Below the pieces are notes generated by a model. The model saw only the letters and a program-made list of their open reading frames with translations, did not search any database and had not been told where the DNA came from. DNA of 64,000 nt from Hemiscyllium ocellatum (taxonomy: Eukaryota): the NCBI RefSeq assembly GCF_020745735.1, contig NC_083409.1, positions 20,470,098-20,534,097 on the forward strand. The letters run 5' to 3'. This document shows positions 1 through 64,000 of the stretch, one piece after another; positions within the stretch are counted from its first letter, which is position 1, and every line of letters starts with the position of its first letter. Made by a program: the position numbers and the translations under genes.

Positions 1-95
1 TTCGATCCACGTGCCTTTCTTGCTTTGCTTCTTTTGACTTGAGTCTGTGGGTAGCTCAAACAAAACCCAATTTCCTCACTCTCAACCAGGCCCCT

Positions 96-600
96 GAAGA
101 GATTAGAGACAAAACAAACTGCAAATGCTGGAATCCAAGGTAGACAAGCAGGAGGCTGGGAGAACACAGCAAGCCAGGCAGCATCAGGAGGTGGAGAAGT
201 CAACGTTTTGGCTGTAACCCTTCTTCAGGACTGGGGGTGGGTTGCGGGGTGGTGGGGGAATGATGGGGGAGCTGCAGATAAAGGGAGTGGTGGGGGCAGG
301 GTGGTGAGATGGGGATAGGTGAAGATAGGTAGAGGGTGCTACCTGATTGGTTGATGGGAGGGATGAATACAAATTAATCTCTCCCATCGACTAATCAGGT
401 CATACTCTCTACCATTCTCAACCTGATGGGGATAGGTGAGGATAGGTAGAGGTGAGATGGGGATAGGTGAAGATAGGTAGAGGGTACTACCTGATTGGTT
501 GATGGGAGGGATGAATACAATTAATCTCTCCCATCGACTAATCAGGTCATACTCTCTATCATTCTCAACCTATCCCTACCTCAACACCCTGCTCCGCCCC
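96..600 (-). mobile_element. Penelope-like pLTR fragment with internal ~148 bp tandem duplication containing a hairpin
   Basis: pLTR with hammerhead motif at 199-231; unit starting tgagatggggataggtgaag at 305 and 453, each with an imperfect inverted repeat (ctacctgattggttgatgggag / ctcccatcgactaatcaggt). Confidence 0.7.
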
Positions 601-1394
601 ATTCCCTTTATCCCCTTTTCCAATCTTTCCTTATCACAGCCCAATCATTCCAGGGATCAATCGGGTAAAATTCTTGTGAACCACCTCCGATGCATTTATA
701 TTCTTCCTTCAATAGGGAGACCAAAACTACCCTCAATATTTGAGATGTAGTCACACCAATGTCCAGGAATAACTGAAACATCACAGTCTCACTTTCTGGT
801 CCTTAAGCATGCCTACTCTTACTTGTACCAGGCTTTTTACTGTCCATGTCTAATTGCCCTGGACCTGGTGGTGATTAGCTGCCTTCTTGAACCCCTGCAG
901 TCCGCGTGCTGTTGGAAGACCCACAATGTCCTTAGGAAGGGAATTCCAGGATTCTGACCCAGTGATGATATAGGAACAGCTTCATATTTCCAAGTCAAAC
1001 TGGTGAATGACTTGGAGAGGAACTTGCTGGGGTGATGGTCCCGTGTATCTGCTGCCCTTGTCCAAATATAAGTGGTCATGGGTTTGGAAGCTGTTGTCTC
1101 AGGATCTTTGGTGAATTTCTGCAGTGCATTGTGTAAATAGTACACAGAGCCGTTACTGAGCGTCGGTGTGGGGGGAATGCATGTGTGTGAATGCGGTTCC
1201 AATCAAGCTGGTAAACTTGTTTTCAACAATATTTAAATAAAATAATATAAAACAACATAAAATTAAATATAAATAAAACATTGCTGCGTTTGAGATACAA
1301 CATCACGGAACCCAAAAAGTTAATCCCCCTCTTCCCACAGAGGCTGCATCTGTTCCCTTTCTCCAGCATTGCGCTTCTATTTGAGATCTGCAGT

Positions 1395-1620
1395 ATTTTG
1401 TTTATGTATCTGTTTTAATGCCATTGGTTATAGGAGAAGCATTCATCAGCACACTGGGGAGATTTTCCCTGAGATGGTCACAAAGCCCTTATATTCACAT
1501 TGACCTGAGAGGGCAGTGGTTTAACCGATCACCCAGCAGATGGCATCTTTGCCTTTGCCAGCCTCAGGATAGTGCTCCAGTGTCTGGAGTGGGGCTTGAA
1601 ACCTGCAGGTTCAGGTGACA
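1395..1620 (-). mobile_element. Decayed Deu-domain SINE (SacSINE1/AmnSINE1-like) with CTCF-like motif
   Basis: The minus strand reads ggtttcaagccccactccag (tRNA B-box-like) … gttaaaccactgccctctcaggt … ctccccagtgtgctga … accaatggcattaaaacagat, resembling the Deu core as I recall it. CCAGCAGATGGCA at 1533-1545. Confidence 0.65.
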
Positions 1621-4529
1621 GTGTTAACACTGAACCCATCTATTCTTTTCTGGGATGTGGGAGTCACTAGCAAGACCAGCATTTGTTCCCCATCCCGACC
1701 TGCCCCGAAACTGAGTGGCTTGCTCGGCCTTTCAAATGGCAGGTAAGGGTCAGCCACATTGCTGGAGTCCTGGCAGAGTCAGACATCTACAACAGGTTTA
1801 CAAGAACAAGGCCCTTTGGCCCATTGAGTCAAAGCCAGTCAAACAACCACCTCACTATTCTAATTTCATGTTCCAGCACTTGGCCTGTAGCCCTGCACAC
1901 CTTGGCATCACAGCTGCACATCGAAATACTTCAATGTTATAGGAGAGTTTCTGCCTCAACCACCCTTACAGGGAGTGAGTCCCCAGACTGCCACCACCCC
2001 CCTGGTGAAAATGTGTTTCCTTATGTTCCCTCTTAACCTTTGGCCAATTATCTTTAATCTATGCCGCTCCGATCATTGATTATAATATAACCCCATGTCA
2101 CCAAGTGTCCCTTTATTGACACATGAACAGTCCTTGACTGTAATGCCTTAGAGAGAGTCAGGCACCGGAGGCTCGGGGTCTCTGACACTTAGCCTGTTTA
2201 TGTCAGTGAGGATTCTCCCTGTTATATCCTGGTAACGATTTGAGCTTTTCTTGTGAAACCCAGTTGGGAATTTTCATGGTTTTCCCACACACTCCCATCT
2301 CTCTTGATGCTCACCCTTGTCTGGTTAATTATTCCTATTTCCTCCTCCTCTATCAATTCATTCCATTTCAGTAAAGTCTGAGATATTTTCAGGGAGGATG
2401 TGCACTAGAAACCGCCATAGAGAAGCTCCCAGCCCTTCAATAGAAGGAAGGCCAATGTTTCCAGCAAGCCTGGACTCTACCCTTGTGTACCTTGCCTGAA
2501 GGATTCCATGTGATCTGTCAGCCTCCATCCCAGCCTGATAACCATCTCAGACATTGGAAGGAAAGGCCCAGGGAGCAGGTTAACATGGTGCAAAAAGCCT
2601 TTCAGCTGAAGCTTCAGTGTCTGCGCTCAGTGTGTATTATCACTTGTTCATTGCTCCGCTTTTACATGGTCTTGGAGAGAGAACTCTTGTTGATGCAGTT
2701 TTTTTTAGTGTGTCAGGATATTCAGAGCTGTGAGCATAGAGCAGTCACGTTCACGGACAAGATGGTAAGGTCCTACAGACAGGAAACAAATGACAAGACA
2801 AATCTGTTTTGGTGGCACGAGTTGAATTTTGAGCAGGGCCCCCCGAGGGAATCTCTTCAGAATGGGATCTTGTCGAGCCCCCTGAGGTGGGGGTGGGGAT
2901 GGTTGACGTATGATGGTGGTGGAGCCTCAAATGATGGTGCCAGAGACTGTGCAACTTTCAGCAGTGCACCCCGGTCTCAACCTGGATTCTGTTCTCTCAT
3001 TTCTGAGGTGGCTTTCAATCCGATGACCATTTTGACGATGGGGCAGGAGCATTGTCCATGGAGCCACGGTCAGTAACAATGTAAACTGTGTGTCTCTGAA
3101 GGCCTGAGTTTGCATCTCAGCTCGGGAGGATATCAGCTCATTCATCAAATCTGTTTCTGCCCCTCTGCAGGCTGACCAGGCTGCCGGTGCCTTTCCAACA
3201 CTCCCAGGTTTTCCCATGTGTCACAGCTCATTCTCCTGAGAGATAGTTTACTCGGAGTCAAAAAGTGTGTTGCTGGAAAAGCACAGCAGGTCAGGCAGTT
3301 GTGCTCAGGCTGAGGACATGATCTTGTCCCTCTGTCAGATCCTCTTCGAGAAACTCATGGCTCACCACCGCCCTCTCCAGGACAGTTAGGAAAAGGCAAC
3401 ACCCACCCCATCCCAGGAGAAATCAAAATAAATTACCAATAATTCAAATTATTAAATTGGTGAGGCTTGAATTCATCTCTTTGAAAGACTGGAGCCTCGG
3501 TCAGAAACAGAACCATGACACGGGTGACCCTGGTTTGTCAGACTGCAAGGTGGTGTGTCCTTCGGATTGACACTGGGCTCAGCAAAAAATGAATTACACT
3601 CAAAAGATCTAACAACTGGCTATCAAAGCGTGCCCCCAAACTGCACAGAACAGCACTTGAGGCTTCGCGCTCCCGTCTCCATCCTTGCTTGTTGACCTTC
3701 CCTGGGAAATATCTGGGAAGCACCTGACAGGTCATTCCCACTGGAATCCCCTGGAATAAGCCTGTGGGTTTATTCTCGGATAATGGAAGGAGTCATTACT
3801 CATTGTCCTCAGTTGAAGTGCACATTCGCTATAGTTACTAGAAGGCAGCTGTTTCACTGTGCCTGAACAATATAAAGTCAGAAGGCACACAACACCAGGT
3901 TCTAGCCCAACAGGTTCATTTGAAATCACAAGCTTCTGAAGTGCTGCTCCTTCATTAGGTGTTCTCCAGTCCACCATCGGTACCCCCACATTACTGAACA
4001 CTACAAATAAACTGGGACTCTGCGAGGATCTAATTGGCTCCATCTGCAGAAACAAGGCGAGAGAGAGAACAGCTTTCGGACCAGGATACTTATCGCACCA
4101 CAATGAAAATGCTCTGCATGCTATGATATATCAAAAAGAAGTACATTGGTGTGACTTTTGATTGTCTTCAAAACAAGTGCTGTTTTTTTTTCATTCTGTG
4201 ATACACGGAGACAATGTTAGTATTGGGTATCACAAAGTATGTTTCCACCATTAAACACTTCCTAACACACCCTCTCCATCCTGCTTTACTCCTTATTGAC
4301 TCTTCTACAATTGTCCCTGTTCCCTCACTCCATCCCGGTCCCACAGGGATCGATGGCCGGAGTTCATGACCCCGCACTTTATGAAGGTTGGTGTGAAGTG
4401 AGGCCAGTGTGTTGGATATTGGGCTCCTGCCTCAGGCCCAGGTGTAGGGGCCTGTTCAAAAATCTACACATTGTCCTTTGTCTCTTTCTGAGTGAACTGG
4501 ATCAAGTTGCAGTAATGAGCTGGCAACAA

Positions 4530-5650
4530 GGTGTCTTGTCTAAAATGTTCCCAGCATTGGGCACAAAACTGGCTGTGTCAGAGGAGACAGAGGGCAGTGA
4601 TGGGAGGATGGTTTTCAGAATGGAGGGCTGTGACTTGTGGGGTTCCACAGGGAATTCTGCTGTATATGGTCTACAGAAATGATTTGGAGGAAAGAGTAGC
4701 TGGTCTAATTAGTAAGTTTACAATTGATACAAAGATTGGTAGAATTGCAGATAATGAGAAGGATTATCTAGGATATGGCAGGATAGAGATCAGTTGGATG
4801 CTTGGACAGAAAAATGGCAGAGGTAGTTTAATCCAGACAAATGTGAGGTGATGCATTTTGAAAGGTGATGTACAGGTGGGAATTATAGAGTGAATGGCAG
4901 AATCCTTTGGGGTATTGATATGCAGAGGGATCTGGGTGAGCATATTCACAAATAACTGAAGGTGCCAGCACAGGGAGGTAAGGCAGTAAAAAAGGCTGAT
5001 GGCCTGCTTGCCTTCATTGGAAGAGGCATTGAGTATAAGGATAGACAAGTCATGCTGCAGCTTTATAGAACTTTAGTTCGGCCACACTTGGAATATGGCA
5101 TACTGTTCTGGTTGCATAGAACTGCATACAGTCCAAAAGGAAGGATGTGAATGTTTTGAAGACGGTGCAGAAAATGTTTACCAGGATATTGTCTGGTATG
5201 GGGGGATTGTAGTTCTGAAGAAAGGTTGGAGAGACTGAGTTTGTTTTCACTGGAATGCAGGAAAATGAGGTGCGTCCTGATAGAAGTTTACAGAGTTGTG
5301 AATGGGATAGGCAGAGTGGAAAATATGAGGCTTTTTCCCAGGGTGGAGGGGTCAAATACTAGGGGACACAGGTTCAAGGTGCAGGGGTTTGGGTGAATTA
5401 ATTGTACAGAGATGTACAAACCAAGTATTTCACACAAAGGAAGTTGAGTACCTGGAACACACAGCCAGAGGAGGGGGTGGAAGCAGACACAATAGAAGTA
5501 TTCAAGAAATACCTGCAGTAATGCATAAATAGGAAGGGAATAGAGGGATATGAATTCTGTCGATGAAGACAGTTTCAGTATAGAAGGGCAAAATGTATCA
5601 GCACAGGCTTGGAGGGCTGAAGGGCCTGTTCCTGTGCTGTATTGTTCCTT
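4530..5650 (+). mobile_element. CR1 LINE ORF2 3' fragment (mirror copy ~8990-10130, minus)
   Basis: KKADGLLAFIGRGIEYKDRQVMLQLYRTLVRPHLEY; SGVPQG-like and SKFxDDTK-like remnants. Confidence 0.85.
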
Positions 5651-6039
5651 GTCCTTTGGTCCCTGTTGTTGAATTGGATTCTCGGGAGCCAGCTCCGTAT
5701 GAAGAGCCTGTTCTCATTCTTTTGTTGGAGTTCATGGGGCAGCTGCTGCTTCCTTGCTACATCACTGATCAAACCAACAATGGGGAAAGCCTCTTGATAT
5801 TTTAAATACACTTTCTGCAGGAAAATGTTTGGCTGAGGTTTTAATATTGTTTAATAAGATAATGACATCAATACACCAGTGTTGTTTATGGCTGGGAACA
5901 TTTAACATCATAGTCCTTGTTTCAAATGGACTCTCACTCGTGATAATACAGTTTTCAATGTTTCTCTCCCTTTACGTGTTATGAAGAGATTTATCAACAT
6001 GTTTTGGTGAGGACTGTGCATCTTCATTGGAGGATTGGA

Positions 6040-7020
6040 AGATGATATCTTCAGGACACACGCACTAAACAATCCCACCACCCTGTGGCCGACCATTTCA
6101 ACTCCCCCTCCCACCTGCTAAGGATATGCAAGTCCCTAGGCCTCCTCCACCGCCAAATTGAAGCCATCTAACTACTAGAGGAAGAACACCACATCTTCCA
6201 CCTTGAGACCCTCCAATGACACGGAATCAATGTTATAGAGTCATAGAGATGTACAGCATGGAAACAAACCCTTTAGTCCAACCCGTCCATGCCGACCAGA
6301 TATCCCAACCCAATCTAGTCCCACCTGCCAGTACCTGGCCCATATCCCTCCAAACCCTTCTTAGTCATATACCCATCCAAATACCTCTTAAATGTTGCAA
6401 TTGTACCAGCCTCCACCACATCCTCTGGCAGCTCATTCCATACACGTACCACCCTCTGCATGAAAAAGTAGCCCCTTAGGTCTCTTTTATATCTTTCCCC
6501 TCTCACCCGAAACCTATGCCCTCTAGTTGTGGACTCCCTGACCCCAGGGAAAAGACGTTGTCTATTTATTCTATCTATGCCCCTGCTAATTTTGTAAACC
6601 TCTAAAGGTCACCCCTCAGCCTCACTAATGCCCTATACAGCCGCAACATGACCTCCCAACTCCTGTTCTCAATACTCTGAATGTTGATGTTACTTGTTTC
6701 CTCATCTCCACTCCCCCAGCTTATCCCAGATCCAACCCTCCAACTCGGCACCACCCTTTTGAACTGTCCTACCTGTCCATCTTCCTTCCCACCTATCCAC
6801 TCTACCCTTCACTCTGACTTATCACTGCCACCCCTCACCTCCACGTACCTATTGCAATCTTCACGACCTTGCCCCCAGCCCCAATTCCCTCCCATTTATC
6901 TCTCCAACTCCTCAATCCCTCCTCCCCATTCCTGATGAAGAGCTTATGCTCAAAACGTCGACTCTCCTGCCCAGGGATACTGCCTGACTGGCCATGCTTT
7001 TCCAGCACTACACAATTTCA
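6040..7020 (+). mobile_element. Penelope-like 3' fragment interrupted by a CR1 3' fragment (6235-6679, minus)
   Basis: GIY-YIG C-terminal remnant (…EEEHHIFHLETLQ…GINV) and pLTR/hammerhead at 6929-7010; the CR1 insert is flanked by AATGTT at 6229-6234 and 6680-6685 (probable TSD). Confidence 0.75.
6929..6962 (+). ncRNA. Degenerate PLE hammerhead motif
   Basis: CTGATGA-a-gagc(ttat)gctc-AAAA-CGTC; the GAAA box is mutated. Confidence 0.6.
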
Positions 7021-10000
7021 CTCTGTGCTGTGGTAACAGTGTGTTAAAGCCCAGTGCAGGTCATCTGTCATCTCAATCAAGTTACAAGGCCTAAGGTTGG
7101 TCAGTAATGTCTGGCCCCAGAACAATAACACTGACTGACTGGAGACAACCAAGATCAAATCCCAGTGAGAGTGTTATTGACCTTCACACTCAAAGCCCAC
7201 CAAGGAGGTGGTTGTTGTTAGTCTCAATATTGCCACAGATAAAGTTCTCCCAGAGATTCATAAGTCATTCTAGATTTTAAACAAGGGAGGGATGTTGTGG
7301 GGAGACAGATGGGAAGGCAGGGAGAGGAAACAAAAAGGAGAGAGAATTACATTTCTGTTACACCGTTCATGAGCTCAGGATGTTCAAAGATGTTTTACAG
7401 CTAATGTATACTTCCAAAGTCTAGTCATTGTTGTAATGTGGGAACTGTGATAGCCCATTTCCTCTCAGCAGGCTCCCACGATAACAGCGAACGATTGACA
7501 AGGATCTCAAGGATCGGACACGGAGTGGAGAATGGGATGGAATGGCAAGTGAAACCCAAGCAGCCAATGAGGCCTGAGTATTAGGCTGGGTGGAAGGGAG
7601 ATGTCAAAGGAAATGGGCTTCTTAAAATTCCTTCATGGGATGTGGGGTTCACTGAATGGGCCAGCATTTATTACCTATCCCTAGGTGCCCTGGTGAAGTT
7701 GGTGCTGAGTTGCTTTCTTGAACCGTTGCATCCATATGCTGTAAATAGACTCATGAAGCCTTTCGAGGGAAAGTTACAGGATTTTGACCCAATGGCAGTA
7801 AAGGAACAGTTCAAAGTCACGACGGTGAGTGACTTGCATGGAACCTCCAGGGATTGGTGTTCCCATATATCTGCTGTCCTTGTCGTTCCAGACTGCAGCA
7901 GTCATGGGTTTGGAAGGAACTATTTGAAGGACGTTTGATGAGCTGGTGTTAGTGGTACAGTTGGCTGGAAATGATTACTTCGTTACAGCCATGGTCATTC
8001 CCTTTCCTGTTATATCGGTGAAACCTGTCAATAAATAACTCCTGGTCAGTAATATCAACAACAACAGCTTGTATTAATATAGCATCTTTAATATAGTAAC
8101 CGTTCAAAAGGTGGGGAGATACGGTGTTTGTGTTGATGACCAAAAGGAGACCAAGAGTTTGTTCTAAGAAGTGAGAGGGGTTTGTGGAGGAAATCCCCGT
8201 GCTGAGGGCCTGGGAGACTGAAGGCACAGCTGCGAGCCATGAGGGGGAAGGCCAGAGTGGAGAGTTTGGGAGATGGGGTGAGGGATTGAGGATAACCGAG
8301 TGGTCCATTATATCATCTCCCCCACCTGCTGCAGCAGGAGACTGCGGAGAGGAATTGGGAGGCTGGGCAAGGCACCACCCAGAGGCTGGAGGCTGATACT
8401 GCAAGCAGGGTCCAAACCAGTTCTGCTGTGAGAAATTGGAGCAGGAGGATGCTTCCAATGCCAGTCCATCCTTTCTTAAATACAGGGACCAAAACTGCAC
8501 ACAGCCCTGCACGTGCAGGCTCATTCACACCCATTAGAACTGGTACAAGATTTCTCTATTTTTAAATTCCAACCCGCAGCAATAAAGGTTAAAATTCCAT
8601 TCACCCCCCCCCCCCCCATCCAGTGCCCGAGAGATTTGTTGGGGGGGCGGTGGAGTTGGGGGAGTTGTGTGGGTTGGGTGGGGGGGGTAATGACAGCAGT
8701 CTCTGACAGATGTAATGCTTAAAATGCTATCACTACAAGAGTGAAAAGGTAGGGTGGGGACACTGGCAGTGACCCCCTCCATAGGGAGAGGGGAAAGATC
8801 ACTGACACATTTAAAACTGTATTAACACAAGTGAGAATTCAAACAACCACCCACTCCATCATGAGTCTTCCCGCATTGTTGGTTTGATCAGTGACGTAGC
8901 AAGGAAGCAGCAGCTGCCCCATGAACTCCAACAAAAGAATGAGAACAGGCTCTTCATACGGAGCTGGCTCCAGAGAATCCAATTCAACAGCAGGGACCAA
9001 AGGACAAGGAACATTACAGCACAGAAACAGGCCCATCGGCCCTTCAAGCCTGTGCTGACACATTTTGTGCTTCCTCACTGAAACTGTATTCACCTACAGG
9101 ATTCATATCCCTCTGTTCTCTTCCTATCCATGTGTTCATCCAGGTATTTCTTGAAAGCTGCTATTGTGTCTGCTTCCACCACCTCCTGGCTGTGTGTTCC
9201 AGCCCCTCACGACTGTTTGTGTGAAATATTTACCTCACACATCTGTTTTAAATCCCCACCCCCACACCTTGAACCTGTGTCCACTGTAACTGACCCCTCT
9301 CCCCTGGGAAAAACCCTCATATTTCCCACTCTCTCCATGCCATTCACAATTTCATAAACTTCTATTAGGTTGCCCTTTAACCTTCTACATTCCAACGAAA
9401 AAAATTCCAGTCTATCCAACCTTCCTTCATCACTAAAACCCTCCATATCAGATAGCATTCATGGTAAATCTTTTCTGTACCCTCTCCAAAACATCCACAT
9501 CCTTCTGGTCATGTGGTGACTAGAACTCTATGCAAATATTCCAAGTGTGGCCAAACTAAAGTTCAGTAAAGCTGCGGTATAACTTGTCTATCCCAATCCT
9601 CACTGCTCCTCCCAATGTAGCCAAGAGTGCCATTGGCCTTTTTTTACTACCTTAGGTGCTGCCACCATCAGTGATCTGTGAACATGTACATCCAGATCCC
9701 TCTGCATTTCAATACTCCAATGGATTCTGCCATTCACTGTGCAGGTATTCTGCCACCTGTATTTCATCTTTCAAAATGCATCATTTCACATTTATCTGGA
9801 TTAAATGTCATATGCCATTTTCTATCCATGCATCCAATTGATCTATGTCCTGCTGTATCCTCTAATAATCTGATCATTAACTGCAACTCCAGCAATCTTT
9901 GTGGCATCCACAAACTCATCAATTAGACTAGCCATGTTTTCATTCAAATCACTAATGGAGACCATGAACAGCAAAGGTCCCATCATTGATCCCTGTAAAA

Positions 10001-10501
10001 CCCCACAAGACACAGTCCTCCATTCTGAAATCCATCCTTCCATCACTAACCTCTATCGCCTCTGACACAGCCAGTTCTGTACCCAGTGCTGGGAACATAT
10101 TAGACAAGACACCTTGTTGCCAGATCGTTACTGCAACTTGATCCAGTTCACTCAGAAAGAGAAAAAGGACAAGGTGCAGATTGTTGAACAGGCCCCTACA
10201 CCTGGGCGTGAGGCAGGGGCCCAAGTTCCAACACACTACACATGAAACTTAAGGCAGAGTGGGGTCATGACGTCTGTCCATATGTTCCTTTGGGACTGGA
10301 AAGGAGTGAGGAAATAGAGGCGATTGTAGAAGAGTCAATAAGGATTAAAGCAAGATGGAGAGAGAGTTTTGGAAAGGGGCTAAAGGAGGAAATAAACTTT
10401 TTGCCACCCAACGCTGACATAGTCTCCGTGTATCACATCATGAATAAAATAGCACACTGTGAGGACCATCAAAAGTTACCCAAAAGTTCATTTTTTTTAG
10501 A

Positions 10502-10805
10502 TTAGACTACTTACAGTGTGGAAACAGGCCCTTCGGCCCAACAAGTCCACACCGACCCGCCACCCATACGTTTTACCCCTTACTTAACACTACGGGCAAA
10601 TTAGCATGGCCAATTCACCTGACCCGCACATCTTTGGACTGTGGGAGGAAACCGGAGCACCCGGAGGAAACCCATGCAGACACGGGGAGAACGTGCAGAC
10701 TCCACACAGTCAGTCGCCTGAGTCGGGAAGTGAACCCGGGTCTCAGGCGCTGTGAGATAGCAGTGCTAAGCACTGTGCCACCGTGCCGCCCACCATGCCG
10801 CCACC
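10502..10805 (-). mobile_element. Full-length HE1-like tRNA-derived SINE (specific to the right arm)
   Basis: Head ggcacggtggcacagtgcttagcactgc…gggttcacttcc and CR1-like tail ending (ctaat)n; absent from the mirror position ~4140. Confidence 0.9.
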
Positions 10806-13684
10806 GTGCTATGATATATCTTTTTGATATATCATAGCACGCAGACTATTTTCATTGTGGTGCAATTAGGTATCCTGGTTAAAAAGATGTTTTCTCTCAC
10901 TCTCTCTCCTCAAATTTCAAATTAATCAGTTGGGCTAGAACCTGGTGTAGTGTGTCCTCTGACTTTGTATTGTTCGGGCACAGTGAAACAGCTGCTTTCT
11001 AGTTACTACGGAGGACTTGCACAGCTCCTGAAGACTATGGGTAATGACTCCTTTTATTAGCCACAAACACACCAGTAGTCATTCCAGTGGATTCCAGTGG
11101 GAATGACCAATCTGTTGCTTTGACCTAGTTCCCCAGTTAATCAGGCCATGGCTGACCTGGAATACATTCTCCCTTTGTCCTGTAAACCGTACTGCCCTGA
11201 GAAAATGAACATCGAAACTCAATCTCAACAACTTTTTATTTTGGATTGAGGGTTCCAGATTTCCATCACTCTGTCAGATGGAATTTTTCCTGAAATTGTC
11301 TGAATTACAATTTTAACAACCCTCTTGTTCTGGACTCTGGGACTGGAGAAAGCAATTTACATCAACACTGTTCATCGTGTCTGGGGAAAAGTCTCACTGA
11401 TGTAACCTGTTCTCTCTCATTAACAGATTTTGATCTCAAGGTGACATCACAGGCTGGATACTGAGAGGGTGGATCCTGTTATAGGGCAGATGAAAACTGG
11501 GGTCCGGTTTAACACAAAGCAGTCTCCCGTTTAAAGGGAAGGAGGGGTTTTCTTGCTGATGGTTGACAGTCTGTGGAATCCTCTTCTCTACATGGGAATG
11601 GAGGTTCACTCATGGAGTTGGCACAAGGTTACAGTAGACAGATTTTTTGATGAACAAGGCAATTAAGGATAATGGGAGGGGATGGGGAAGCAGAAAGTAC
11701 AGGTGAGACCATAACCCGATGAGCAGTGATCTTCTTCATTGGCGCAGCAGCTCCCAAAAGGCCTGCTCCTGCTCCTGGGCCCTATGTTCTGACAGAGGCT
11801 GCAGCAATCCTGGACCCCCATCTTTCCTTTGTCACTCACTGACAAAAATGACAAAAGTTAAAATTATTTTCTTTAACAAGACCAACTCAATTCTTGTTGC
11901 AGTCATTTTCTTTGCTGGCATTTAAGTTCAACAGGGTTTCAGAAACACGTCATTGTCTTATGTTGCAGTGGAGACAGACACAAGGCAGTGAGGCCTCAGA
12001 GAACACCGAGAGCTTTCACTCTGCACAACAAGGCTGTCAGCACAAGCATCTGGTGACAGGATTGTAGGGGGTTGAAAAGGAGAGAGTCACGGAGAAAAGA
12101 GACCTTATAGTTCAAAATAAAACCTCTTCATATATTCCCACACTCTAATGAATTAATGTTAGAGGATTAGAAACCCAGAATGGTGAGAGTGTGCTGGCTC
12201 AGAAGCTAAAAGGCAGAGAGCAAGGAGCTGCATTATTCCTTCTCATTATTATTTCTGCTTCATCATTGGCGAGCTACATAATTATTGCCCACCCCCAGTT
12301 GCTTGGACTAAGTTCTTTGCTGAGCCAGGTCATGGGGTCATTAAAAATGGATCATGTCACAGTGGGGCAGGAGTCAGACCAGGCTCCCTCAATGAAAGAA
12401 CATTTGTGAACATCACATTGGATTTCATGTCTATTTTGGACAGATTCCAGCGCCTTCCTTTCCAGACATTACATGGCTCATCACCGCCCTCTCCAGGACA
12501 ATTGGGGAAAGGCAACGCCCGCCCATTCCAAGAGAAATCAGGAGAAATGATGTAAAATTAAAATGATCAAACTGGTGAGGCTTGAATTCATCTCTTTGAA
12601 AGACTGGACTCTCAGCCAGAAACAGAGCCATGACATGGGTGACCCTGGTTTGTCAGATTGAAAGGTGGAGTGTCCTTTGGATTGACACTGGGATCAGCAA
12701 AAAAAATGAATTACACTCAAAGATTGAACAAACAGCTATCAAAGCGGGTCAGCAAACTGCAGAGTACAGCACTTGCAGCTCCGCGTCCCCATCTCCATCC
12801 TTGCTGTTGCCCTTCCCTAACTGTCCTGGAGAGGGCGGTGGTGAGCCATGAGTGTCTCGAAGAGGATCTGACAGAGGGGCAAGGTCATGTCCTCGGCCTG
12901 AGCACAACTGCCTGACCTGCTGTGCTTTTCCAGCGCCACACTTTTCGACTCCAAGTAAACTATCCCTCAGCAGAATGAGCTGTGACACAAGAGGAAACGT
13001 GGGAGTGTTGGAAAGGCACCGGCAGCCTGGTCAGCCTGCAGAGGGGCAGAAACAGATTTGATGAATGAGATGATATCCTTCTGAGCTGAGATGCAGACTC
13101 AGGCTTTCAGAGCCACACAGTTTACATTGTTACTGACCGTGGCTCTATGGGCAATGTTCCTGCTTCAGAGTCAAAATGGTCATTGGATTGAAAGCCACCT
13201 CAGAAATGAGAACACAGAATCCAGGTTGAGACTGCAGTGAATTCTGGCACCATGTTATGTATGGGATGTTCATTTAAAGCCCCACCAGCACCACCCAGAC
13301 CCCAATCCCTCCACCTCAGGGGGCTCGACAAGATCCCATTCTAAAAGAGATTCCCTTGGGTATCCTGCTCAATATTCATCTAATGCCACCAAAAGAGATT
13401 TGGCTCATCATTCATTTGCTGATTTTGGGACCTCAGCATTTTGTCTTGTGAAGGTGATTGCACTGTGCAGGCAGCTTTAAATATCTTGGGACGATTGAAA
13501 AAACACTGCACCAACAAGTGTTCTTTCTTCCTGTCACATAACAGGGGAGCAAATCAGTAACTGAAAATCCACACTGAAGGCAAACACTGAAGCTTCAGCT
13601 GAAAGGCTTTTTGCACCATGTTAACCTGCGCCCTGGGCATTTCCTTCCAGTGTCCGAGATGGTTATCAGGCTGGGATGGAGGCT

Positions 13685-15205
13685 TACAAGAGGCTGGAAG
13701 AACACAGCAAGCCAGGCAGAATCTGGAGGTGGAGAAGTCAACATTTCGGGTATAACCCTTCTTCAGAACTGCAGGTGGGGGTAGGGGGAGCTGCAAATCA
13801 AAGTGGGATCAGTTGTTTGGGTGGGTGGAGGGGAATGGTGGAGTGGAAGGTATTGAGTGATGAACACAGGTAGAGGGTTTGAAGTGGTTGGTTGATGGGA
13901 GGAATGAATCCATTTGGTGGTTGGAAGGGAGGGTCTGTAAGTGGAATAGAATGAAGGAGGGGGACAGGAAAAGGAGTCGAAAGTTGGGAAGGGAAGCTTT
14001 TTGAAATTGGAGAACTCAATGTTGATTCCTCTGGGTTCTAAGCTACCCCAGGGAAAAGATAATTATTTTTTCCTCCAATTTGCAGTCTGATTGCTTGTGG
14101 CAATGGAGGAGGCAGAGGATGGTCATGTCTGAGAGGCAATAGGAAGGGGAATTGAAATAGGCAGTGACTGGGAGGCCAGGTCAGCCTTTGTGAGCCTGGC
14201 TCAGATGCTCAGCAAAACATGCCCTTAGTTTATGTTTGGTCTCACCGATCCAGAGAAGACCACAACGGGTGCACCGGATACAATAAACTAGGTTGGAGAA
14301 GAGGCAGGTGAACCTCTGTCTGACCTGGAAGGACTGGGGCCCTGGATGGAAATGACAGGGGTGGTGTGTCGGCAGGTTTTGCAACTTTTACGGTTGCAGG
14401 GGAAGATACCAGGGTTTTGTTGGGGGAGGAGGGGGTAGGTGTGAAGTGTGGTGAAAACCAAGGATTGGCAAAGGGAACAGTCCTTGTGGAAGGCAGAGAG
14501 GGGTGGGGAGGGTAAGATGTTCTTGGTGGTGGGGGTCTAGCTGGAGTTGGCAGAATTTTTTGAGGCTGATATGTTGGATGTGGAGATTGGTGGGGTGTAA
14601 GTTGAAGACAAGGGGGACCCTGTCTTTATTGAATTTTGGAGGGGGGTGTTTAGATTTGGAGAGCAGAGAATGGAGGAGGTGTGGTGGAGGGCTTTCTGGA
14701 TGGCAGAGGTGGGAAAAGTATATTGTTAAAAATAGGTGGACATCTGGGACACTTGGGAGGGGAGCGTCTCCTCGTTCGAGCAGATGTGACGGAGATGGAA
14801 GAATTGGGAAAACGGGATGGTGTTCTTGCAGGATATTGGTTGGGAGAAGGTGTTGTCCAGGTAGTTGTGTGAGTCTGTGGGTTTACAGTAGATGTCTGTT
14901 CCTAGACTGTCACCGGAGATGGAAATGGGGTGGTCAAGAAAGGAGAAGAATTTGTCCAAGATAGACTACGTGAATTTAGGGGAAGGTTGGAAGTTGTTAG
15001 CAAAGTAGATGAAATGCTCCAGTTCAGCCTGGGTAGTGGATGCAGCACTGATGCAGTCACTGATGTAATGGCGGAAGATTTGGGGAACGGTGCCTGTGCA
15101 TGTACTGGTGAGGTGTTGTTTGATGTAGCCGACAACAAGCAGACATAGCTGGGACCCAGGGCCACCCACTGGATTTGGAGGAAATGGGAAGAGTTGAAGG
15201 AGGGT
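13685..15205 (-). mobile_element. 5'-truncated Penelope-like element (RT C-terminus, GIY-YIG endonuclease, pLTR with hammerhead motif)
   Basis: TDIYCKPTDSHNYLD…CKNTIPFSQF (PLE RT thumb); QSFQVRQRFTC…NLVYCIRCTRCGLLWIGETK…FAEHL (GIY-YIG); absent at the mirror site (2520) in the left arm. Confidence 0.9.
13737..13769 (-). ncRNA. Minimal type I hammerhead ribozyme motif (best-preserved copy)
   Basis: gtt-CTGAAGA-a-gggt(tat)accc-GAAA-TGTT-gac: both catalytic boxes intact, stem II 4 bp, stem I gtt/gac, minimal stem III, GUU triplet. Confidence 0.7.
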
Positions 15206-16084
15206 GACAGATCACATGGAAATGTTTGGAAAAGGTTCACAAGGACACAGTCCAGGCTTCCTGCAAACATCAGCCTTCCTTCTATTGTAGTGCTTCTTCA
15301 TAGGAGCTTCTCTATGGTGGTTTCAAGTACACATCCTCCGTGGAAATATCACAGACTTTACTGAAATGGGAAGAATTAACCAGACAAGGGTGAGCATCAG
15401 GAGAGGTGGGAGTGTGTGGAAGACTCTGTGCCATGAAAAAACCCCAAAGGAGTTTCACAAGAAAAGCTCAAATCTTTACAAGGATATAACAGGGAGATGA
15501 CTTACTGACATCAAACAGGTTGAGTGTTAGGGACCCTGTGCCTCTGGTGCCTAACTCTATATGAGACATTACAGTCAAGGATAGTTGATGTGCAAATAAA
15601 AGGGTGACTTGATGATGTGGAGTTATTTCATGATCAATGACTGGGGGCAGAGATTTGAGGGAAATGGCAGAAGATTAAGAGGGATGTAAGGAAACACGCT
15701 TTCATGCAGAAGGTGGTGGTAATTTGTAACTTGCTTTCTGTAAGGGTAGTTGAGGCAGAAGCTCTCCCATAACATTGAAGTATTTCGATGTGCAGCTACG
15801 ATGCCAAGGCATACAGGGTTACGGGCCGAGTACTGGAACACGGAATTAGAATAGTGAGGTGGTTGTTCGACTGGCTTTGGCTCATTGGGCCGAAGGGCCT
15901 TGTTCCTGTGGACCTGTTGTAGATGTCTGACTGTGCCAGGACTCCAGCAATGTGGCTGACCCTTGCCTGACATTTGAAAGGCCAAGCAAGCCACTCAGTT
16001 TCAGGGCAGTTAGGGATGGAGAACAAATGCTGGTCTTGCCAGTGACACCCACATCCCAGGAAAGAATAGACGGCCTCAATGGTA

Positions 16085-16300
16085 ACACCGTCACCTGAAC
16101 CTGCAGGTTTCAAGCCCCACTCCAGTCACTGGAGCACTATCCTGAGACTGGCAAACGTAAAGACGCCATCTGCTGGATGATCAGTTAAACCACTGCCCTC
16201 TCAGGTCAATGTGAATATAAGGGCTTTGTGACCATCTCAGGGAAAATCTCCCCAGTGTGCTGACCAATGCTTCTCTTATAACCAATGGCATTAAAACAGA
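16085..16300 (+). mobile_element. Decayed Deu-domain SINE, mirror copy, with CTCF-like motif
   Basis: Same sequence as 1395-1620 inverted; CCAGCAGATGGCG on the minus strand at 16176-16164. Confidence 0.65.
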
Positions 16301-19300
16301 TACAAGAGTAAAATACTGCAAATCTCAAATAAAACAAGATGCTCGAGAAGGGGAACAGGTGCAGCCGCTTTAGAGAGAGGAGGGAATAATGTTTTGGATT
16401 CAGTAATGTTTTATCAAAAAGACACCACAGTTTTTGATGATTTTATTCAATTTTAACCTGTTTTATGTTATTTTGTTTTATTCAAATCTTGTTTATCAAA
16501 TTTCAGCTGGCTTGATTGGCACCACATCGACATATATCCATTGCCTCCACATTGACCCTCAGTAACAGCTGTGTGCACTATCTACAAGATACATTGCAGA
16601 GGTTCAGCAAAGATCCTGAGAGAGCACCTTCCAAACCCATGACCACTTCCATCAAGAAGGACATGGTAGCAGGTACACAGGAACACCGCTCTTTGCACTT
16701 TCCCCTCCAAGCCATTCAGCATTCTGATCTGGAAATGTATCACTGTTCCTACATTGTTACTGGGTCAGAATCCTGGAATTCCCTTCCTCCGCACATTGTG
16801 GGTCTACCTACAGCACACTGCAGCGGTTCAAGAAAGCAGCTCCGCGCCACTGTGTGCATGACAATGAGAGATGGACAGTAACAAGGCTGGTGAAAAGTAA
16901 GAGTAGGTGTGATTAGGGATCTGAAAGTGAGAATGTGATGTTTCAGTTCGTCCTGGACATCTCAAGGTTTGTATGAACTTTTGGTCTCCTAATTGCAGAA
17001 GGAATATAAATCCATTGGAAGTGTTTCAGAGGAATTTTACCTGACGGATCCCTGGTATGAGGGGCCTGTGTGATGAGGAAGGATTGGAAAGGCTGGCCTT
17101 GTTCTCACTGGAGTTTCGAAGAGTGGGGGGTTTTCCTGTCCCACTGTATTCTCCAAACCCTTATCTGACCCCCTCTTGGGTCATACCCTCCTGCCCCTTA
17201 CTAACATGGAATTGGACTGCCCAGTCCTGAGGCTTACACCTTCCATCTGGAACAAAGTCTCAGGTATCGCTGCCCCTCCCTGATGTATCAGGATTCTTAC
17301 AACTCAGCTTCCAATCCAAACCCCCTGAGTGGGAGTTGCTGTAGATTTATACAGTCACTACAGATGTATTTACCCTGAATCATTTCAGTTTAATGAACAA
17401 ATGCTGATCCCACTTACAAATGAAAGAAATCAACTGTTTCATTAAACTAGTAATTGTCCTCAGTCTCTGGATCAATGTTTCAGTGCTTGTCATTTCTTGA
17501 ATTTCCCTATTTGAGGTTTCCTAAGCACACTATTTATATGTTTCTTTACACAAATCTCTTCCCAGCTGATCTGGTCAACAGACTCCTGTCCCCTTGTTTG
17601 TTATTTTGCTATTTTCAAACCAAGTGCATGTGCAGGCTCCCATCAGCTGAAGTGACAGTCAGTTCACCGAACTCCCACATTGACCAAACTTCCCAGCATC
17701 CCCCTCTATGCCAGCTGCACTGAGTGCCAACTGCAGGATATAGGCTGCCCTGTATTTATACTGGTGCTAATTGATATCACTTTGTGCTGTTGTTCTAATA
17801 GAGTCATAGAGATGTACAGCAGGGAGACAGAACCTTCGGTCCAACTCGACCACGCTGACCAGACATCCCAACTCAATCTAGTTCCACTTGCCAATGCTCA
17901 GGATCTGGGTTAAGCTCGCTCATTTCTCAGTCTGAAGCTTCCTTCTTTCAGCCTGAGAAATACGTTACTTTTACAACAAACGAATGTGACTTTAATGCTT
18001 GAATCTGTTTTGAAGATTAATGGGCTCAATGCTTTGATTCAATGAGGTAAGATATGAAATACCTGTGACACTTGTTATAATCCAGTCTTCTCTAACCAAT
18101 CTCTTCGGGGACCTGGATGAGTGTGAGGAGATTGGGTTTTGATGGAACTACCCACAGACTCAAGTCAAAAGAAGCAAAGCAAGAAAGACAGGTGGACCGA
18201 ATACAAGAGAGCACATTATGAGGGAAAACCAATTATTACCAAAGGAGAGAGCGACAACATTGAATTGCTTCTGGTGTCATCCTCTGTGCCCTAACGTTTC
18301 ACAGTGTCAGCTCCACATCCTTCCATTGGCTTTGTCATCGAGAGTCAACGATTCCCTTCCCACAGCCCTTTTTAAAATGCCCTGCCCCAGGGAATCACTC
18401 AGATAGAAAATATTTCACCTTTTCTGGGAAGGTTGGAGAAATATTGGATGTCGATGAGCTGCTTTCTCATACTTCAGGGTCTGACAGAAGGATGTGTGTA
18501 GTCTGTGGATTCTGGAGACAGATCACTGAGATATTCCTCACTCCCATCAACACCTGACTTTATCCTGACATCAGTTCCTATTCTTCAATATAAAGTACCC
18601 CCACCAGTTTCAGACTAGACATTTCACACCCAGCCCCCATTTCCTCACATTGGAATCAAGAACCAAACTTGCCCCATCTCAGGATTACCCTCTGAATGTG
18701 GTGTCAGTGTGCTAATGCTGTGTTTGAATGAAAGAGCCACAGTGGAATCTGGGACTGAATCCAAGGGGTTTCTGACCCACCAGCAGCCTCCCCGCTGTGT
18801 GAGATTCTGTTTCGATAAGATTTCAGCCCCATGGTTCCCACTGATACGAGAACCATGGAGTGAGATTGCTGGAGCCACGTGTGGACTGAGGAACACAACA
18901 GTCAGGACAATGAGCTGCTCTGGAATCCACCCTGAGCCCTGGATGGTTGTCACTGAGATGGCCCAGGGGCTACAGAATGTGACAGCAGAAAGTTTAACAT
19001 TGACTGTCCTCCCCAGCCGGGACTCCCAGACTCCCCCTGGACCGAACATTCTCAATCTGACCCCAGGGACACACGGGACAATTCCATCTCATTTGAAGAG
19101 TAAAGAAAACCCAAGTCTAATTTATGGAATATTTATTACCCAAACCCTGTGGAATTGTTATTCTGCGTTCCAAGATTCTGCTGATCATATTGATGAATAG
19201 AGTGTCCCCAGTGACCCTGATCTGAATTGGTTGGCTCAGGATCTTGCTGTCCCTGATGGATGGGTTGGTGTGGAGGGGGAATTGCCATCAGAATATTTTG

Positions 19301-19334
19301 TATCAGGGATATATGCAGGCAGTATAGTGGATGA

Positions 19335-19430
19335 CGTGGTGGCTCAGTGGTTAGCACTGCTGTCTTGTAGTGCTAGGAACCTGGGTTCCATCCCTGCCTA
19401 AAGTGAATATCTATGTGGATTTCGCACATT
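19335..19430 (+). mobile_element. Degenerate SINE head
   Basis: gtggtggctcagtggttagcactgctg…ctgggttccatccc. Confidence 0.65.
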
Positions 19431-19763
19431 CTCTCCAAATACAAATCAAATGTTGCATGGAATATTTACTTTGCAAACCCTGTGATATTGTTATTCTGGG
19501 TAGTAAGATCCTGCTGGTCAAATTGATCAATAAAATGGGAACTGAACTGCTCGGCTCGGGATCTTGCTGTGCTGAAAGGATGTGTTGGTGTTCAGGGGAA
19601 TTCCCATCAGATTATTGTGTTCCCCATTGCCCCCTCTATTCTCCCCTTTCTGCTCCATACCTGGGACTGGGATAGAGCTTTTCACTTCATACACCTATCC
19701 CTGAGGACTCAGCTCTGGCCATTCCCAAAGCACTCACAAGACAGAGACTGAATCTTCTTCATC

Positions 19764-19769
19764 TTTATT
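19764..19769 (-). terminator. Probable poly(A) signal of the kappa transcript
   Basis: AATAAA on the minus strand ~530 nt past the C stop, followed by a GT-rich tract (tctctgtcttgtgagtg). Confidence 0.7.
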
Positions 19770-20296
19770 CCCTTTTCCAGATTGACATTGACAGAAAACA
19801 GACTGCAATTAACAGCCCAGACAGAGGAAGCTGCACAAATTCACAGCCACAATGGAGCTTGAGGAAAACACTTGTGGAGATTTTCTCAATAACATTAGAA
19901 TCCTGTCCCTTTAAACGGTGACAAAATCTTAAATTGGAACTGACGGCTGAGCAGGAAGGAGGTCTGTTTTACTGAAACAGAGACTTTTGAGGTTCACATT
20001 GTTTTTGCACAGCTGACAGTCTTTAGCATCTTCGAGAGGTTTTACTTGACATCGTAAGTTAACACTGTCCCCATCAAACACATCCAGGTCAGGAAAAGCA
20101 TGGGGATAGACAAAGAGTAAAGTTTTCTCTACACTATCCCAATGATCTGCCTTAACCCCTAAAGGTCAGAAGTATCTCCAAGCCAGTCCTGTGAAGGAAG
20201 AGAGTTGAAATTCAGTGCTGACAATGACCTTTGACCTGCCAGCTCAGCCCTGTCCTATTTAAAGTTGTGTCTCCTCTGTGGACTGTCTCAAACACT

Positions 20297-20625
20297 CTAC
20301 ACACATTCTGATCTCCTGATGCTCTTGCTGAGGGGAGAGGGGAGGGTCATGTGGGTGAGGGCACAGGAGAAGCGAGCGTCGGATTCCCAGTCAGACCCAG
20401 AGAGGGTCAGCAGGCTGCTGACACTGTAGGTACTGTCCGAAGCTCGCAGGTAGTTGCTGGTCTGAACCCCGTCCGAAATGACTGCACCATCCTTCTTCCA
20501 CTGCACCTCCAGCTCATCAGGATAGAAGTGATTGGCAAGGCACACCAGGGTGGCAGTGCCCTTGGCATTGACCTGCTCCGGGGAGGGGGGCAGCAGGGTC
20601 AGCTTGGGCTGAGAGTTGTCACGGA
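20297..20625 (-). CDS. IGKC: Ig kappa constant exon (…RDNSQPKLTLLPPSPEQVNAKGTATLVCLANHFYPDELEVQWKKDG…FSCALTHMTLPSPLSKSIRRSECV*)
   Basis: Acceptor tctcttgtctttcAG at 20626-20627; C1-set Ig domain with both Cys, FYP and QWK motifs; C-terminal SECV supplies the H-L disulfide Cys; TAG at 20299-20297. The inferred J-C junction codon A|TC gives Ile. Confidence 0.98.
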
Positions 20626-22209
20626 CTGAAAGACAAGAGAAACAATTTTAATCCCTGCCTTTTGAAGGTACATAAACTCTCTGAACATTAACTGCTAAAA
20701 CATTTGAACATTTGTATCCAGTACCTAGCAGACCTGACAAAAGCACTGGCATTTTAAAAATTGCTTTTTGGGATGTGTATGGCACTGGCAGAGCCAGTCG
20801 CTGCCCATCCCTAATTGTCTCTGAGAAGGTGATGGTGATGCAGCAGAATGATAAGGGACAGTCCTGGACCACCATTTAAGGATTGAATGTGGGCAGCTGG
20901 AAGGGCTATCAATGTGGGAGCATTTTAGTGACAGTGATCGGACCTCAGTGAGATTGAGAATAGGGATGGAAATGGAGAACCGTGGAGCAAGTGTAAAAGT
21001 TTTCATTTGGGAACAATCCATTTTACCAAACTGTGTGGTAATTTGATAAAAGAGTACTGGAACCATCGACTTGATGGGAGATCAGTGACAGGGCAGTGGG
21101 AGGTCTCCAAGGATGAGACAGAGACAGAGATCATTCAGAATCTTTTCCCAAAAGAGTAAGAGTGGCACTCCCAAAGAGAGAGTCTCAGCAAAGATGTGAA
21201 ACTATCGATATGATGTGGAGGCTCTGGTGCCCGACTGGGTGGACATGTTCAGGAGTCACATGACACCAGGTTCCAGTCCAACAGGTTTATTGAAAATCAC
21301 AAGCTTTGGAAACTCTACTCCATCTTCAGGTGAAGCAACTTCAGTGCTGAAGGAACAGAGCTCTGAAAGCTTGTGATTTGAAATAAGCCTGTTGGACTAT
21401 AACCTGCTGTCGTGTGACTTCTGACCTCAAATGAAGTCCCGTTAGAGCACAATGAGAGAACTGTGTGCAGTTCTGGTCACCACATTGCAGGAAGTATGTG
21501 ATCCCCCTACAGATGGGGAGAGTAGAGGATTTTATCAGGAATGAGGAGTATTAGCTTTGAGGAATGATTGGTTTGGCTGGGACTGGTTTCTTTGGAACAC
21601 AGGAGGCTGAGGGGAGATTTGATCGATGGTGTGTAAAATGATGAGGGGTCTGGATAGAGTGGGTAGGAAGGACTGATTTCGATCAGCACAGAGGGCAATA
21701 ACCATGGAGAGAGATTGAAATGAATTGGGGGCAGGGTTCGAGGGGAGTTGAGGAGTAATTGTTTTCACCCAGTGGCTGGTGGGATCAGGACCTCACAAGC
21801 TGAAAGGGTGAGAGCGGCAGAAACCCTCATCACATTGAAAAAACACTTGGATAGTCACTTGAAACACCAAAGCCTCCAGAGCTATGGAGCAAGAGCTGGT
21901 ATGTGGGGTGGAATTCGACACCTCTTTAGCAAACCTCCGATCACTCACAGCTTGGGATAAGTTTATTCAACAACATTGGAGCAGAGTTGGATCAGCACAC
22001 TTCAGGAAGGAGTCACGTGAGGTGTCCATGGAGAAGGTTCTAGATTTTGTTTCAAATCTTCCAGCTCAGCAAGGTCAAATGTGAGGGTGCAAAGAGTCTC
22101 AGTGTCTTGGGATCAGACAGTGACACTGCTCTTAATGATCCCATGTTCCCTGGAAGATGGAAGTGTGTATCCAACGGGCAAGGGTCAGGTTCAGGAGACT
22201 CCAACCTCA

Positions 22210-22620
22210 AAGAAAGACTTGCATTTATGTTGCACCTGCCTCCACCTAAGGATGTCGCAGTGTCCCTTTCCATCAGACTGTGCTCAGCAAGATCCCAGAG
22301 AGCTGGGTGACAATGAGGCGAGGATCAGATTTTTAGTGATGCTAATTAGGGAATCAATATTGACCAGGAGACACCGTCCTGCTGTCTGTCTAATAGAGCC
22401 ATGGAATGGCATCTCTGATATCTGAAAGGCTCCCAGTGCATCAAAAGAGAGACTTGTATGTCAGGCTCTCCCAAAGCATTTACAGAGAGTGAGGGACTTG
22501 TCTGAATACTGGTCACTGTTGTAATGCAGAAAACACAATTTGTACACAGCAATATCGCGCAATCGTAAATGAGATTATGAAGCATGTTCAGTGATGTTTC
22601 AGGGATAAATATTGACCTGA
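22210..22620 (-). mobile_element. Deu-domain SINE remnants (3' tail and core pieces) in the J-C intron
   Basis: agaaagacttgcatttat… and gtcactgttgtaatg…cacagcaa…gggataaatattgacc match the reverse complement of the Deu-SINE tail/core. A similar tail lies at ~7345-7500. Confidence 0.55.
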
Positions 22621-22859
22621 AGTCAACTCAAAGAGAAAGCAAATGGGTTCACTTGCACAGAACGTGAGAAAATGAAAGGCACAGGAGAAGGTGGGAGTCG
22701 TGGTTAGTGATGGGTTTGATTGTTACCAGAAAATAAAAGGAAGGATCAGAATTTGTGAATGTCATATTGTAACAAGGCAATACAGACAGTAGAAATAACC
22801 TAAAGTCTTTGTATGATAACGCATTCGGAATAAGGTAGACAGAGTGATGCCACAAGTTG

Positions 22860-24060
22860 AGGTTCCCAAGGACTTTAAAATCATTAAAGTGACGCAGGGC
22901 TCAGGAGAGGTTAGTAAAGTTTCCAGAATAATTAATAGGACATAGATTATGGAAAGGGTCAGAAAATTAATTTTAGGCACAGTGCATAAGGGGACAACTA
23001 TGAAAAGGAGGGTAGTCAATGCAGGACTGAGGGTGTTGTACCTGAATTCAGGAAGTATCCGAAATGAGGTAAATGAGCTTGTAACACAGATTGGAATTGG
23101 CAGGTTTGATGTTTTGAGTATCACAGAGACCTGGCTGTAAGGGGTTGAGGACTGGGAATGAAATACTCAAGGATGCACATCCGATTGACAGGACATGCTG
23201 ATGGGTAGATGGGGGTGGGGTTACCTTCTTGGTAAGAAATGAAATGAGATCAATCACAAGAAGGGATTTAGAGTTGGAATGCATTCAATCTGTGTGGGTA
23301 GAGTTGAGGAGTTGCAAGGGAGAAAGAGCATGATGAGAACTTAGCACAGGACCCCCCAGCAGCAGTCAGGATATGAGGAAGAAAATAAATCAGGTGATAG
23401 AGAAGGCCCTGCTATAATAGTCATGAGGGACTTCAGTATGCAGGGAGACTGGAAAATTAAATTGTTTGGGGATCTCAAGGGTAGGAATTAATGGAATGCT
23501 TACGACATGGTTTTTAGAGCAGCTTGTGGCAGAGATCACTATGGAACAGGCAATTCTGGATTGGGTGATGTGTATTGAAGCAGACCTGATTAGGGAATTT
23601 AGGGTGAAGGAATCCCTTCGGGGCATTGACCGTAATATGACAGAATTCACCCTGCAGTTTGTGACAGAGAATCTGGAGTCAGTTGTACCGGTAATGCAAT
23701 TAACTTAAGGTAACTACAAAGACATGGGGGAGGAGCTGGCCAGAGCTGGTAAGAAAGGAAGCTGAGCATAAGAGAGAATGGAGCAGCAATGGTAGGAGTT
23801 TCTGGGGGTAATTTGGGAGGCAGAGCAGGAATTTAACCCAAGGAAGAAGAAAGGTACTGAGTGGAGGCCAGGGCAACCATGGCTGATGAGGGAAGTCAGG
23901 GTCAGCATAAAAGCAAAAGAAAAAACATGCAATGTGGTGAAGATTATTGGGAAGCCAGAGGATTGGGAAGCCTTTAAAAACAGCAGAGAGTAACTAAAAA
24001 AAAGGTAAGGATGGGTGTGTAAATAAAATATAAGGGTCAGCGAGTTAGTAACATAAAAGA
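22860..24060 (+). mobile_element. CR1 LINE ORF2 endonuclease fragment
   Basis: LRVLYLNSGSIRNEVNEL…DVLSITETWL; EQAILDWVMC. Confidence 0.85.
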
Positions 24061-24204
24061 GTATTGCAAGAGGTTTTCTTTAGATATATGAAAGGCAAGA
24101 GGGAGTCAATAATAGAAATTGTACCACTGGAAAAGGCAGAAGTAGTAATGGGGAACAAAGAAATGGTGGAAAATGTGCATCGGTGCCTTAAATCAGCTTT
24201 CACA

Positions 24205-24794
24205 GTGGTGTGGCAATGCTGCTCATTTCACAAGTTTGAGTTGTCCTTGGATTTTTTTTTCAAGAGGGGTTGTAAAGGCAGAGGTTCCAATTTGTCTGGG
24301 TTAGGGACTTTGCTCATGGCTAACAGGTACTGCCTAAGGCAACAGTCAGGGAAAAGGCTTTTAGGTTTTATATTAAACACTTGTCCAATAAAAGGAGAGT
24401 GGCCAGTTCTTCCAGTTTGCTGTTTTTGACAAACAGTTGGTTGGAAGCTCCTGGATAAAGAAAGCTGCTGGTGAGAAAGGTTCCCCAATTCAACATTTTC
24501 CAGTGGACTCACTGTCTGAAATTCCTCTCCTGTAAGAACCTTTTTGCCAAGGCTATTACAGCAAATTGGAACAACTCTTTGTCAAGTTACATTTTTTCGT
24601 AAGTTGGGTTTTCAAATAGTTAAATTATTCTAAATTCTGTTTTCTTTTGATTGTAAATAAATACTCTTTTCCTTCAAGCTGAGTGGTTTGGCCAGTTGTA
24701 TCATTCCTGGAATATCCAGGTTACATTTGCTTAACACAATTCGAAAAGGCTGCATTCTTAAAATGTTTAGAAGGGTCTGGCCTGGTCCATAACA
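24205..24794 (+). mobile_element. Probable solo/partial Gypsy LTR in the J-C intron
   Basis: Ends …ggcctggtccataACA with an internal AATAAA (~24656); no TSD found and the 5' edge is uncertain. Confidence 0.4.
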
Positions 24795-24795
24795 A

Positions 24796-27700
24796 TGTCA
24801 CAGAGTCCTACAGCATGGAGACAGGCCATTTGGACCAAACTGGTCCATGCCAACCAAAATGTCCATTTACGCTAATCCTACACTTGGCCCATATCCTTCT
24901 GAATCCTTTCCTTTGCTGTATTTGTCCAAATGCCTTTTAAATGTTATTAATGTACCCACCTCAACCACTTCCACTGGCAGCTCATTCCATATGCGAACAA
25001 TCCTATGTGTAAAAAGGTTGCTCCTCAGGTTCCCTTTTATTCTTTCCCCTCTAACCTTAAACTGATGCGCTCTAGCTCATATTCGCAAACCTTGGGGAAA
25101 AGACCGAGTGAATTCATCCTATCCATGCCTCTCATGATCTTATGAGGTCCTCCCTCAGTCTCCTACACTCTAAAGAAAAAAGTACTCTCCCTTTAACCCA
25201 AACAATTGAATCCTGGCAACATCCTTGCAAATTTCTTCTGCACTCTTTCCAGTTTAATAACATCCTTCCTGGAACAAGGTGACCAAAACTGAACACAATA
25301 TTCCAAGTGTGGCTTCACCAGTGTCCTGCATAACTGCAACATAACTTCCCAACATCTGTAGTCAATGCTTTGACTGATGAAGGGCACTGCAGAAAAAGCT
25401 CTCTTCTCTGCTCTATTCACTGTGACTCCATTTTCAGAGAACTGCTTATCTGAATTCTAAGGACCCTCTGTTCCACTATATTCCTTAAGGTCCTATCATT
25501 CACCATGAAACTCCTACCTTGCTTTCAATTTCCAAAATACAAGACCTCACATTTATCTGTATTAAACTCTATTTGTCATTTCTCGGCCCACTTCCCCAGC
25601 TGAGCAAGGTCCTGCTGCAATTTCTGATAACTGTCCGCACTGTCCACGATGCTGCTTATTTGAGTGTCATCAGCAAACTCACTAACCATGCCTTGTACAT
25701 TCTCATCCAAAACATTGTTATAGATAACAAACAGCAATGGGCTCAGCACTGACCACTGAGGCACTCCACTAGTCACAGGCCTCCAGTACAATAAGGATAC
25801 TTCCCCTATTACCCTGTGCTTTCTACCATCAAGCCAATCGTGTATTCAATTTGCCAGGTCACCTTGGATTCCATGCAATCTAACCTTCCATAAAGCCTAC
25901 CATATGGAACCTTATCAAAGGCCTCACTGAAATCCATATAGACCACGTCTACCATCCTGCCCTCATCAACCTTCCTGGTCAATTCATCAAAGTAACTTAA
26001 CAAATTTGTGAGGCATATTCTCCCACTCACAAAGTCATGCTGACAACTCCTAATCAAATTCACTCTTTCCAAATGCATGTGTATCTTATCTTATCAAACA
26101 ACTTACCCACCACAAATGTTAAGCTTATAATTCCCAGGCTTTTGTTTTTCAGCCCTTTTTGAACAATGGCACAGTCTTCGCTATCCTCCAGTCTTCTGGC
26201 ACCTCACCTGTGGCTAACCATGATGCTTAAATATCAGCCAGTACACCTGACCTTCAAGAGAGTTGGGAGCAGAAGTGAGTGGAAAGGGCATCACTAAGGT
26301 GGAGGGGTTGAGGCAGCTGAAAGGTCTGAAGGTGGATAAATCAGTCAGACCCGATGGACTACACTCCAGAGTTCTGGTGGAGATAGCTAAGGTAATTGTA
26401 GGGCCATTGGCTATGATCTTTCAGAAATCACTGGAGTCAGGAGTGGTCCCAGAAGACTGGAAAATAGTGAATGTAACATCCCTGTTTAAGAAAGGAGGGA
26501 GGCAGAGATGGGACATTATAAGCTGGTTAGCCTGACCTCGGTCATTGGTAAGATTTTAGAGGTCTACCTAAGGGTGAGATTGCAGGTATTTGGAATCTCA
26601 CCCTTAAAGCCTGGTAAAATTGCAACCTGGTAAAATTGGATTGACTCAGCACAGCTTCATCAAAGGGAGGCATGCCTGATAAATCTGTTAGAAATCTTTG
26701 AGGAGGTAACAAGTGAGTTAGACAAAGGAGAGCCAGTGGATGTGATTCATTTGGATTTCCACCAGGCCTTTGACAGGGTACAATAAAGGAGACTGCTAAG
26801 TCAAATAAGAGCCCATGCTGTCAGGGGCAAGGCACTGCGATGTGTAGAGGATTGGCTGGCTGGCACAAAGACGAGAGTAGGGACAAAGGGATTTTTTTCT
26901 GGATGGCAGTTGGTGCTTTGTGGCGATCCGCAGGGATCAGTGGTGGGACCACAACTATTCACATTATCCATTAACAATCTGGATAAGGAACTGAAGATAT
27001 TGTTCATATGTTTGTAGATGACACAAAAATTGGTGAAAGGACAGGTGGAGTTGAGGAAGTGGGGGAGATTGCAGAAGGACTTGGTCAGGCTGGGGGAATG
27101 TGCAAAGAAGTGGCAGGTGGAGTACAATGCGGGGACTTGGGAGGCTAGATACTTTGGTGGGAAGAATAGGGGCACAGACTGTTTTCTAAGTGAGGAAAGA
27201 TTTCAGAAATCTGAAGCACAAAAGTCCTTGCTCAGGTTTCTCTGAAGGTTAACGTGCAGGTTCACCATTGGCTGTTTGAAAGGCAGTTACAATGTTAGCA
27301 TTAACTTTAACGTCAGAGGTGTACTGCTGAGTTTGTATAAGTCTGTCATCAGACCACATTTGGAATTGTGGTCTCCTTATTAAGGAAGGATGTGCTGTCA
27401 TTGGAGAGGGTCCAGAGGAAAAAGAGAGAAAGAATAAGAATGATCCTGGGAATGAAGGGGGTGTCATATAAAGAGTGGTTGAGGATTCTGGATCTGTATA
27501 CAATTGTGTTTAGAAAGATGATGGGGGAATCTTATTGAAACTACAGAATATTGAGAGGCCTGGAGAACATGGAGAAGGTGTTCCCACGAATAGAAGAAAC
27601 TCGGGCCCGAAGGCACAGCCTCAGAGTGAAGAATGATCTGTCAGAACTGAGATAAGGAGGCATTTCTTCAGCCACAGGGTGGTGAATCTGTGGAACTCAT

Positions 27701-27870
27701 TGTCACAGAGGTCTATGGATGCCCCGGTGTTGAGAGTATTTAAAACAGAGACAGATAGGTTCTTAATCAGTAAGGAGATCAAAAGTTAAGAGGAGAATGG
27801 GGTTGAGAAACACATCACATAAGATCAAATGGCAGAGCAGACTCTCTTCTGACTGGCCCAATTCTGCTCC
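24796..27870. mobile_element. Back-to-back CR1 RT/3' fragments (24796-~26200 minus; ~26210-27870 plus)
   Basis: QHDFVSGRICLTNLL…VDVVYMDFSEAFDKVP; SGVPQWSVL…FADDTQ; GPDGLHSRVL…VPEDWKIVNV. Confidence 0.85.
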
Positions 27871-27929
27871 TATATCTTAAGTATTTTGGGTTTATGTAGA
27901 GGTTCCTTGAAACCCTGGAAAACTGGAAG

Positions 27930-28270
27930 TACAGTCACTTAGTGGTTTGCCCTGCTGCCTCACAGCGCTATGGACCCAGGTTTGATTCTAGCCTCGGGTG
28001 TCTGTCTGTGTGGAGTTTGCATGTTCTCCCTGTGCCTGTGTGGGTTTCCTCCGGGTGCTCTGGTTTCCTCCCACAGTCCAAAGCTGTGCAGGTTCGGTGA
28101 ATTGGCCATGCTAAATTGCCCATAGTGCAGGTTAGGTACATTAGTCAGGAGTAAATGTAGGTTAAAAAGGTAGGGGAATGGGTCTGGGTGGGTTACTGTT
28201 CGGAGGGTCAGTGTGGATTTGTTGGACCAAATGGCCTGTTTCCATACTGTAGGAATTATGTGATTCTATG
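27930..28270 (+). mobile_element. HE1-like SINE in the J-C intron
   Basis: tgctgcctcacagcgc…gtgtggagtttgcatgttctccc…ggcctgtttccatactgtagg tail. Confidence 0.85.
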
Positions 28271-28399
28271 GACATTGAAAATACTGGATTGTGGGCCCTG
28301 CTGTTGCTGTTTCTCAAAAGTACTTTGACAAAAGATAACCAGGGAGTGGTGAGAGTGAGCATCAGGTTGCATGAGGGAACTGCTTGTCCTGCTTCCTGG

Positions 28400-30010
28400 A
28401 ATACCATGAGTACAGGAAGTGTGGTCAGTGACAGCAGTTGGAACTCCAGGTTTCGGAGCTTGAGCAGCAGCTGGTGTCAGTGCGGAGCGTCCGTGAGGCT
28501 GAGAGCTCCGTGGAGAGCATGTTTCTAGATGTGGTCACTCTGCAGCTTCAGAGTATGCAGGGAGAGAGGGAATGGGGGAGCAGCAGACAGTCCAAAAGGA
28601 TCAGGCAGCTGATCCCGTGAGTGCATCCCACTCTCCAACCTGGATTCAGTTCAGAATCCTGATGAGAATGATGGTTCATCTGGGGAGTGCAGCCAGAGCC
28701 AAGTCCCTGGCATCACGGGGGTTCAGCTGTACAGGGGGGCACAAGAAAGACTGGAAGAGCGATAGTGAGAGGAGATTCGAGAGTGAGGGCATCGATAGGT
28801 GTTTCTGCCGCTGCAGATGGGAATCCAGGATGGTGTGTTGTCTCCCTGGTGCCAGGGTCAAGGCTGTCACTGAGCAGCTGCAGAGCATCCTGAGTGGAGA
28901 GGGGGAACAGGCAGCAGTGGTGGTCCACATCGGTCCCAGTGACAGAGGGAGAAAAGAGATGTAGTCCTGCAGTCAGAATTTAGGGAGTTCCAGAGGGAAT
29001 TAGCAGCAGGAGCTCAAAAGTAGGAATTTCCAAGATTACCCCCAGTGCCCCACGCAAGTGAGAATAGAAAGAGGACTGTGGAACTGAAAAGACAGTCCAG
29101 GAGGAAGGTCTTTCGATTATTTTAACATTGGGACTGGCTTTGGGGGGAGATGGACATGTACAGACCAGACGGGTTGCTCCTGAACAGACCTGGGACTGAG
29201 TTCCTTTGGGGTGATTTACTCGAGCTGTTGGAGGGGGTTTAAACTTTCTTGGCTGGCCTGTGGGATCCAGGAGCTAATACCAGAGAGGAACACAGAGGTG
29301 CACAGAATCCTGGGAGAGATAGATAGCACCCAGAATAAGGAATAGAACTTCTTACCCAGTTTCAGTGTGAGGGAGAGAGAGTAATAAATTCTAAATCAAG
29401 GTCACTGTGTAAGGGTGGGACTGCACGGAGTGTTGGAAATAAGACTGGGAAGGTACAGCCACAGAGTGTTAAGTGGAAATCTGATGTGTGTCTCTCACAT
29501 AGGAACATAAGATAATAAGAACATTAGAAATAGGAGCAGGAGTGGGCTATCTGACCCATCAAGGATGAGGGACAAGAGTTATGAAGATAGACTGAAGACG
29601 TTGGGACTGTTTACCTCAGAGAAGAGAAGGCAGAGAGGAGATTTGATCAAGAAATTCAAAATCAGGAGGGATCTGAACAGAGTAATCCAGGAGAAAATGT
29701 TCCCACCTGAGAAAGATTTGAGAGAGAGAGGCCATGGATTGAAAGTAATTGGTAAAAGAAGCAAAAGTGAGATGAGGGAAAAACATTTTCAGCCAGTGGG
29801 TGGTTAAGGTGTGGAATGCACTGCCTGAGAGTGTGGTGGAGGCAGCTTCAATTGAAACATTCCGAAGGGAATGAGACTGTTATTTAAAAAGGAACAATGT
29901 GCAGGGTGACAGGGAGAAGGCAGGAGAATGACACTCAGTGAATTGATCATTCGGAGAGCCAGTTGAGACAGGATGGGCGGAACGGCCTCTGTATGCACTG
30001 TAACAACTCT
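28400..30010 (+). mobile_element. CR1 ORF1 (esterase domain) fragment followed by CR1 3' fragment
   Basis: MELQVSELEQQL coiled coil; VCCLPGARVK…VVVHIG SGNH-esterase motif; RQRGDLI…RGHGLK 3' region. Confidence 0.8.
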
Positions 30011-30458
30011 GTGATTGTGTGATTGAGCAGAGTTAAAGCTGGGGGAGGTGGGAACTCGGTGTCTCACTGTGCTGCTGCTGCTGCTGCTGAGGTCAGTGAG
30101 ATCAGAGACTGGGACAGGGAGCCAGAGCTCACATCAAACTCTGCCTGTGTCCGTCACACTGAGACTGGCAGGAGGCTGCTCACTGATTTCACTCCATGCT
30201 GCAGGAATGGGACCACAGGCTGCAAATGGACAGAGCTCCTCCACACAGTGAGTAAAACTTACTGACTTTCATCTTGCTGCTTAAAGGGGGCAATAGGACG
30301 ACAGAAATACAGCTGGGCATCCTGTCAGACACAGTGCTCCTCAATCAACTATTTCATTCACTGCAGCTCCCCACTAACACCTTCAACAATTCAGCATTTG
30401 TGATTTAGAAAGTTTCAGTATTGACAGGGTTAATAACGGAGGATTGAGGTTTACTTAC

Positions 30459-30493
30459 TCAGTCTGAGTTTGGTTCCTTTACCGAACGTGTAC
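30459..30493 (-). CDS. IGKJ: Ig kappa J segment (YTFGKGTKLRL)
   Basis: FGxG motif directly after the heptamer; GTAAGT donor at 30458-30453 in phase 1, compatible with the C exon. Confidence 0.97.
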
Positions 30494-30532
30494 CACAGTG
30501 AGAGCTCCCAGTGTAGAGGCTGTACAAAAACC
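30494..30532 (+). other. J recombination signal sequence, 23-bp spacer (CACAGTG-23-ACAAAAACC)
   Basis: Perfect heptamer 30494-30500, 23 nt spacer 30501-30523, perfect nonamer 30524-30532; faces the V RSS, so joining is deletional. Confidence 0.98.
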
Positions 30533-30939
30533 TCAGCTCTCTGCTTCCCTCCATCACTCTCACCCTCTCCCTGTCTCCCAGTCTGTCGATCACTCTCACC
30601 CTCTTTTTGCCCCTATCAGTCTCTCCCTCATTCATGTGTCTTTCTGTCTCTGCCTCTGGGTTGTGAACTTTATTTTTTGTTGTTAAATCATGCAGATGTT
30701 CTTCACATGTGGCCATGCAGTGGAAGAGGGAAACCTGAGGCCTCCAGTGAGCGGTGGACACCACAGGGACTGGAGTGTGTCGTGGACAGTGACAATCCCA
30801 GCATGGGGTAATTTGTTCAGTTTCATTTAACTATAACTGTGGGATATGGCAGTTCAGGCAGTGGGACTGTGTGTCCATTATCATGCACTTTTTAAAACCG
30901 TGTGTGTGTCAGTACAGGAGGTGATTCTGTGTGCTTTGA

Positions 30940-30967
30940 GGTTTTTGTATGGCTCTGTATCATTGTG
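30940..30967 (-). other. V recombination signal sequence, 12-bp spacer (CACAATG-atacagagccat-ACAAAAACC)
   Basis: Heptamer variant CACAATG at 30967-30961, exactly 12 nt spacer, perfect nonamer at 30948-30940. V-12/J-23 is the kappa configuration. Confidence 0.97.
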
Positions 30968-31266
30968 GCGAGGGTTGCTGTAATCTTGCATACAGTAATA
31001 GTCAGCGACATCCTCATTCTGAACGTTGCTGATTGTCAGGGTGAAACTGGTTCCTGATCCACTGCCAGTGAATCGATCGGAGACTCCTGTGAATCGATTT
31101 GTTGCAGCATAGATCAGGAGAGAGGGTTTCTGACCTTCCCGCTGCTGGTACCAGCTAACATAGTTGCTCACAGATTGACTGGCCGTACAGGTGATGGTTG
31201 CAGTCTGGCCCAGTCCCACTGAGAGCACCGGGGGAGACTGAGTCATGATGATGTCCCCACTGATAC
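30968..31266 (-). CDS. IGKV: Ig kappa V exon, germline, open ([100 protein letters not shown])
   Basis: Pyrimidine tract and CAG acceptor at 31267-31269; conserved Cys23, Trp41 (WYQQ) and DYYC; kappa-type CDR3 ending in Pro; no stops; RSS immediately follows. Confidence 0.98.
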
Positions 31267-31452
31267 CTGAGGGGTCAGAGAGAAACACAGTGAAGTCAGA
31301 ACTGTCACAGAAAGAGACGGTCAAATGAGAGATTGTTGGAGACACTGAGCATTCCTCTGGTTTCAGCATTTTCCCTTCAGTCACAAGTCAGTGGAATTGG
31401 AGTGAAATGGAGAGCAGCGAAAGATTCAAGGTGGAAGGAGAGAGATTTGTAC

Positions 31453-31501
31453 CTGTGACACAGAATGCCAGGGGCCAGATCAGCTGGATGTGTGAAATCA
31501 T
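31453..31501 (-). CDS. IGKV: Ig kappa light chain leader exon (MISHIQLIWPLAFCVT-G)
   Basis: ATG at 31501, 49 nt (16 codons + 1), hydrophobic peptide, GT donor (GTACAA) at 31452; the phase-1 splice restores Gly with the V exon. Confidence 0.92.
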
Positions 31502-31560
31502 GGTGTGTGCTCCTGTCCCTGTGCCTGGTTCCTGATAAACTCTCCCTTCACTGGGCTCTG

Positions 31561-31658
31561 CTTTATAAAGCTGCAGCCTGTGAGAGTCTGACTGGGTGTT
31601 CCTCAGTATGTAAATGGCATCAGTCAGGGAGGGCCACGTCAGCCCCTCGCACTTCCTC
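31561..31658 (-). promoter_or_regulatory. V-kappa promoter: TATA box, variant octamer, PU box
   Basis: TATAAAG ~60 nt above the ATG (31561-31568), ATTTACAT at 31615-31608 where Ig V promoters carry ATTTGCAT, TGACGTGG (CRE-like) ~31634-31641, GAGGAAGTG at 31658-31650. Confidence 0.7.
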
Positions 31659-32629
31659 TTCTCTCTCTCTCTTTGTCTCAGAGAGTGATTGATGTGAACA
31701 GCACTGAATGAGGCCATTTGGCCCATTGTGTCTGTGCTGGTAAACAAAGATCTGATGACAGTAACCCCATCTTCCAGCTCTTGGCCCGTTGCTCTGGAGG
31801 CTACAGCAACACAAGGGAATATCTAAACACTGCTCCAATGTCACGAGAGTTTGTGACTCAACCAGCCTTCCAGGCAGTGAGTTCCAGACTCCCACCACCC
31901 TCTGGGTGAAAACATTTCTCCTCAATTCTCCTCTCACTCTGCAACTCAACTGGGCCTGGATTCACTCGAGTTTAGAAGGATGAGACGGGATCTGATTGAA
32001 ACATATAAAATTCTAACAGGGATGGGCACGGAGGAGGTTCCCCTGGTTGGGGAATCTGGAACTAGGGGACACAGTCTCAGGGAGATACGGGGTAGACCAT
32101 CTAGGACCGAGATGAGGAAACATTTCTACACTCAGAGGATGGTCAACCTGATGAATTCTCTACCACAAATGGCTGTGGAGAACAAAGAACTGAATATATT
32201 CAAGAAAAAAAGAGAGTTGTTTTGCATTTTAACAGCATGAAGGAAATGGGGAGAAAGCAGCAACACAGCATTGAGAGAGAGGATCAGCCATGATCATACT
32301 GAATGACACACAAGACTCAAAGGGCCAAATGGCCTGCTCCTGCTCCAAATTTCAATGTGTCCATGTCTGTGTTACCTTCAATCTCTGTCCCTGGTTATTG
32401 AGTCCTTTACTCTTGTATAAAGTGCCTTCCTATGCAACACATCACTGCCAACAATTATCTTATACCTCTCTATCAGGTCCCTCTCAACCTTCAATGCTCC
32501 AAGGAAAACAGCCCCAACCTTTCCAATCTTTCGTCATAGCTGACCCTCCATCTCAGGGAGCATCCTGGGAAATCTCCTCTGCCCCCTCTCAAGTACAATC
32601 ACATCCTTCCCAGAATGTGGTGACCAGGA

Positions 32630-33010
32630 CTTCTCTCTCTCTCTCTTCCCCTTTCTGTCTCACATCTGCTACTTTGATCTCTCTACATCTATCTCTCTCT
32701 CCCACTGTTAATCTCTCTCATATTCCCTCTCTCTCACTCTGTCTCATAGCCACTGTCTCCAACTCACTCATGCTTCCTCACTCCATCTCATAATCTTTCC
32801 CCATCTCTCACTGTCTTCGTCATTCGCTCCATCTCTCACTTCAATTGAAAGCCTCCAAATGTTATCTACCCCTCTCTATTTCTCCGGCCGTCTCTCCCTC
32901 CTTCTCCGCATCCCACTTGACCTCTATTTCTCTCTCTCTGTCTCGCTTCTCTCTCTTTCTCACAGTGTCCCAGGTGGTGACAGTTGAATCCAGGATAAAT
33001 CTCTCTCTGC
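32630..33010. repeat. CT-rich low-complexity/microsatellite tract
   Basis: Interrupted (CT)n; similar tracts at 30540-30660 (between V and J) and (GA)n at 56900-57090. Confidence 0.8.
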
Positions 33011-33439
33011 TCTACCCCACTAATGGATGTTAACCCTTGACCCCAGAAGCATGTCTTCTCCTGGAGTAAAGGTACATTTCCACATTGACCAGGTTTTGGT
33101 ATCTCTCAGGAAGATGGACAGATTCTTGTTAAATGAAGGACAGTTCTGTGCTGTTGGCCTATTCTCACTGGGGACTGGTTTGGACACAAACCTCATTCCA
33201 TGAAGGCCCAGCAGAGAGAGGAGATCCTCAGGCCATCAGTGTGAGCTGGAGGGACAGCACAGGCTCTGACCCACTGACCCATCCTGTCCATTCACAACAT
33301 GTTCCAATCCCTTCCCCTTTCCTTCCCCTTCCGTGATCAGTTTCTGAGTCAGGGTGTTTTATTTGGATGACGCTTGGACCATCACACATTTACAACAGAA
33401 AGGAACTGAACCCCACACCCACCATGGTGTCCATGATGC

Positions 33440-35015
33440 ACTGGACTCTCCAACAGAGTCCAGTAAACATGGATGTCAGTTCACGAGAGTGCCCCATGGA
33501 GAGACATGGGCCTCCTTTCCACTGAAGTTCCCAATAGAGACCAGTAAACATGGGCATTGTTCCTGCTTGAGCCTCCAATAAAGACCAGGAAATGTTGGCC
33601 TCCTTCCTAATGGACTCTCCAAAGGAAACCAGTAAACATGGACCTCCTTCTGACTGGATACTCCAAGAAGACCAGTAAATGTGGGCCTCCTATTCACTTG
33701 TCCTTCTAATGGAGACAAGTGGATAGTTGAGTTTTTGAAGAAATAGATAGCTTAAGATAGATCAGTACACATCATCGACATGGACTTTAGCAAGGTCTTA
33801 GACAAGGTTCCCTATTGTAGACTGCTTAGTAAGATTATATCACAGAGGATCCAGGTAGAGCTAACCAATTGGATATAAAATTGGCCTGATGATAGGAGGC
33901 AGAGGCTGGTGAGAGAGTGTTGTTCTTCAGACTGGAGGCCAGTGACTAGCTGTCTGCCACAAGAATCGATCCTGGATCACTGTTGTTCATCAATTTATGA
34001 GAAAATACCAGGAATGGTCAGTAAGTTTGTGGCTGACATTAAAATTGTTGGCATCGTGGACAGGGAAGAAGGTTATCTAAGAATGCAATGTCATCTTCAT
34101 CAACTGGGCCAGTGGGTCAACAAATCCAGATGGAACTTAATTTCGATAAATGCAAGGAGTTGCATTTTGGTAAGACCAACCAGGGCAGGAATTACACAAC
34201 TAATGGTAGAGCTATGGGGAGTGTTGTTGAACAGAGAGACTGAGGGGTACAAGTGCATAGTTCCTTGAAAGTGGTGTCACAGGTAGACAGGATGGTGAAG
34301 AAGGTATTTGGCACGCTCACCTTCACTGGTCAAAGCAGGGAGTACAGGAGCTGGAACATCATGTTACAGCTGTACAAGGCATTGGTAAGGCCACATTTGG
34401 ACACTGTGTGCATTCCTGCTCACCCTGCTATAGGAAGGAAGTTATTACACTGGTTTGGATAAAAGGGATGTTACCAAGGTTGGTGAGTTTGAATTACAAG
34501 GCGAGGATGGATAGGCCGAGAGATTTTTCCAGTGAATGCAGGAGATTGAGGGGTGACCTTAGACAGGTTTATAGAATCATTAGGGCCATAGATAAGGTGA
34601 ATAGCCAAAGTTTTTTTTTCCCCCAGGGTAGGAGAGTCCAGTATGAGAAGGAATAGATTTAAGTTGAGAGGAGAAAGAATTAGAAGGGGCCTGAGAGACA
34701 AACTTTTCACACAGAGGTTGGTGTGTATGTGCAATGAGATGCCAGAGGAAGTGGTCGAGGGGAGTACAATTACTAGATTTCAAGGACATTTTTACAGGAA
34801 CATGGATAGGAAGGATTCAGAGGGGATTGGGCCAAACACATGCAGATGGGACTAGTTCAGTTTTGGAAACTTGGTCGGCATGGATGAGTTGAGCTGAAGG
34901 GCCTGATCCCACGCTGTAAACCTCTATGACTCTATGATGATGTAAATATGGGGCACCTTCCCATAGGACCAACAAACAGTAAACATTGGCCTCCTTCCCA
35001 CCGGACTGTCCAGTA
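33440..35015. repeat. Degenerate ~41-45 bp minisatellite (33440-33715, resuming 34940-35015 after the CR1 insertion)
   Basis: Unit approximately ccagtaaacatgggcctccttcccactggactctccaatagaga; starts at 33460, ~33500, 33541, ~33585, 33629, 33672, ~34940 and ~34977. Confidence 0.75.
33715..34940 (+). mobile_element. CR1 RT/3' fragment splitting a minisatellite
   Basis: SDWRPVTS…SKFVADIKI; LVRPHL; tail ctctatgactctatga at ~34922-34938. Confidence 0.85.
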
Positions 35016-35649
35016 CCTGAGCTGTGAACACCACATCCTGTCCATCACATAAGTCTCTTATTTCAAACTGAACAACATTGTTTGTCTCTGCATTACCTCA
35101 GCCTCTTGACCACAGAAACCCCAATTCCTGCTCATCCCACCTCCTGACTCTATGATTTCAATGTCCTCTCTCAGCTTCCTGAAGCCACATTCCATAAACC
35201 CCAACTTGTCTGATATGGAGTGGTCCCTTCCCTGTCTTAGAACTACAGTTGTTCCAGAATCTGACCTCACTGCCAGCCAATTCCCTCCATAGCCTCCCTC
35301 CTCCCTCACTCTGTGTCCTGCTGTAGACTCACATTCCCTCCCTCCCCCTTTCACCTTCTGTCTCTGGTCTCCTGCCCATTGCTGCTTCCTCCATCCCACC
35401 ATTGACAGCAGAGCCTTCAGACCCCGAGAGTATCCTCTCTGCCCTCCTGCCCTTCATCCCTCCCTCTCTAGTTGTTTGTGCTATTGAATATACTGTTCAG
35501 TTCCATCACTTTTGGTTCGCTGTTCCCTTGCCATTGATTTGCTGATTTATTCTAGTAAATCTAGTCTGGTGTGTTCTCTGAGTTGGTTCAAGAGTGTTTT
35601 GCTTGAGAAAACACTTCTGTGAACTGGTTTGTCTGTTTCTCCCAGTCTT

Positions 35650-36420
35650 TGTGTAAAGGTGAGACTAAGCGTGTAAATGCTGTCATTTCATGGAGCAATC
35701 CAGTCAGTCCCACCCCCTCTCCTACTCGACCCCCAGAGCCTTGCAGGTTTATTTCCATCAAGAGCCCATCCAATCTGCCATTGCAATAACTGAGTGTCTT
35801 CACCTGCCTCACCTGAATGGGCACTAACTTCCAAGTCATTACCAATTGCTGCTAAAGAAAACATACTTCCTGACATCCCATATCTTTTGTCCAACAAAAT
35901 GCAAGGTAATCTCAATGTGAAGATGGGATTTTGTCTCCACACGGACTGTGCGGTGGTCACCCTTACTGATACTTTCATGGACAGAAACATCAGCAGCAGG
36001 CAGGTTGGTGAGGGTGATGGTGAGTATGTTTTTCCCTCTTATTGGTTCCCTCACCACCTGCCCCAGGTCCAGTCGAGCAGCTGAATTAGGTGGAGCGTGA
36101 CCACCTTGCTCAGCAATGATGCTTCTGAGCAGGTCTTGATGGTGGACTTTGAAGCCCCTTACTCAGAGTATATCCTGCATCTTTCCCTCCCTCAGTGCTC
36201 CCTCCAAGTGTTGTTCAACATGGAGGAGGACTGACTGCTCAGTTGAAGTTGGAGCGGAGGGCGGTGCTATGTGGTAATCAGCAGGAGGTTTCCTTCCCCA
36301 TGTTTGACCAGCTGTCATGAGGCTTCATGGGTTCCATAGTTAATGGTGAGGACTCCCAGGGCAATCCCTTTCCGACTATACACACCACTGTGTTGCCTCC
36401 CCTGCTTGGTCTATCCTGCC
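35650..36420 (-). mobile_element. L2/Crack-like LINE endonuclease fragment
   Basis: VREPIRGKNILTITLTNLPAADVSVHESISKGDHRTVRVETKSHLHIE; same family and orientation as 63130-64000. Confidence 0.7.
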
Positions 36421-36591
36421 AGTTAAAAACTGAATGAAGGAACAATTCTGTGCAGGTTTCACAGCTTGGAGACAGAGCTGCTGCTGGATTCTGTTTCTGA
36501 TCGCCGAGTGCAGGCGTGTGTGTTTGTGAGAGAGTGACTGTCCTTTTTTCCATCACTGTGCTGTTTCTGAAAAGAAAAATCCCAGAACCAG

Positions 36592-37490
36592 CCTCCTGTG
36601 CTGTCAGGTTCCAGGGAGTGCAGACAGTTCACAGTTTTCTCCCATCTCAGTAACAAACACCCAGCTGCTCCCAGCTCCTTCTTTCACTTCCTCTTTTGGT
36701 GAAGTTTCAACCTTGCGATCTGACAGTCTTTGCAGTTATTTTTTACACTGGGGCTTTCTGCTGTGGTCAGAACCTCTAATAATAAGTGTCCAATCTGTGA
36801 CAATCACAGCAGCTAAGAGCAGTCAGGACTGAGGAGCCAGGCTCACTGGGAAACACATTGGGAAGATCAAAGCCATCCCCTTCAGATCCTGGTATAAACT
36901 CCTTCCCTCTCCCTGAGCACTGTCTGCTGCTCAACCAGACTCTTTACAAACTTGGCCTCATCTTTGGGGCCGATCTGAGCACCATACCCTCCATCTCACA
37001 AAGATCAGCCACTGAAAATCTCTGTCATGTGTATGGGACTCCAAACATGACCATACCAATGTTGTGCTTGCACACATCACAGCCACTGCCCTCCGTAACC
37101 TTCAGCTCATTCCAAATTCTGCTGCCCATATCCAAACTCACATCAAATCCCATTCCTCCATCCCCCTGCACCCTGTGCCTACATTGGCTCCTGGTCCAGC
37201 AACACCTCGATTTTCAAATTCTCATCCTTGTTCTCAAGTCCCTCCCTGTCCTCCACTCTCCCTATCTCTGTAACCTCCTCCAAACTGCCTCACTCAGTGT
37301 GATCAACAATCTTGGATATATGGCTGTCTATTCTTTCATCCAAGTCATTTAGAAATATCGTGAAATGCTGAGGTTCCGGCCCAGTTCCCTGGGGACACCA
37401 CTATCCACATTTTAGTCATTGGAGAGCACACACATTATCCATCCTCTCTGTCTCCTACCTCCAAACTAATTCCTGACCAAAGATAAATAC
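36592..37490. repeat. Left copy of a ~0.9 kb inverted duplication (mirror of 61130-62048)
   Basis: 36600-36860 matches the reverse complement of 61780-62040 without gaps; ORFs 36858..37352+ and 61445..61783- both start MGRSKPS. Confidence 0.95.
36660..36795. promoter_or_regulatory. Candidate B-cell enhancer, copy 1 (E-box, EICE, RUNX, MEF2, CCAAT)
   Basis: CAGCTG 36662-36667, TTTCACTTCC (=GGAAGTGAAA) 36682-36691, TGTGGT 36762-36767, CTAATAATAA 36776-36785, CCAAT 36790-36794. Motif-based only. Confidence 0.55.
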
Positions 37491-37499
37491 TTTTCTCTA

Positions 37500-39900
37500 A
37501 CTGGCGAGAATGGGAGAAAGCAGAGGGACATAGTGGAAGGATACTTGTCAGACTGGAGGCCTGAGTCTAGTGGAGTGCCTCAGGATTGATGCTGGGTCCA
37601 TTACTGTTTGTTATCAATATCAATGATTTAGAAGACATTCCATTAGCTGGTATTGTGGACAATGAGGAAGGTTATCAGATATTGTAGCAGGACCTTGATC
37701 AACTGTGGAAGTGGGAAAAGAAATGATAAATTGAGTTTAATGTAGATAAATATGAGGACTTGCATTTTGGAAAGTTAAATCAAGGTAGGAGTTTCATGGT
37801 GAATGGTAAGGCCATAAGGACTGTAGTGGAACAGTGGGATCTCGGAGTTCAGGTGCACAGTTCCCTGAAAGTTGAGTCACAGTTAGACAGGGCAGTGAAG
37901 AAAGCTTTTGGCACACTGGCCGTCATCAGTCAGGGCACTGGGTGTAGAAGGTGGGAAGTTATGTTTCAATTGTACATGATGTTGGTGAGGCTGCACTTGG
38001 AGTATTGTGTTCAGTTTTGGTCACCTTGTTATATGAAGGATATTATTAAACTGGAAAGAGTGCAGAATAAATTTACAAGGATGTTGCCAGGTTTCAACAT
38101 CTGAGTTTTTGGGAGAGGTTGGACAAGCTAGGACATGTTTCTTAAGAGTGTCGGAGAGTAAAGGGGAATCTTTTAGAAGTGTATAAGATCTTGAGAGACA
38201 TGGATTGGGTGAATGCACTCAGTCTTTGTCCCAGGGTTGGGGAATCAAGGACTAGAGGGCATCAGTTGAAGGTTAGAATAAACGGGAACCTGAGGGGCAA
38301 CATTTTTACGCAGAGGGTGGTACTCGTATGGAATGAGCTGCCAGCTGAAGTGATTGAGGCTGGTACATTAACAACATTTAAAAGGCATTTGGACAAATAC
38401 ATAGATAGTATGTAATTTGAAGGATATGGGCCAAATGGAGGGAAATGGGGTTAGTGTGGGTGGATATTTTGGTCAGCACGGTCCAGTTTGGGCCAAAGGG
38501 CCTGTCCCTGTGCTGTAGGACTCGATGACTCTGCGACTCTATAATTCCATATGTTTCCATGTTTATGAACAGTCTCTCAAACATAGAAACAGAGGAACTA
38601 GGAGCAGGAGGAGGCCGTTCAGCCCTTCAAGTCAGCTCTGCCAATCAATATGACCATGGCTGATCATCCAACTTAGTCTCCTGTTCCCACTTTTTCTCCA
38701 TAACCTTTAATCCCTTTCGCCTTCTTGAAAACATTTAATATTTTGGGCTCAATTGCTTTCTGTGACAAAATATTCCACTAGCTTCCCACTCTCTGGCTAA
38801 AGAAATGTCTCCTCATCTCAGTCTGAAATGGCCTTTCCCTTTTCTTTAAACTGTGATTCCTGGTTCTGGACTCTCCAGTCATCAGGAACACAATTCCCGT
38901 GCTTACCGGTCTTGTCCTGTTAGGATTTTACAGGTTTCAATGTGTTTCCTCTCAAATTTCTAAACTCCAGTGAATATAATCCTAACAAATCCAGTTTCTC
39001 ATCAGATCTAAATGCTGTCCTCCCAGGAATCAGTCTGGTAAACCTTCGCTGCCCTCCTTCCACAGCCAGAACATCCTTCTTCAGATAAGGAGTCCAAAAC
39101 TACCCACGACAGAATCATAAAATCATACAGTATAGAAGAGGCCCTTCAGCCCATTAACTGTGTACCAGCCAAACTACACTAAACCTACACCAGTCCCACT
39201 TTCCAACATGAGGCCCATAGCTTGAATGTTCTGATATTTCAACTGCTCACCCAAGTACTTTTTAAAGTTTGTGAGGTTTCCCACCTCAACTACTTTCCCA
39301 GACTGTGTATTCCAGACCCCCCACCATCCTCTGGGTCAAAAACACTTTCCTCAAAACATCTTGAAACCTCCTATCTTTGACATTGAATGTGAACCAACTT
39401 GTTATTGACCCTCCCAAGAAGGAGAACAGCTGCTTTCTCTCCTCCCTGTCCATTCCCCTCATCACCTTATACACTTCGATCAGGTGCCCCTCCACCTTCT
39501 CTGCTCTGAAGAAAACAACCCGAGATGATCCAATTTCTCTTCATCACTGAGAGGTTCCATCCCACACAACATCCTAGTGATTCCCCTCTGCACCCCATCC
39601 AGTGCAATCACATCCTTCCTACAATGTGGTGACCTTAACTGCACACAGTACTCCAGCTGTGGCCTAACCAATGTTCTGCTTAACTGCAGCATATCCACCT
39701 GCTTTTATAGCCAATACCTGACATGACAAAGGCAAGTGTCCCCTATGCCTTCTTAACTGCTCTGTTAACCTGTCTTGCCACATTCATTGATCAGTGGAGA
39801 AGCACCCAAGATCACTCTGTTCTTTTGAGCTTCCTCAGTTCAAAGAACAAAGAGCAATGAAAATTATAGCACAAGAACTGGCCCTTTGGCCCTACTAGCC
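37500..39900. mobile_element. Cluster of CR1 3' fragments in both orientations
   Basis: LVRLHLEYCVQFWSPCY…ERVQNKFTRMLPG (37760..38104+); minus-strand copies at 39286-39698. Confidence 0.8.
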
Positions 39901-42900
39901 TGCACTGGTCCATATCATCCACTGAAACCTATTATCAATTTTCCAATGGTCTGTCTCCCTTTGCTCCCTGCCCATCCATGTTTGTATCTAGATATATCTT
40001 AAATGATGTTATTGTGCCTGCCTCTACCACCTCCACTCGCAACATGCTCCAGGATCAATCACCCCCTGTGTGAAAAACTTTCCATACATATCTCCTTTAA
40101 ATGTTTCCACTCTCACTTTGAACTCATGACCCAGAGTAATTGAGTCCCCCACTCTGGGAAAAAGCTTCTTGCTATCCACCCAGTCTATATCTCTCATGAT
40201 TTTGTAGACCCCAATCAGGTCCCCCCTCAACGTTCGACTTTGTAATGAGAATAATCCTAATCTACTAAGCATCTCTTCATAGCTAGTTCCCTCCATACCA
40301 GGCAATCCTGGTGAACCTCCTCTGCACCCTTTCCAAAGCATCCACATCTTTCTGGTAATGTGGCAACCAGAACTGTACACAGTATTCCAAATGTGGCCAA
40401 GCCAAAGTCTGACATAATTCTAACATGACCTTCCAACTCTTGTACTGAATACCACGTCTGGTGAAGGAAGGTATGCCATATGCCTTCTTGAACACTCTGT
40501 TGACCTGTGTTGCCACCTCCAGGGTACAATGGACCTGAACACCCAGGTCTCTCTGGGCATCAATTTTCCCAGGGTGTTCCATTCACCGTACAGTTTACTC
40601 CAGATTTGGATCTTCCAAAATTCATCAGATCGCATTTGCCTGGATTGAACTCCATCCATCCGTTTCTCTGCCCAACTCTCCAATCTATCTATATTCCGCT
40701 GTATTCTCTGACAGTCCCCTTCACTATCTGCTACTCCACCAATATTAGTGTCATCTGCAAACTTGTTAATCAGACCACCTATACCTTCCTCCATATCATT
40801 TATGTATATCAAAAACAAGAGCGGTACCAGCACAGATTCCTGTTCTCCATTCTGAGAAACTCCTTCCACTACTATTGTCTGTCTCCTGTTGCCCAGCCTG
40901 TTCCCTATCCATCTAGTGAGTACACTCTGGACCCCATGCGACTTTAATTTCTTTATCAGGCTGCCATGGGGAACTTTATCAAACACATTCCTGAAATCCA
41001 TGTGTATGACATCCACAGCCCTTCCCTCATCAATCAACTTCATCACTTTTTCAAAAGATTCTATAAAGTTGGTAAGACATGACATTCCCTGCACAACTTC
41101 ATGCACCTTATAACTGATAAATCAATGTTCGTCCAAATGTAAACAGATCTTATCCCTCAGTATCTTCTCCAGCAGCTTCCCTACCACTACATCAGGCTCA
41201 CTGGTTCATACCTGGATTATCTTGGCTACTCTTCTTAAACATCAGTAATTCTCCAGTCCTCTGGGACCTCATCCATGTTCAAGGTTGCTACAAAGATATC
41301 GATTAAGGCCCCAGTTATTTCCTCTCTTGCTTCCCTCAGTAAGCTGGGATCGATCCCATCCTGACCTGGGGACTTGTGCACCTTGATGCCTTTTAAAATA
41401 CCCAACATTTTCTCCTTTCTTAAACCAACTTGAACCTGAGTAATCAAACATCTATCCCCAATTTCAACATCTGTCATTTCCCTCTCCTTGGTGAATAGCA
41501 ACGTAAATCACTCATTAAGAATTTCATCCATTTTCTCTGACTCCACACATAACTTTCCTCCTTTGTCCTTGAGTGGGTCAACTCTTTCTTTAGTCACTCT
41601 CTTGCTCCTTATATATGAATAAAAGGATTTGGGATTTTCCTTAATCCTGTTTGTGAATGATATTTTGTGACCCCTTTTAGCCCTTTTAATTCCTCACTTC
41701 AGATTGGTCCTACTTTCACGATATTCTTCCAAAGCTTTGTCTGTTTTCAGCTACCTAGACCTTATGTATGCATCCCTTCTCCTCTTAGCTAGTCTCACAA
41801 TTTCATCTGTCATCCAGCGTTTCCTAATCCTGCCATTTCAATCCCTTATTGACATGTCTGTCCTGACTCTAGTCAACCTCTGTTTAAAAGCCTCCCACAT
41901 ATCAAATTTCAGAACAGAAATGCAGAGACTTTTCTTCAGCCAGTGAACGGTGGGCCTGTGAAATGCATTGCCGCAGAGTGCAGTTGAGGCCGGGACACTA
42001 AATGTCTTCAAGGCAGATATTGATAAATTCTTGATGTCACAAGGAATTAAGGGCTATGGGAAGAACGTGGGTAAGTGGAGTTGAAATGCCCATCAGCCAC
42101 GATTGAATGGCGGAATGGACTCAATGGGCCGAATGGCCTTACTTCCACTCCTATGTCTTATGGTTTATGGTCTAAATGTGGATTTCCCTTTAAACAGCTG
42201 CTCCCAATCCACATTCCCCAGCTCCTGCCAAATTTTTCTATAGTTGGCCTTCCCCCAGTTTAGCCGCCTTCCTTTCAGACCGCTCTCGTCTTTGTCCATG
42301 AGCATTCTAAAACTTATGGAACTGTGGTCACTGTTAACAAAATAATCCCCTACTGAAATTTCAACCACCTGGCCGGGCTCATTCCCCAATACCAGGTCCG
42401 GTATGGCCCCTTCCTGAGTTAGACTATTTCCACATTACTCTGTAAAATCCTCCTGGATGCTCCTTACAAATTCTGCTCCATCTTAACTTCTAACATTAAG
42501 TGAATCCCAGTCAATGTTGGGAAAATTAAAATCTTCCATCACCACCACCTTGTTACTCCTACATCTTTCCATAATCTGTTTACATATTTGTACCTCTATC
42601 TCACGTTCACTGTTAGGAGGCTTGTAGGATAGCACCAACATTGTTACTGCACCCTTCCTGTTTCTGAGCTCTGCCCATATTGCCCCACTGCTCGAGTCCT
42701 CCATAGTGCCCTCCTTCAGCACACCTGTAATATCCTCTCTATCCTCTCTGACCAGTAATGCAACTCCTCCATCCCTTTTACCTCCCTCTCGAACCCATCT
42801 GATACATCTGTATCCTGGGATATTTAGTTGCCAATCTTGCCATTCCCTCAACCACATCTCAGTAATAGCAATAACATCATACTCCCAGATACTAATCCAA

Positions 42901-43370
42901 GCCCTAAATTCCTCTGCCTTACCTACTACGCTTCTCACATTAAAACAAATGTGCCTAAGACAATTTGTTCCTTTGGCGTTCATCATCTGCTCCCTACCAA
43001 CTCTTAACCTTAGTCACGCTGACTTCAATATCTAGTTCCTGACAGGCTTTAGTTACTCCCTCCTTATTGCCCACTAACTTCCTCATTTGGTTCCCATCCC
43101 TCTGCTACACTATTTTGAACCCTCCCCAAGAGTGTGATCAAACACATCCCTCAGGACATTGGTTCCAGTCCTGCCCAGGTGTAGACCGCTCGATTTGTAA
43201 TTGTCTCACCTCCCCAGGAACCAGTCCCAATGTCCCAAAAATCTGAACCCCTCCCTCCTGCACCATCTCTCAAGCCACGCATTCATTCTGCCTATACTTT
43301 CATTTTGACTCTGACTAGCACATGGCACTGGGAGCAATCCTGAGATTACTACCTCTGAGATCCTACCATA
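39900..43370 (-). mobile_element. Near-full-length decayed CR1 (ORF1 end, endonuclease, RT)
   Basis: ORF 43206..43412 (esterase end), 42483..42986 (ICFNVRSVVGK…IAITEMWL…DFNFPNIDW), 40420..41106 (CLTNFIESF…MDFRNVFDKVPHG…KFADDT). Another CR1 3' end is inserted at ~41920-42170. Confidence 0.9.
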
Positions 43371-45200
43371 AGACCAAAAGACCATAAGACATAGGAGTGG
43401 AAGTAAGGCCATTCAGCCCATCGAGTCCACTCTGCCATTCAATCATGGCTGATGGGCATTTCAACTCCACTTACCCGCATTCTCCCCGTAGCCCTTAATT
43501 CCTCGAGACAACAAGAATCGATCGATCTCTGCCTTGAAGACATTTAGTGTCCCGGCCTCCACTGCACTCTGCGGCAATGAATTCCACAGGCCCACCACTC
43601 TCTGGCTGAAGAAATGTCTCCGCATTTCTGTTCTGAATTTACCCCCTCTAATTTTAAGGCTGTGTCCATGGGTCCTAATCTCCTCTCCTAACGGAAACAA
43701 TTTCCTTGCCTCCACCCTTTCCAAGCCATGTATTATCTTGTATGTCTCTATTAAATCTCCCCTGAATACAATCCCAAGATCCTCAGCCGTTCCTCATATG
43801 TTAGATCTACCATTCAAGGGATCATCCGTGTGAATCTCCGCTTGTCACATTCCAGTGCCAGTATGTTCTTCCTGAGGTGTGGGGACCAAAACTGGACACA
43901 GTACTCCAAATGGGGCTAACCAGAGCTTTATAAAGTCTCAGTAGCACAACGGTGTTTTTATATTCCAACCCTCTTGAGGTAAGTGACAACATTGCATTTA
44001 CTTTCTTAATCACGGACTCAACCTGCATATTTACCTTTAGAGAATCCTCGACTAGCAATCCCAGAACCCTTTGTACTTTGGCTTTACGAATTTTCTCACC
44101 GTTTAGAAAGTAGTCTATGCTTTTTTTTGCCAAAGTGCAAGACCTCGCATTTGCTCATGTTGAATTCCATCAGCCATTTCCTGGACCACTCTCCCAACCT
44201 GTCTAGATCCTTCTGTAGCCTCCCCACTTCCTCAGTACTATCTGCCTGTTCACCTAACTTCGTATCATCTGCAAACTTCGTTATAATGCCCCCAGTCCCT
44301 TCATCCAGATCATTAATATATATAATGCGAAAAGCTGTGACCCCAACACTGAACCCTATGGGACACCACTCGTCACCGGCTGCCATTCCGAAAAAGAACC
44401 TTTCATTCCAACTCTCTGCCTTCTGTCAGACAGCCAATCCTCAATCCATCCCAGTAGCTCACCTCGAACACCATGGGCCCTCACCTTGCTCAGCAGCCTC
44501 TCGTGTGGCACCTTATCAAAGGCCTTTTGGAAGTCTAGATAGACCACATCCACTGGGTTTCCCTGGTCTCACCTACTTGTCTCCTCTTCAAAGAATTCCA
44601 ACAGGTTTGTCAGGCATGACCTCCGCTTACTGAATCCTCGTTGACTTGTTCTAATCAGACTCTGCTCTTCTAAGAATTTAGAAACCTCATCCTTAATGAT
44701 GGATTCTAGAATTTTACCAACAACCGAGGTTAGGCTAATTGGCCTATAATTTTCCATCTTTTGTCTTGATCCTTTCTTGAACAAGTGGGTTACTACAGCA
44801 ATCTTCCAATCATCCGGGACTTTCCCTGACTCCAGTGACTCTTAAAAGATCTCAACCAATGCCTCTGCTATTTCCTCAGCCACCTCTCTCAGACCTCTAG
44901 GATGTATCCCATCAGGGCCAGGAGATTTATCAATTTTAAGACTTTTTAGCTTTTCTAGCACTATCGCTTTTGTAATGGCAACCATACTCAACTCAGACCC
45001 CTGACTTCCTTTATTCAGGAATTTTAATATGGTTCCTAACTCCCTAAATTCTGCTTGTAGGACCTCATTCCATTTATTACCAATATCATTCCTACATGAA
45101 CCATCACAGCTAGCTGTTCACCTCTGCCTTCAGAATATCCTGCAGCCGATCTGAGACATCCCTGAGCCGTATAACTGGGAGGTAACATACTATTCGTGAG
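43370..45200 (-). mobile_element. CR1 RT to 3' end, internally deleted
   Basis: NYRPISLTSVVGKILE; LDFQKAFDKVPH; KFADDTKL; repeated tail ataagac at ~43368-43392. Confidence 0.9.
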
Positions 45201-46079
45201 TCTCATTTTTGACCACAGAACCGCCGATCTACTCCCCTTACAAAGTCCAAACAAACCATATCCATGGGCCCCCCTTATCAAATCCACTTGCTACATCCTC
45301 ACACAATTCCAGTCGATTTCCCTTTCGACAATCCATGCTGACTCTGTCCAGTTCTGTCACTGTTTTCAAAGTGCTAAGCTATAAAATATTTTATAATGAA
45401 CTTGGGCATTTTCTCCACTGCTGATTTCTGGCTAATTGGTCTAAAATTTCTTATTTTCCCTCTCTCTCTCTTTCAATAATTTTGTTAAATTAACTCCCTC
45501 CACTCTGTAGGATCTATTCCACAGTTGAGAAACAGATAACCATCAATGTTTCTAATATTTTACAACCACTTCCTGAAGCACTCCTGAAAATAGATTATTT
45601 GGCCCTGCTGATTTAACACACTTTAGTTTTCCCAGAACCATTTTCCCCCAACAACTGACTTCCTTCAGCTCCTTCCTCTGATAAAACTCCAAGTTCACCA
45701 ACATATCTGAGATTTATTTGAGAATTAATTTGTGCAGAAAGATCCAGAATATGTTTATCTGTCATCTCTTTGTTCCAACGATAACATTATAACACTTGTG
45801 TGGAACTTCCTTGTATGTCATCTGGACGTCCATATAAACAACACATTCCCTTATCTCACACATTAGTGACCTCGTTAAAACATGTAACCAGGTTAATTAA
45901 AGATATCTGACCCTTTTTAAATCCATGCTGACTTACTCTGATCTGGTCATATTTGTCAGACATTCTGTCTCTAAAACCAGATTCAACTACTTCCCAACAA
46001 TAGACATTCAATAGAGATGTTCATTGTGAGTGAGGTGAGTAAACAGTGAGCACTGACATGATGGGCTGAACAGCCTCCT

Positions 46080-49000
46080 CCTAGAGTCACAGAGTCAAAG
46101 AGATGTACAGCATGGAAACAGACCCTTCGGTCCAACTTGTCCATGCTGACCAGACATCCCAACCCAATCTAGTCCCACCTGCCAACTCCTGGCCCAGATT
46201 CCTCCAAACCCTTTCTATTCATATACCCATCCAGATGCCTTTTAAATGTTGCAATTGTACCAGCCTCCACCACTTCCTCTGGCAGCCCATTCCATACTCG
46301 CACCACCCTGTGCGTGAAAAAGTTGCTCTTCAAGTCCCTTTTATATCTTTCCCCTCTTACCCTAAACCCATGCCCTCTATTACTGGACTCCACCAGCCCA
46401 GGGAAAAGACTTGGTCTCTTTGCCCTATCCATGCCCCTCATAATTTTATAAACCTCTGTAAGGTCACTCCTCAGCCTCTGACACTCCAGGGAAAACATCC
46501 CCAGCCTATTTACCCTCTCCATATAGCTTAAATCCTTCAACCCGGTAACATCCTTGTCAATCTTTTCTGAACCTTTTCAAGTTTCACAATATCTTTCTGA
46601 TAGGAAGGAGACCAGAATTGAATGCAATACTCCAAAAGTGTCCTGGTGACCTCCCAATTCCTGTACTCAATACTCTGACCATTAAAGGAAAGCATACCGA
46701 ATGTCTTCTTCATTATCCTATCTACCTACAACTCTACTTTCAAGGAGCTATGAACCTGCACTCCAAAGTCTCTTTGTTCAGCAACACTCCCGAAGACCTT
46801 ACTGTGTATAAGTGTATAAGTCCTGCTAAGATTTGCTTTCCCAAATGCAGCACCTTGCATTTATCTAAATTAAACTCCATCTGCCATTCCTCAGCCCAAT
46901 GGCCCATCGGATCAAGATCCTGTTGTAATCTGAGGCAACCTTCTTCGCTGTCCACTACATCTCCAATTTTGGTGTCATTTGCAAACTTACTAACTCTACT
47001 GCCTATGTTCATATCCAAATCATTTATGTAAATGACAAAAAGTAGTTGACCCAGGACCAATCCTTATGACACTCCACTGGTTACAGGCCTCCAGTCTAAA
47101 AAACATCCCTCCACCACCACCCTCTGTCTTCTACCTTTGAGCCAGTTCTGTATCCAAATGGCTAGTTCTCCTGTATTCCATGAGATCTAACCTTGCTAAC
47201 CTGCCTCCCATGGGGAACCTTGTCGAATGCCTTACTGAAGTCCATTCAGATCCTGTCTAACGTTCTGCCTTCATCAATTCTTTCTGTTACTTCAAAAAAC
47301 TCAATCAAGTTTGTGAGACATGATTTCCCATGCACAAAACCATACTGACTATCCCTAATCAGTCTTTGCCTTTCCAAATATATGGAAATTCTGTCCCTCA
47401 GGATTCCTTCCAACAACTTCCTCACAACCAACGTCTGGCTCACTGGTCTACAGTTCCCTGGCTTGTCCTCACCAACTTTCTTAAATAGTGGCACCAATTA
47501 GTGAACCTCCAGTCTTCTGGCACATCATCTGTGACTATTGAGGATACAAGTATCACAGTAAGAGTCCCAGCAATCACTTCCCTAGCTTCCCACAGAGTTC
47601 TAGGGTACACCTAATTAGGTCCTGGGGATTTATCCACTTTTATGCATTTCAAGACATCGAGCACCACCTCGTCTGAAATACGAACGTTTTTCAAGATATC
47701 ACCATCTATTTCCCTACATTCTATATATTCAATATCCTTCTTCACAGTTAAACTGAAGCAAAATACTCATTTGGTATCTGCCCCATCTCCTGCGGCTCCA
47801 CACAAAGGTTGCCTTGCTGATCTTTGAGGGACCCTATTCTCTCCTTAGTTACCCTCTTGTCCTTAATGTATTCATAAAACCCCTTTACGTATTCTCCTTA
47901 ACTCTATTTGCCAAAGCTATCTCATGTTGTTGCCCTCCTGATTTCCCTCTTAAGTATACTCCTACTGCCTTTGTATCCATCTAAGGATTCACTAAATCTA
48001 TCCTGTCTATCCCTGACATATGCTTCATTCTTTTTCTCAACCAAACCCTCAACTTCTCTCACCATCCAATATTCCCTACACCTACCAGCCTTTCCTTTCA
48101 CTGTAACTAGAATATACTATCTCTGGACTCAAATTATCTCATTTCTGAAGGCTTCCCATTTTCCAGCTATCCCTTTACCTGCGAGCAACTGCCCCCAATC
48201 AGCTTTTCAGAGTTCTTGCCTGATACTGGCAAAATTAGCCTTCCTCCAATTTAGAACTTCAACTTCTGGATCTGGTCTATACAGAAACCCACGCAGACAC
48301 AGGGAGAATGTGCAAACCCCACACAGACAGTTGCCTGAGGTGGGAATTGAACCCGGATCTCTCGCACTGTGAGGCAGCAGTGCTAAACACTGTGCCACCG
48401 TGCCTGATACTGGCAAAATTAGCCTTCCTCCAATTTAGAACTTGTACACACTTAACAAATTCCTCTCCATCTAAACCCTAAACACTATGGCAGTCCCAGT
48501 CTATGTTTGGAAAGTTAAAATCCCCTACTGTAACCACCCCATTATTCTTACTGATAGCTGAAATCTCCTTACAAATTTGATTCTCAATTTCCCGCTAGCT
48601 ACTGGAGGGGGGCTATAATATAATCCCAACAAGGTGATCATCCCCATCTTTTTTCTCAGTTCGATCCAAATAACTTCCCTGATGTATTTCTGGGAATATC
48701 CTCCCTAAGTACAGCTGTAATGCTATCCCTCATCAAAAATGCCACTCTCCCTCCTCTTGTGCCTCCCTTTCTGTCCTTCCCGTAGCATTTGTATCCTAGA
48801 ACATTAAACAGCCAGTCCTGTCCATCCCTGAGCCATGTTTCTGTAATTGCTATGATATCCCAGTCCCATGTTCCTAACCACGCCCTATGTTCATCTTCCT
48901 TCCCTGTTAGGCCTCTTGCACTGAAATAAATGCAGTTTAATTTATCAGTCCTACCTTGTTCTCTGCTTTGTCCCCACCTGCCCTGATTGTTTGACCTGCC

Positions 49001-49800
49001 TTTGTTCTCAACTTTACCAATCTCAGGTTGAAATCTTTCCTCACTATCTCCCTGGGTCCCACCCGCCCACCTTACTAGTTTAAATCCTCCCGAGCAGCTC
49101 TAGCAAATCTCCCTGACAGTATATTAGTCCCCTTCCAATTCAGGTGCAATCTGTCCTTCTTGTACAGGTCACTTCTACCTCAAAACAGCTTCCAAAGATC
49201 CAAAAATGTGAATCCTTCTCCCATACACCAGCTCCTCAGCCATGCATTCATCTGCCCTATCCTCCTATTCCTGCCCTCACTAGCTCATAGCACCAGCAGT
49301 AATTCAGATATTACTAATCTTGAGGACCTCCTTTTTAAATTCCTGCCTAACTCTCTGCAATCTCCCTTCAGAATCTCAACATTTTCTCTTCTATGTCGTT
49401 GGTTCCAAAGTGTACAATGACCTCCTGCTGGTCCCTCTCCACCTTAAGAACATTCTGCACCCTCCCTGAGACATTCTTGATCCTGGCACCAGGAAGCAAC
49501 ACAACATTCTGGTTTTTCACTGCTGGCCACAGAAATGTCTGTCTGAACCTCGGGCTAGAGAGTCCCCTAACACAGTCGATCATTTGGAACCCGACGTACC
49601 CCCCATTATATTAGAGCCAGTGTCAATACCAGAAACTTGGCTGCTCATGCTAAGTACCCCTGAGTTTCCATCACCCCCTACATTTTCCAAAACAGCATAC
49701 TTGTTTGAAATGGGAATAGCCACAGAAGACTCCTGCACTACTTGCCTACCTCTCTTGCCTTTCGTGGAGTAATGGTAAGAGCCCATGGGATCCAAGGCAT
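46080..49800 (-). mobile_element. Near-full-length decayed CR1
   Basis: Esterase (LLPGARIKNV…VHFGTNDI), PGNCRPVS…SCLTNLIEFF, SKFANDTKI and 3' tail gactctgtgactc. Confidence 0.9.
48281..48404 (-). mobile_element. SINE 5' half embedded in a CR1
   Basis: tRNA-like head only, no tail; flanked by a 43-nt duplication of CR1 sequence. Confidence 0.8.
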
Positions 49801-50199
49801 TTTGGCAAATTGGATCCAAATATGAGGCAAAGAGTGATGGTGGAGGGTTGTCTTTGTGATTGGAAGCCTGTGACCAGTGGTGTAAGACAGGGACTGGGGC
49901 TGGGACCCTTGCTGTTTGTAATGTACATTAACAAATTGACTGTGATTGTATAATTAGAAAGTTTTCAGAGGCCACATAAATTGGTGGTGTTATTGATCTT
50001 GATTTGATTTTTATTTTAGTTTATTGTCACATGTACTCGAGTGCAAAAGTATTGGAGTACAGTGAAAAGTATGTAACGTCACCTCACAAGGTGCCATCTT
50101 ATGTACAAGGACCTCAGTACAGAATTGTTAAGAACAAGGTAGAAAGAAAGAATAAAGTTCAAAGTTACATGTTGCAGATCTTTTTAGTTTTAAGTAGAA

Positions 50200-50757
50200 A
50201 ATGAAGAAATAAAGCTGAAAGTTCAAGTATTAGAGCCTTTCTTAAGAACTCAGCAACCATGGGATCATACTTTAAGTAATCACCTCGAGACCAGAAGTCC
50301 ACGCTGAGGCCTTCCCGGGTGGAGAGACAACCATATACAGAAAGGACCACTATGTGGGATGAGAGACACCCACTCTGGGCCACTCAGAGATCGCTACACT
50401 AGGCCGAGTGACCATCACGCTGGGCTGACAGTCTAGCATGCTGGGCTGAGAGGCCTCCACATCGAACTGAGAGACCATCATGTTGGACCAAGAGTCTGCC
50501 TCATCGGGCTGGAAGGTCTCCCTGCCAGGCCAGGACACTGCCACACCAAGCCAAGGAGCCACATCATGAGGTCTGAACTAGGTCAGAGGCCTGGCGACTG
50601 AGGCTGGGAGTCCGTGTCGGGGAGAAGAAATAAAGAGGAAGGACAAAAGAAAAACACAAAAGAAAAGGATAAGAGAAGTGGAATAGAAAGAAGAAAAGGA
50701 GACAGATGGAGCAGATGAACTCGGGCTGAAGCATCCTACTCTGCTGCCATCTTGGAT
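50200..50757 (-). mobile_element. Possible 5' UTR fragment of a LINE
   Basis: Begins CCAAGATGGCAGCAG (YY1-type start typical of LINE 5' ends) with short internal repeats; family not identified. Confidence 0.35.
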
Positions 50758-51726
50758 TACTGGGTCTCAGGCTACAGTCTGATATTGGTCAGCTGGTAAA
50801 TTGGGCAGAGCAATGGCAGATGGAATTTAATCCTGATACCTCTGAGGTGATCGAACTTGGGAGGTCTAATAAGGGAAGGATATACACAATGAAAGGCATG
50901 TGCCTTGAGTGTCCTTATGCATGAATCACAGAGGGTTGGTCTACAGGTACAACAAGCAATTAGGAAGGCAAATGGAATTTTGTCCTTCATTGCTAAAGGG
51001 ATTGAGTTTAAAAAGCAGGAAGGTTATGTTGCAGCTGTACAGGGTGCTGGTGAGGCCACTCCTGGAGTACTGCGTGCAGTAATGGTCTCCTCACTTGGAA
51101 AAGGCAATACTGGCACGAGAGGGGTGCAGAGAAAGTTCACTCGGCTGATACCGGGGTGGAGGGGGTTGGCTTATGAAGGGAGACTGCGTAGACTGGGATA
51201 TATTCATTGGAACTGAGAAGAATGAGGGGAACCTTATAGAAACAAATAAAATTATAAAGAGAATAGACAAGACAGAAGTAGAGAGGATGTTCTCACTGGC
51301 AGGTGAAACTAAAACAAGAGGGTTTAACCTCAAAATTAGGGGGAGCAGATTTAGGAATGAATTGAGAAGGAACTTCTTCACCCAGAGGGTCATAAATCTA
51401 TGAAATTCCTTGCTCAATGAAGAAATTGATGCTACTTCAGTAAATGTTTTAAAGCTAAGACAGATTTTTTTTAACAATAAAGGAATTCAGAGATACAGTG
51501 AGAGCAAATGCCAGGTCTTGCACTTTAGTAAAAATAATACAGGCATGGACAATTTTCTAAACGGTGAGAAAATTCATAAAGCCAAAGTACAACGGGATCT
51601 GGGAATGCTTGTCCTGGATTCTCTAAAGGTTAACTTGCAGGTTGAATCCGTGGTTAAGAAAGCAAATGTAATGTTGTCATTCATCTCAAGAGCTGAAAAA
51701 TGTGTTGCTGAAAATGCACAGCAGGA

Positions 51727-51756
51727 ATGAAGAAGGGCTTATGCCCGAAACGTCAA
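51727..51756 (+). ncRNA. Degenerate PLE hammerhead motif
   Basis: ATGAAGA-a-gggc(ttat)gccc-GAAA-CGTC; C3 lost. Confidence 0.6.
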
Positions 51757-52868
51757 TTCTCCTGCTCCTTGGATGCTGCCTGACCTGCTGTGCTTTTCTA
51801 GCATCAGATTTTTCAGCTCTGATCTCCAGCATCTGCAGTCCTCACTTTCTCCTAATTTATTTCAAGAGGGTTGGAATGTATAATGAGTTGTGCTACAGAG
51901 ACTTTATAAAGCTCTGGTTAGGCCCCATTTAGTCCAGTTTTGGGCCCCACACCTCAGGAAGGACATATTGACACTGGACCGTGTCCAGTGGAGATTCACA
52001 CGGATGATCCCTGGAATGGTAAGCCTAATATATGATGAACGGCTGAGGATCATGGTATTGTATTCATTCGAAGTTCGAAGGGGAGATTTACTAGAAACTT
52101 ACAAGATAATGCATGGCTTTGAAAGGGTGGATGCTGGGAAATTGTTTCCATTAGGTGGGGGTACTAGGACCCGTGGGCACAGCCTTAGATTTAGAGGGGG
52201 TCAGTTTAAAACAGAACTGAGGAGACATTTCTTCAGCTAGAGAGTGATGGGCCTTTGGAATTCATTGCCACAGAGCGCAGTGGCGGCTGAAATATTAAAT
52301 GTCTTCAAGGCAGAGATTGATAAATTCTTAATCTTGCAATGAATACAGGGCTACAGGGAGAGTGTGGGTAACTGTCGTTAAATGCCCATCACCCATGATT
52401 GAATGACGAAGTGGACTCGATGGGCCAAATGGCCTTACTTCCACTCCTTTGTCTTATGGACTTATGTGGAGCTGAGTCCATGAAAAGATCAGCCATGGTC
52501 TTATTGAATGGCAGAGCAGGGTTGAAGGAACACTTGGCCTACTCCTGCTCCTAGTTCTTATGTTCTTATGTTCCTTGGGAGTACTGAGGAACAAAGGGAC
52601 CTTGGTTTACAAGTCCATCAATCCCGGAAGGTATCAGCACAGCGAGACAAGGTGGTGAAGAAGGCATATGGGATGCTTGCCATCATTAGAAAAAATAATA
52701 CCGGCATGGACAATTTTCTAAACGGTGAGAAAATTCATAAAGTCAAAGTACAAAGTGATCTAGGAATGCTAGTTCCCGGATTCTCTAACGGTTAACTTGC
52801 AGGTTGAATCCATGGTTAAGAAAGCAAATGTAGTGTTGTCATTTATCTCAAGAGCTGAAAAAGAGCCA

Positions 52869-52902
52869 TTCCTGAAGAAGGGCTTATGCCCAAAATGTCG
52901 AA
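52869..52902 (+). ncRNA. Degenerate PLE hammerhead motif
   Basis: ttc-CTGAAGA-a-gggc(ttat)gccc-AAAA-TGTC-gaa; the GAAA box is mutated. Confidence 0.6.
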
Positions 52903-53564
52903 ATTCCCGTTCCTTGTATGCTGCCTGACCTGCTGCGCTTTTCCAGCAACACATTTTCAACTGCTTGCCATCACTAGCCAGGGTGTAGAATATAGGAAGT
53001 AGAAATGCTTGTTGTTATCTGAGAGAGCACTGGTTAGGTCATGTCTGGAATATAGTGCACATTTCTGGTCATGACACTGTTGGAAGAACATGATTGGACT
53101 GGAGAGGATGCAGAGGAGATTAACCAGACTATTCCCTGGGATGGAAAGTGTTCGTTATGAGGAGAGACTGTGTTTCTTTCAGATAGACTGTATATGTTTT
53201 CTCTGGGGGGAGATCTGATTGAGGTATACAAAAATATGAAAGACATAGACAAAGTCAATTGTGAGAATCTTTTCCCCATGTCAGACATGTCTATGACCAG
53301 AGGGAATAAGCTTACCGTGTGAAAAAGTGGTTTAGAGGGGTTTTGAGGACTTTTTTCCCCTAGAGGGTGGTAGAAATATGGAATGTGCAGCTTGAGAAGC
53401 TCCTCTCACAACATTTAAGAAACATCCAGACGAGCACAGAAAATGCCAGGGCATGGAAGGCAATGGACCAAGTGCAGGTCAATGGAGTTTGGTGATTACT
53501 GATTGGCATCAACATGTCGACAAACAGAAGGGCCTGTTTGTTTGTTGTATGACTCTATGACTAT

Positions 53565-56550
53565 GAAGAGAAGGATGTGGAAGCATTTTTCATGTTGTTT
53601 CAGAAGATAGCAACACAAGTGAGGTGGGAAAAACAGGTTGGACCTTGTCCATGCAAAAATGAACTTGGGAAGCACAAGAGGTTTCTACATCCCTGTCAGA
53701 GAAATGTTCTCAGGATCATGAGGAGGTGAAAACGGCTATTCTAAGCACATATGAGTTGGCTCCAGAAACATACAGACAGATGTTTCAGAACTTACACAAA
53801 CAGCCTGGACAAACCTGTACTGAGTTTAAGAGAGTTTAACAAAATAATGTTGACAGGTGGATAAGAGCATTAACAGCTGAGAATACTTACAATGCTCTCA
53901 GAGAAGTTATCCTTTGAGAAGTTAAAACTTCCTTCCCTTCTAGAATCAGAATTCATGTAGATGACCAAAGGGGAACGACAGTAAGACAAACAGCTAGAAT
54001 GGCTAATGATTATAGACCTTGTTAAAACAAAAACCCTGCAAATGCTGGAATCCAAAGTAGACAAACAGGAAGCTGGAAGAGCATAACAAGCCAAGCAGCA
54101 TCAGGAGGTGGAGAAGTCACCTGATGGGAGACCGATCCAGAAACCTTTTTCCCATCAGGCCCAGAAATGGGAGAAAAATAAAAATTGGGAGAGTCTAAGG
54201 AAGGTAGATAGCCAGGGGAGAGAATGGACAGGAGGGAACAGCCCGAGAACTCCTCCTCAGAGAAAGAAGGAAATTGCTGAGAGTGGAAGTGATGATCAGA
54301 AGCTGAAATGTTTCTCTTGGAATAAGGTGGGCCATGTATGTTTGGAATGTTGGAAGTTGAGGCAAACCCATGGGATTTATGGGAGTTAGTAAAATGAGTC
54401 AGAGAAGGGAACACAGACAGATAATCCCACGGAGTAGGTTGTAGCTGTAACTATAACAAAAAGGCCGGAGGTGAATTCTGTCATTAGTAAAGGAAGTTGT
54501 CAGGTAGATGAGAGGTGGACAGGACTTTTATCAAAAGGAATGGCGACTCCTTTTTCTTCAGCTAAACCCAGAACCAAACTGAGAGATACAGGAGCAACAC
54601 AGTCACTTTTACTGGAGAAATAATTGGTTTTCCCTCCAGAGAGCTCGATGGGAGCTAAGGTATTAATCAGTGGGATTAGTGGAGAATATGTTCCACTTCC
54701 ATTGTATACAGTACAACTGGAATGTGATTTGTTATCAGGAGAAGTAATTGTCGGAATGGGAAAACATTCCCTGTTGAGGGAGTCGATTTCCTTCTGGGGA
54801 ATTGTTGTCAGGACTAAAGGCAGTAGCTTCCCCGATAATTACAGAATGTCCAAAGGAGGGCCAAGAAACAGAACAATGACAGGAACAGGTTCCTGGTCTC
54901 TCTCCTTCGTGTGAGGTAACCAGGGCCATGGTTAAACAAAATCCATCAATAAGGGTTGATGTGACATCACAGCAAGTGAAAGGATCACTGAAACTTTCTG
55001 AAAGGGTGAAGATAATCCAGGTGGAGTGGTTGGTATGATGTCACTAATTACAGCAGATCCAAAAAGCAGATCCTGAATGAAATAAATGAGCACAGTCAGC
55101 TCATACTGAGGTCGAGGCTGAAGGAGTTTCAGAGTGTTATTGTGTTCAGAATGGAGCGCTGATGAGGACGTGGAGACCCCCTCATAGACCCCCAGATGAA
55201 GAATGGTCAGTTAGACATTGCCTAGAGGTCCCACCCAGCTATCATAGGGAGATAGTACAAGGGGCACATGAGACTCCCATGGCAGGTCACATGGGGATTT
55301 GGAAAACACAGGCACCCAGAAACAGGTATTTTACTGAGCCACAATTGGATAAAGATGTGGTGCATTTTAATAAAACGTGTCTTACTTGTCAAGTTATAGG
55401 TAAACCTCAATACAAAACCAGCATCCTTAATTCCTCTCCCAGTTTTTGAGGAACCATCCCATCATGTACAGGTTTGTCAAGTAGTGAGTATAATAGAGGA
55501 GGGGATCAGAAAAAGCTTGAGATCAAAAAAGACCTGGGCACTTCCCAAAGGAAACTTCCTGTTATTAGATGAACAAATTCAGAGATATTTGAGACTTCAG
55601 ACACTGCATTTTTGAATCTGGAGAAAGATCAACAGGTAGATTCAGTGAGGCTGCTCAGACAATACAAAGATGAGGAGTCGTTGAGGACTTTGGTTCTGTA
55701 CTTGATGGAATTTAGAAAGATGAGAGGGAATGTCATTGAAACTTACAGAATACAGGGTGGCCTGGATAGAGTGGACATGGAGATGTTTCTAATGATAGGA
55801 GATTTGGAGACCCGGGGGCACAGCCTCAGAGTGAAGAGATGATCTTTGGAACTGAGTTGAGAAGGAATTTCTTCAGCCAGAGTGTCATTAATCTGTGGAA
55901 CTGCAGAGGGCCTTGGAGGCCAATTCATTGAGTGTATTTAAGAAAGAGATAGATTGGCTCTTGATTGGTCAAGGGATCAAGATTTACAGGGAAAAGGGAA
56001 GAGATTGGGGCTGAGAAACATTATCAACTGTAAATGACCAGGCCTGATGGGCCAAATGGCCCAATTCTGCTCATTTATCTTGTGGACTTGTATAGATACA
56101 CTAATATCTATCACATGAATCAAATATAACATGAATTTGGTAATTCAGACAAAATAAAACAAAAACCAACCGAAACCGGCAATGGAACAGAGGGCATCCA
56201 TGTTGGAGAATCAGCTGATTGAACCATATCAGAGTAATTGGCGTTCTCCTGTCGTATTGGCTCCTGAACCAAACTGTTCAATTTAATTCTGGGTAGATTC
56301 GAGGAATGTGAGTCTCGTCACAAAACCAGATTCATTCCCTATTCCCAGCTGAGAAGGTTGTATGGAGAGAGTTTGTAGTATATCATTCTTGTATAAAATT
56401 GATTTGTTAAAAGGATATTGACAAGAACTCACTGATAACTAGAACTAATTGAGTTTCTGTATTTATCACACCTAATGGATTATACCCAATGGCAAGTTTT
56501 GCTATGTGGACTTAACAGCTCTCCAGGCACATTTGAATGATTATTGTGAA
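53565..56550 (+). mobile_element. Decayed Gmr1-like Gypsy LTR retrotransposon (gag with SCAN-like domain, Zn knuckle, protease, integrase, RT)
   Basis: Hand translation: DVEAFFMLFQKIA…YELAPETYRQMFQNL…DRW (53570-53900); KCFSWNKVGHVCLEC (~54305); RDTGATQSLLL (~54583); HETPMAGHMG…CLTC (55162-55449); IEPYQSNWRSPVVL…KPDSFPIP…IDLLKGY*Q…FITPNGLY (56200-56545). Stops and frameshifts throughout; interrupted by a pLTR (54022-54120) and a CR1 (55660-56080). Confidence 0.88.
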
Positions 56551-57199
56551 AGTGAACAAGGTCACACTCCCCCACATTACATTCCATCTGCCCAATATTT
56601 CTTCAAAGCCCAGCTGTATCTAATATTCAGCAGGATGGACCTTCACTGAGAAATAGCCATTTGTAACTAGAATAATGATATCTCTGAGAATCACATTAAT
56701 AATTGTTTTTATTGAAGCTTTCATAAGTTCTGTGTTGATTGACACAATGCTCTGGTTTGGGCTTTGCTGTCTGTACAAACCATCTGTAATGTCTTTGCTG
56801 CAATGGTTCACATTTACATCATCAAAGTCACACTCCAAATATCCCGTCATTATTCTCCATGGGATTCACTGGCATTGGCTCAGATCGAACTCCCAGCAGC
56901 TGAAATGGAGGGAGGGGTGCGGCTTAGAGAGCAAGAGATGGAGCACAGGGAGAGAAAGAGAGAGAGAGAGAGAGCACTAAAAGAGAGGGGGATAGAGCTT
57001 GGACAGAGAAAGAGGGATGGAACTCAGAGTGAGATCTGTGCAGCTGAGTTAGAGAGGGGTGGGGAGAGAGAGTGAGAGAGAGAGAGATGGAGTCAATGAG
57101 TTGTATGTGAAAGATAAATTATACTCTGTTAAAGATTGCACTGAATGTTGACTCTCTGACTCTATGAACACTACCCACAAAGCTGTCTATCTCTGTGTC

Positions 57200-59720
57200 A
57201 TTAGCAAACTAGAGTATCTGACTTTCTATGCCATTATCCAATGCATTAATAAATAATGTAAATAATTGAGGTGTGCACACACATTCCTATTGGGCACCAC
57301 TGGTCACATCCTGCCAATTTCAGCATTTATCCATGATCCCTATTTTCTGTCACCTGTCACTCAACCAATTTCGGTATGGCAGTATTTTAGCCTCAATTCT
57401 GTGGATTTCTAACTAAGTTGACAGTTTCTTACATGGGATTTTATCAAATGCCTTCTGGAAGTCCCTATAAACAACATCCATTGACATCACTGTGTCTAGT
57501 AATTTTGTTTCCTCTTCAAAAATGTTCAATGAGATTTTTCACCATGACCAACTTGTCATGAATCCATGCTGATGCTCCTGACCATTTTCAAGGTCTTCAG
57601 TTACCCCTATCCTTGATTATAGAGGACAACAATTTCCACACCACAAACATTGACTTACTGGCCTGTAATTCCCTGGCTTTTCTCTGACATCCTTGTTAAA
57701 TGTGAAATGAAATTTGCAATTTTCCAATTCAGAGGTACGACTCCTGAATCCAGGTAACTCTGAAAGATTATAGTCAGGGTGTCTGCAATGTTTTCTATTA
57801 CTACTTTATCACCCTCAGGTCCTGAGGATTTGTCACTCTTTAGTTCCATTATTTTCCTTATTACACATGTTATATTGACATTAACTTTATTCAGGTGACA
57901 CAGTGGTTAGCAATGCGGCCTCATAGCACCGCGGCCTCATAGCACCAGGGTCCCAGGTTCAATTCCAGCCTCGGGCAACTGCCTGTGGGGAGTTTGCACA
58001 TTGTCTGCATGGGTTTCCTCCTACTGTACAAAGATGTGCAGGTCAGGTGAATTGGCCATACTAAATTGCCCATAGTGTTAAGTGCATTAGTCAGAGAGAA
58101 AATGGGTCTGGGTGGATTACTCTTCGGAGGGTCAGTGTGGACTGGTTGGGACAAAAGGCACGTTTGCACACTGCAGGGAATCTAATCAGTCCCTGACACA
58201 GATCCTCTGTTAATTCCTTTGGGACTTCAGGCAAGTCCTCTTCCTTTTCGACGGCAAATCTTGAGGTAAAGTATTTACTTACCATGTCTGTCATTTCCCC
58301 ATTGTCACTGACAATATCCCTCACTTTCAGTCTTTCATGGCCAACATTGCTCCTGACCTCCCAGCTTCCCTTTCATGGAACTGTAACATTTCTCCTTATT
58401 GATTTTGTTATCCCTTACATGTTTCCTTTCAGAATCCCTTTTGGTAGCTCTTAGAAGCTGATATGGGGCCCTTTTGTATCCTTCCCATTCAGTGGAATCT
58501 GTCCTTTTTTTTTGCTTTTCTGTAAGCCTTTTTTTAACATTTTATTCTTTCCCTGATCTCTTTAATTGACCATTGTTGTTTGTTCACTTTTCCCTCTCAG
58601 GTATAAACTGGCTTTGTTTTGCGTTGAATGTTCCTTTAAATATTCCCCACTGTTCTTCAGTTGTTTTACCCATGAGCAGATTTTCCCAGTTTACTGTGGA
58701 CAGTCTCTGTCGCATCTCGTTAAAGTCGGCCCTTACCTTAATCTCAAACTCTAGCAGCTGATTCATGCTTTTACTTTCAAATGCGACACTGAACTAGATC
58801 ATGTTATGATCACTATTTGATAAATGTTCATCTACAAGTAGTTTCAAACTAAATCTGGCTCATTATTCATTACTAATTCCAATATTGCTTGTCCCCTTGT
58901 TGTATCCAGGACCTATTGCTGTTGGAAACTATTCTGGACACACAGCAGCAATTCACTACCTTTCTGACAGAGGGCTTGTCTGTCTCCCAATCTCAGTTAA
59001 AGTTAAACCTCCCCATTAATAATACACTGGCTTTGCTACACACTTGTCTAATTCCTCCATTTATATCATCCAGCACCTCAGAGCTGCTGTCAGGGGGGTC
59101 TGTATCCAACATCTATTAGTTTTAGATCCTTTCCTGCTCCTCAGTTCCACTGAATGTTTTCTCCTCATTATGACCTCCCTCACCATTGAAGCCATTTTTT
59201 CCCTCATCAATAAAGCTGCTCCACCTCTTCTGCCATTTCCCCATATCCATCCTGTGAACCTTTTAACACGATAGATATCGTTCCCAATCTGAATGACTCT
59301 GCAACTGTGTCTCAGTAATTGATCCGATACCACAATCTTAAATTTGAATTTGTGCCTGCAGATTATTGTATTTATTCCTTATGTTCCGTGCATTCATATA
59401 TAGGACTCTTATTTGGTCTATTCACTGGAATCTGTTCCTCAGCACTAATGCTGTATTCACCTCTTTCTTATTTCTCTCCATCTGTTTAATCAATATCCTT
59501 CTGATAGCTTTCCTGATATTGTCCAAATAGGACCTTTTGCCGATTTTTGCTGATGTTGTTGGTCCCAACACAGACAACAACAACTGGATCCTCAACACCG
59601 CCACCGCCTCCACCCCCGCACCCCCCCCCAACCCGGCACGCCCCCAAGTCTGTTATAATTAAAAGCTGGCTCGAGATGCCCTTACCATGAAACCAGGCAG
59701 GCAACTCCCCATGTGGGGCT
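57200..59720 (-). mobile_element. Internally deleted CR1 (esterase, endonuclease, RT pieces)
   Basis: DPVVVVCVGTNNI; RRGGAALL; KSDKSSGP…VPLNWKIAN. Confidence 0.8.
57894..58185 (+). mobile_element. HE1-like SINE with 16-nt tandem duplication in its head
   Basis: gacacagtggttagc… head; gcggcctcatagcacc twice at 57915-57946; inserted in a CR1. Confidence 0.85.
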
Positions 59721-60985
59721 CTCAATCCTGCTCACAAAGGATGCTATCAGTTCCCTTCATTATCAAGACCCCTCTTTTCTTTGTGCTCCCCCAGTCTGAG
59801 TGGCCTCCTGGACCATGGTGCAGTGGTTTCCTTCATTCATTCATAGGAAATGGACATCTCTGGCCAAGCCAGCAATGACTGCCCGTAGGAGTCATCGAAT
59901 CATAGAATCCATACCGTGTGAAACAGGCCATTCAGACCAATGAGTCCACACCAACATTCTGAAGAGCATCCCACCCAGACTTGTCTCCCTACCTTATCCC
60001 TGTAAATCTGCATCTCCCATGGCTAATGCACCTAACCTACACATCCCTACATTTTCCTCAGTTGAGACATTATAATTTCTGCTCTATCTTTATCTTTTTA
60101 TATCATGACTTTGAAACTTACAGAGTTATGGTCACCATCACCAAAATCCTCAAACTACATTTGCCCATTCTCCCGACAATCCTTTTCCTCATTGACACAG
60201 GGAGCAAGTACCTCATTCCTGTTGGACAAGGAGCTGAGGCACCTGTAAGGCTAAATCCAGGCTGCATCGACCTGTTCACTTTTGGTCACACCCTCCTGTC
60301 CCTGACCACTAGCCATAATTTGAAGTATTTAATCTACAAGGTGTGACTGTCTCCCCAAACACTGTGTCCAGGTAACTCTCCCCCTCCCTGATGTGTCACA
60401 GTATTTGAAGCTCAGGTTCCAGCTCATCAACTCGGAGCTGGAGTGCCTTGAGCAACCAACACTTGCTGTAGATGTGGTCACTCTGAGCTACAATGGGCTC
60501 CACCAGCTTCCCCATCGTACAATTACTACACATCGCCTGGCCCTGTATGTGGGAAATTATTTGAGGAGTTTTTAATTTATATTTTAAAATTTGCTGCTGG
60601 TCTTTAGTTTTTAATCTGTAAAATATTTCCGTCCAGGAGACAGAGAAGGTGCCAGCACAGGAGGAGGCTGTTCAGCCCCTCGTGTCAGTGCTAGCTGTTT
60701 ACGAGCCTCAATTACAATGAACATCTCCATTGAATGTCTGTTGTCAGGAAGTGATTGAGTCTGTTTTTAGAGACAGAATAACGGACAAATATGAACTGGT
60801 CCGAGAGAGTCAGCATGGATTGACAAAGGTTCAGACATCTTTAACTAACCGGGTTACACTTAGTTAGGAGATCACTAGTGTGGGATATAAGGGAATGTCG
60901 ATGGCTATTGTCTATAGGGAATTCCAAAAAACATTTAAGAATATTCCACAAAAGAAACATTGATTCAGATCTTACACTCCACAAC

Positions 60986-61090
60986 CATCTGATGAAGGAG
61001 CAGCGCTCCAAACGCTGATGCTTCCAAACAAACCTGTTGCATTAGAACCTGGTGTTCTGTGATTTTTAACATTTACATGACAGTCCAACA
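60986..61090 (+). mobile_element. Second-family PLE pLTR fragment with degenerate hammerhead
   Basis: CTGATGA-a-ggagc(agc)gctcc-AAAC then cttccaaacaaacctgttg…aacctggtgtt; related copies at ~3890-3965 (minus) and 21253-21421. Confidence 0.6.
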
Positions 61091-61129
61091 CTGGCATCTC
61101 CAAATCATGGAATTGGATGGAATTTGGGA

Positions 61130-62048
61130 AATGCATTTACCTTGGGTCAGGAATGTGTCTGTCTAGGAGACAGAGAGAAAGGATAATGTGCATGTGTTCC
61201 AATGAGCCAGATGTAAGTAGTGGTATTCCCAGGGATCTGTGCTGGGACCTCAGCTTTTCACGATATTTCTCAATGACTTGGATGAAGAAACAGAGAGCCA
61301 TATATCCAAGATTATTGATCACACTGAGTGAGGCAATTTGGAGGAGGTCACAGTGATAGGGAGGGTGGAAGAACAGGGAGCAGATTGAGAACAAGGATGA
61401 GAATTTGAAAATCGAGGTGTTGCTGGACCAGGAGCTTATGTCAGTCAGTGAGGATTGTGGTGGTTATGGTGGGGTGGGGAGGCGTGGGCAGGAGTATGGG
61501 GTGGACTTGGGGTGAGTTTGAACACAGACAGCAGAGTTTGGGATGAGCTGATGTTTACGGAAGTCAGTGGCTGTGATGTGGGCCTGGATAACATTAGAAT
61601 GATCACAAAAACATGGTTGAGATTTTCAGTGGCCGATAATTGCGATGTGGAGGACTTGGGCCTCAAACCAGCCCCAAAGATGAGGCCAAAGTTATAAAGA
61701 GTCTGGTTGAGCAGCAGACAGTGCTCAGGGAGAGGGATGGAGCTTGTACCAGGAGCTGAAGAGGATGGCTTTGATCTTCCCAATGTGTTTCACAGTGAGC
61801 CTGGCTCCTCAGTCCTGACTGCTCTTAGCTGCTGTGATTGTCACTGATTGGACACTTATTATTAGAGATTCTGACCACAGCAGAAAGCCCCAGTGTAAAA
61901 AATAACTGCAAAGACTGTCAGAGCACAAGGTTGAAACTTCACCAAGAGAGGAAGTGAAAGAAGGAGCTCGGAGCAGCTGGATGTTTGTTACTGAGACGGG
62001 AGAAAACTGTGAACCATCTGCACTCCCTGGAATCTGACAGCACAGGAG
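61130..62048. repeat. Right copy of the ~0.9 kb inverted duplication
   Basis: Reverse complement of 36592-37490; includes the motif-rich unique segment plus shared LINE-derived flank. Confidence 0.95.
61847..61979. promoter_or_regulatory. Candidate B-cell enhancer, copy 2
   Basis: ATTGG 61847-61851, TTATTATTAG 61856-61865, ACCACA 61874-61879, GGAAGTGAAA 61950-61959, CAGCTG 61974-61979. Confidence 0.55.
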
Positions 62049-63129
62049 GAGGCCATTCAGCCTATCATGTCTTTGAATGACCCAGTTAATCCCACTGCTC
62101 CCCTCTCTTTCCCCGTAACCCAGCAAATCTTTCCTTTACAGCTCAATCTCCAATTTCCCTCTGACATTCCCTCATGTCCACAGCGTGAGACTGCCCTGAA
62201 CCTGGGCTTCAAATTGGCATTGCATTCATTCATTGGGAGACAAACTGCCTGGGCTGGGAAATGGAACTCAGGATCCTGAACATTCCCTCTCCCCTCCTGA
62301 GGAACACTTCATTTGGTTTTGCATATTCACTTGTGGGAAGTGGGCTTCACCAGCTGGGCCAACATTTTTTACCCTGTCTCTAGTTGCCCTGGAGTAGGTG
62401 GTGGGAAGCTGCCATCTTGAATTGTTATCGTCCACAAGCTGTAAGTTGACCCACAATGCCAGCATTTTGACCCAGCAAGGCTGAGGGATCAGCGACATAT
62501 TTCCAAGTCCGGATGCTAAGCTTTTTCGAGGGGAACTTGCAGCTCACAGTGTTCCCATGTATCTGCTGCTCTTGTTCTAAATGGAAGTGAACGTGGGTTT
62601 GGAGGGAAACCAAAAGAACTGCAGATGCTGTAAATCTGAGACAAAAATAGAAAGTGCTGAAAAAGCTCAGCAGGTCTGGCAGCATCTGTGAAGAGAAATC
62701 AGAGTTAATATTTCATGCTCAACCCGAAATGTTTACACTGATTTCTCTCCAAGATGCTGCCAGACCTGCTGAGCTTTTCCTGAAATTTCTACTTTTGTCC
62801 ATGGGTTTGGAAGGTGCTACCTGAAGATCAGTGATGAATTTCTGCAGTGCATCTTATCGATAATACACACTGCTGCTATGGAGCGTCAGTGACAGTGAGT
62901 TTGGATGCTTTGAGAATGCGATGCCAATCAAGGAGTTTGCTTTGCTCTGGATGGTATCAAGCTTTTTGAGTGGATAAGAAAGACATAGGATACAATAGAC
63001 AGAGATAGGAAAGGTTTCAAGGGATATGTGTGAAATGCAGGCAAATAAGATGAGTTCACTTCAGAAAACCTGGTCAGCATGTAGAAGTTTGGCTTAAGGG
63101 TTTGTTTCTGTGCTGTATGACTCTGTGAC

Positions 63130-64000
63130 ACTATCAATCTATGAATGTTGTTGGAGCTGAACCTGTCCAGGCAAGTGGGGAGTATTTGCTCACACTCCTG
63201 ACTTGGTTGACAGGTTTTGGGGGGATCAGTAGGTGAGTTACTCGATGCAGTATTCCGAGCCTCTAACTTGCTCTTGTCACCACTGTGTTTCTTTGGTGAA
63301 TCCAGTTGTGTTTCTGGTCAATGGCACCTCAAGAATGTTGATAGTGGGGATTCAGTGATGGGAATAGCATTGATTGTCAAGGGGCGATGTTTAGATTGTC
63401 TCTTATTGGTGATGGTGATTGGCTGGCATTTGCATGGCACCAATGGGAAATGTCACTTCTCAGACAAAACCTGGATATTGTCCAGATATTGTTGCATTTG
63501 CACGTGGACTGCTTCAGTATCTGAGGAGTTGGGAAGAGTGCTGAACATTGTGCAATACGAGTTTGCCTTGAGTTGCAATATCTGTTCGGAGTCTGTCCTA
63601 TTTAGTACGGTGATAGTACCACACAACACAATGGAGGGGATTCTCAATGTGAAGGTCAGACTTTGTTTCCAGAAGGACTGTGTGATGGTCACTCTTACCA
63701 ATACTGTCAAGGATAGATGCATCTACAGCCACAAGATTGGTGAGGATGGGGTCAAGCATCTTTTTCCATCTTTTTGGTTCCAGCTGCAGAGCCAGTCCCT
63801 CAGCTACATCCATGAGGAACCAACCAGCTCGATCAGTAATGCTGCTGCCAAGCCACTCTCAGTGGTGGGCATTGAAACCCCCCACCCAGAGTACACTCTC
63901 TGCTGTCATCATCCTCAGTGCTTCCTCCAAATGTTGTTCAACATCCAGGAGAGACTGATACATCAGCCGAGGGAGCAAGATATCTTGTAATCACCAGGAG
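63130..64000 (-). mobile_element. L2/Crack-like LINE endonuclease fragment
   Basis: KKMLDPILTNLVAVDASILDSIGKSDHHTVLLETKSDLHIE; 3' fragments of the same family at ~840-1205, ~7620-7940, ~16516-16880, ~20750-20870 and ~62260-62970. Confidence 0.7.

What the first reader, a model, noticed from the sequence alone, without database searches (positions are those of the whole stretch)
1..18200. 18 kb decayed palindrome downstream of C-kappa predicts a tail-to-tail sister cluster just left of the window
Seen: 1-~5790 and ~8865-18200 are collinear mirror images, roughly 75-95% identical by eye, with arm-specific TE insertions and a ~3 kb spacer. Homology is intact up to base 1 (ttcgatccacgtgcctttcttgc vs its reverse complement at 18180-18200), only ~2 kb short of the C exon. 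Established: cartilaginous fish carry many V-J-C light-chain clusters. Inference: this cluster family multiplied by inverted duplication, and a plus-strand C exon should lie about 2-2.5 kb left of the window, with J/V ~12-13 kb left (modulo TE indels).
Basis: partly seen in the sequence, partly recalled or inferred. Interest (0 to 1): 0.8.

Follow-up and report, generated by a model that had tools for sequence, protein, structure and literature searches.

The report
Old inverted duplication beside shark kappa gene
The DNA just downstream of a shark antibody light-chain (kappa) gene is an old, decayed mirror-image duplication; it is real, and it hints that a second, oppositely oriented gene copy lies just off the window, but that copy could not be checked here.

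Summary
Window 1-5798 and 8858-18201 are collinear reverse-complement arms. About 4.7 kb aligns at 83.6% identity (K2P 0.19), around a 3,059-bp spacer with a razor-sharp inner edge. The right arm carries TE insertions the left lacks, and one 0.36-kb segment is locally inverted. The arms have no Pfam or Rfam content and are mostly single-copy against about 95 kb of comparison DNA.

The palindrome lies 2.1 kb downstream of an intact, unrearranged NS4/kappa-type minicluster on the minus strand: leader, V with 12-spacer RSS, J with 23-spacer RSS, C. Closest relatives are Chiloscyllium punctatum kappa genes.

It is best read as an old inverted segmental duplication of the cluster's 3' flank. It is not an assembly artefact or a fold-back transposon.

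- Bases 1-107 align with the 3' flank that also follows the C exon of a C. punctatum kappa cluster, and there is no breakpoint at base 1.
- On the cluster's 5' side an upstream module is also duplicated in inverted orientation, as in C. punctatum.

The predicted plus-strand C/J/V left of base 1 could not be reached with any tool. I put it at about 0.65-0.75 for a C exon or relic. Other first-stage notes on this genome report alternating kappa clusters on other DNA; these are unchecked. This is an ordinary kind of feature of modest interest.

The parts
1..5798 (+). Left arm of the palindrome, cut by the window start. It contains arm-specific TE material at 111-240, a tandem duplication at 283-424/429-571, and a decayed LINE reverse-transcriptase fragment at 4557-5661 that is shared with the right arm.
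5799..8857 (.). Spacer of 3,059 bp with no mirror homology. At least about 1.1 kb is repeat-derived: a LINE 3' end at 6054-6824 (8 copies), 6924-7025, and 7686-7916. No Pfam domain was found in its ORFs.
8858..18201 (-). Right arm (9.3 kb), the mirror image of the left arm. It is expanded by insertions at 10498-10818 (SINE-like), about 11121-12455, and 13689-15195 (with target-site duplication). It retains about 1 kb (17090-18085) of ancestral cluster flank that the left arm has lost.
12456..12818 (+). Segment that is in direct, not mirror, orientation relative to left-arm 3340-3703 (85.6% identity). It is a local inversion, bounded in the right arm by a 45-nt inverted repeat (12472-12516 / 12806-12850).
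18202..20296 (-). 2.1 kb of cluster 3' flank between the C stop codon and the point where the window cuts the mirror homology. It includes an AATAAA at about 19769 and is homologous to the C. punctatum cluster flank (L002 14429-16400).
20297..20625 (-). Ig kappa C exon (108 codons plus stop) with an intact reading frame; 79% amino-acid identity to the C. punctatum kappa C.
30457..30532 (-). J segment (YTFGKGTKLRL) preceded by a 23-spacer RSS (nonamer GGTTTTTGT, heptamer CACTGTG) and followed by a GTAAGT splice donor.
30940..31501 (-). Leader exon (31451-31501), an intron of about 186 bp, the V exon (30968 to about 31266), and a 12-spacer RSS (30940-30967; heptamer CACAATG, nonamer ACAAAAACC). 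The V-J gap is 474 bp.
36592..37495 (-). Conserved module upstream of V. It has an inverted partner at 61128-62049 (83-85% identity), and its core is 94-95% identical to C. punctatum L001.
61117..62312 (+). Inverted second copy of the upstream module. It is collinear with the upstream regions of C. punctatum clusters L001 and L002, which implies a plus-strand (head-to-head) cluster beyond the right end of the window.

Best explanation
This is an old inverted segmental duplication of the 3' flank of a shark kappa (NS4-type) V-J-C minicluster, and probably of the cluster itself. One copy of a stretch running from the cluster downstream was laid down in reverse orientation about 3 kb from the end of the other copy. 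That left one novel junction, either 5798|5799 or 8857|8858, and a single-copy spacer. The likely cause is a replication template switch or fold-back event (inferred). Since then the two arms have drifted about 16% apart. They collected separate TE insertions, a small nested inversion, and a deletion/replacement in the left arm. The structure has no evident coding or RNA content and is most likely a neutral relic, not a working device. It marks a tail-to-tail junction in a kappa array whose neighbouring clusters alternate in orientation. Shown: the arms, spacer, divergence, insertions, the neighbouring intact cluster, and the generic 3'-flank identity of bases 1-107. Inferred: the mechanism, the neutrality, and the sister cluster to the left.
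For: The mirror blocks are collinear, with E = 0.0 for three blocks and 83.6% identity over 4.7 kb. The inner boundary is sharp. Arm-specific insertions carry a target duplication or an A-tail. Only short TE pieces of the arms recur in the other 46 kb of the window plus 49 kb of C. punctatum loci. Ten arm and spacer ORFs have no Pfam domain, and the 64 kb has no Rfam family. Bases 1-107, right-arm 18201-18098 and L002 16403-16516 align three ways. The right arm and L002 stay homologous past the point where the window cuts the left arm. The cluster is intact, with canonical RSS12 and RSS23, and its closest V hits are annotated shark kappa chains. A second inverted pair of the upstream module is present here and in C. 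punctatum L002.
Against: The left arm is cut by the window, so the outer breakpoint and any sister C/J/V are unseen. The one comparable cluster with a long 3' flank (L002) shares only about 3.3 kb after C and shows no palindrome within 10 kb. A tail-to-tail palindrome is therefore not a general feature of every cluster. The 91-94% patches inside otherwise 78-84% arms could mean constraint or arm-to-arm gene conversion, so 'neutral relic' may be incomplete. No read-level evidence on the assembly was available.
Confidence: 0.85

Rival explanations
1. Flank-only inverted duplication. Only part of the 3' flank was copied, the outer breakpoint falls in the unseen 2.1 kb, and no sister C/J/V exists to the left.
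For: The outer boundary is not visible. The left arm already shows loss or replacement of about 0.6-1 kb of ancestral flank at 115-617, so further decay is plausible. L002 has no tail-to-tail partner within 10 kb.
Against: Homology is 89% right up to base 1, in the middle of a block that the right arm and L002 continue through. In both visible cases this flank is attached to a C exon 2.1 kb away. An inverted partner is also implied on the 5' side.
Confidence: 0.28
2. Assembly artefact: a false inverted duplication from a chimeric or fold-back read or a haplotig misjoin.
For: Palindromic misassemblies occur in long-read assemblies (own knowledge). No reads could be inspected.
Against: The arms differ at 16% of sites and carry kilobase insertions with target-site duplications and a nested inversion. 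Artefactual arms would be near-identical. There are no N gaps in the window.
Confidence: 0.03
3. Two inverted insertions of one long transposable element, or a Penelope-type fold-back, rather than duplication of host DNA.
For: The arms do contain TE fragments, such as the LINE piece at 4557-5661.
Against: About 75% of the 18.2 kb palindrome (arms plus spacer) has no other copy in 95 kb of related DNA. No hammerhead or other Rfam family was found and no TE protein domain in the ORFs tested. The outer arm end is the locus-specific kappa 3' flank. The TE pieces sit at matching positions in both arms, so they predate the duplication.
Confidence: 0.04

Closest known systems
Nurse shark NS4 (kappa-type) light-chain miniclusters (Lee et al. 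2000, PMC2193156)
   Same: The split V-J-C cassette is in one orientation, with a leader intron of about 186 bp and a V-J gap of about 0.5 kb (474 bp here). V has a 12-spacer RSS and J a 23-spacer RSS. V is 86% identical to a nurse shark chain.
   Different: That work describes single cloned clusters and says nothing about inter-cluster orientation or flanking palindromes. The J-C intron here is 9.8 kb and full of TEs.
Zebrafish IgL (V-J-C) clusters with opposite orientations and inversional rearrangement (PMC3014032)
   Same: This is a multi-cluster light-chain locus in which neighbouring units face opposite ways. In principle that allows V-J joining by inversion between clusters.
   Different: In zebrafish, inversional joins were shown experimentally and V segments within a cluster can be inverted. 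Here V, J and C of the visible cluster are co-oriented, and no inter-cluster joining is shown. Reviews hold that shark rearrangement stays within a cluster (PMC5192425).
Human IGK proximal/distal inverted duplication (own knowledge, not tested here)
   Same: It is a large inverted segmental duplication inside a kappa locus.
   Different: The human duplication copies only V segments around a single J-C. Here the unit would be a whole V-J-C cassette plus flank, it is much smaller, and it is far more diverged.
Sex-chromosome palindromes of primates (own knowledge)
   Same: They have mirror arms around a short unique spacer, and arm-to-arm gene conversion is possible. The 91-94% patches here could be such tracts.
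   Different: Those arms are above 99.9% identical and actively homogenised. These arms are 16% diverged, so any conversion is at most patchy and old.

Membership tests
Inverted segmental duplication (genomic palindrome with spacer) | Two arms in reverse-complement orientation that are collinear over many blocks, far beyond chance | tested here: met
   Six collinear blocks, three with E = 0.0; 4,742 nt aligned at 83.6% identity
Inverted segmental duplication (genomic palindrome with spacer) | The arms are locus DNA rather than copies of a dispersed mobile element | tested here: met
   Only short TE pieces recur in 95 kb of comparison DNA. The outer arm is the kappa 3' flank shared with C. punctatum L002. 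The reference sample is small.
Inverted segmental duplication (genomic palindrome with spacer) | Physical reality of the join (reads spanning both arms) | not testable with these tools
   No reads were available. The divergence and the arm-specific insertions argue indirectly for reality.
Cartilaginous-fish Ig light-chain minicluster, kappa/NS4 type | One V, one J and one C in the same orientation, with a 12-spacer RSS after V and a 23-spacer RSS before J | tested here: met
   V 30968 to about 31266, RSS12 30940-30967, RSS23 30494-30532, J 30457-30493, C 20300-20625, all on the minus strand. There is only one V and one C in the 64 kb.
Cartilaginous-fish Ig light-chain minicluster, kappa/NS4 type | Sequence membership in the shark kappa family | tested here: met
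   V is 85-92% identical to C. punctatum, Hemiscyllium and Cetorhinus proteins named 'immunoglobulin kappa light chain-like', and 86% to a nurse shark chain.
Tail-to-tail pair of kappa clusters | A second C (and J, V) on the plus strand on the far side of the palindrome | not testable with these tools
   The region left of base 1 is not retrievable. There is no Ig relic inside 1-18200.
Penelope-type fold-back or other TE-derived palindrome | Arms are TE termini with hammerhead ribozyme motifs or TE coding remains, inside one target duplication | tested here: not met
   No Rfam hit in the window at gathering thresholds. No Pfam domain in arm ORFs. The arms are mostly single-copy.
False inverted duplication (assembly artefact) | Near-identical arms with no independent mutations | tested here: not met
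   16% divergence, kilobase arm-specific insertions and a nested inversion

The most novel reading that the evidence does not exclude
The kappa array of this orectolobiform shark may be built throughout from clusters in strictly alternating orientation, made by repeated inverted duplication. The convergent and divergent neighbours, 20-40 kb apart, could then let RAG join a V of one cluster to the J of its mirror neighbour by inversion. That would be a form of receptor editing, as in zebrafish, and would contradict the view that shark light-chain rearrangement is confined to a single cluster. The 91-94% patches in the arms could be shared 3' regulatory elements kept by selection.
Probability: 0.1. 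Interest if true: 0.65.

Novelty: new member of a known kind. Interest (0 to 1): 0.3.

Why it matters
How the hundreds of shark antibody miniclusters multiplied, and how they lie relative to each other, has barely been described at chromosome scale. The papers I could search describe single clusters, or only say that the segments within a cluster share one orientation. A dated, well-delimited inverted duplication at a cluster's tail, together with an inverted upstream module at its head, is a concrete clue that inverted duplication contributed to array growth. It also gives a cheap, exact prediction to test on the scaffold. In itself it is an ordinary segmental duplication with no sign of function.

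Tried and rejected
1. Reaching the DNA left of base 1 failed by every route. The earlier-findings tool does not accept coordinates below 1. The notes near base 1 cover only this window. A look-up by C-exon sequence returned nothing.

2. Fetching kappa loci from chromosome-level shark assemblies (C. punctatum GCA_047496795.1, Hemiscyllium GCA_020745735.1) failed with 'no DNA, file too large' and gave no coordinates. Only the older fragmented C. punctatum assembly could be read (L001-L003). No contig there is the clear ortholog of this palindrome.

3. A protein search with the C exon alone returned only two shark-like Ig fragments filed under bacterial assemblies and one eukaryote fragment. It gave no usable loci.

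4. I looked for a tail-to-tail palindrome in the 10 kb after the C exon of C. punctatum L002 and found none. A sensitive search found no collinear match of that flank to the inner arms.

5. A comparison of the upstream-module copies, meant to show whether the head-to-head duplication predates cluster or species divergence, was unresolved. The distances are star-like: wA, wB and L001 are all about 85% mutually.

6. The TE/fold-back and artefact readings are rejected, as set out under the rival explanations.

7. A bacterial promoter/terminator scan of the spacer is irrelevant to a vertebrate locus and is ignored. Tandem repeats do not explain the arm-specific inserts.
Full report
**Observation.** An inverted-repeat search of 1-22000 found 25+ pairs that form one collinear mirror series. 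Gapped self-BLAST condenses these to six blocks:
- 1-107 / 18201-18098
- 617-2529 / 17090-15196
- 2516-3401 / 13688-12805
- 3718-3926 / 11120-10914
- 4061-4139 / 10898-10819
- 4133-5798 / 10497-8858

Three blocks have E = 0.0. Realigning each block gives 4,742 aligned bases at 83.6% identity, with 418 transitions, 362 transversions and K2P 0.187. The left arm is 5.8 kb and is cut by the window start. The right arm is 9.3 kb. The spacer, 5799-8857, is 3,059 bp. The inner edge is abrupt: the last 200 bp are 94% identical, and homology then stops at one position. The observation, its coordinates and the '75-95% by eye' estimate are all confirmed.

**What the arms are made of.** I compared the 18.2 kb with the other 46 kb of the window and 49 kb of Chiloscyllium punctatum kappa loci. 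Only about 4.4 kb recurs, as short pieces:
- a decayed LINE fragment at 4557-5661, present at the matching place in both arms and so older than the duplication;
- a LINE 3' end in the spacer (6054-6824, 8 copies);
- a SINE-like element at 10490-10797 (7 copies);
- a few other short pieces.

The size difference between the arms comes from insertions in the right arm:
- 13689-15195 sits between copies of a roughly 7-nt target sequence that is present once in the left arm.
- 10498-10818 ends in an A-rich tail.
- About 11121-12455 is also right-arm-specific.

The left arm has its own changes. It carries a TE piece at 111-240 and a tandem duplication at 283-424/429-571. It has lost roughly 0.6-1 kb that the right arm retains. 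One segment is in direct rather than mirror orientation (3340-3703 against 12456-12818, 85.6%). In the right arm it is bounded by a 45-nt inverted repeat, so it is a small nested inversion. Ten ORFs from the arms and spacer have no Pfam domain. The whole window has no Rfam match, and tandem repeats are negligible. Divergence is uneven. Most 200-nt windows are 78-84% identical, but 1438-1838, 3127-3400 and 5582-5798 reach 91-94%. That is about 4 SD above the mean, so these are either constrained elements or old gene-conversion tracts.

**The neighbouring gene.** All parts lie on the minus strand:
- leader exon, 31451-31501;
- an intron of about 186 bp;
- V exon, 30968 to about 31266;
- 12-spacer RSS, 30940-30967;
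- a 474-bp V-J gap;
- 23-spacer RSS, 30494-30532;
- J, 30457-30493;
- a 9.8-kb TE-rich intron;
- an intact C exon, 20300-20625, with stop at 20297-20299.

It is the only V and the only C in the 64 kb. The V region is 85-92% identical to proteins annotated 'immunoglobulin kappa light chain-like' in C. punctatum, Hemiscyllium ocellatum and Cetorhinus maximus, and 86% to a nurse shark chain. The leader intron and V-J gap match the nurse shark NS4 split genes (186 bp and about 500 bp; PMC2193156). The window therefore comes from a shark, most likely an orectolobiform, and the cluster looks functional and unrearranged. The outer end of the right arm lies 2,096 bp from the stop codon.

**Relation to other clusters.** Three contigs of the older C. 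punctatum assembly could be read (L001-L003). L002 carries a complete cluster (V at 10247-10531, C at 14102-14425). It is collinear with this window's cluster from about 37.2 kb, through V and C, to about 3.3 kb downstream of C (window about 17010-17440). A three-way alignment shows that window 1-107, right-arm 18201-18098 and L002 16403-16516 are the same sequence: left against right 89%, left against L002 82-84%. The right arm and L002 remain homologous through the position where the window truncates the left arm. Two things follow:
- The left arm is a copy of the generic 3' flank that, in both visible cases, is attached to a C exon 2.1 kb away.
- There is no sign of a duplication breakpoint at base 1.

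Inside about 17010 the arms have no collinear counterpart in L002's flank. L002 has no palindrome in the 10 kb after its C exon. The inner roughly 5 kb of each arm is therefore specific to this event or lineage, not part of a universal cluster unit.

**The other side of the cluster.** A module 5.3 kb upstream of V (36592-37495) has an inverted copy at 61128-62049 (83-85%). A further mirror pair lies at 45795-46082 / 60954-60659. The right-hand copy continues to 62312 in collinearity with the upstream regions of L001 and L002, where V follows 4.7-6.1 kb later. This predicts a plus-strand V just beyond the window's right end. L002 also carries two inverted copies of the module, only about 3.3 kb apart. 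The copies are about equally distant from one another (about 85% among the two window copies and L001, about 76% to either L002 copy). The order of events cannot be resolved. The inner boundaries differ between the window and L002, which favours recurrent events over one ancestral palindromic unit. The cluster is thus flanked by inverted homology at both head and tail, as expected if neighbours alternate in orientation. Other first-stage notes on this genome report alternating or head-to-head kappa clusters on other DNA (s1-213747, s1-223405, s1-236454). These are unchecked leads, not evidence.

**Explanation.** The best reading is an old inverted segmental duplication whose copied segment ran from at least the cluster's 3' flank to the present inner edge. 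It was joined in reverse orientation about 3 kb away, leaving a unique spacer and one novel junction. A replication template switch or fold-back event fits the single sharp boundary, but that mechanism is inferred. Without an outgroup I cannot say which arm is the copy. The arm divergence (K2P 0.19) is similar to that between this cluster's non-coding DNA and its closest C. punctatum relatives (13-16% over L001 and L003). It is smaller than the divergence from L002 (19-34%). The event is therefore old, roughly as old as the closest inter-cluster or inter-species splits visible here. Given slow shark substitution rates (own knowledge), that means tens of millions of years or more. I see no evidence of function; the high-identity patches are the only hint of one.

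**Rivals.**
- *Assembly artefact.* Very unlikely, given the 16% divergence, the independent insertions and the nested inversion.
- *Transposon or Penelope-type fold-back.* Rejected on copy number, the absence of ribozyme or TE-protein signal, and the locus-specific outer end.
- *Flank-only duplication with no sister cluster.* This is the live alternative and cannot be excluded.

I estimate 0.65-0.75 that a C exon or its relic lies within a few kb left of base 1, and about 0.55 that a whole V-J-C lies there. The spacing is uncertain because V-C distance ranges from 3.6 kb (L002) to 10.3 kb (this window).

**Known context and novelty.** Multi-cluster organisation of shark light chains is textbook (PMC12227049, PMC5192425). 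Inverted cluster orientation with inversional joining is documented in zebrafish (PMC3014032). Inverted duplication of the human kappa locus is well known (own knowledge). In the papers I could search I found no description of inter-cluster orientation or flanking palindromes in sharks. This is a new example of a known kind of structure. It is of modest descriptive interest and comes with a sharply testable prediction that I could not test.

Noticed in passing
window 36597-36945 and 61692-62044; L001 3264-3615: The core of the module upstream of V is 94-95% identical between this shark and a C. punctatum contig, while the surrounding DNA is 74-86%. It is present twice in the window in inverted orientation.
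   Followed up: partly
window 1438-1838 (mirror about 15870-16270), 3127-3400, 5582-5798: These patches are 91-94% identical between arms, inside arms that are otherwise 78-84% identical. They reflect either constraint (a possible 3' regulatory element 4 kb after C) or old arm-to-arm gene conversion.
   Followed up: partly
window 12456-12866 against 3340-3703: A nested 0.36-kb inversion lies in one arm. In the right arm it is bounded by a 45-nt inverted repeat that has only one copy in the left arm.
   Followed up: partly
proteins P0121 and P0122: Shark-like Ig C-domain proteins (78-83% identical to this C exon) are filed under Aeromonas veronii and Salmonella enterica assemblies, on contigs of 507 and 990 bp. 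This is almost certainly host-DNA contamination of bacterial assemblies.
   Followed up: no
window 38580-38830, 41905-42173, 43371-44156, 51502-52960: A repeat family is present in several direct and inverted copies, including a 270-bp pair at 90% (41905-42173 against 43640-43371). It coincides with a strong GC-skew sign change near 50 kb. It may be the fold-back retroelement stubs reported elsewhere in this genome.
   Followed up: no
window 20626-30456: The J-C intron is 9.8 kb, far longer than the whole 3.6-kb V-to-C distance in C. punctatum L002. It is swollen by LINE (24797-26216) and SINE-like (27941-28270) insertions.
   Followed up: partly
L002 71-2350 against 3593-5510: The C. punctatum cluster also has a head-to-head inverted pair of the upstream module, only about 1.2-3.3 kb apart. 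This implies a divergent partner cluster just outside that locus.
   Followed up: partly

What the first reader, a model, noticed from the sequence alone, without database searches (positions are those of the whole stretch)
1440..1625. Deu-SINE relic carrying a CTCF motif is a conservation peak in both palindrome arms (convergent CTCF pair)
Seen: 1440-1625 vs 16085-16270 differ at about 12 of ~190 positions (hand count), whereas nearby LINE sequence (840-1200) is visibly more diverged. Both keep CCAGCAGATGGC(A/G), forward at 1533-1545 and reverse at 16176-16164, i.e. convergent and ~14.6 kb apart. Established: this fits the CTCF core CCASYAGRKGGCR, convergent sites anchor loops, and Deu-domain SINEs (AmnSINE1) have been exapted as regulatory elements in mammals. 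Inference: an exapted SINE insulating adjacent Ig clusters, which could help restrict RAG scanning to one cluster.
Basis: partly seen in the sequence, partly recalled or inferred. Interest (0 to 1): 0.7.

Follow-up and report, generated by a model that had tools for sequence, protein, structure and literature searches.

The report
SINE relic with CTCF-like motif
A short, old repeat fragment downstream of a shark antibody light-chain gene is kept unusually alike in both halves of a large inverted duplication and carries a fair match to the binding motif of the genome-folding protein CTCF. The motif lies outside the best-kept core, however, and nothing shows that it is used.

Summary
1440-1625 and 16084-16269 differ at 10 of 186 positions (94.6%), against 83% for the arms as a whole. 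CCAGCAGATGGCA (1533-1545, +) and CCAGCAGATGGCG (16164-16176, -) are the only perfect CCASYAGRKGGCR matches in the 64 kb.

- The stretch is part of a wider 1375-1980 block (90%) that crosses several repeat fragments. It is one of five such blocks in the arms.
- The mismatch-free core is 1446-1525 (80 nt). The motif lies beside it, in 1526-1562, where 6 of 37 positions differ, which is the background rate.
- On a position matrix the sites score 12.3 and 14.2 bits. About 1-3 such hits per window are expected by chance, and a different motif in another block scores higher.
- "Convergent" follows automatically from the palindrome. Each site points away from its nearest cluster.
- Raw reads of a related shark show the whole 3' flank at dozens of copies per genome, so it is part of the repeated cluster unit. 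They show no abundant SINE family at 80% or more.
- Deu-SINE origin has only weak formal support (nhmmer E about 0.1).

The cause of the conservation, whether homogenisation or a 3' control element, is unresolved, and CTCF binding is untested. Earlier notes of this scan report similar elements behind other kappa clusters of this genome.

The parts
1440..1625 (-). Left-arm copy of the element: a probable old Deu-type SINE relic, read on the minus strand.
   Evidence: 94.6% identical to 16084-16269. nhmmer hit of the Deu-like reference L001 at 1552-1446, minus strand, E 0.11.
16084..16269 (+). Right-arm copy of the element, about 4.0 kb downstream of the C exon.
   Evidence: nhmmer hit at 16158-16268, plus strand, E 0.074.
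1533..1545 (+). CTCF-type core CCAGCAGATGGCA (19-mer 1530-1548 scores 12.3 bits).
16164..16176 (-). CTCF-type core CCAGCAGATGGCG (19-mer 16161-16179 scores 14.2 bits). The CpG form is probably ancestral.
1446..1525 (.). 80-nt tract without any arm-to-arm difference (partner 16263-16184). This is the true core of the peak and covers the Deu-like core GTTAAACC...TCCCCAGTGTGC.
   Evidence: 0.0003 such runs are expected at 83% identity and 0.2 at 92%.
1375..1980 (.). Ungapped high-identity block (90%) that holds the element together with neighbouring unrelated repeat fragments.
1..18201 (.). Decayed inverted duplication (arms 1-5800 and 8858-18201, about 83% identical) lying 3' of the cluster.
20300..20647 (-). 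Kappa-type C exon (C1-set domain) of the neighbouring V-J-C cluster.
   Evidence: V-set exon lies within 30884-31387; J is at 30460-30486 with a 23-spacer RSS.

Best explanation
The 186-nt stretch is an old repeat relic, probably of Deu-SINE type, lying on the minus strand of the left arm. It sits inside a 400-600-nt block that has stayed about 90-95% alike in the two arms of a decayed 18-kb inverted duplication 3' of a kappa-type V-J-C cluster. The whole flank is part of a cluster unit present in dozens of copies per genome. The high identity is a property of the locus, not of the SINE or of the CTCF-like motif. The block crosses repeat boundaries, is one of five such blocks, and has its mismatch-free core (1446-1525) next to the motif rather than on it. 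The most likely cause is patchy homogenisation (gene conversion) among the many copies of the cluster flank. Selection on a 3' control element centred on the core may add to this. The CTCF-type 13-mer most likely arose by a few substitutions in the relic and is a mid-strength motif match with no demonstrated role. Shown here: the anatomy, the identity profile, the motif scores and the copy number. Inferred: the cause of the conservation, the SINE origin and the derived state of the motif.
For: Identity profile and block structure. Three comparable mismatch-free tracts (80, 76 and 70 nt) in different blocks. Six of the ten differences in the element fall in 1526-1562 around the motif. Raw reads of a related shark (1.9 Gb read) give an even baseline depth of 30-45 over 601-3600 and never near zero, so the flank is multi-copy as a unit. 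Depth over 1401-1600 is only 1-1.5 times that baseline, against about 2,800 for the LINE at 901-1200. Contigs of another organism are more like the window in the same blocks (1324-1688 95.3%, 2924-3211 96.9%) than between them (1846-2128 and 2283-2454 about 90%). PWM scores of 12.3 and 14.2 bits are met 3.3 and 1.2 times per window by chance. The homologous 19-mer of the Deu-like reference scores 3.4 bits and shares 9 of 13 core letters.
Against: The graded profile, with a perfect core and declining shoulders, also fits a constrained regulatory element. In the core both arms appear to carry the letters that the other copies carry: no well-supported differing letter is listed there, but that table is truncated. 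A recent arm-to-arm conversion of one diverged copy does not predict this. An unchecked note of this scan (s1-228512) reports a Deu-type relic about 4 kb 3' of C as a peak between other clusters, which, if it is the same element, would favour selection. The 12 core letters CCAGCAGATGGC are unchanged while both neighbouring letters differ, which motif-specific constraint would also produce (chance about 0.1).
Confidence: 0.45

Rival explanations
1. A 3' cis-regulatory module (enhancer type) of the kappa cluster. The Deu-like core 1446-1525 and its surroundings would bind lymphoid transcription factors, would be co-duplicated with every cluster, and would be kept by purifying selection. The CTCF-like motif would be incidental.
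For: The perfect 80-nt core with declining shoulders. Its position 4 kb 3' of C, comparable in kind to the 3' enhancers of mammalian Ig-kappa (established knowledge). The same blocks stand out against contigs of another organism. Deu-domain SINE relics are documented enhancers in mammals (PMC3234267).
Against: No transcription-factor motif analysis, chromatin data or cross-family conservation is available here. About 22% of the arm lies in such blocks, which is a lot for constraint in a repeat-rich spacer. Homogenisation explains the same pattern.
Confidence: 0.28
2. One reading: an exapted SINE that provides a CTCF site 3' of each cluster. The convergent pair would anchor a loop or insulate adjacent clusters and restrict RAG activity to one cluster.
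For: Perfect IUPAC core in both arms, the only two in 64 kb. PWM scores above the threshold of 8 used for skate (PMC10115646). The core 12-mer is unchanged. A CTCF orientation code and loop extrusion exist in cartilaginous fish (PMC10115646). Each site could still stop extrusion coming from the far cluster. 8 of the 10 best PWM hits of the window lie in the palindrome.
Against: The motif lies in the most diverged part of the element. Its strength is of a kind expected 1-3 times per window by chance. Convergence follows from the inverted duplication: the two sites are one ancestral site, and an inverted pair must be either convergent or divergent. The loop would enclose only the repeat-filled spacer, and each site faces away from its own cluster, whereas a better-scoring divergent pair exists at 3366(-)/12822(+). 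The exact right-arm words around the motif were found only in runs of one organism (weak, 5 words). V-J distance is 0.4 kb.
Confidence: 0.12
3. The CAGATG E-box inside CCAGCAGATGGC, rather than CTCF, is the relevant site, for example for E-protein binding as in Ig enhancers.
For: The sequence shows a CAGATG E-box directly. E-boxes are standard parts of Ig enhancers (established knowledge).
Against: A 6-mer occurs everywhere by chance, its neighbours diverge, and no test was possible.
Confidence: 0.05

Closest known systems
CTCF-binding elements 3' of mammalian antigen-receptor loci (IgH 3' CBEs; Cer/Sis and downstream CBEs of Ig-kappa)
   Same: A CTCF-type motif downstream of a constant-region exon, at the edge of a recombining unit. 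It is proposed to limit cohesin-driven contacts.
   Different: The mammalian sites are strong, clustered, shown by ChIP, and face into the locus. Here there is one mid-strength motif per arm, facing away from its nearest cluster, with no occupancy data, in a minilocus whose V and J are 0.4 kb apart.
SINE-borne CTCF sites (rodent B2 and similar retrotransposon waves)
   Same: A CTCF-type motif lying inside a SINE-derived sequence.
   Different: In B2 the motif is part of the SINE consensus and was spread by transposition. Here the one available Deu-like reference lacks it (3.4 bits, 9 of 13 core letters), so it looks acquired after insertion. The copies arose by segmental duplication of the cluster flank, not by retroposition.
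AmnSINE1 / Deu-SINE-derived conserved non-coding elements (e.g. AS021 near Satb2, PMC3234267)
   Same: An old Deu-type relic whose Deu-like core is the best-kept part, near a developmentally regulated gene.
   Different: The mammalian cases are single-copy orthologous elements conserved across orders, with reporter-proven enhancer activity. Here conservation is shown only between paralogous copies and close relatives, and gene conversion is not excluded.
Large palindromes kept alike by arm-to-arm gene conversion (e.g. sex-chromosome palindromes)
   Same: Inverted duplication with stretches of raised arm-to-arm identity.
   Different: Those arms are over 99.9% identical throughout. Here the arms have decayed to 83%, with only five short patches of 90-95%.

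Membership tests
CTCF-binding site / insulator | Match to the CTCF core motif | tested here: met
   13 of 13 to CCASYAGRKGGCR in both arms. This is mid-strength, not top-tier.
CTCF-binding site / insulator | Motif conserved above its flanks | tested here: inconclusive
   12 of 13 letters are identical between the arms, with the change at the R position. Six of 37 positions differ in 1526-1562, and an unchanged 12-mer has a chance of about 0.1 at background divergence.
CTCF-binding site / insulator | Orientation fitting a boundary between domains (sites facing their own domain, divergent at the boundary) | tested here: not met
   The pair is convergent across the spacer, and each site points away from the nearest cluster. 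The divergent tendency at skate boundaries is reported in PMC10115646.
CTCF-binding site / insulator | CTCF/cohesin occupancy and insulation | not testable with these tools
   No ChIP, ATAC or Hi-C data were available.
DeuSINE superfamily | Sequence similarity to the Deu-domain | tested here: inconclusive
   No Repbase or Dfam consensus was available. A Deu-like reference (L001, found with a remembered pattern) gives the two copies as the top nhmmer hits of the window at E 0.074 and 0.11, with 64 of 113 aligned columns identical.
DeuSINE superfamily | Pol III head (tRNA or 5S) 5' of the domain | tested here: not met
   ARAGORN found no tRNA. Rfam found nothing at E up to 10 on 1350-1750. There is only a visual resemblance to box A/B at 1640-1575 on the minus strand.
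DeuSINE superfamily | Dispersed multi-copy family | tested here: not met
   There is no other copy in the window. Read depth over 1401-1600 is only 1-1.5 times the flank's baseline at 80% likeness or more. This fits an old relic and does not exclude one.
Exapted SINE conserved element (AmnSINE1 type) | Slower evolution than neutral flanks between species | tested here: inconclusive
   Contigs of another organism are 95-97% like the window in the blocks against about 90% between them, but paralogy and homogenisation are not separated from constraint.
Inverted duplication (palindrome) | Colinear reverse-complement arms | tested here: met

The most novel reading that the evidence does not exclude
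Every kappa-type minilocus of this shark carries, about 4 kb behind its C exon, a selectively kept module built from an ancient Deu-type SINE. The module works as a per-cluster control element, either a 3' enhancer or, with its CTCF-type site, a loop anchor. That would make it the first cis-element defined for cluster-type antibody loci and a handle on how such loci keep rearrangement and expression within one cluster.
Probability: 0.2. Interest if true: 0.65.

Novelty: new member of a known kind. Interest (0 to 1): 0.3.

Why it matters
How sharks, with dozens of separate V-J-C miniloci, confine rearrangement and expression to single clusters is an open question, and to my knowledge no control element of such loci has been defined. 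My literature search found no paper on CTCF in shark Ig clusters. A conserved module 3' of C would be a concrete test object. On present evidence the CTCF reading is weak. The useful result is the map: an 80-nt invariant core beside the motif rather than on it, five conserved blocks, and a flank repeated dozens of times.

Tried and rejected
- Deu-SINE consensus: not obtainable. Nishihara 2006 is not held. The MetaSINE paper has no supplements held. A literal-sequence paper search found nothing. Scans of genome contigs and viral contigs with remembered Deu patterns found nothing.
- Strict local alignment to L001 alone: only z = 2-3. A permissive Smith-Waterman scan of the window did not rank the element first, so only nhmmer supports the link.
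- Other clusters' 3' flanks through protein look-ups: the C-exon search gave few hits. The one long catshark contig had no DNA served. An ORF overlapping the element found no relatives.
- Small-RNA or structured-RNA reading: rejected. There are no Rfam hits and fold z-scores run from -1.7 to +0.7.
- Coding reading: rejected. Only short, non-conserved ORFs are present.
- Young abundant SINE: rejected on read depth.
- Read laying lists only 40 of 589 differing places, so a full per-position profile across copies could not be made.

Full report
**Context.** The window holds one unrearranged kappa-type light-chain cluster on the minus strand.
- The V-set exon lies within 30884-31387.
- J is at 30460-30486, with a 23-spacer recombination signal at 30494-32.
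- The C1-set exon is at 20300-20647.
- V and J are about 0.4 kb apart, and J and C about 10 kb apart.
- From about 2 kb downstream of C, the stretch 1-18201 is a decayed inverted duplication, with arms 1-5800 and 8858-18201.
- The right-arm copy of the element lies 4.0 kb behind C.

**The observation.** A global alignment of the arms gives 83.0% identity overall and 79.0% for the LINE stretch 840-1200.
- 1440-1625 pairs without gaps with 16269-16084, at 176 of 186 positions (94.6%).
- This is far above the arm average (Fisher p = 2e-6) and within the top 0.3% of 186-nt windows.
- CCAGCAGATGGCA at 1533-1545 (+) and CCAGCAGATGGCG at 16164-16176 (-) are the only perfect matches to CCASYAGRKGGCR in the window.

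**What the peak really is.** Four points qualify the observation.
- The stretch belongs to an ungapped block, 1375-1980, that is 90% identical. The bins 1401-1800 are 88-94%.
- That block runs across at least three unrelated sequence types: the element, a different repeat from about 1640, and another at 1801-1900. These have different read depths. The conservation therefore does not follow the borders of the SINE.
- It is one of five blocks. The others are 2501-2600, 3001-3400, 4401-4600 and 5601-5800, at 90-95%. Together they cover about a fifth of the arm.
- There are three long mismatch-free tracts: 1446-1525 (80 nt), 5685-5760 (76 nt) and 3137-3206 (70 nt). At 83% identity, 0.0003 runs of 80 nt are expected.

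The 80-nt tract ends just before the CTCF-type motif. Six of the ten differences in the element fall in 1526-1562 (at 1526, 1532, 1545, 1551, 1553 and 1562), so that sub-stretch is 84% identical, which is the background level. The twelve letters CCAGCAGATGGC are unchanged, but the chance of that at background divergence is about 0.1.

**Copy number and relatives.** I laid reads and contigs of four runs on 601-3600 at 80% likeness.
- Raw genomic reads of organism D (1.9 Gb read, about 4% of the run) gave an even depth of 30-45 in all "unique" bins, and never near zero.
- At well under one-fold genome coverage (my estimate), this means that the whole 3-kb flank exists in dozens of copies, perhaps about a hundred. 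It is part of a repeated cluster unit.
- 1401-1600 has only 1-1.5 times that baseline. The LINE at 901-1200 has about 2,800, and a 37-nt piece at 3262-3298 has about 29,000.
- So there is no abundant SINE family within 80% of the element. If it is a SINE, it is an old relic.
- In all four runs essentially every read or contig carries G, G and T at 1444, 1445 and 1532. These are private changes of the left arm, and the right arm has the common letters.
- Contigs of organism B are 95.3% like the window over 1324-1688, 96.9% over 2924-3211 and 93.8% over 2492-2668, but only about 90% over 1846-2128 and 2283-2454. The same blocks therefore stand out against other copies.
- This does not separate selection from homogenisation. 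Where copies are homogenised, the window copy stays near the family consensus. Elsewhere its private changes add to the distance.
- The differences table was truncated to 40 of 589 rows, so no full profile could be made.
- Exact right-arm words around the motif were found only in runs of organism A, which is probably the source species (only 5 words, so this is weak).

**SINE origin.** No Repbase or Dfam consensus is reachable with these tools.
- Read on the minus strand, the element shows GTTAAACC...CTCTCAGGT...TCCCCAGTGTGCTGA. I recognised this from memory as Deu-domain-like. That is a lead, not a test.
- nhmmer with 161 nt of L001 against the whole window, both strands, returns the two copies of the element as the two best hits. 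They are colinear over reference positions 27-148, but only at E 0.074 and 0.11.
- MAFFT aligns 64 of 113 columns identically. The identical columns include flanks that were not used in the search pattern (GATGCC.TC...TGG upstream, TCCCCAGTGT.CTG downstream).
- A strict local alignment gives only z = 2-3.
- ARAGORN and Rfam find no tRNA or 5S head.
- I rate a Deu-type origin at about 65-70%.

At the place of the motif L001 has CCAAAGGACGGCA. This shares 9 of the 13 core letters and scores 3.4 bits, against 12.3 and 14.2 for the window's sites. On this single reference, the motif was acquired by about four substitutions after insertion and is not part of the domain. The A/G difference at 1545 is a CpG-to-CpA change, so the right-arm form is probably ancestral (inference).

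**Strength and geometry of the motif.** Column sums are about 908-913, the memory-derived status is flagged, and PMC10115646 uses the same matrix for skate.
- The 19-mers score 12.3 bits (left arm) and 14.2 bits (right arm).
- In 3 Mb of first-order Markov sequence scanned on both strands, such scores occur 3.3 and 1.2 times per window equivalent.
- They rank eighth and fifth in the window.
- Three identical 19-mers, TGTCCTGGAGAGGGCGGTG at 3366-3384 (-), 12822-12840 (+) and 12482-12500 (-), score 16.6 bits. They lie inside another high-identity block.
- Eight of the ten best hits of the window lie in the palindrome. That is more than its share of the window, but I noticed this only after the scan.

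The two sites are one ancestral site copied in inverted orientation, which must end up either convergent or divergent. A loop between them would enclose only the repeat-filled spacer. Each site faces away from its nearest cluster, so by the orientation rule it would halt extrusion coming from the far side, not from its own cluster. In skate, CTCF motifs point into domains and boundaries tend to carry divergent sites (PMC10115646).

**Other readings.**
- There is no RNA family and no unusual fold.
- There is no conserved ORF.
- The motif contains a CAGATG E-box, which cannot be assessed here.

**Explanation.** The most likely reading (0.45) is that the identity peak reflects patchy homogenisation among the many copies of a co-duplicated cluster flank, with the CTCF-type 13-mer an unproven, mid-strength by-product of mutation in an old SINE relic. 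A selectively kept 3' control module centred on 1446-1525 is a serious rival (0.28). Three things speak for it:
- the profile of a perfect core with declining shoulders;
- both arms apparently carrying the family's common letters in the core;
- an unchecked note of this scan that a Deu-type relic is a peak about 4 kb behind C at another cluster pair.

**Earlier notes of this scan.** These are unchecked leads. Two follow-up reports describe CTCF-type motifs behind or between other light-chain clusters of this genome as copies on inverted duplications, present behind only part of the clusters, with binding untested. Whether those are this motif or the 16.6-bit one I could not see.

**Verdict.** This is a real feature and an ordinary kind of candidate.

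Noticed in passing
window 3366-3384 (-), 12822-12840 (+), 12482-12500 (-): Three identical 19-mers, TGTCCTGGAGAGGGCGGTG, are the best CTCF-matrix hits of the window (16.6 bits). They lie in the 3001-3400 / 12806-13205 high-identity block. The 3366(-)/12822(+) pair is divergent, so each site faces its own cluster, which is the usual boundary arrangement.
   Followed up: partly
window 3262-3298: A 37-nt piece of an extremely abundant repeat. Depth is about 29,000 in 1.9 Gb of raw reads of a related shark, with many opposite-strand joints at 3295-3298.
   Followed up: no
window 5685-5760 and 3137-3206: Two further mismatch-free arm-to-arm tracts (76 and 70 nt), comparable to the one in the element. 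Their content is unexplained.
   Followed up: no
window 30460-30532 and 30884-31387 (-): Unrearranged V and J only about 0.4 kb apart. J (WYTFGKGTKLRL) has a 23-spacer signal. C lies 10 kb further on.
   Followed up: partly
window 36592-37500 vs 62049-61123: A second inverted pair (83% over 0.9 kb), upstream of V. It overlaps another first-reader note on a candidate enhancer.
   Followed up: no
proteins P0001, P0002: C-kappa-like proteins 78-83% identical to this shark's C exon are filed under Aeromonas veronii and Salmonella enterica. This is probably host DNA in bacterial assemblies.
   Followed up: no
L001 2440-2600: Metagenome contig MDSQ01060886.1 carries a fish-type Deu-like SINE module next to what looks like a coding exon end, so there is eukaryotic DNA in a metagenome.
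   Followed up: partly
window 283-571: A tandem duplication of about 144 nt (92% identical) near the outer end of the left arm.
   Followed up: no

What the first reader, a model, noticed from the sequence alone, without database searches (positions are those of the whole stretch)
36600..36860. Conserved 260-bp non-TE module with EICE + E-box + RUNX + MEF2 + CCAAT: candidate shark kappa enhancer
Seen: the two copies differ at 12 of ~260 positions with no gaps (hand count), while the shared LINE-derived flank decays to roughly 70-80% with indels. None of the differences hits GGAAGTGAAA, CAGCTG, TGTGGT, CTAATAATAA or CCAAT. Established: GGAAnnGAAA is the PU.1/IRF4-8 composite element of the mammalian Ig kappa 3' and lambda enhancers, and E2A, RUNX and MEF2 are B-lineage factors. 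Inference: a per-cluster upstream enhancer under purifying selection. I do not know of a described counterpart in sharks.
Basis: partly seen in the sequence, partly recalled or inferred. Interest (0 to 1): 0.8.

Follow-up and report, generated by a model that had tools for sequence, protein, structure and literature searches.

The report
Conserved block upstream of shark kappa genes
A 270-base non-coding block about 5 kb upstream of shark antibody kappa light-chain genes is kept as well as the genes' own promoters and carries the binding-site set of mammalian and bird light-chain enhancers, so it is a credible but untested candidate for an antibody-gene switch in cartilaginous fish.

Summary
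Window 36592-36860 and its inverted copy 62049-61781 differ at 12 of 269 positions with no gaps, and none of the five motifs is hit. The shared flank falls to 78-82% identity with indels.

The block lies 5.09 kb upstream of an unrearranged kappa V-J-C cluster on the minus strand. It sits between the 3' end of a CR1-like LINE and a 5'-truncated L2 fragment, and shows no detectable LINE homology itself.

I fetched three further copies from Chiloscyllium punctatum kappa loci. Two lie 4.7 and 6.4 kb upstream of a V gene in the same orientation; the third is inverted and its V gene is off the contig.

Within the main kappa family the core (36592-36950) is 93-95% identical, against 78-82% for the old TE DNA on both sides. 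In an ancient paralogous locus it is 75-82%, against 71-75%. This tracks the V promoter/leader (91-94% and 85%).

The E-box is kept in 5/5 copies, the PU.1/IRF composite site and RUNX site in 4/5, and the MEF2 site and CCAAT box in 3/5.

The best reading is a per-cluster B-lineage cis-regulatory module (confidence 0.55). Ancestral gene conversion without function is not excluded, and no activity data exist. The scan has noted the same kind of block at two other places in this genome.

The parts
36592..36860 (+). Module copy A: a 269-nt non-coding block, 5.09 kb upstream of the V leader ATG (31501) of cluster A
   Evidence: It is 95.5% identical to copy B and 94.3% to C. punctatum L002. It shows no LINE HMM match, no Rfam match and no protein homolog.
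61781..62049 (-). Module copy B, inverted. It faces a second kappa gene reported about 2.6 kb beyond the window end.
   Evidence: establish the copy. The second gene is known only from earlier scan note s1-200225 and was not checked here.
36592..36606 (+). Remnant of the 3' terminus of a CR1-like LINE, at the V-proximal edge of the module
   Evidence: B 62071-62035 matches LINE 3' ends at 46055-46082, 38605-38633 and 60650-60686.
36627..36700 (.). Sub-block 1, the most deeply conserved part. It holds an RSS-like heptamer/nonamer pair with a 16-nt spacer, the E-box CAGCTG (36662-36667), and the ETS-IRF composite GGAAGTGAAA (36682-36691, minus strand).
   Evidence: L001a and L001b are 87% identical here against 68% overall. 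The E-box is kept in 5/5 copies and the composite site in 4/5. No indel falls between the two sites in any of the five copies.
36729..36794 (.). Sub-block 2: a kB-like GGGGCTTTCT (36750-36759), RUNX TGTGGT (36762-36767), MEF2-type CTAATAATAA (36776-36785) and CCAAT (36790-36794)
   Evidence: It is 93-100% identical between B and the deep paralog L001a in the 30-nt windows starting at 36727-36757. RUNX is kept in 4/5 copies, MEF2 in 3/5 and CCAAT in 3/5.
36861..36950 (+). Extension of the high-identity tract into the start of the L2 fragment
   Evidence: Identity is 92-96% among A, B and L002. The weak collinear L2 HMM hit starts at about 36879.
36879..37300 (+). 5'-truncated L2-type LINE fragment (C-terminal third of ORF2), present in all copies and so older than the cluster duplications
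   Evidence: Significant phmmer, tblastn and HMM matches to the LHWLP...PPYLC region at 37040-37313, with only weak collinear hits from 36879. Identity among A, B and L002 is 78-91%.
37318..37400 (-). Antisense reverse-transcriptase fragment of another LINE, shared by A, B, L002 and L001b
   Evidence: tblastn of RT-bearing proteins hits B 61230-61301 on the plus strand.
30940..31615 (-). Cluster A V gene: octamer-like ATTTACAT (31615-31608), TATAAA (31567-31562), leader (31501-31453), V exon (31266-30968), and an RSS with a 12-nt spacer (30967-30940)
   Evidence: Pfam V-set match at 3.5e-18. The sequence was read directly.
30459..30532 (-). J segment with an RSS carrying a 23-nt spacer
   Evidence: Read directly from the sequence.
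20297..20623 (-). C-kappa exon of cluster A
   Evidence: ORF. tblastn with shark kappa chains gives 95-99% aa identity to hemiscylliid C regions.

Best explanation
The block is a conserved non-coding element that belongs to the kappa light-chain cluster unit. Most probably it is a B-lineage cis-regulatory module, meaning an enhancer or enhancer-like element. It would act on the V promoter about 5 kb downstream of it.

Proposed mechanism (inferred, not shown):
- An ETS factor of the PU.1/SpiB type and an IRF4/8-type partner bind the composite site GGAAGTGAAA.
- An E protein binds the CAGCTG site 14 nt away.
- A second sub-block 60-100 nt further on binds RUNX, MEF2-type and perhaps Rel factors.
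- Because the element is upstream of V, V-J joining does not remove it or change its distance to the promoter.
- In head-to-head cluster pairs, each cluster carries its own copy in the shared intergenic region.

What is shown: position, orientation, copy association, conservation and motif retention. What is inferred: factor binding and enhancer activity.
For: 1. The block is associated with clusters and not seen elsewhere. Five copies were found in 124 kb of shark DNA. Copy A lies 5.09 kb, L001a 4.7 kb and L002 6.4 kb upstream of a kappa V gene in the same orientation. Copy B lies about 4.6 kb from a V gene according to an unchecked note. L001b is inverted and its V gene lies off the contig. 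No other copy was found.
2. It forms a conservation peak. Among A, B and L002 the core is 93.3-94.7% identical. The adjacent ancient-TE DNA is 78-81% on the right and 81.7% on the left (Fisher p = 1e-7 to 1e-12). In the A-L002 comparison it is the best-conserved segment of the whole V-upstream region, ahead of the V exon at 84%.
3. It tracks the known functional promoter/leader region. That region is 90.5-93.5% identical in the main family and 84.8% in the deep paralog L001. The module is 94% and 80-82%.
4. L001 is a very old paralog, with a C region only 78.7% identical in amino acids. That is lower than the identity to other shark orders, 82-84%. Even so, L001a keeps the composite site, the E-box and the RUNX site with unchanged spacing, and the 30-nt windows starting at 36727-36757 are 93-100% identical.
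5. The combination of composite site, CAGCTG, RUNX and MEF2 within 270 nt occurs in the window only at the two copies, and in 0 of 300 shuffles.
6. The same lexicon (E-box, MEF2, PU.1-IRF4, NF-kB) defines the Ig-lambda enhancers of human, mouse and chicken. Those enhancers also show low conservation between the sites (PMC3972084).
7. Other identities were tested and not supported. There is no LINE homology in any of the five copies, no Rfam hit and no covariation. Indels that are not multiples of three argue against coding sequence.
Against: - No functional data of any kind exist.
- All comparisons are between paralogs. An ancestral gene-conversion tract covering the core would give the same profile.
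- The tree shape differs between core and flank. The ratio of A-B divergence to A-L001b divergence is about 0.2 in the core and about 0.7 in the flank. Simple uniform constraint does not predict this.
- L001b shows no excess conservation (77% against 73%, p = 0.23) and has lost three of the five motifs outright, with the composite site altered as well.
- The high-identity tract overruns into L2-derived DNA.
- Motif columns are only weakly better kept than other columns in the deep paralogs. By hand count there are about 10 changes in 74 motif cells, against about 21% elsewhere.
- GGAANNGAAA alone is not enriched in the window (6 found, 3.8 expected).
- The motif set was chosen after seeing the sequence.
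- Whether the Chiloscyllium loci are really another species rests only on C-exon identity.
Confidence: 0.55

Rival explanations
1. Concerted evolution without function. The core was homogenised among main-family kappa clusters by gene conversion in an ancestor. It therefore coalesces more recently than its flanks, and the motifs are incidental.
For: - The excess identity is confined to the A/B/L002 group. The deep paralogs L001a and L001b show little or none.
- Core and flank give different tree shapes.
- The tract does not respect the boundary with the L2 fragment.
- Structural markers group the copies differently from sequence. A pairs with L001b, and B with L001a and L002, by V-proximal flank type. 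By core sequence, A, B and L002 group together.
Against: - The same tract limits recur in all three pairwise comparisons, including a copy on a different contig and probably in a different species.
- A and B are no closer to each other than to L002 (5.3%, 6.7% and 5.3%), so there is no sign of recent exchange within the locus.
- The known promoter shows the same kind of profile.
- L001a keeps a stretch of 30-nt windows at 93-100% identity despite about 20% overall divergence.
Confidence: 0.2
2. The block is a functional cis element of another kind. It could be a promoter of an upstream germline or non-coding transcript, a boundary or insulator between divergently oriented clusters, or mainly a somatic-hypermutation targeting element of the DIVAC type rather than a transcriptional enhancer.
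For: - The conservation and cluster association are the same as for the main reading.
- The copies lie in the intergenic region between head-to-head clusters.
- Ig enhancers with this motif set target hypermutation with little effect on transcription in the DT40 assay (PMC3972084).
- A CCAAT box and a T-rich stretch are present.
Against: - No TATA or initiator context and no conserved splice donor were seen, though I did not search for them systematically.
- I did not look for a CTCF-type motif in the block.
- CCAAT is lost in two of five copies.
Confidence: 0.15
3. The block is unrecognised transposon sequence with no host function. For example, it could be the 5' part of the same rare L2 element after an internal deletion.
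For: - It is contiguous with the L2 fragment in every copy.
- This L2 family has no other copy in the window, so the absence of dispersed module copies says little about this particular family.
- From memory only, a weak resemblance in the L2 reading frame may reach back to about 36820-36860.
Against: - An HMM built from 25 L2-type RT plus C-terminus proteins finds nothing upstream of about 36879 in any of five copies.
- The module ORF has no protein homolog.
- A TE origin would not explain why this part is kept three to four times better than the rest of the same fragment.
Confidence: 0.1

Closest known systems
Ig-lambda enhancers of mouse (E-lambda 2-4 / 3-1), human and chicken
   Same: The site set is the same: an E-box, a MEF2 site, and a PU.1-IRF4 composite element of the form GGAAnnGAAA. 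There is possibly also a Rel-type site. The size is about 200-300 bp. The sites are conserved while the sequence between them drifts (PMC3972084).
   Different: Those enhancers lie downstream of the C genes; this block lies 5 kb upstream of V. There is no sequence homology beyond the motifs. The order and spacing of sites could not be compared here. The kB-like site matches only 9 of 10 positions. Activity is unknown.
Mouse Ig-kappa 3' enhancer core (PU.1 / NF-EM5 = IRF4 site with an adjacent E2A site)
   Same: An ETS-IRF composite site sits a short, fixed distance from an E-box. The synergy of Pip/IRF4 with E47 at that enhancer is recalled from memory and was not checked here.
   Different: The position is 3' of C-kappa in one large translocon locus, rather than one copy per small V-J-C cluster. 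No homology was tested.
Teleost Ig enhancers (catfish and zebrafish IgH E-mu-3', Atlantic cod light-chain enhancers)
   Same: They are enhancers of Ig genes in fish, and some sit in cluster-type light-chain loci. This is recalled from memory and was not checked here.
   Different: They are described as lying downstream of C and as relying on E-box and octamer motifs. No sequence comparison was made.

Membership tests
Ig light-chain enhancer (E-kappa-3' / E-lambda type) | ETS-IRF composite element GGAAnnGAAA | tested here: met
   GGAAGTGAAA is present in A, B, L002 and L001a. L001b has GGAAATGAAG.
Ig light-chain enhancer (E-kappa-3' / E-lambda type) | E-box for E2A-type proteins close to the composite site | tested here: met
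   CAGCTG lies 14 nt from the composite site in 5/5 copies, and no indel falls between the two sites in any copy.
Ig light-chain enhancer (E-kappa-3' / E-lambda type) | MEF2 and NF-kB sites (lambda type) | tested here: inconclusive
   A YTAWWWWTAR match is present in 3/5 copies. The kB-like GGGGCTTTCT matches 9 of 10 consensus positions and is kept in 4/5 copies.
Ig light-chain enhancer (E-kappa-3' / E-lambda type) | Position in the J-C intron or downstream of C | tested here: not met
   The block lies 4.7-6.4 kb upstream of V.
Ig light-chain enhancer (E-kappa-3' / E-lambda type) | B-cell-specific enhancer activity and factor binding | not testable with these tools
   This needs reporter assays, EMSA or ChIP, and ATAC-seq or H3K27ac profiling.
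LINE (L2 or CR1) derived sequence | Homology to LINE ORF2 or to LINE terminal sequences | tested here: not met
   The L2 HMM and tblastn give no hit in 36607-36860 in any of five copies. Only the first ~15 nt resemble a CR1 3' end, and L2 homology starts at about 36879. No repeat library was available.
LINE (L2 or CR1) derived sequence | Dispersed copies unrelated to gene context | tested here: not met
   Across 64 kb of window and 60 kb of C. punctatum loci there are only the five copies, all within kappa V-upstream DNA. This is a small sample.
Recombination signal sequence | Heptamer and nonamer separated by 12 or 23 nt | tested here: not met
   CACAGTT and ACAAACACC are separated by 16 nt.
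Structured non-coding RNA | Rfam match or covarying helices | tested here: not met
   No Rfam match at E <= 1. The RNAalifold covariation term is +2.4 and many pairs are broken.

The most novel reading that the evidence does not exclude
Each shark kappa cluster, or each head-to-head cluster pair, carries its own upstream enhancer built from the same PU.1/IRF, E2A, MEF2 and RUNX lexicon as tetrapod light-chain enhancers. That would mean this regulatory logic predates the split between cartilaginous and bony vertebrates. It would also give the physical handle by which one cluster among dozens is activated, rearranged and hypermutated independently.
Probability: 0.4. Interest if true: 0.75.

Novelty: new variant of a known kind. 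Interest (0 to 1): 0.55.

Why it matters
How sharks choose and activate one of many small antibody gene clusters is an open question. The heavy-chain exclusion study (PMC2435157) proposes that a promoter-enhancer complex forms only rarely. I found no report of an Ig enhancer in a cartilaginous fish in the library I could search.

A defined 270-bp candidate with named sites makes the question directly testable by open-chromatin profiling and reporter or hypermutation-targeting assays. If it is active, the light-chain enhancer site set dates back to the origin of jawed-vertebrate immunity. It would also show that this set can work from upstream of V.

Tried and rejected
- Direct-repeat search missed the second copy because it is inverted. 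blastn found it.
- Pfam on the open reading frames across the module and the flank gave nothing relevant.
- A word-based protein search with the 105-aa ORF spanning copy B gave no hit.
- A full HMMER search with the flank ORF gave a single L2-type hit. That hit seeded a set of L2 RT plus C-terminus proteins.
- tblastn and an HMM built from those proteins find the L2 C-terminus in the flank but nothing in the module.
- My impression, from memory, that the L2 frame continues into 36820-36860 and to a degenerate YADD near 36738 was not supported statistically. I keep it only as a caveat.
- Rfam gave no match.
- RNAalifold gave no covariation, so a structured RNA is rejected.
- A coding exon is rejected because L001a and L001b carry indels of 1 and 8 nt.
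- An RSS is rejected because the spacer is 16 nt.
- I tested whether sites that vary within A/B/L002 are also the ones changed in the L001 copies. The association was positive in both core and flank, so it does not discriminate.
- Fetching kappa loci of Hemiscyllium, Cetorhinus, Scyliorhinus and the new Chiloscyllium assembly failed because the sample files were too large.
- L003, L004 and L005 are too short upstream of V to contain the block.

Full report
**Observation.** blastn of the region against the window shows that 36592-37495 is repeated once, inverted, at 62049-61128. Identity is 83% over 936 columns with 10 gap openings. An ungapped comparison gives 12 mismatches in 36592-36860 (269 nt, 95.5%) and 8 more in 36861-36970. 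After that there are dense mismatches and indels of 12 and 31 nt. The second copy is inverted, and the high-identity tract extends to about 36950.

**Context.**
- Cluster A lies on the minus strand and is an ordinary unrearranged kappa cluster.
  - Octamer-like ATTTACAT and TATAAA; leader 31501-31453; V exon 31266-30968 (Pfam V-set 3.5e-18).
  - RSS with a 12-nt spacer; J with an RSS carrying a 23-nt spacer at 30532-30459.
  - C exon at about 20623-20297.
- Copy A of the block is therefore 5.09 kb upstream of the V start codon.
- An earlier scan note (s1-200225) reports a germline-joined kappa gene about 2.6 kb past the window end. That would put copy B about 4.6 kb upstream of a second, oppositely oriented cluster. 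I could not check this.
- The C exon is 99% identical in amino acids to a Hemiscyllium ocellatum kappa chain and 95-97% to Chiloscyllium punctatum chains. The window is therefore probably hemiscylliid and probably not C. punctatum, but this is not proven.

**What flanks the block.**
- The V-proximal side:
  - In B, L002 and L001a it is the 3' end of a CR1-like LINE.
  - The terminal motif of that LINE overlaps the first ~15 nt of the block. It matches other LINE ends in the window at 46055-46082, 38605-38633 and 60650-60686.
- The distal side:
  - It is a 5'-truncated L2-type LINE. A full HMMER search with the flank ORF found one protein with the LHWLP...PPYLC C-terminal motif.
  - Relatives of that protein, 25 of them carrying RT plus C-terminus, match A at 37040-37313 by tblastn and HMM. 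Weak collinear hits in B and L001b start at about 36879.
  - An antisense RT fragment of another LINE follows at about 37318-37400.
- The block itself:
  - No copy of 36607-36860 gives any LINE match.
  - The ORF that spans the block has no homolog.
  - Rfam finds nothing.
- So the block is a roughly 250-nt island between two ancient LINE fragments. I had no shark repeat library, so an unrecognised TE origin is not excluded.

**More copies.** A protein search with the V ORF returned shark kappa chains. DNA could be fetched only from the older C. punctatum assembly. Three loci matter here:
- L002 carries the block at 3268-3615, 6.4 kb upstream of its V gene. It is 94.3% identical to A.
- L001 carries it at 4843-5296, 4.7 kb upstream of its gene. 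It is 76.5% identical over 459 nt, and 82% over the first 237 nt.
- L001 also carries an inverted copy at 71-1644. This copy is collinear with window 35673-37232, so it runs through the A/B boundary at 36592.

So the edge of A/B homology is a later rearrangement, not the edge of the ancestral unit. Each locus has one copy with the A-type V-proximal flank (A, L001b) and one with the CR1-end flank (B, L001a). The divergent cluster pair therefore looks like the unit that was duplicated. The core has no other match in the window or in the 60 kb of fetched loci.

**Conservation.**

| Comparison | Core 36592-36950 | Right flank | Left flank |
|---|---|---|---|
| Among A, B, L002 | 93.3-94.7% | 78-81% | 81.7% (B-L002 only) |

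These figures come, with Fisher p = 1e-7 to 1e-12.
- In the A-L002 comparison the block is the best-kept segment of the whole upstream region.
  - It is ahead of a second block at 33056-33339 (92.3%).
  - It is ahead of the promoter/leader (91.5%) and the V exon (84%).
- Against L001 the picture is weaker.
  - L001a is 80-82% identical in the module.
  - L001b is 75-78%, against 71-75% in the flank. For L001b this gives p = 0.23.
- L001 is a very old paralog.
  - Its C region is 78.7% identical in amino acids to the window's C region.
  - That is lower than the identity to lamniform, carcharhiniform and heterodontiform kappa C regions, 82-84%.
- The promoter/leader, a known functional non-coding region, behaves the same way: 90.5-93.5% in the main family and 84.8% in L001. 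The block tracks the promoter rather than the TE background.

**Motifs across the five copies**.
- The E-box is kept in 5/5, the composite site in 4/5, RUNX in 4/5, MEF2-type in 3/5 and CCAAT in 3/5.
- No indel falls between the E-box and the composite site in any copy.
- Two sub-blocks stand out.
  - 36627-36700 is 87% identical even between L001a and L001b, which are 68% identical overall.
  - The 30-nt windows starting at 36727-36757 are 93-100% identical between B and L001a.
- A kB-like GGGGCTTTCT at 36750-36759 is kept in 4/5 copies.
- The four-motif combination within 270 nt occurs only at the two window copies and in none of 300 dinucleotide shuffles. GGAANNGAAA alone is not enriched (6 found, 3.8 expected).
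- These motif statistics are post hoc.
  - The sparing of motifs by the 12 A/B differences is not significant. About 1.7 hits are expected.
  - In the deep paralogs the motif columns are only slightly better kept than the rest.

**Selection or conversion?** The ratio of A-B divergence to A-L001b divergence is about 0.2 in the core and about 0.7 in the flank. The two partitions therefore do not differ by a simple rate factor. Either the core was homogenised among main-family clusters in an ancestor, or constraint differs between lineages.
- Against recent conversion: A and B are no closer to each other than either is to L002 (5.3%, 6.7% and 5.3%).
- Also against it: the tract limits coincide in all three comparisons.
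- With paralogs only, the two explanations cannot be separated. Orthologous clusters between species would decide it.

**Other readings tested.**
- A structured RNA is not supported. The covariation term is positive and many pairs are broken.
- A coding exon is not supported, because L001a and L001b carry indels of 1 and 8 nt.
- An RSS is not supported. The heptamer-like and nonamer-like sequences are 16 nt apart.

**Comparison with known systems.**
- The site set matches the Ig-lambda enhancers of human, mouse and chicken. In those, an E-box, NF-kB, MEF2 and PU.1-IRF4 sites are conserved while the intervening sequence is not. Those sites are needed for hypermutation targeting (PMC3972084).
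- The position differs. Those enhancers lie downstream of C, whereas this block lies upstream of V, one per small cluster.
- The shark heavy-chain exclusion paper invokes rare formation of a promoter-enhancer complex without naming an element (PMC2435157).
- Two library searches found no description of an Ig enhancer in cartilaginous fish. That is an absence in the searchable library, not proof.

**Relation to the scan.** Two earlier notes on other DNA of this genome (s1-216793 and s1-228462) describe the same kind of block upstream of other kappa clusters. Their follow-ups reached a similar reading. I treated them as leads. I confirmed independently that the block recurs at other clusters and in C. 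punctatum, with fixed spacing between the E-box and the composite site.

**Verdict.** The block is a real conserved non-coding element associated with kappa clusters. It is most likely a B-lineage regulatory module (0.55). A non-functional conversion tract (0.2), another regulatory role (0.15) and unrecognised TE sequence (0.1) remain as rivals.

Noticed in passing
window 33040-33350: A second conserved non-coding block lies 1.55-1.85 kb upstream of the V start codon. It is 92.3% identical to L002 and 87% to L003, and is still alignable in the deep paralog L001. The run GGAACATGTTGTGAATGG is invariant in all five clusters compared.
   Followed up: partly
window 36630-36661: A heptamer-like CACAGTT and a nonamer-like ACAAACACC are separated by 16 nt, which is neither 12 nor 23. 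This is the most deeply conserved stretch of the block. It also fits a forkhead-type RYAAAYA core.
   Followed up: partly
window 36592-37495 with 62049-61128; L001 71-1644 with 4843-5296: In both loci the two block copies are head to head. One copy has the A-type V-proximal flank and the other has a CR1-end flank. This suggests that a divergent pair of kappa clusters, not a single cluster, was the ancestral duplication unit. The copies are about 24 kb apart in the window and about 3 kb apart in C. punctatum L001.
   Followed up: partly
L001 10001-14428 (C. punctatum BEZZ01000502.1): This is a compact kappa-like cluster whose C region is only 78.7% identical in amino acids to the window's C-kappa. 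That is less than the identity to kappa C regions of other shark orders (82-84%). It is probably an old kappa sub-isotype.
   Followed up: no
window 35892-36234 and 63624-63958: A repeat (71% identical, same strand) with a long open frame lies on the V-proximal side of both block copies, but in opposite relative orientation. These are probably independent insertions of one TE family. A short match also occurs at L001 13886-13977.
   Followed up: no
window 20297-31615: V and J are about 430 bp apart, but the J-C intron is about 9.8 kb long and filled with LINE fragments (24800-27200). That is much longer than in the C. punctatum L001 cluster, whose whole gene spans 4.4 kb.
   Followed up: no
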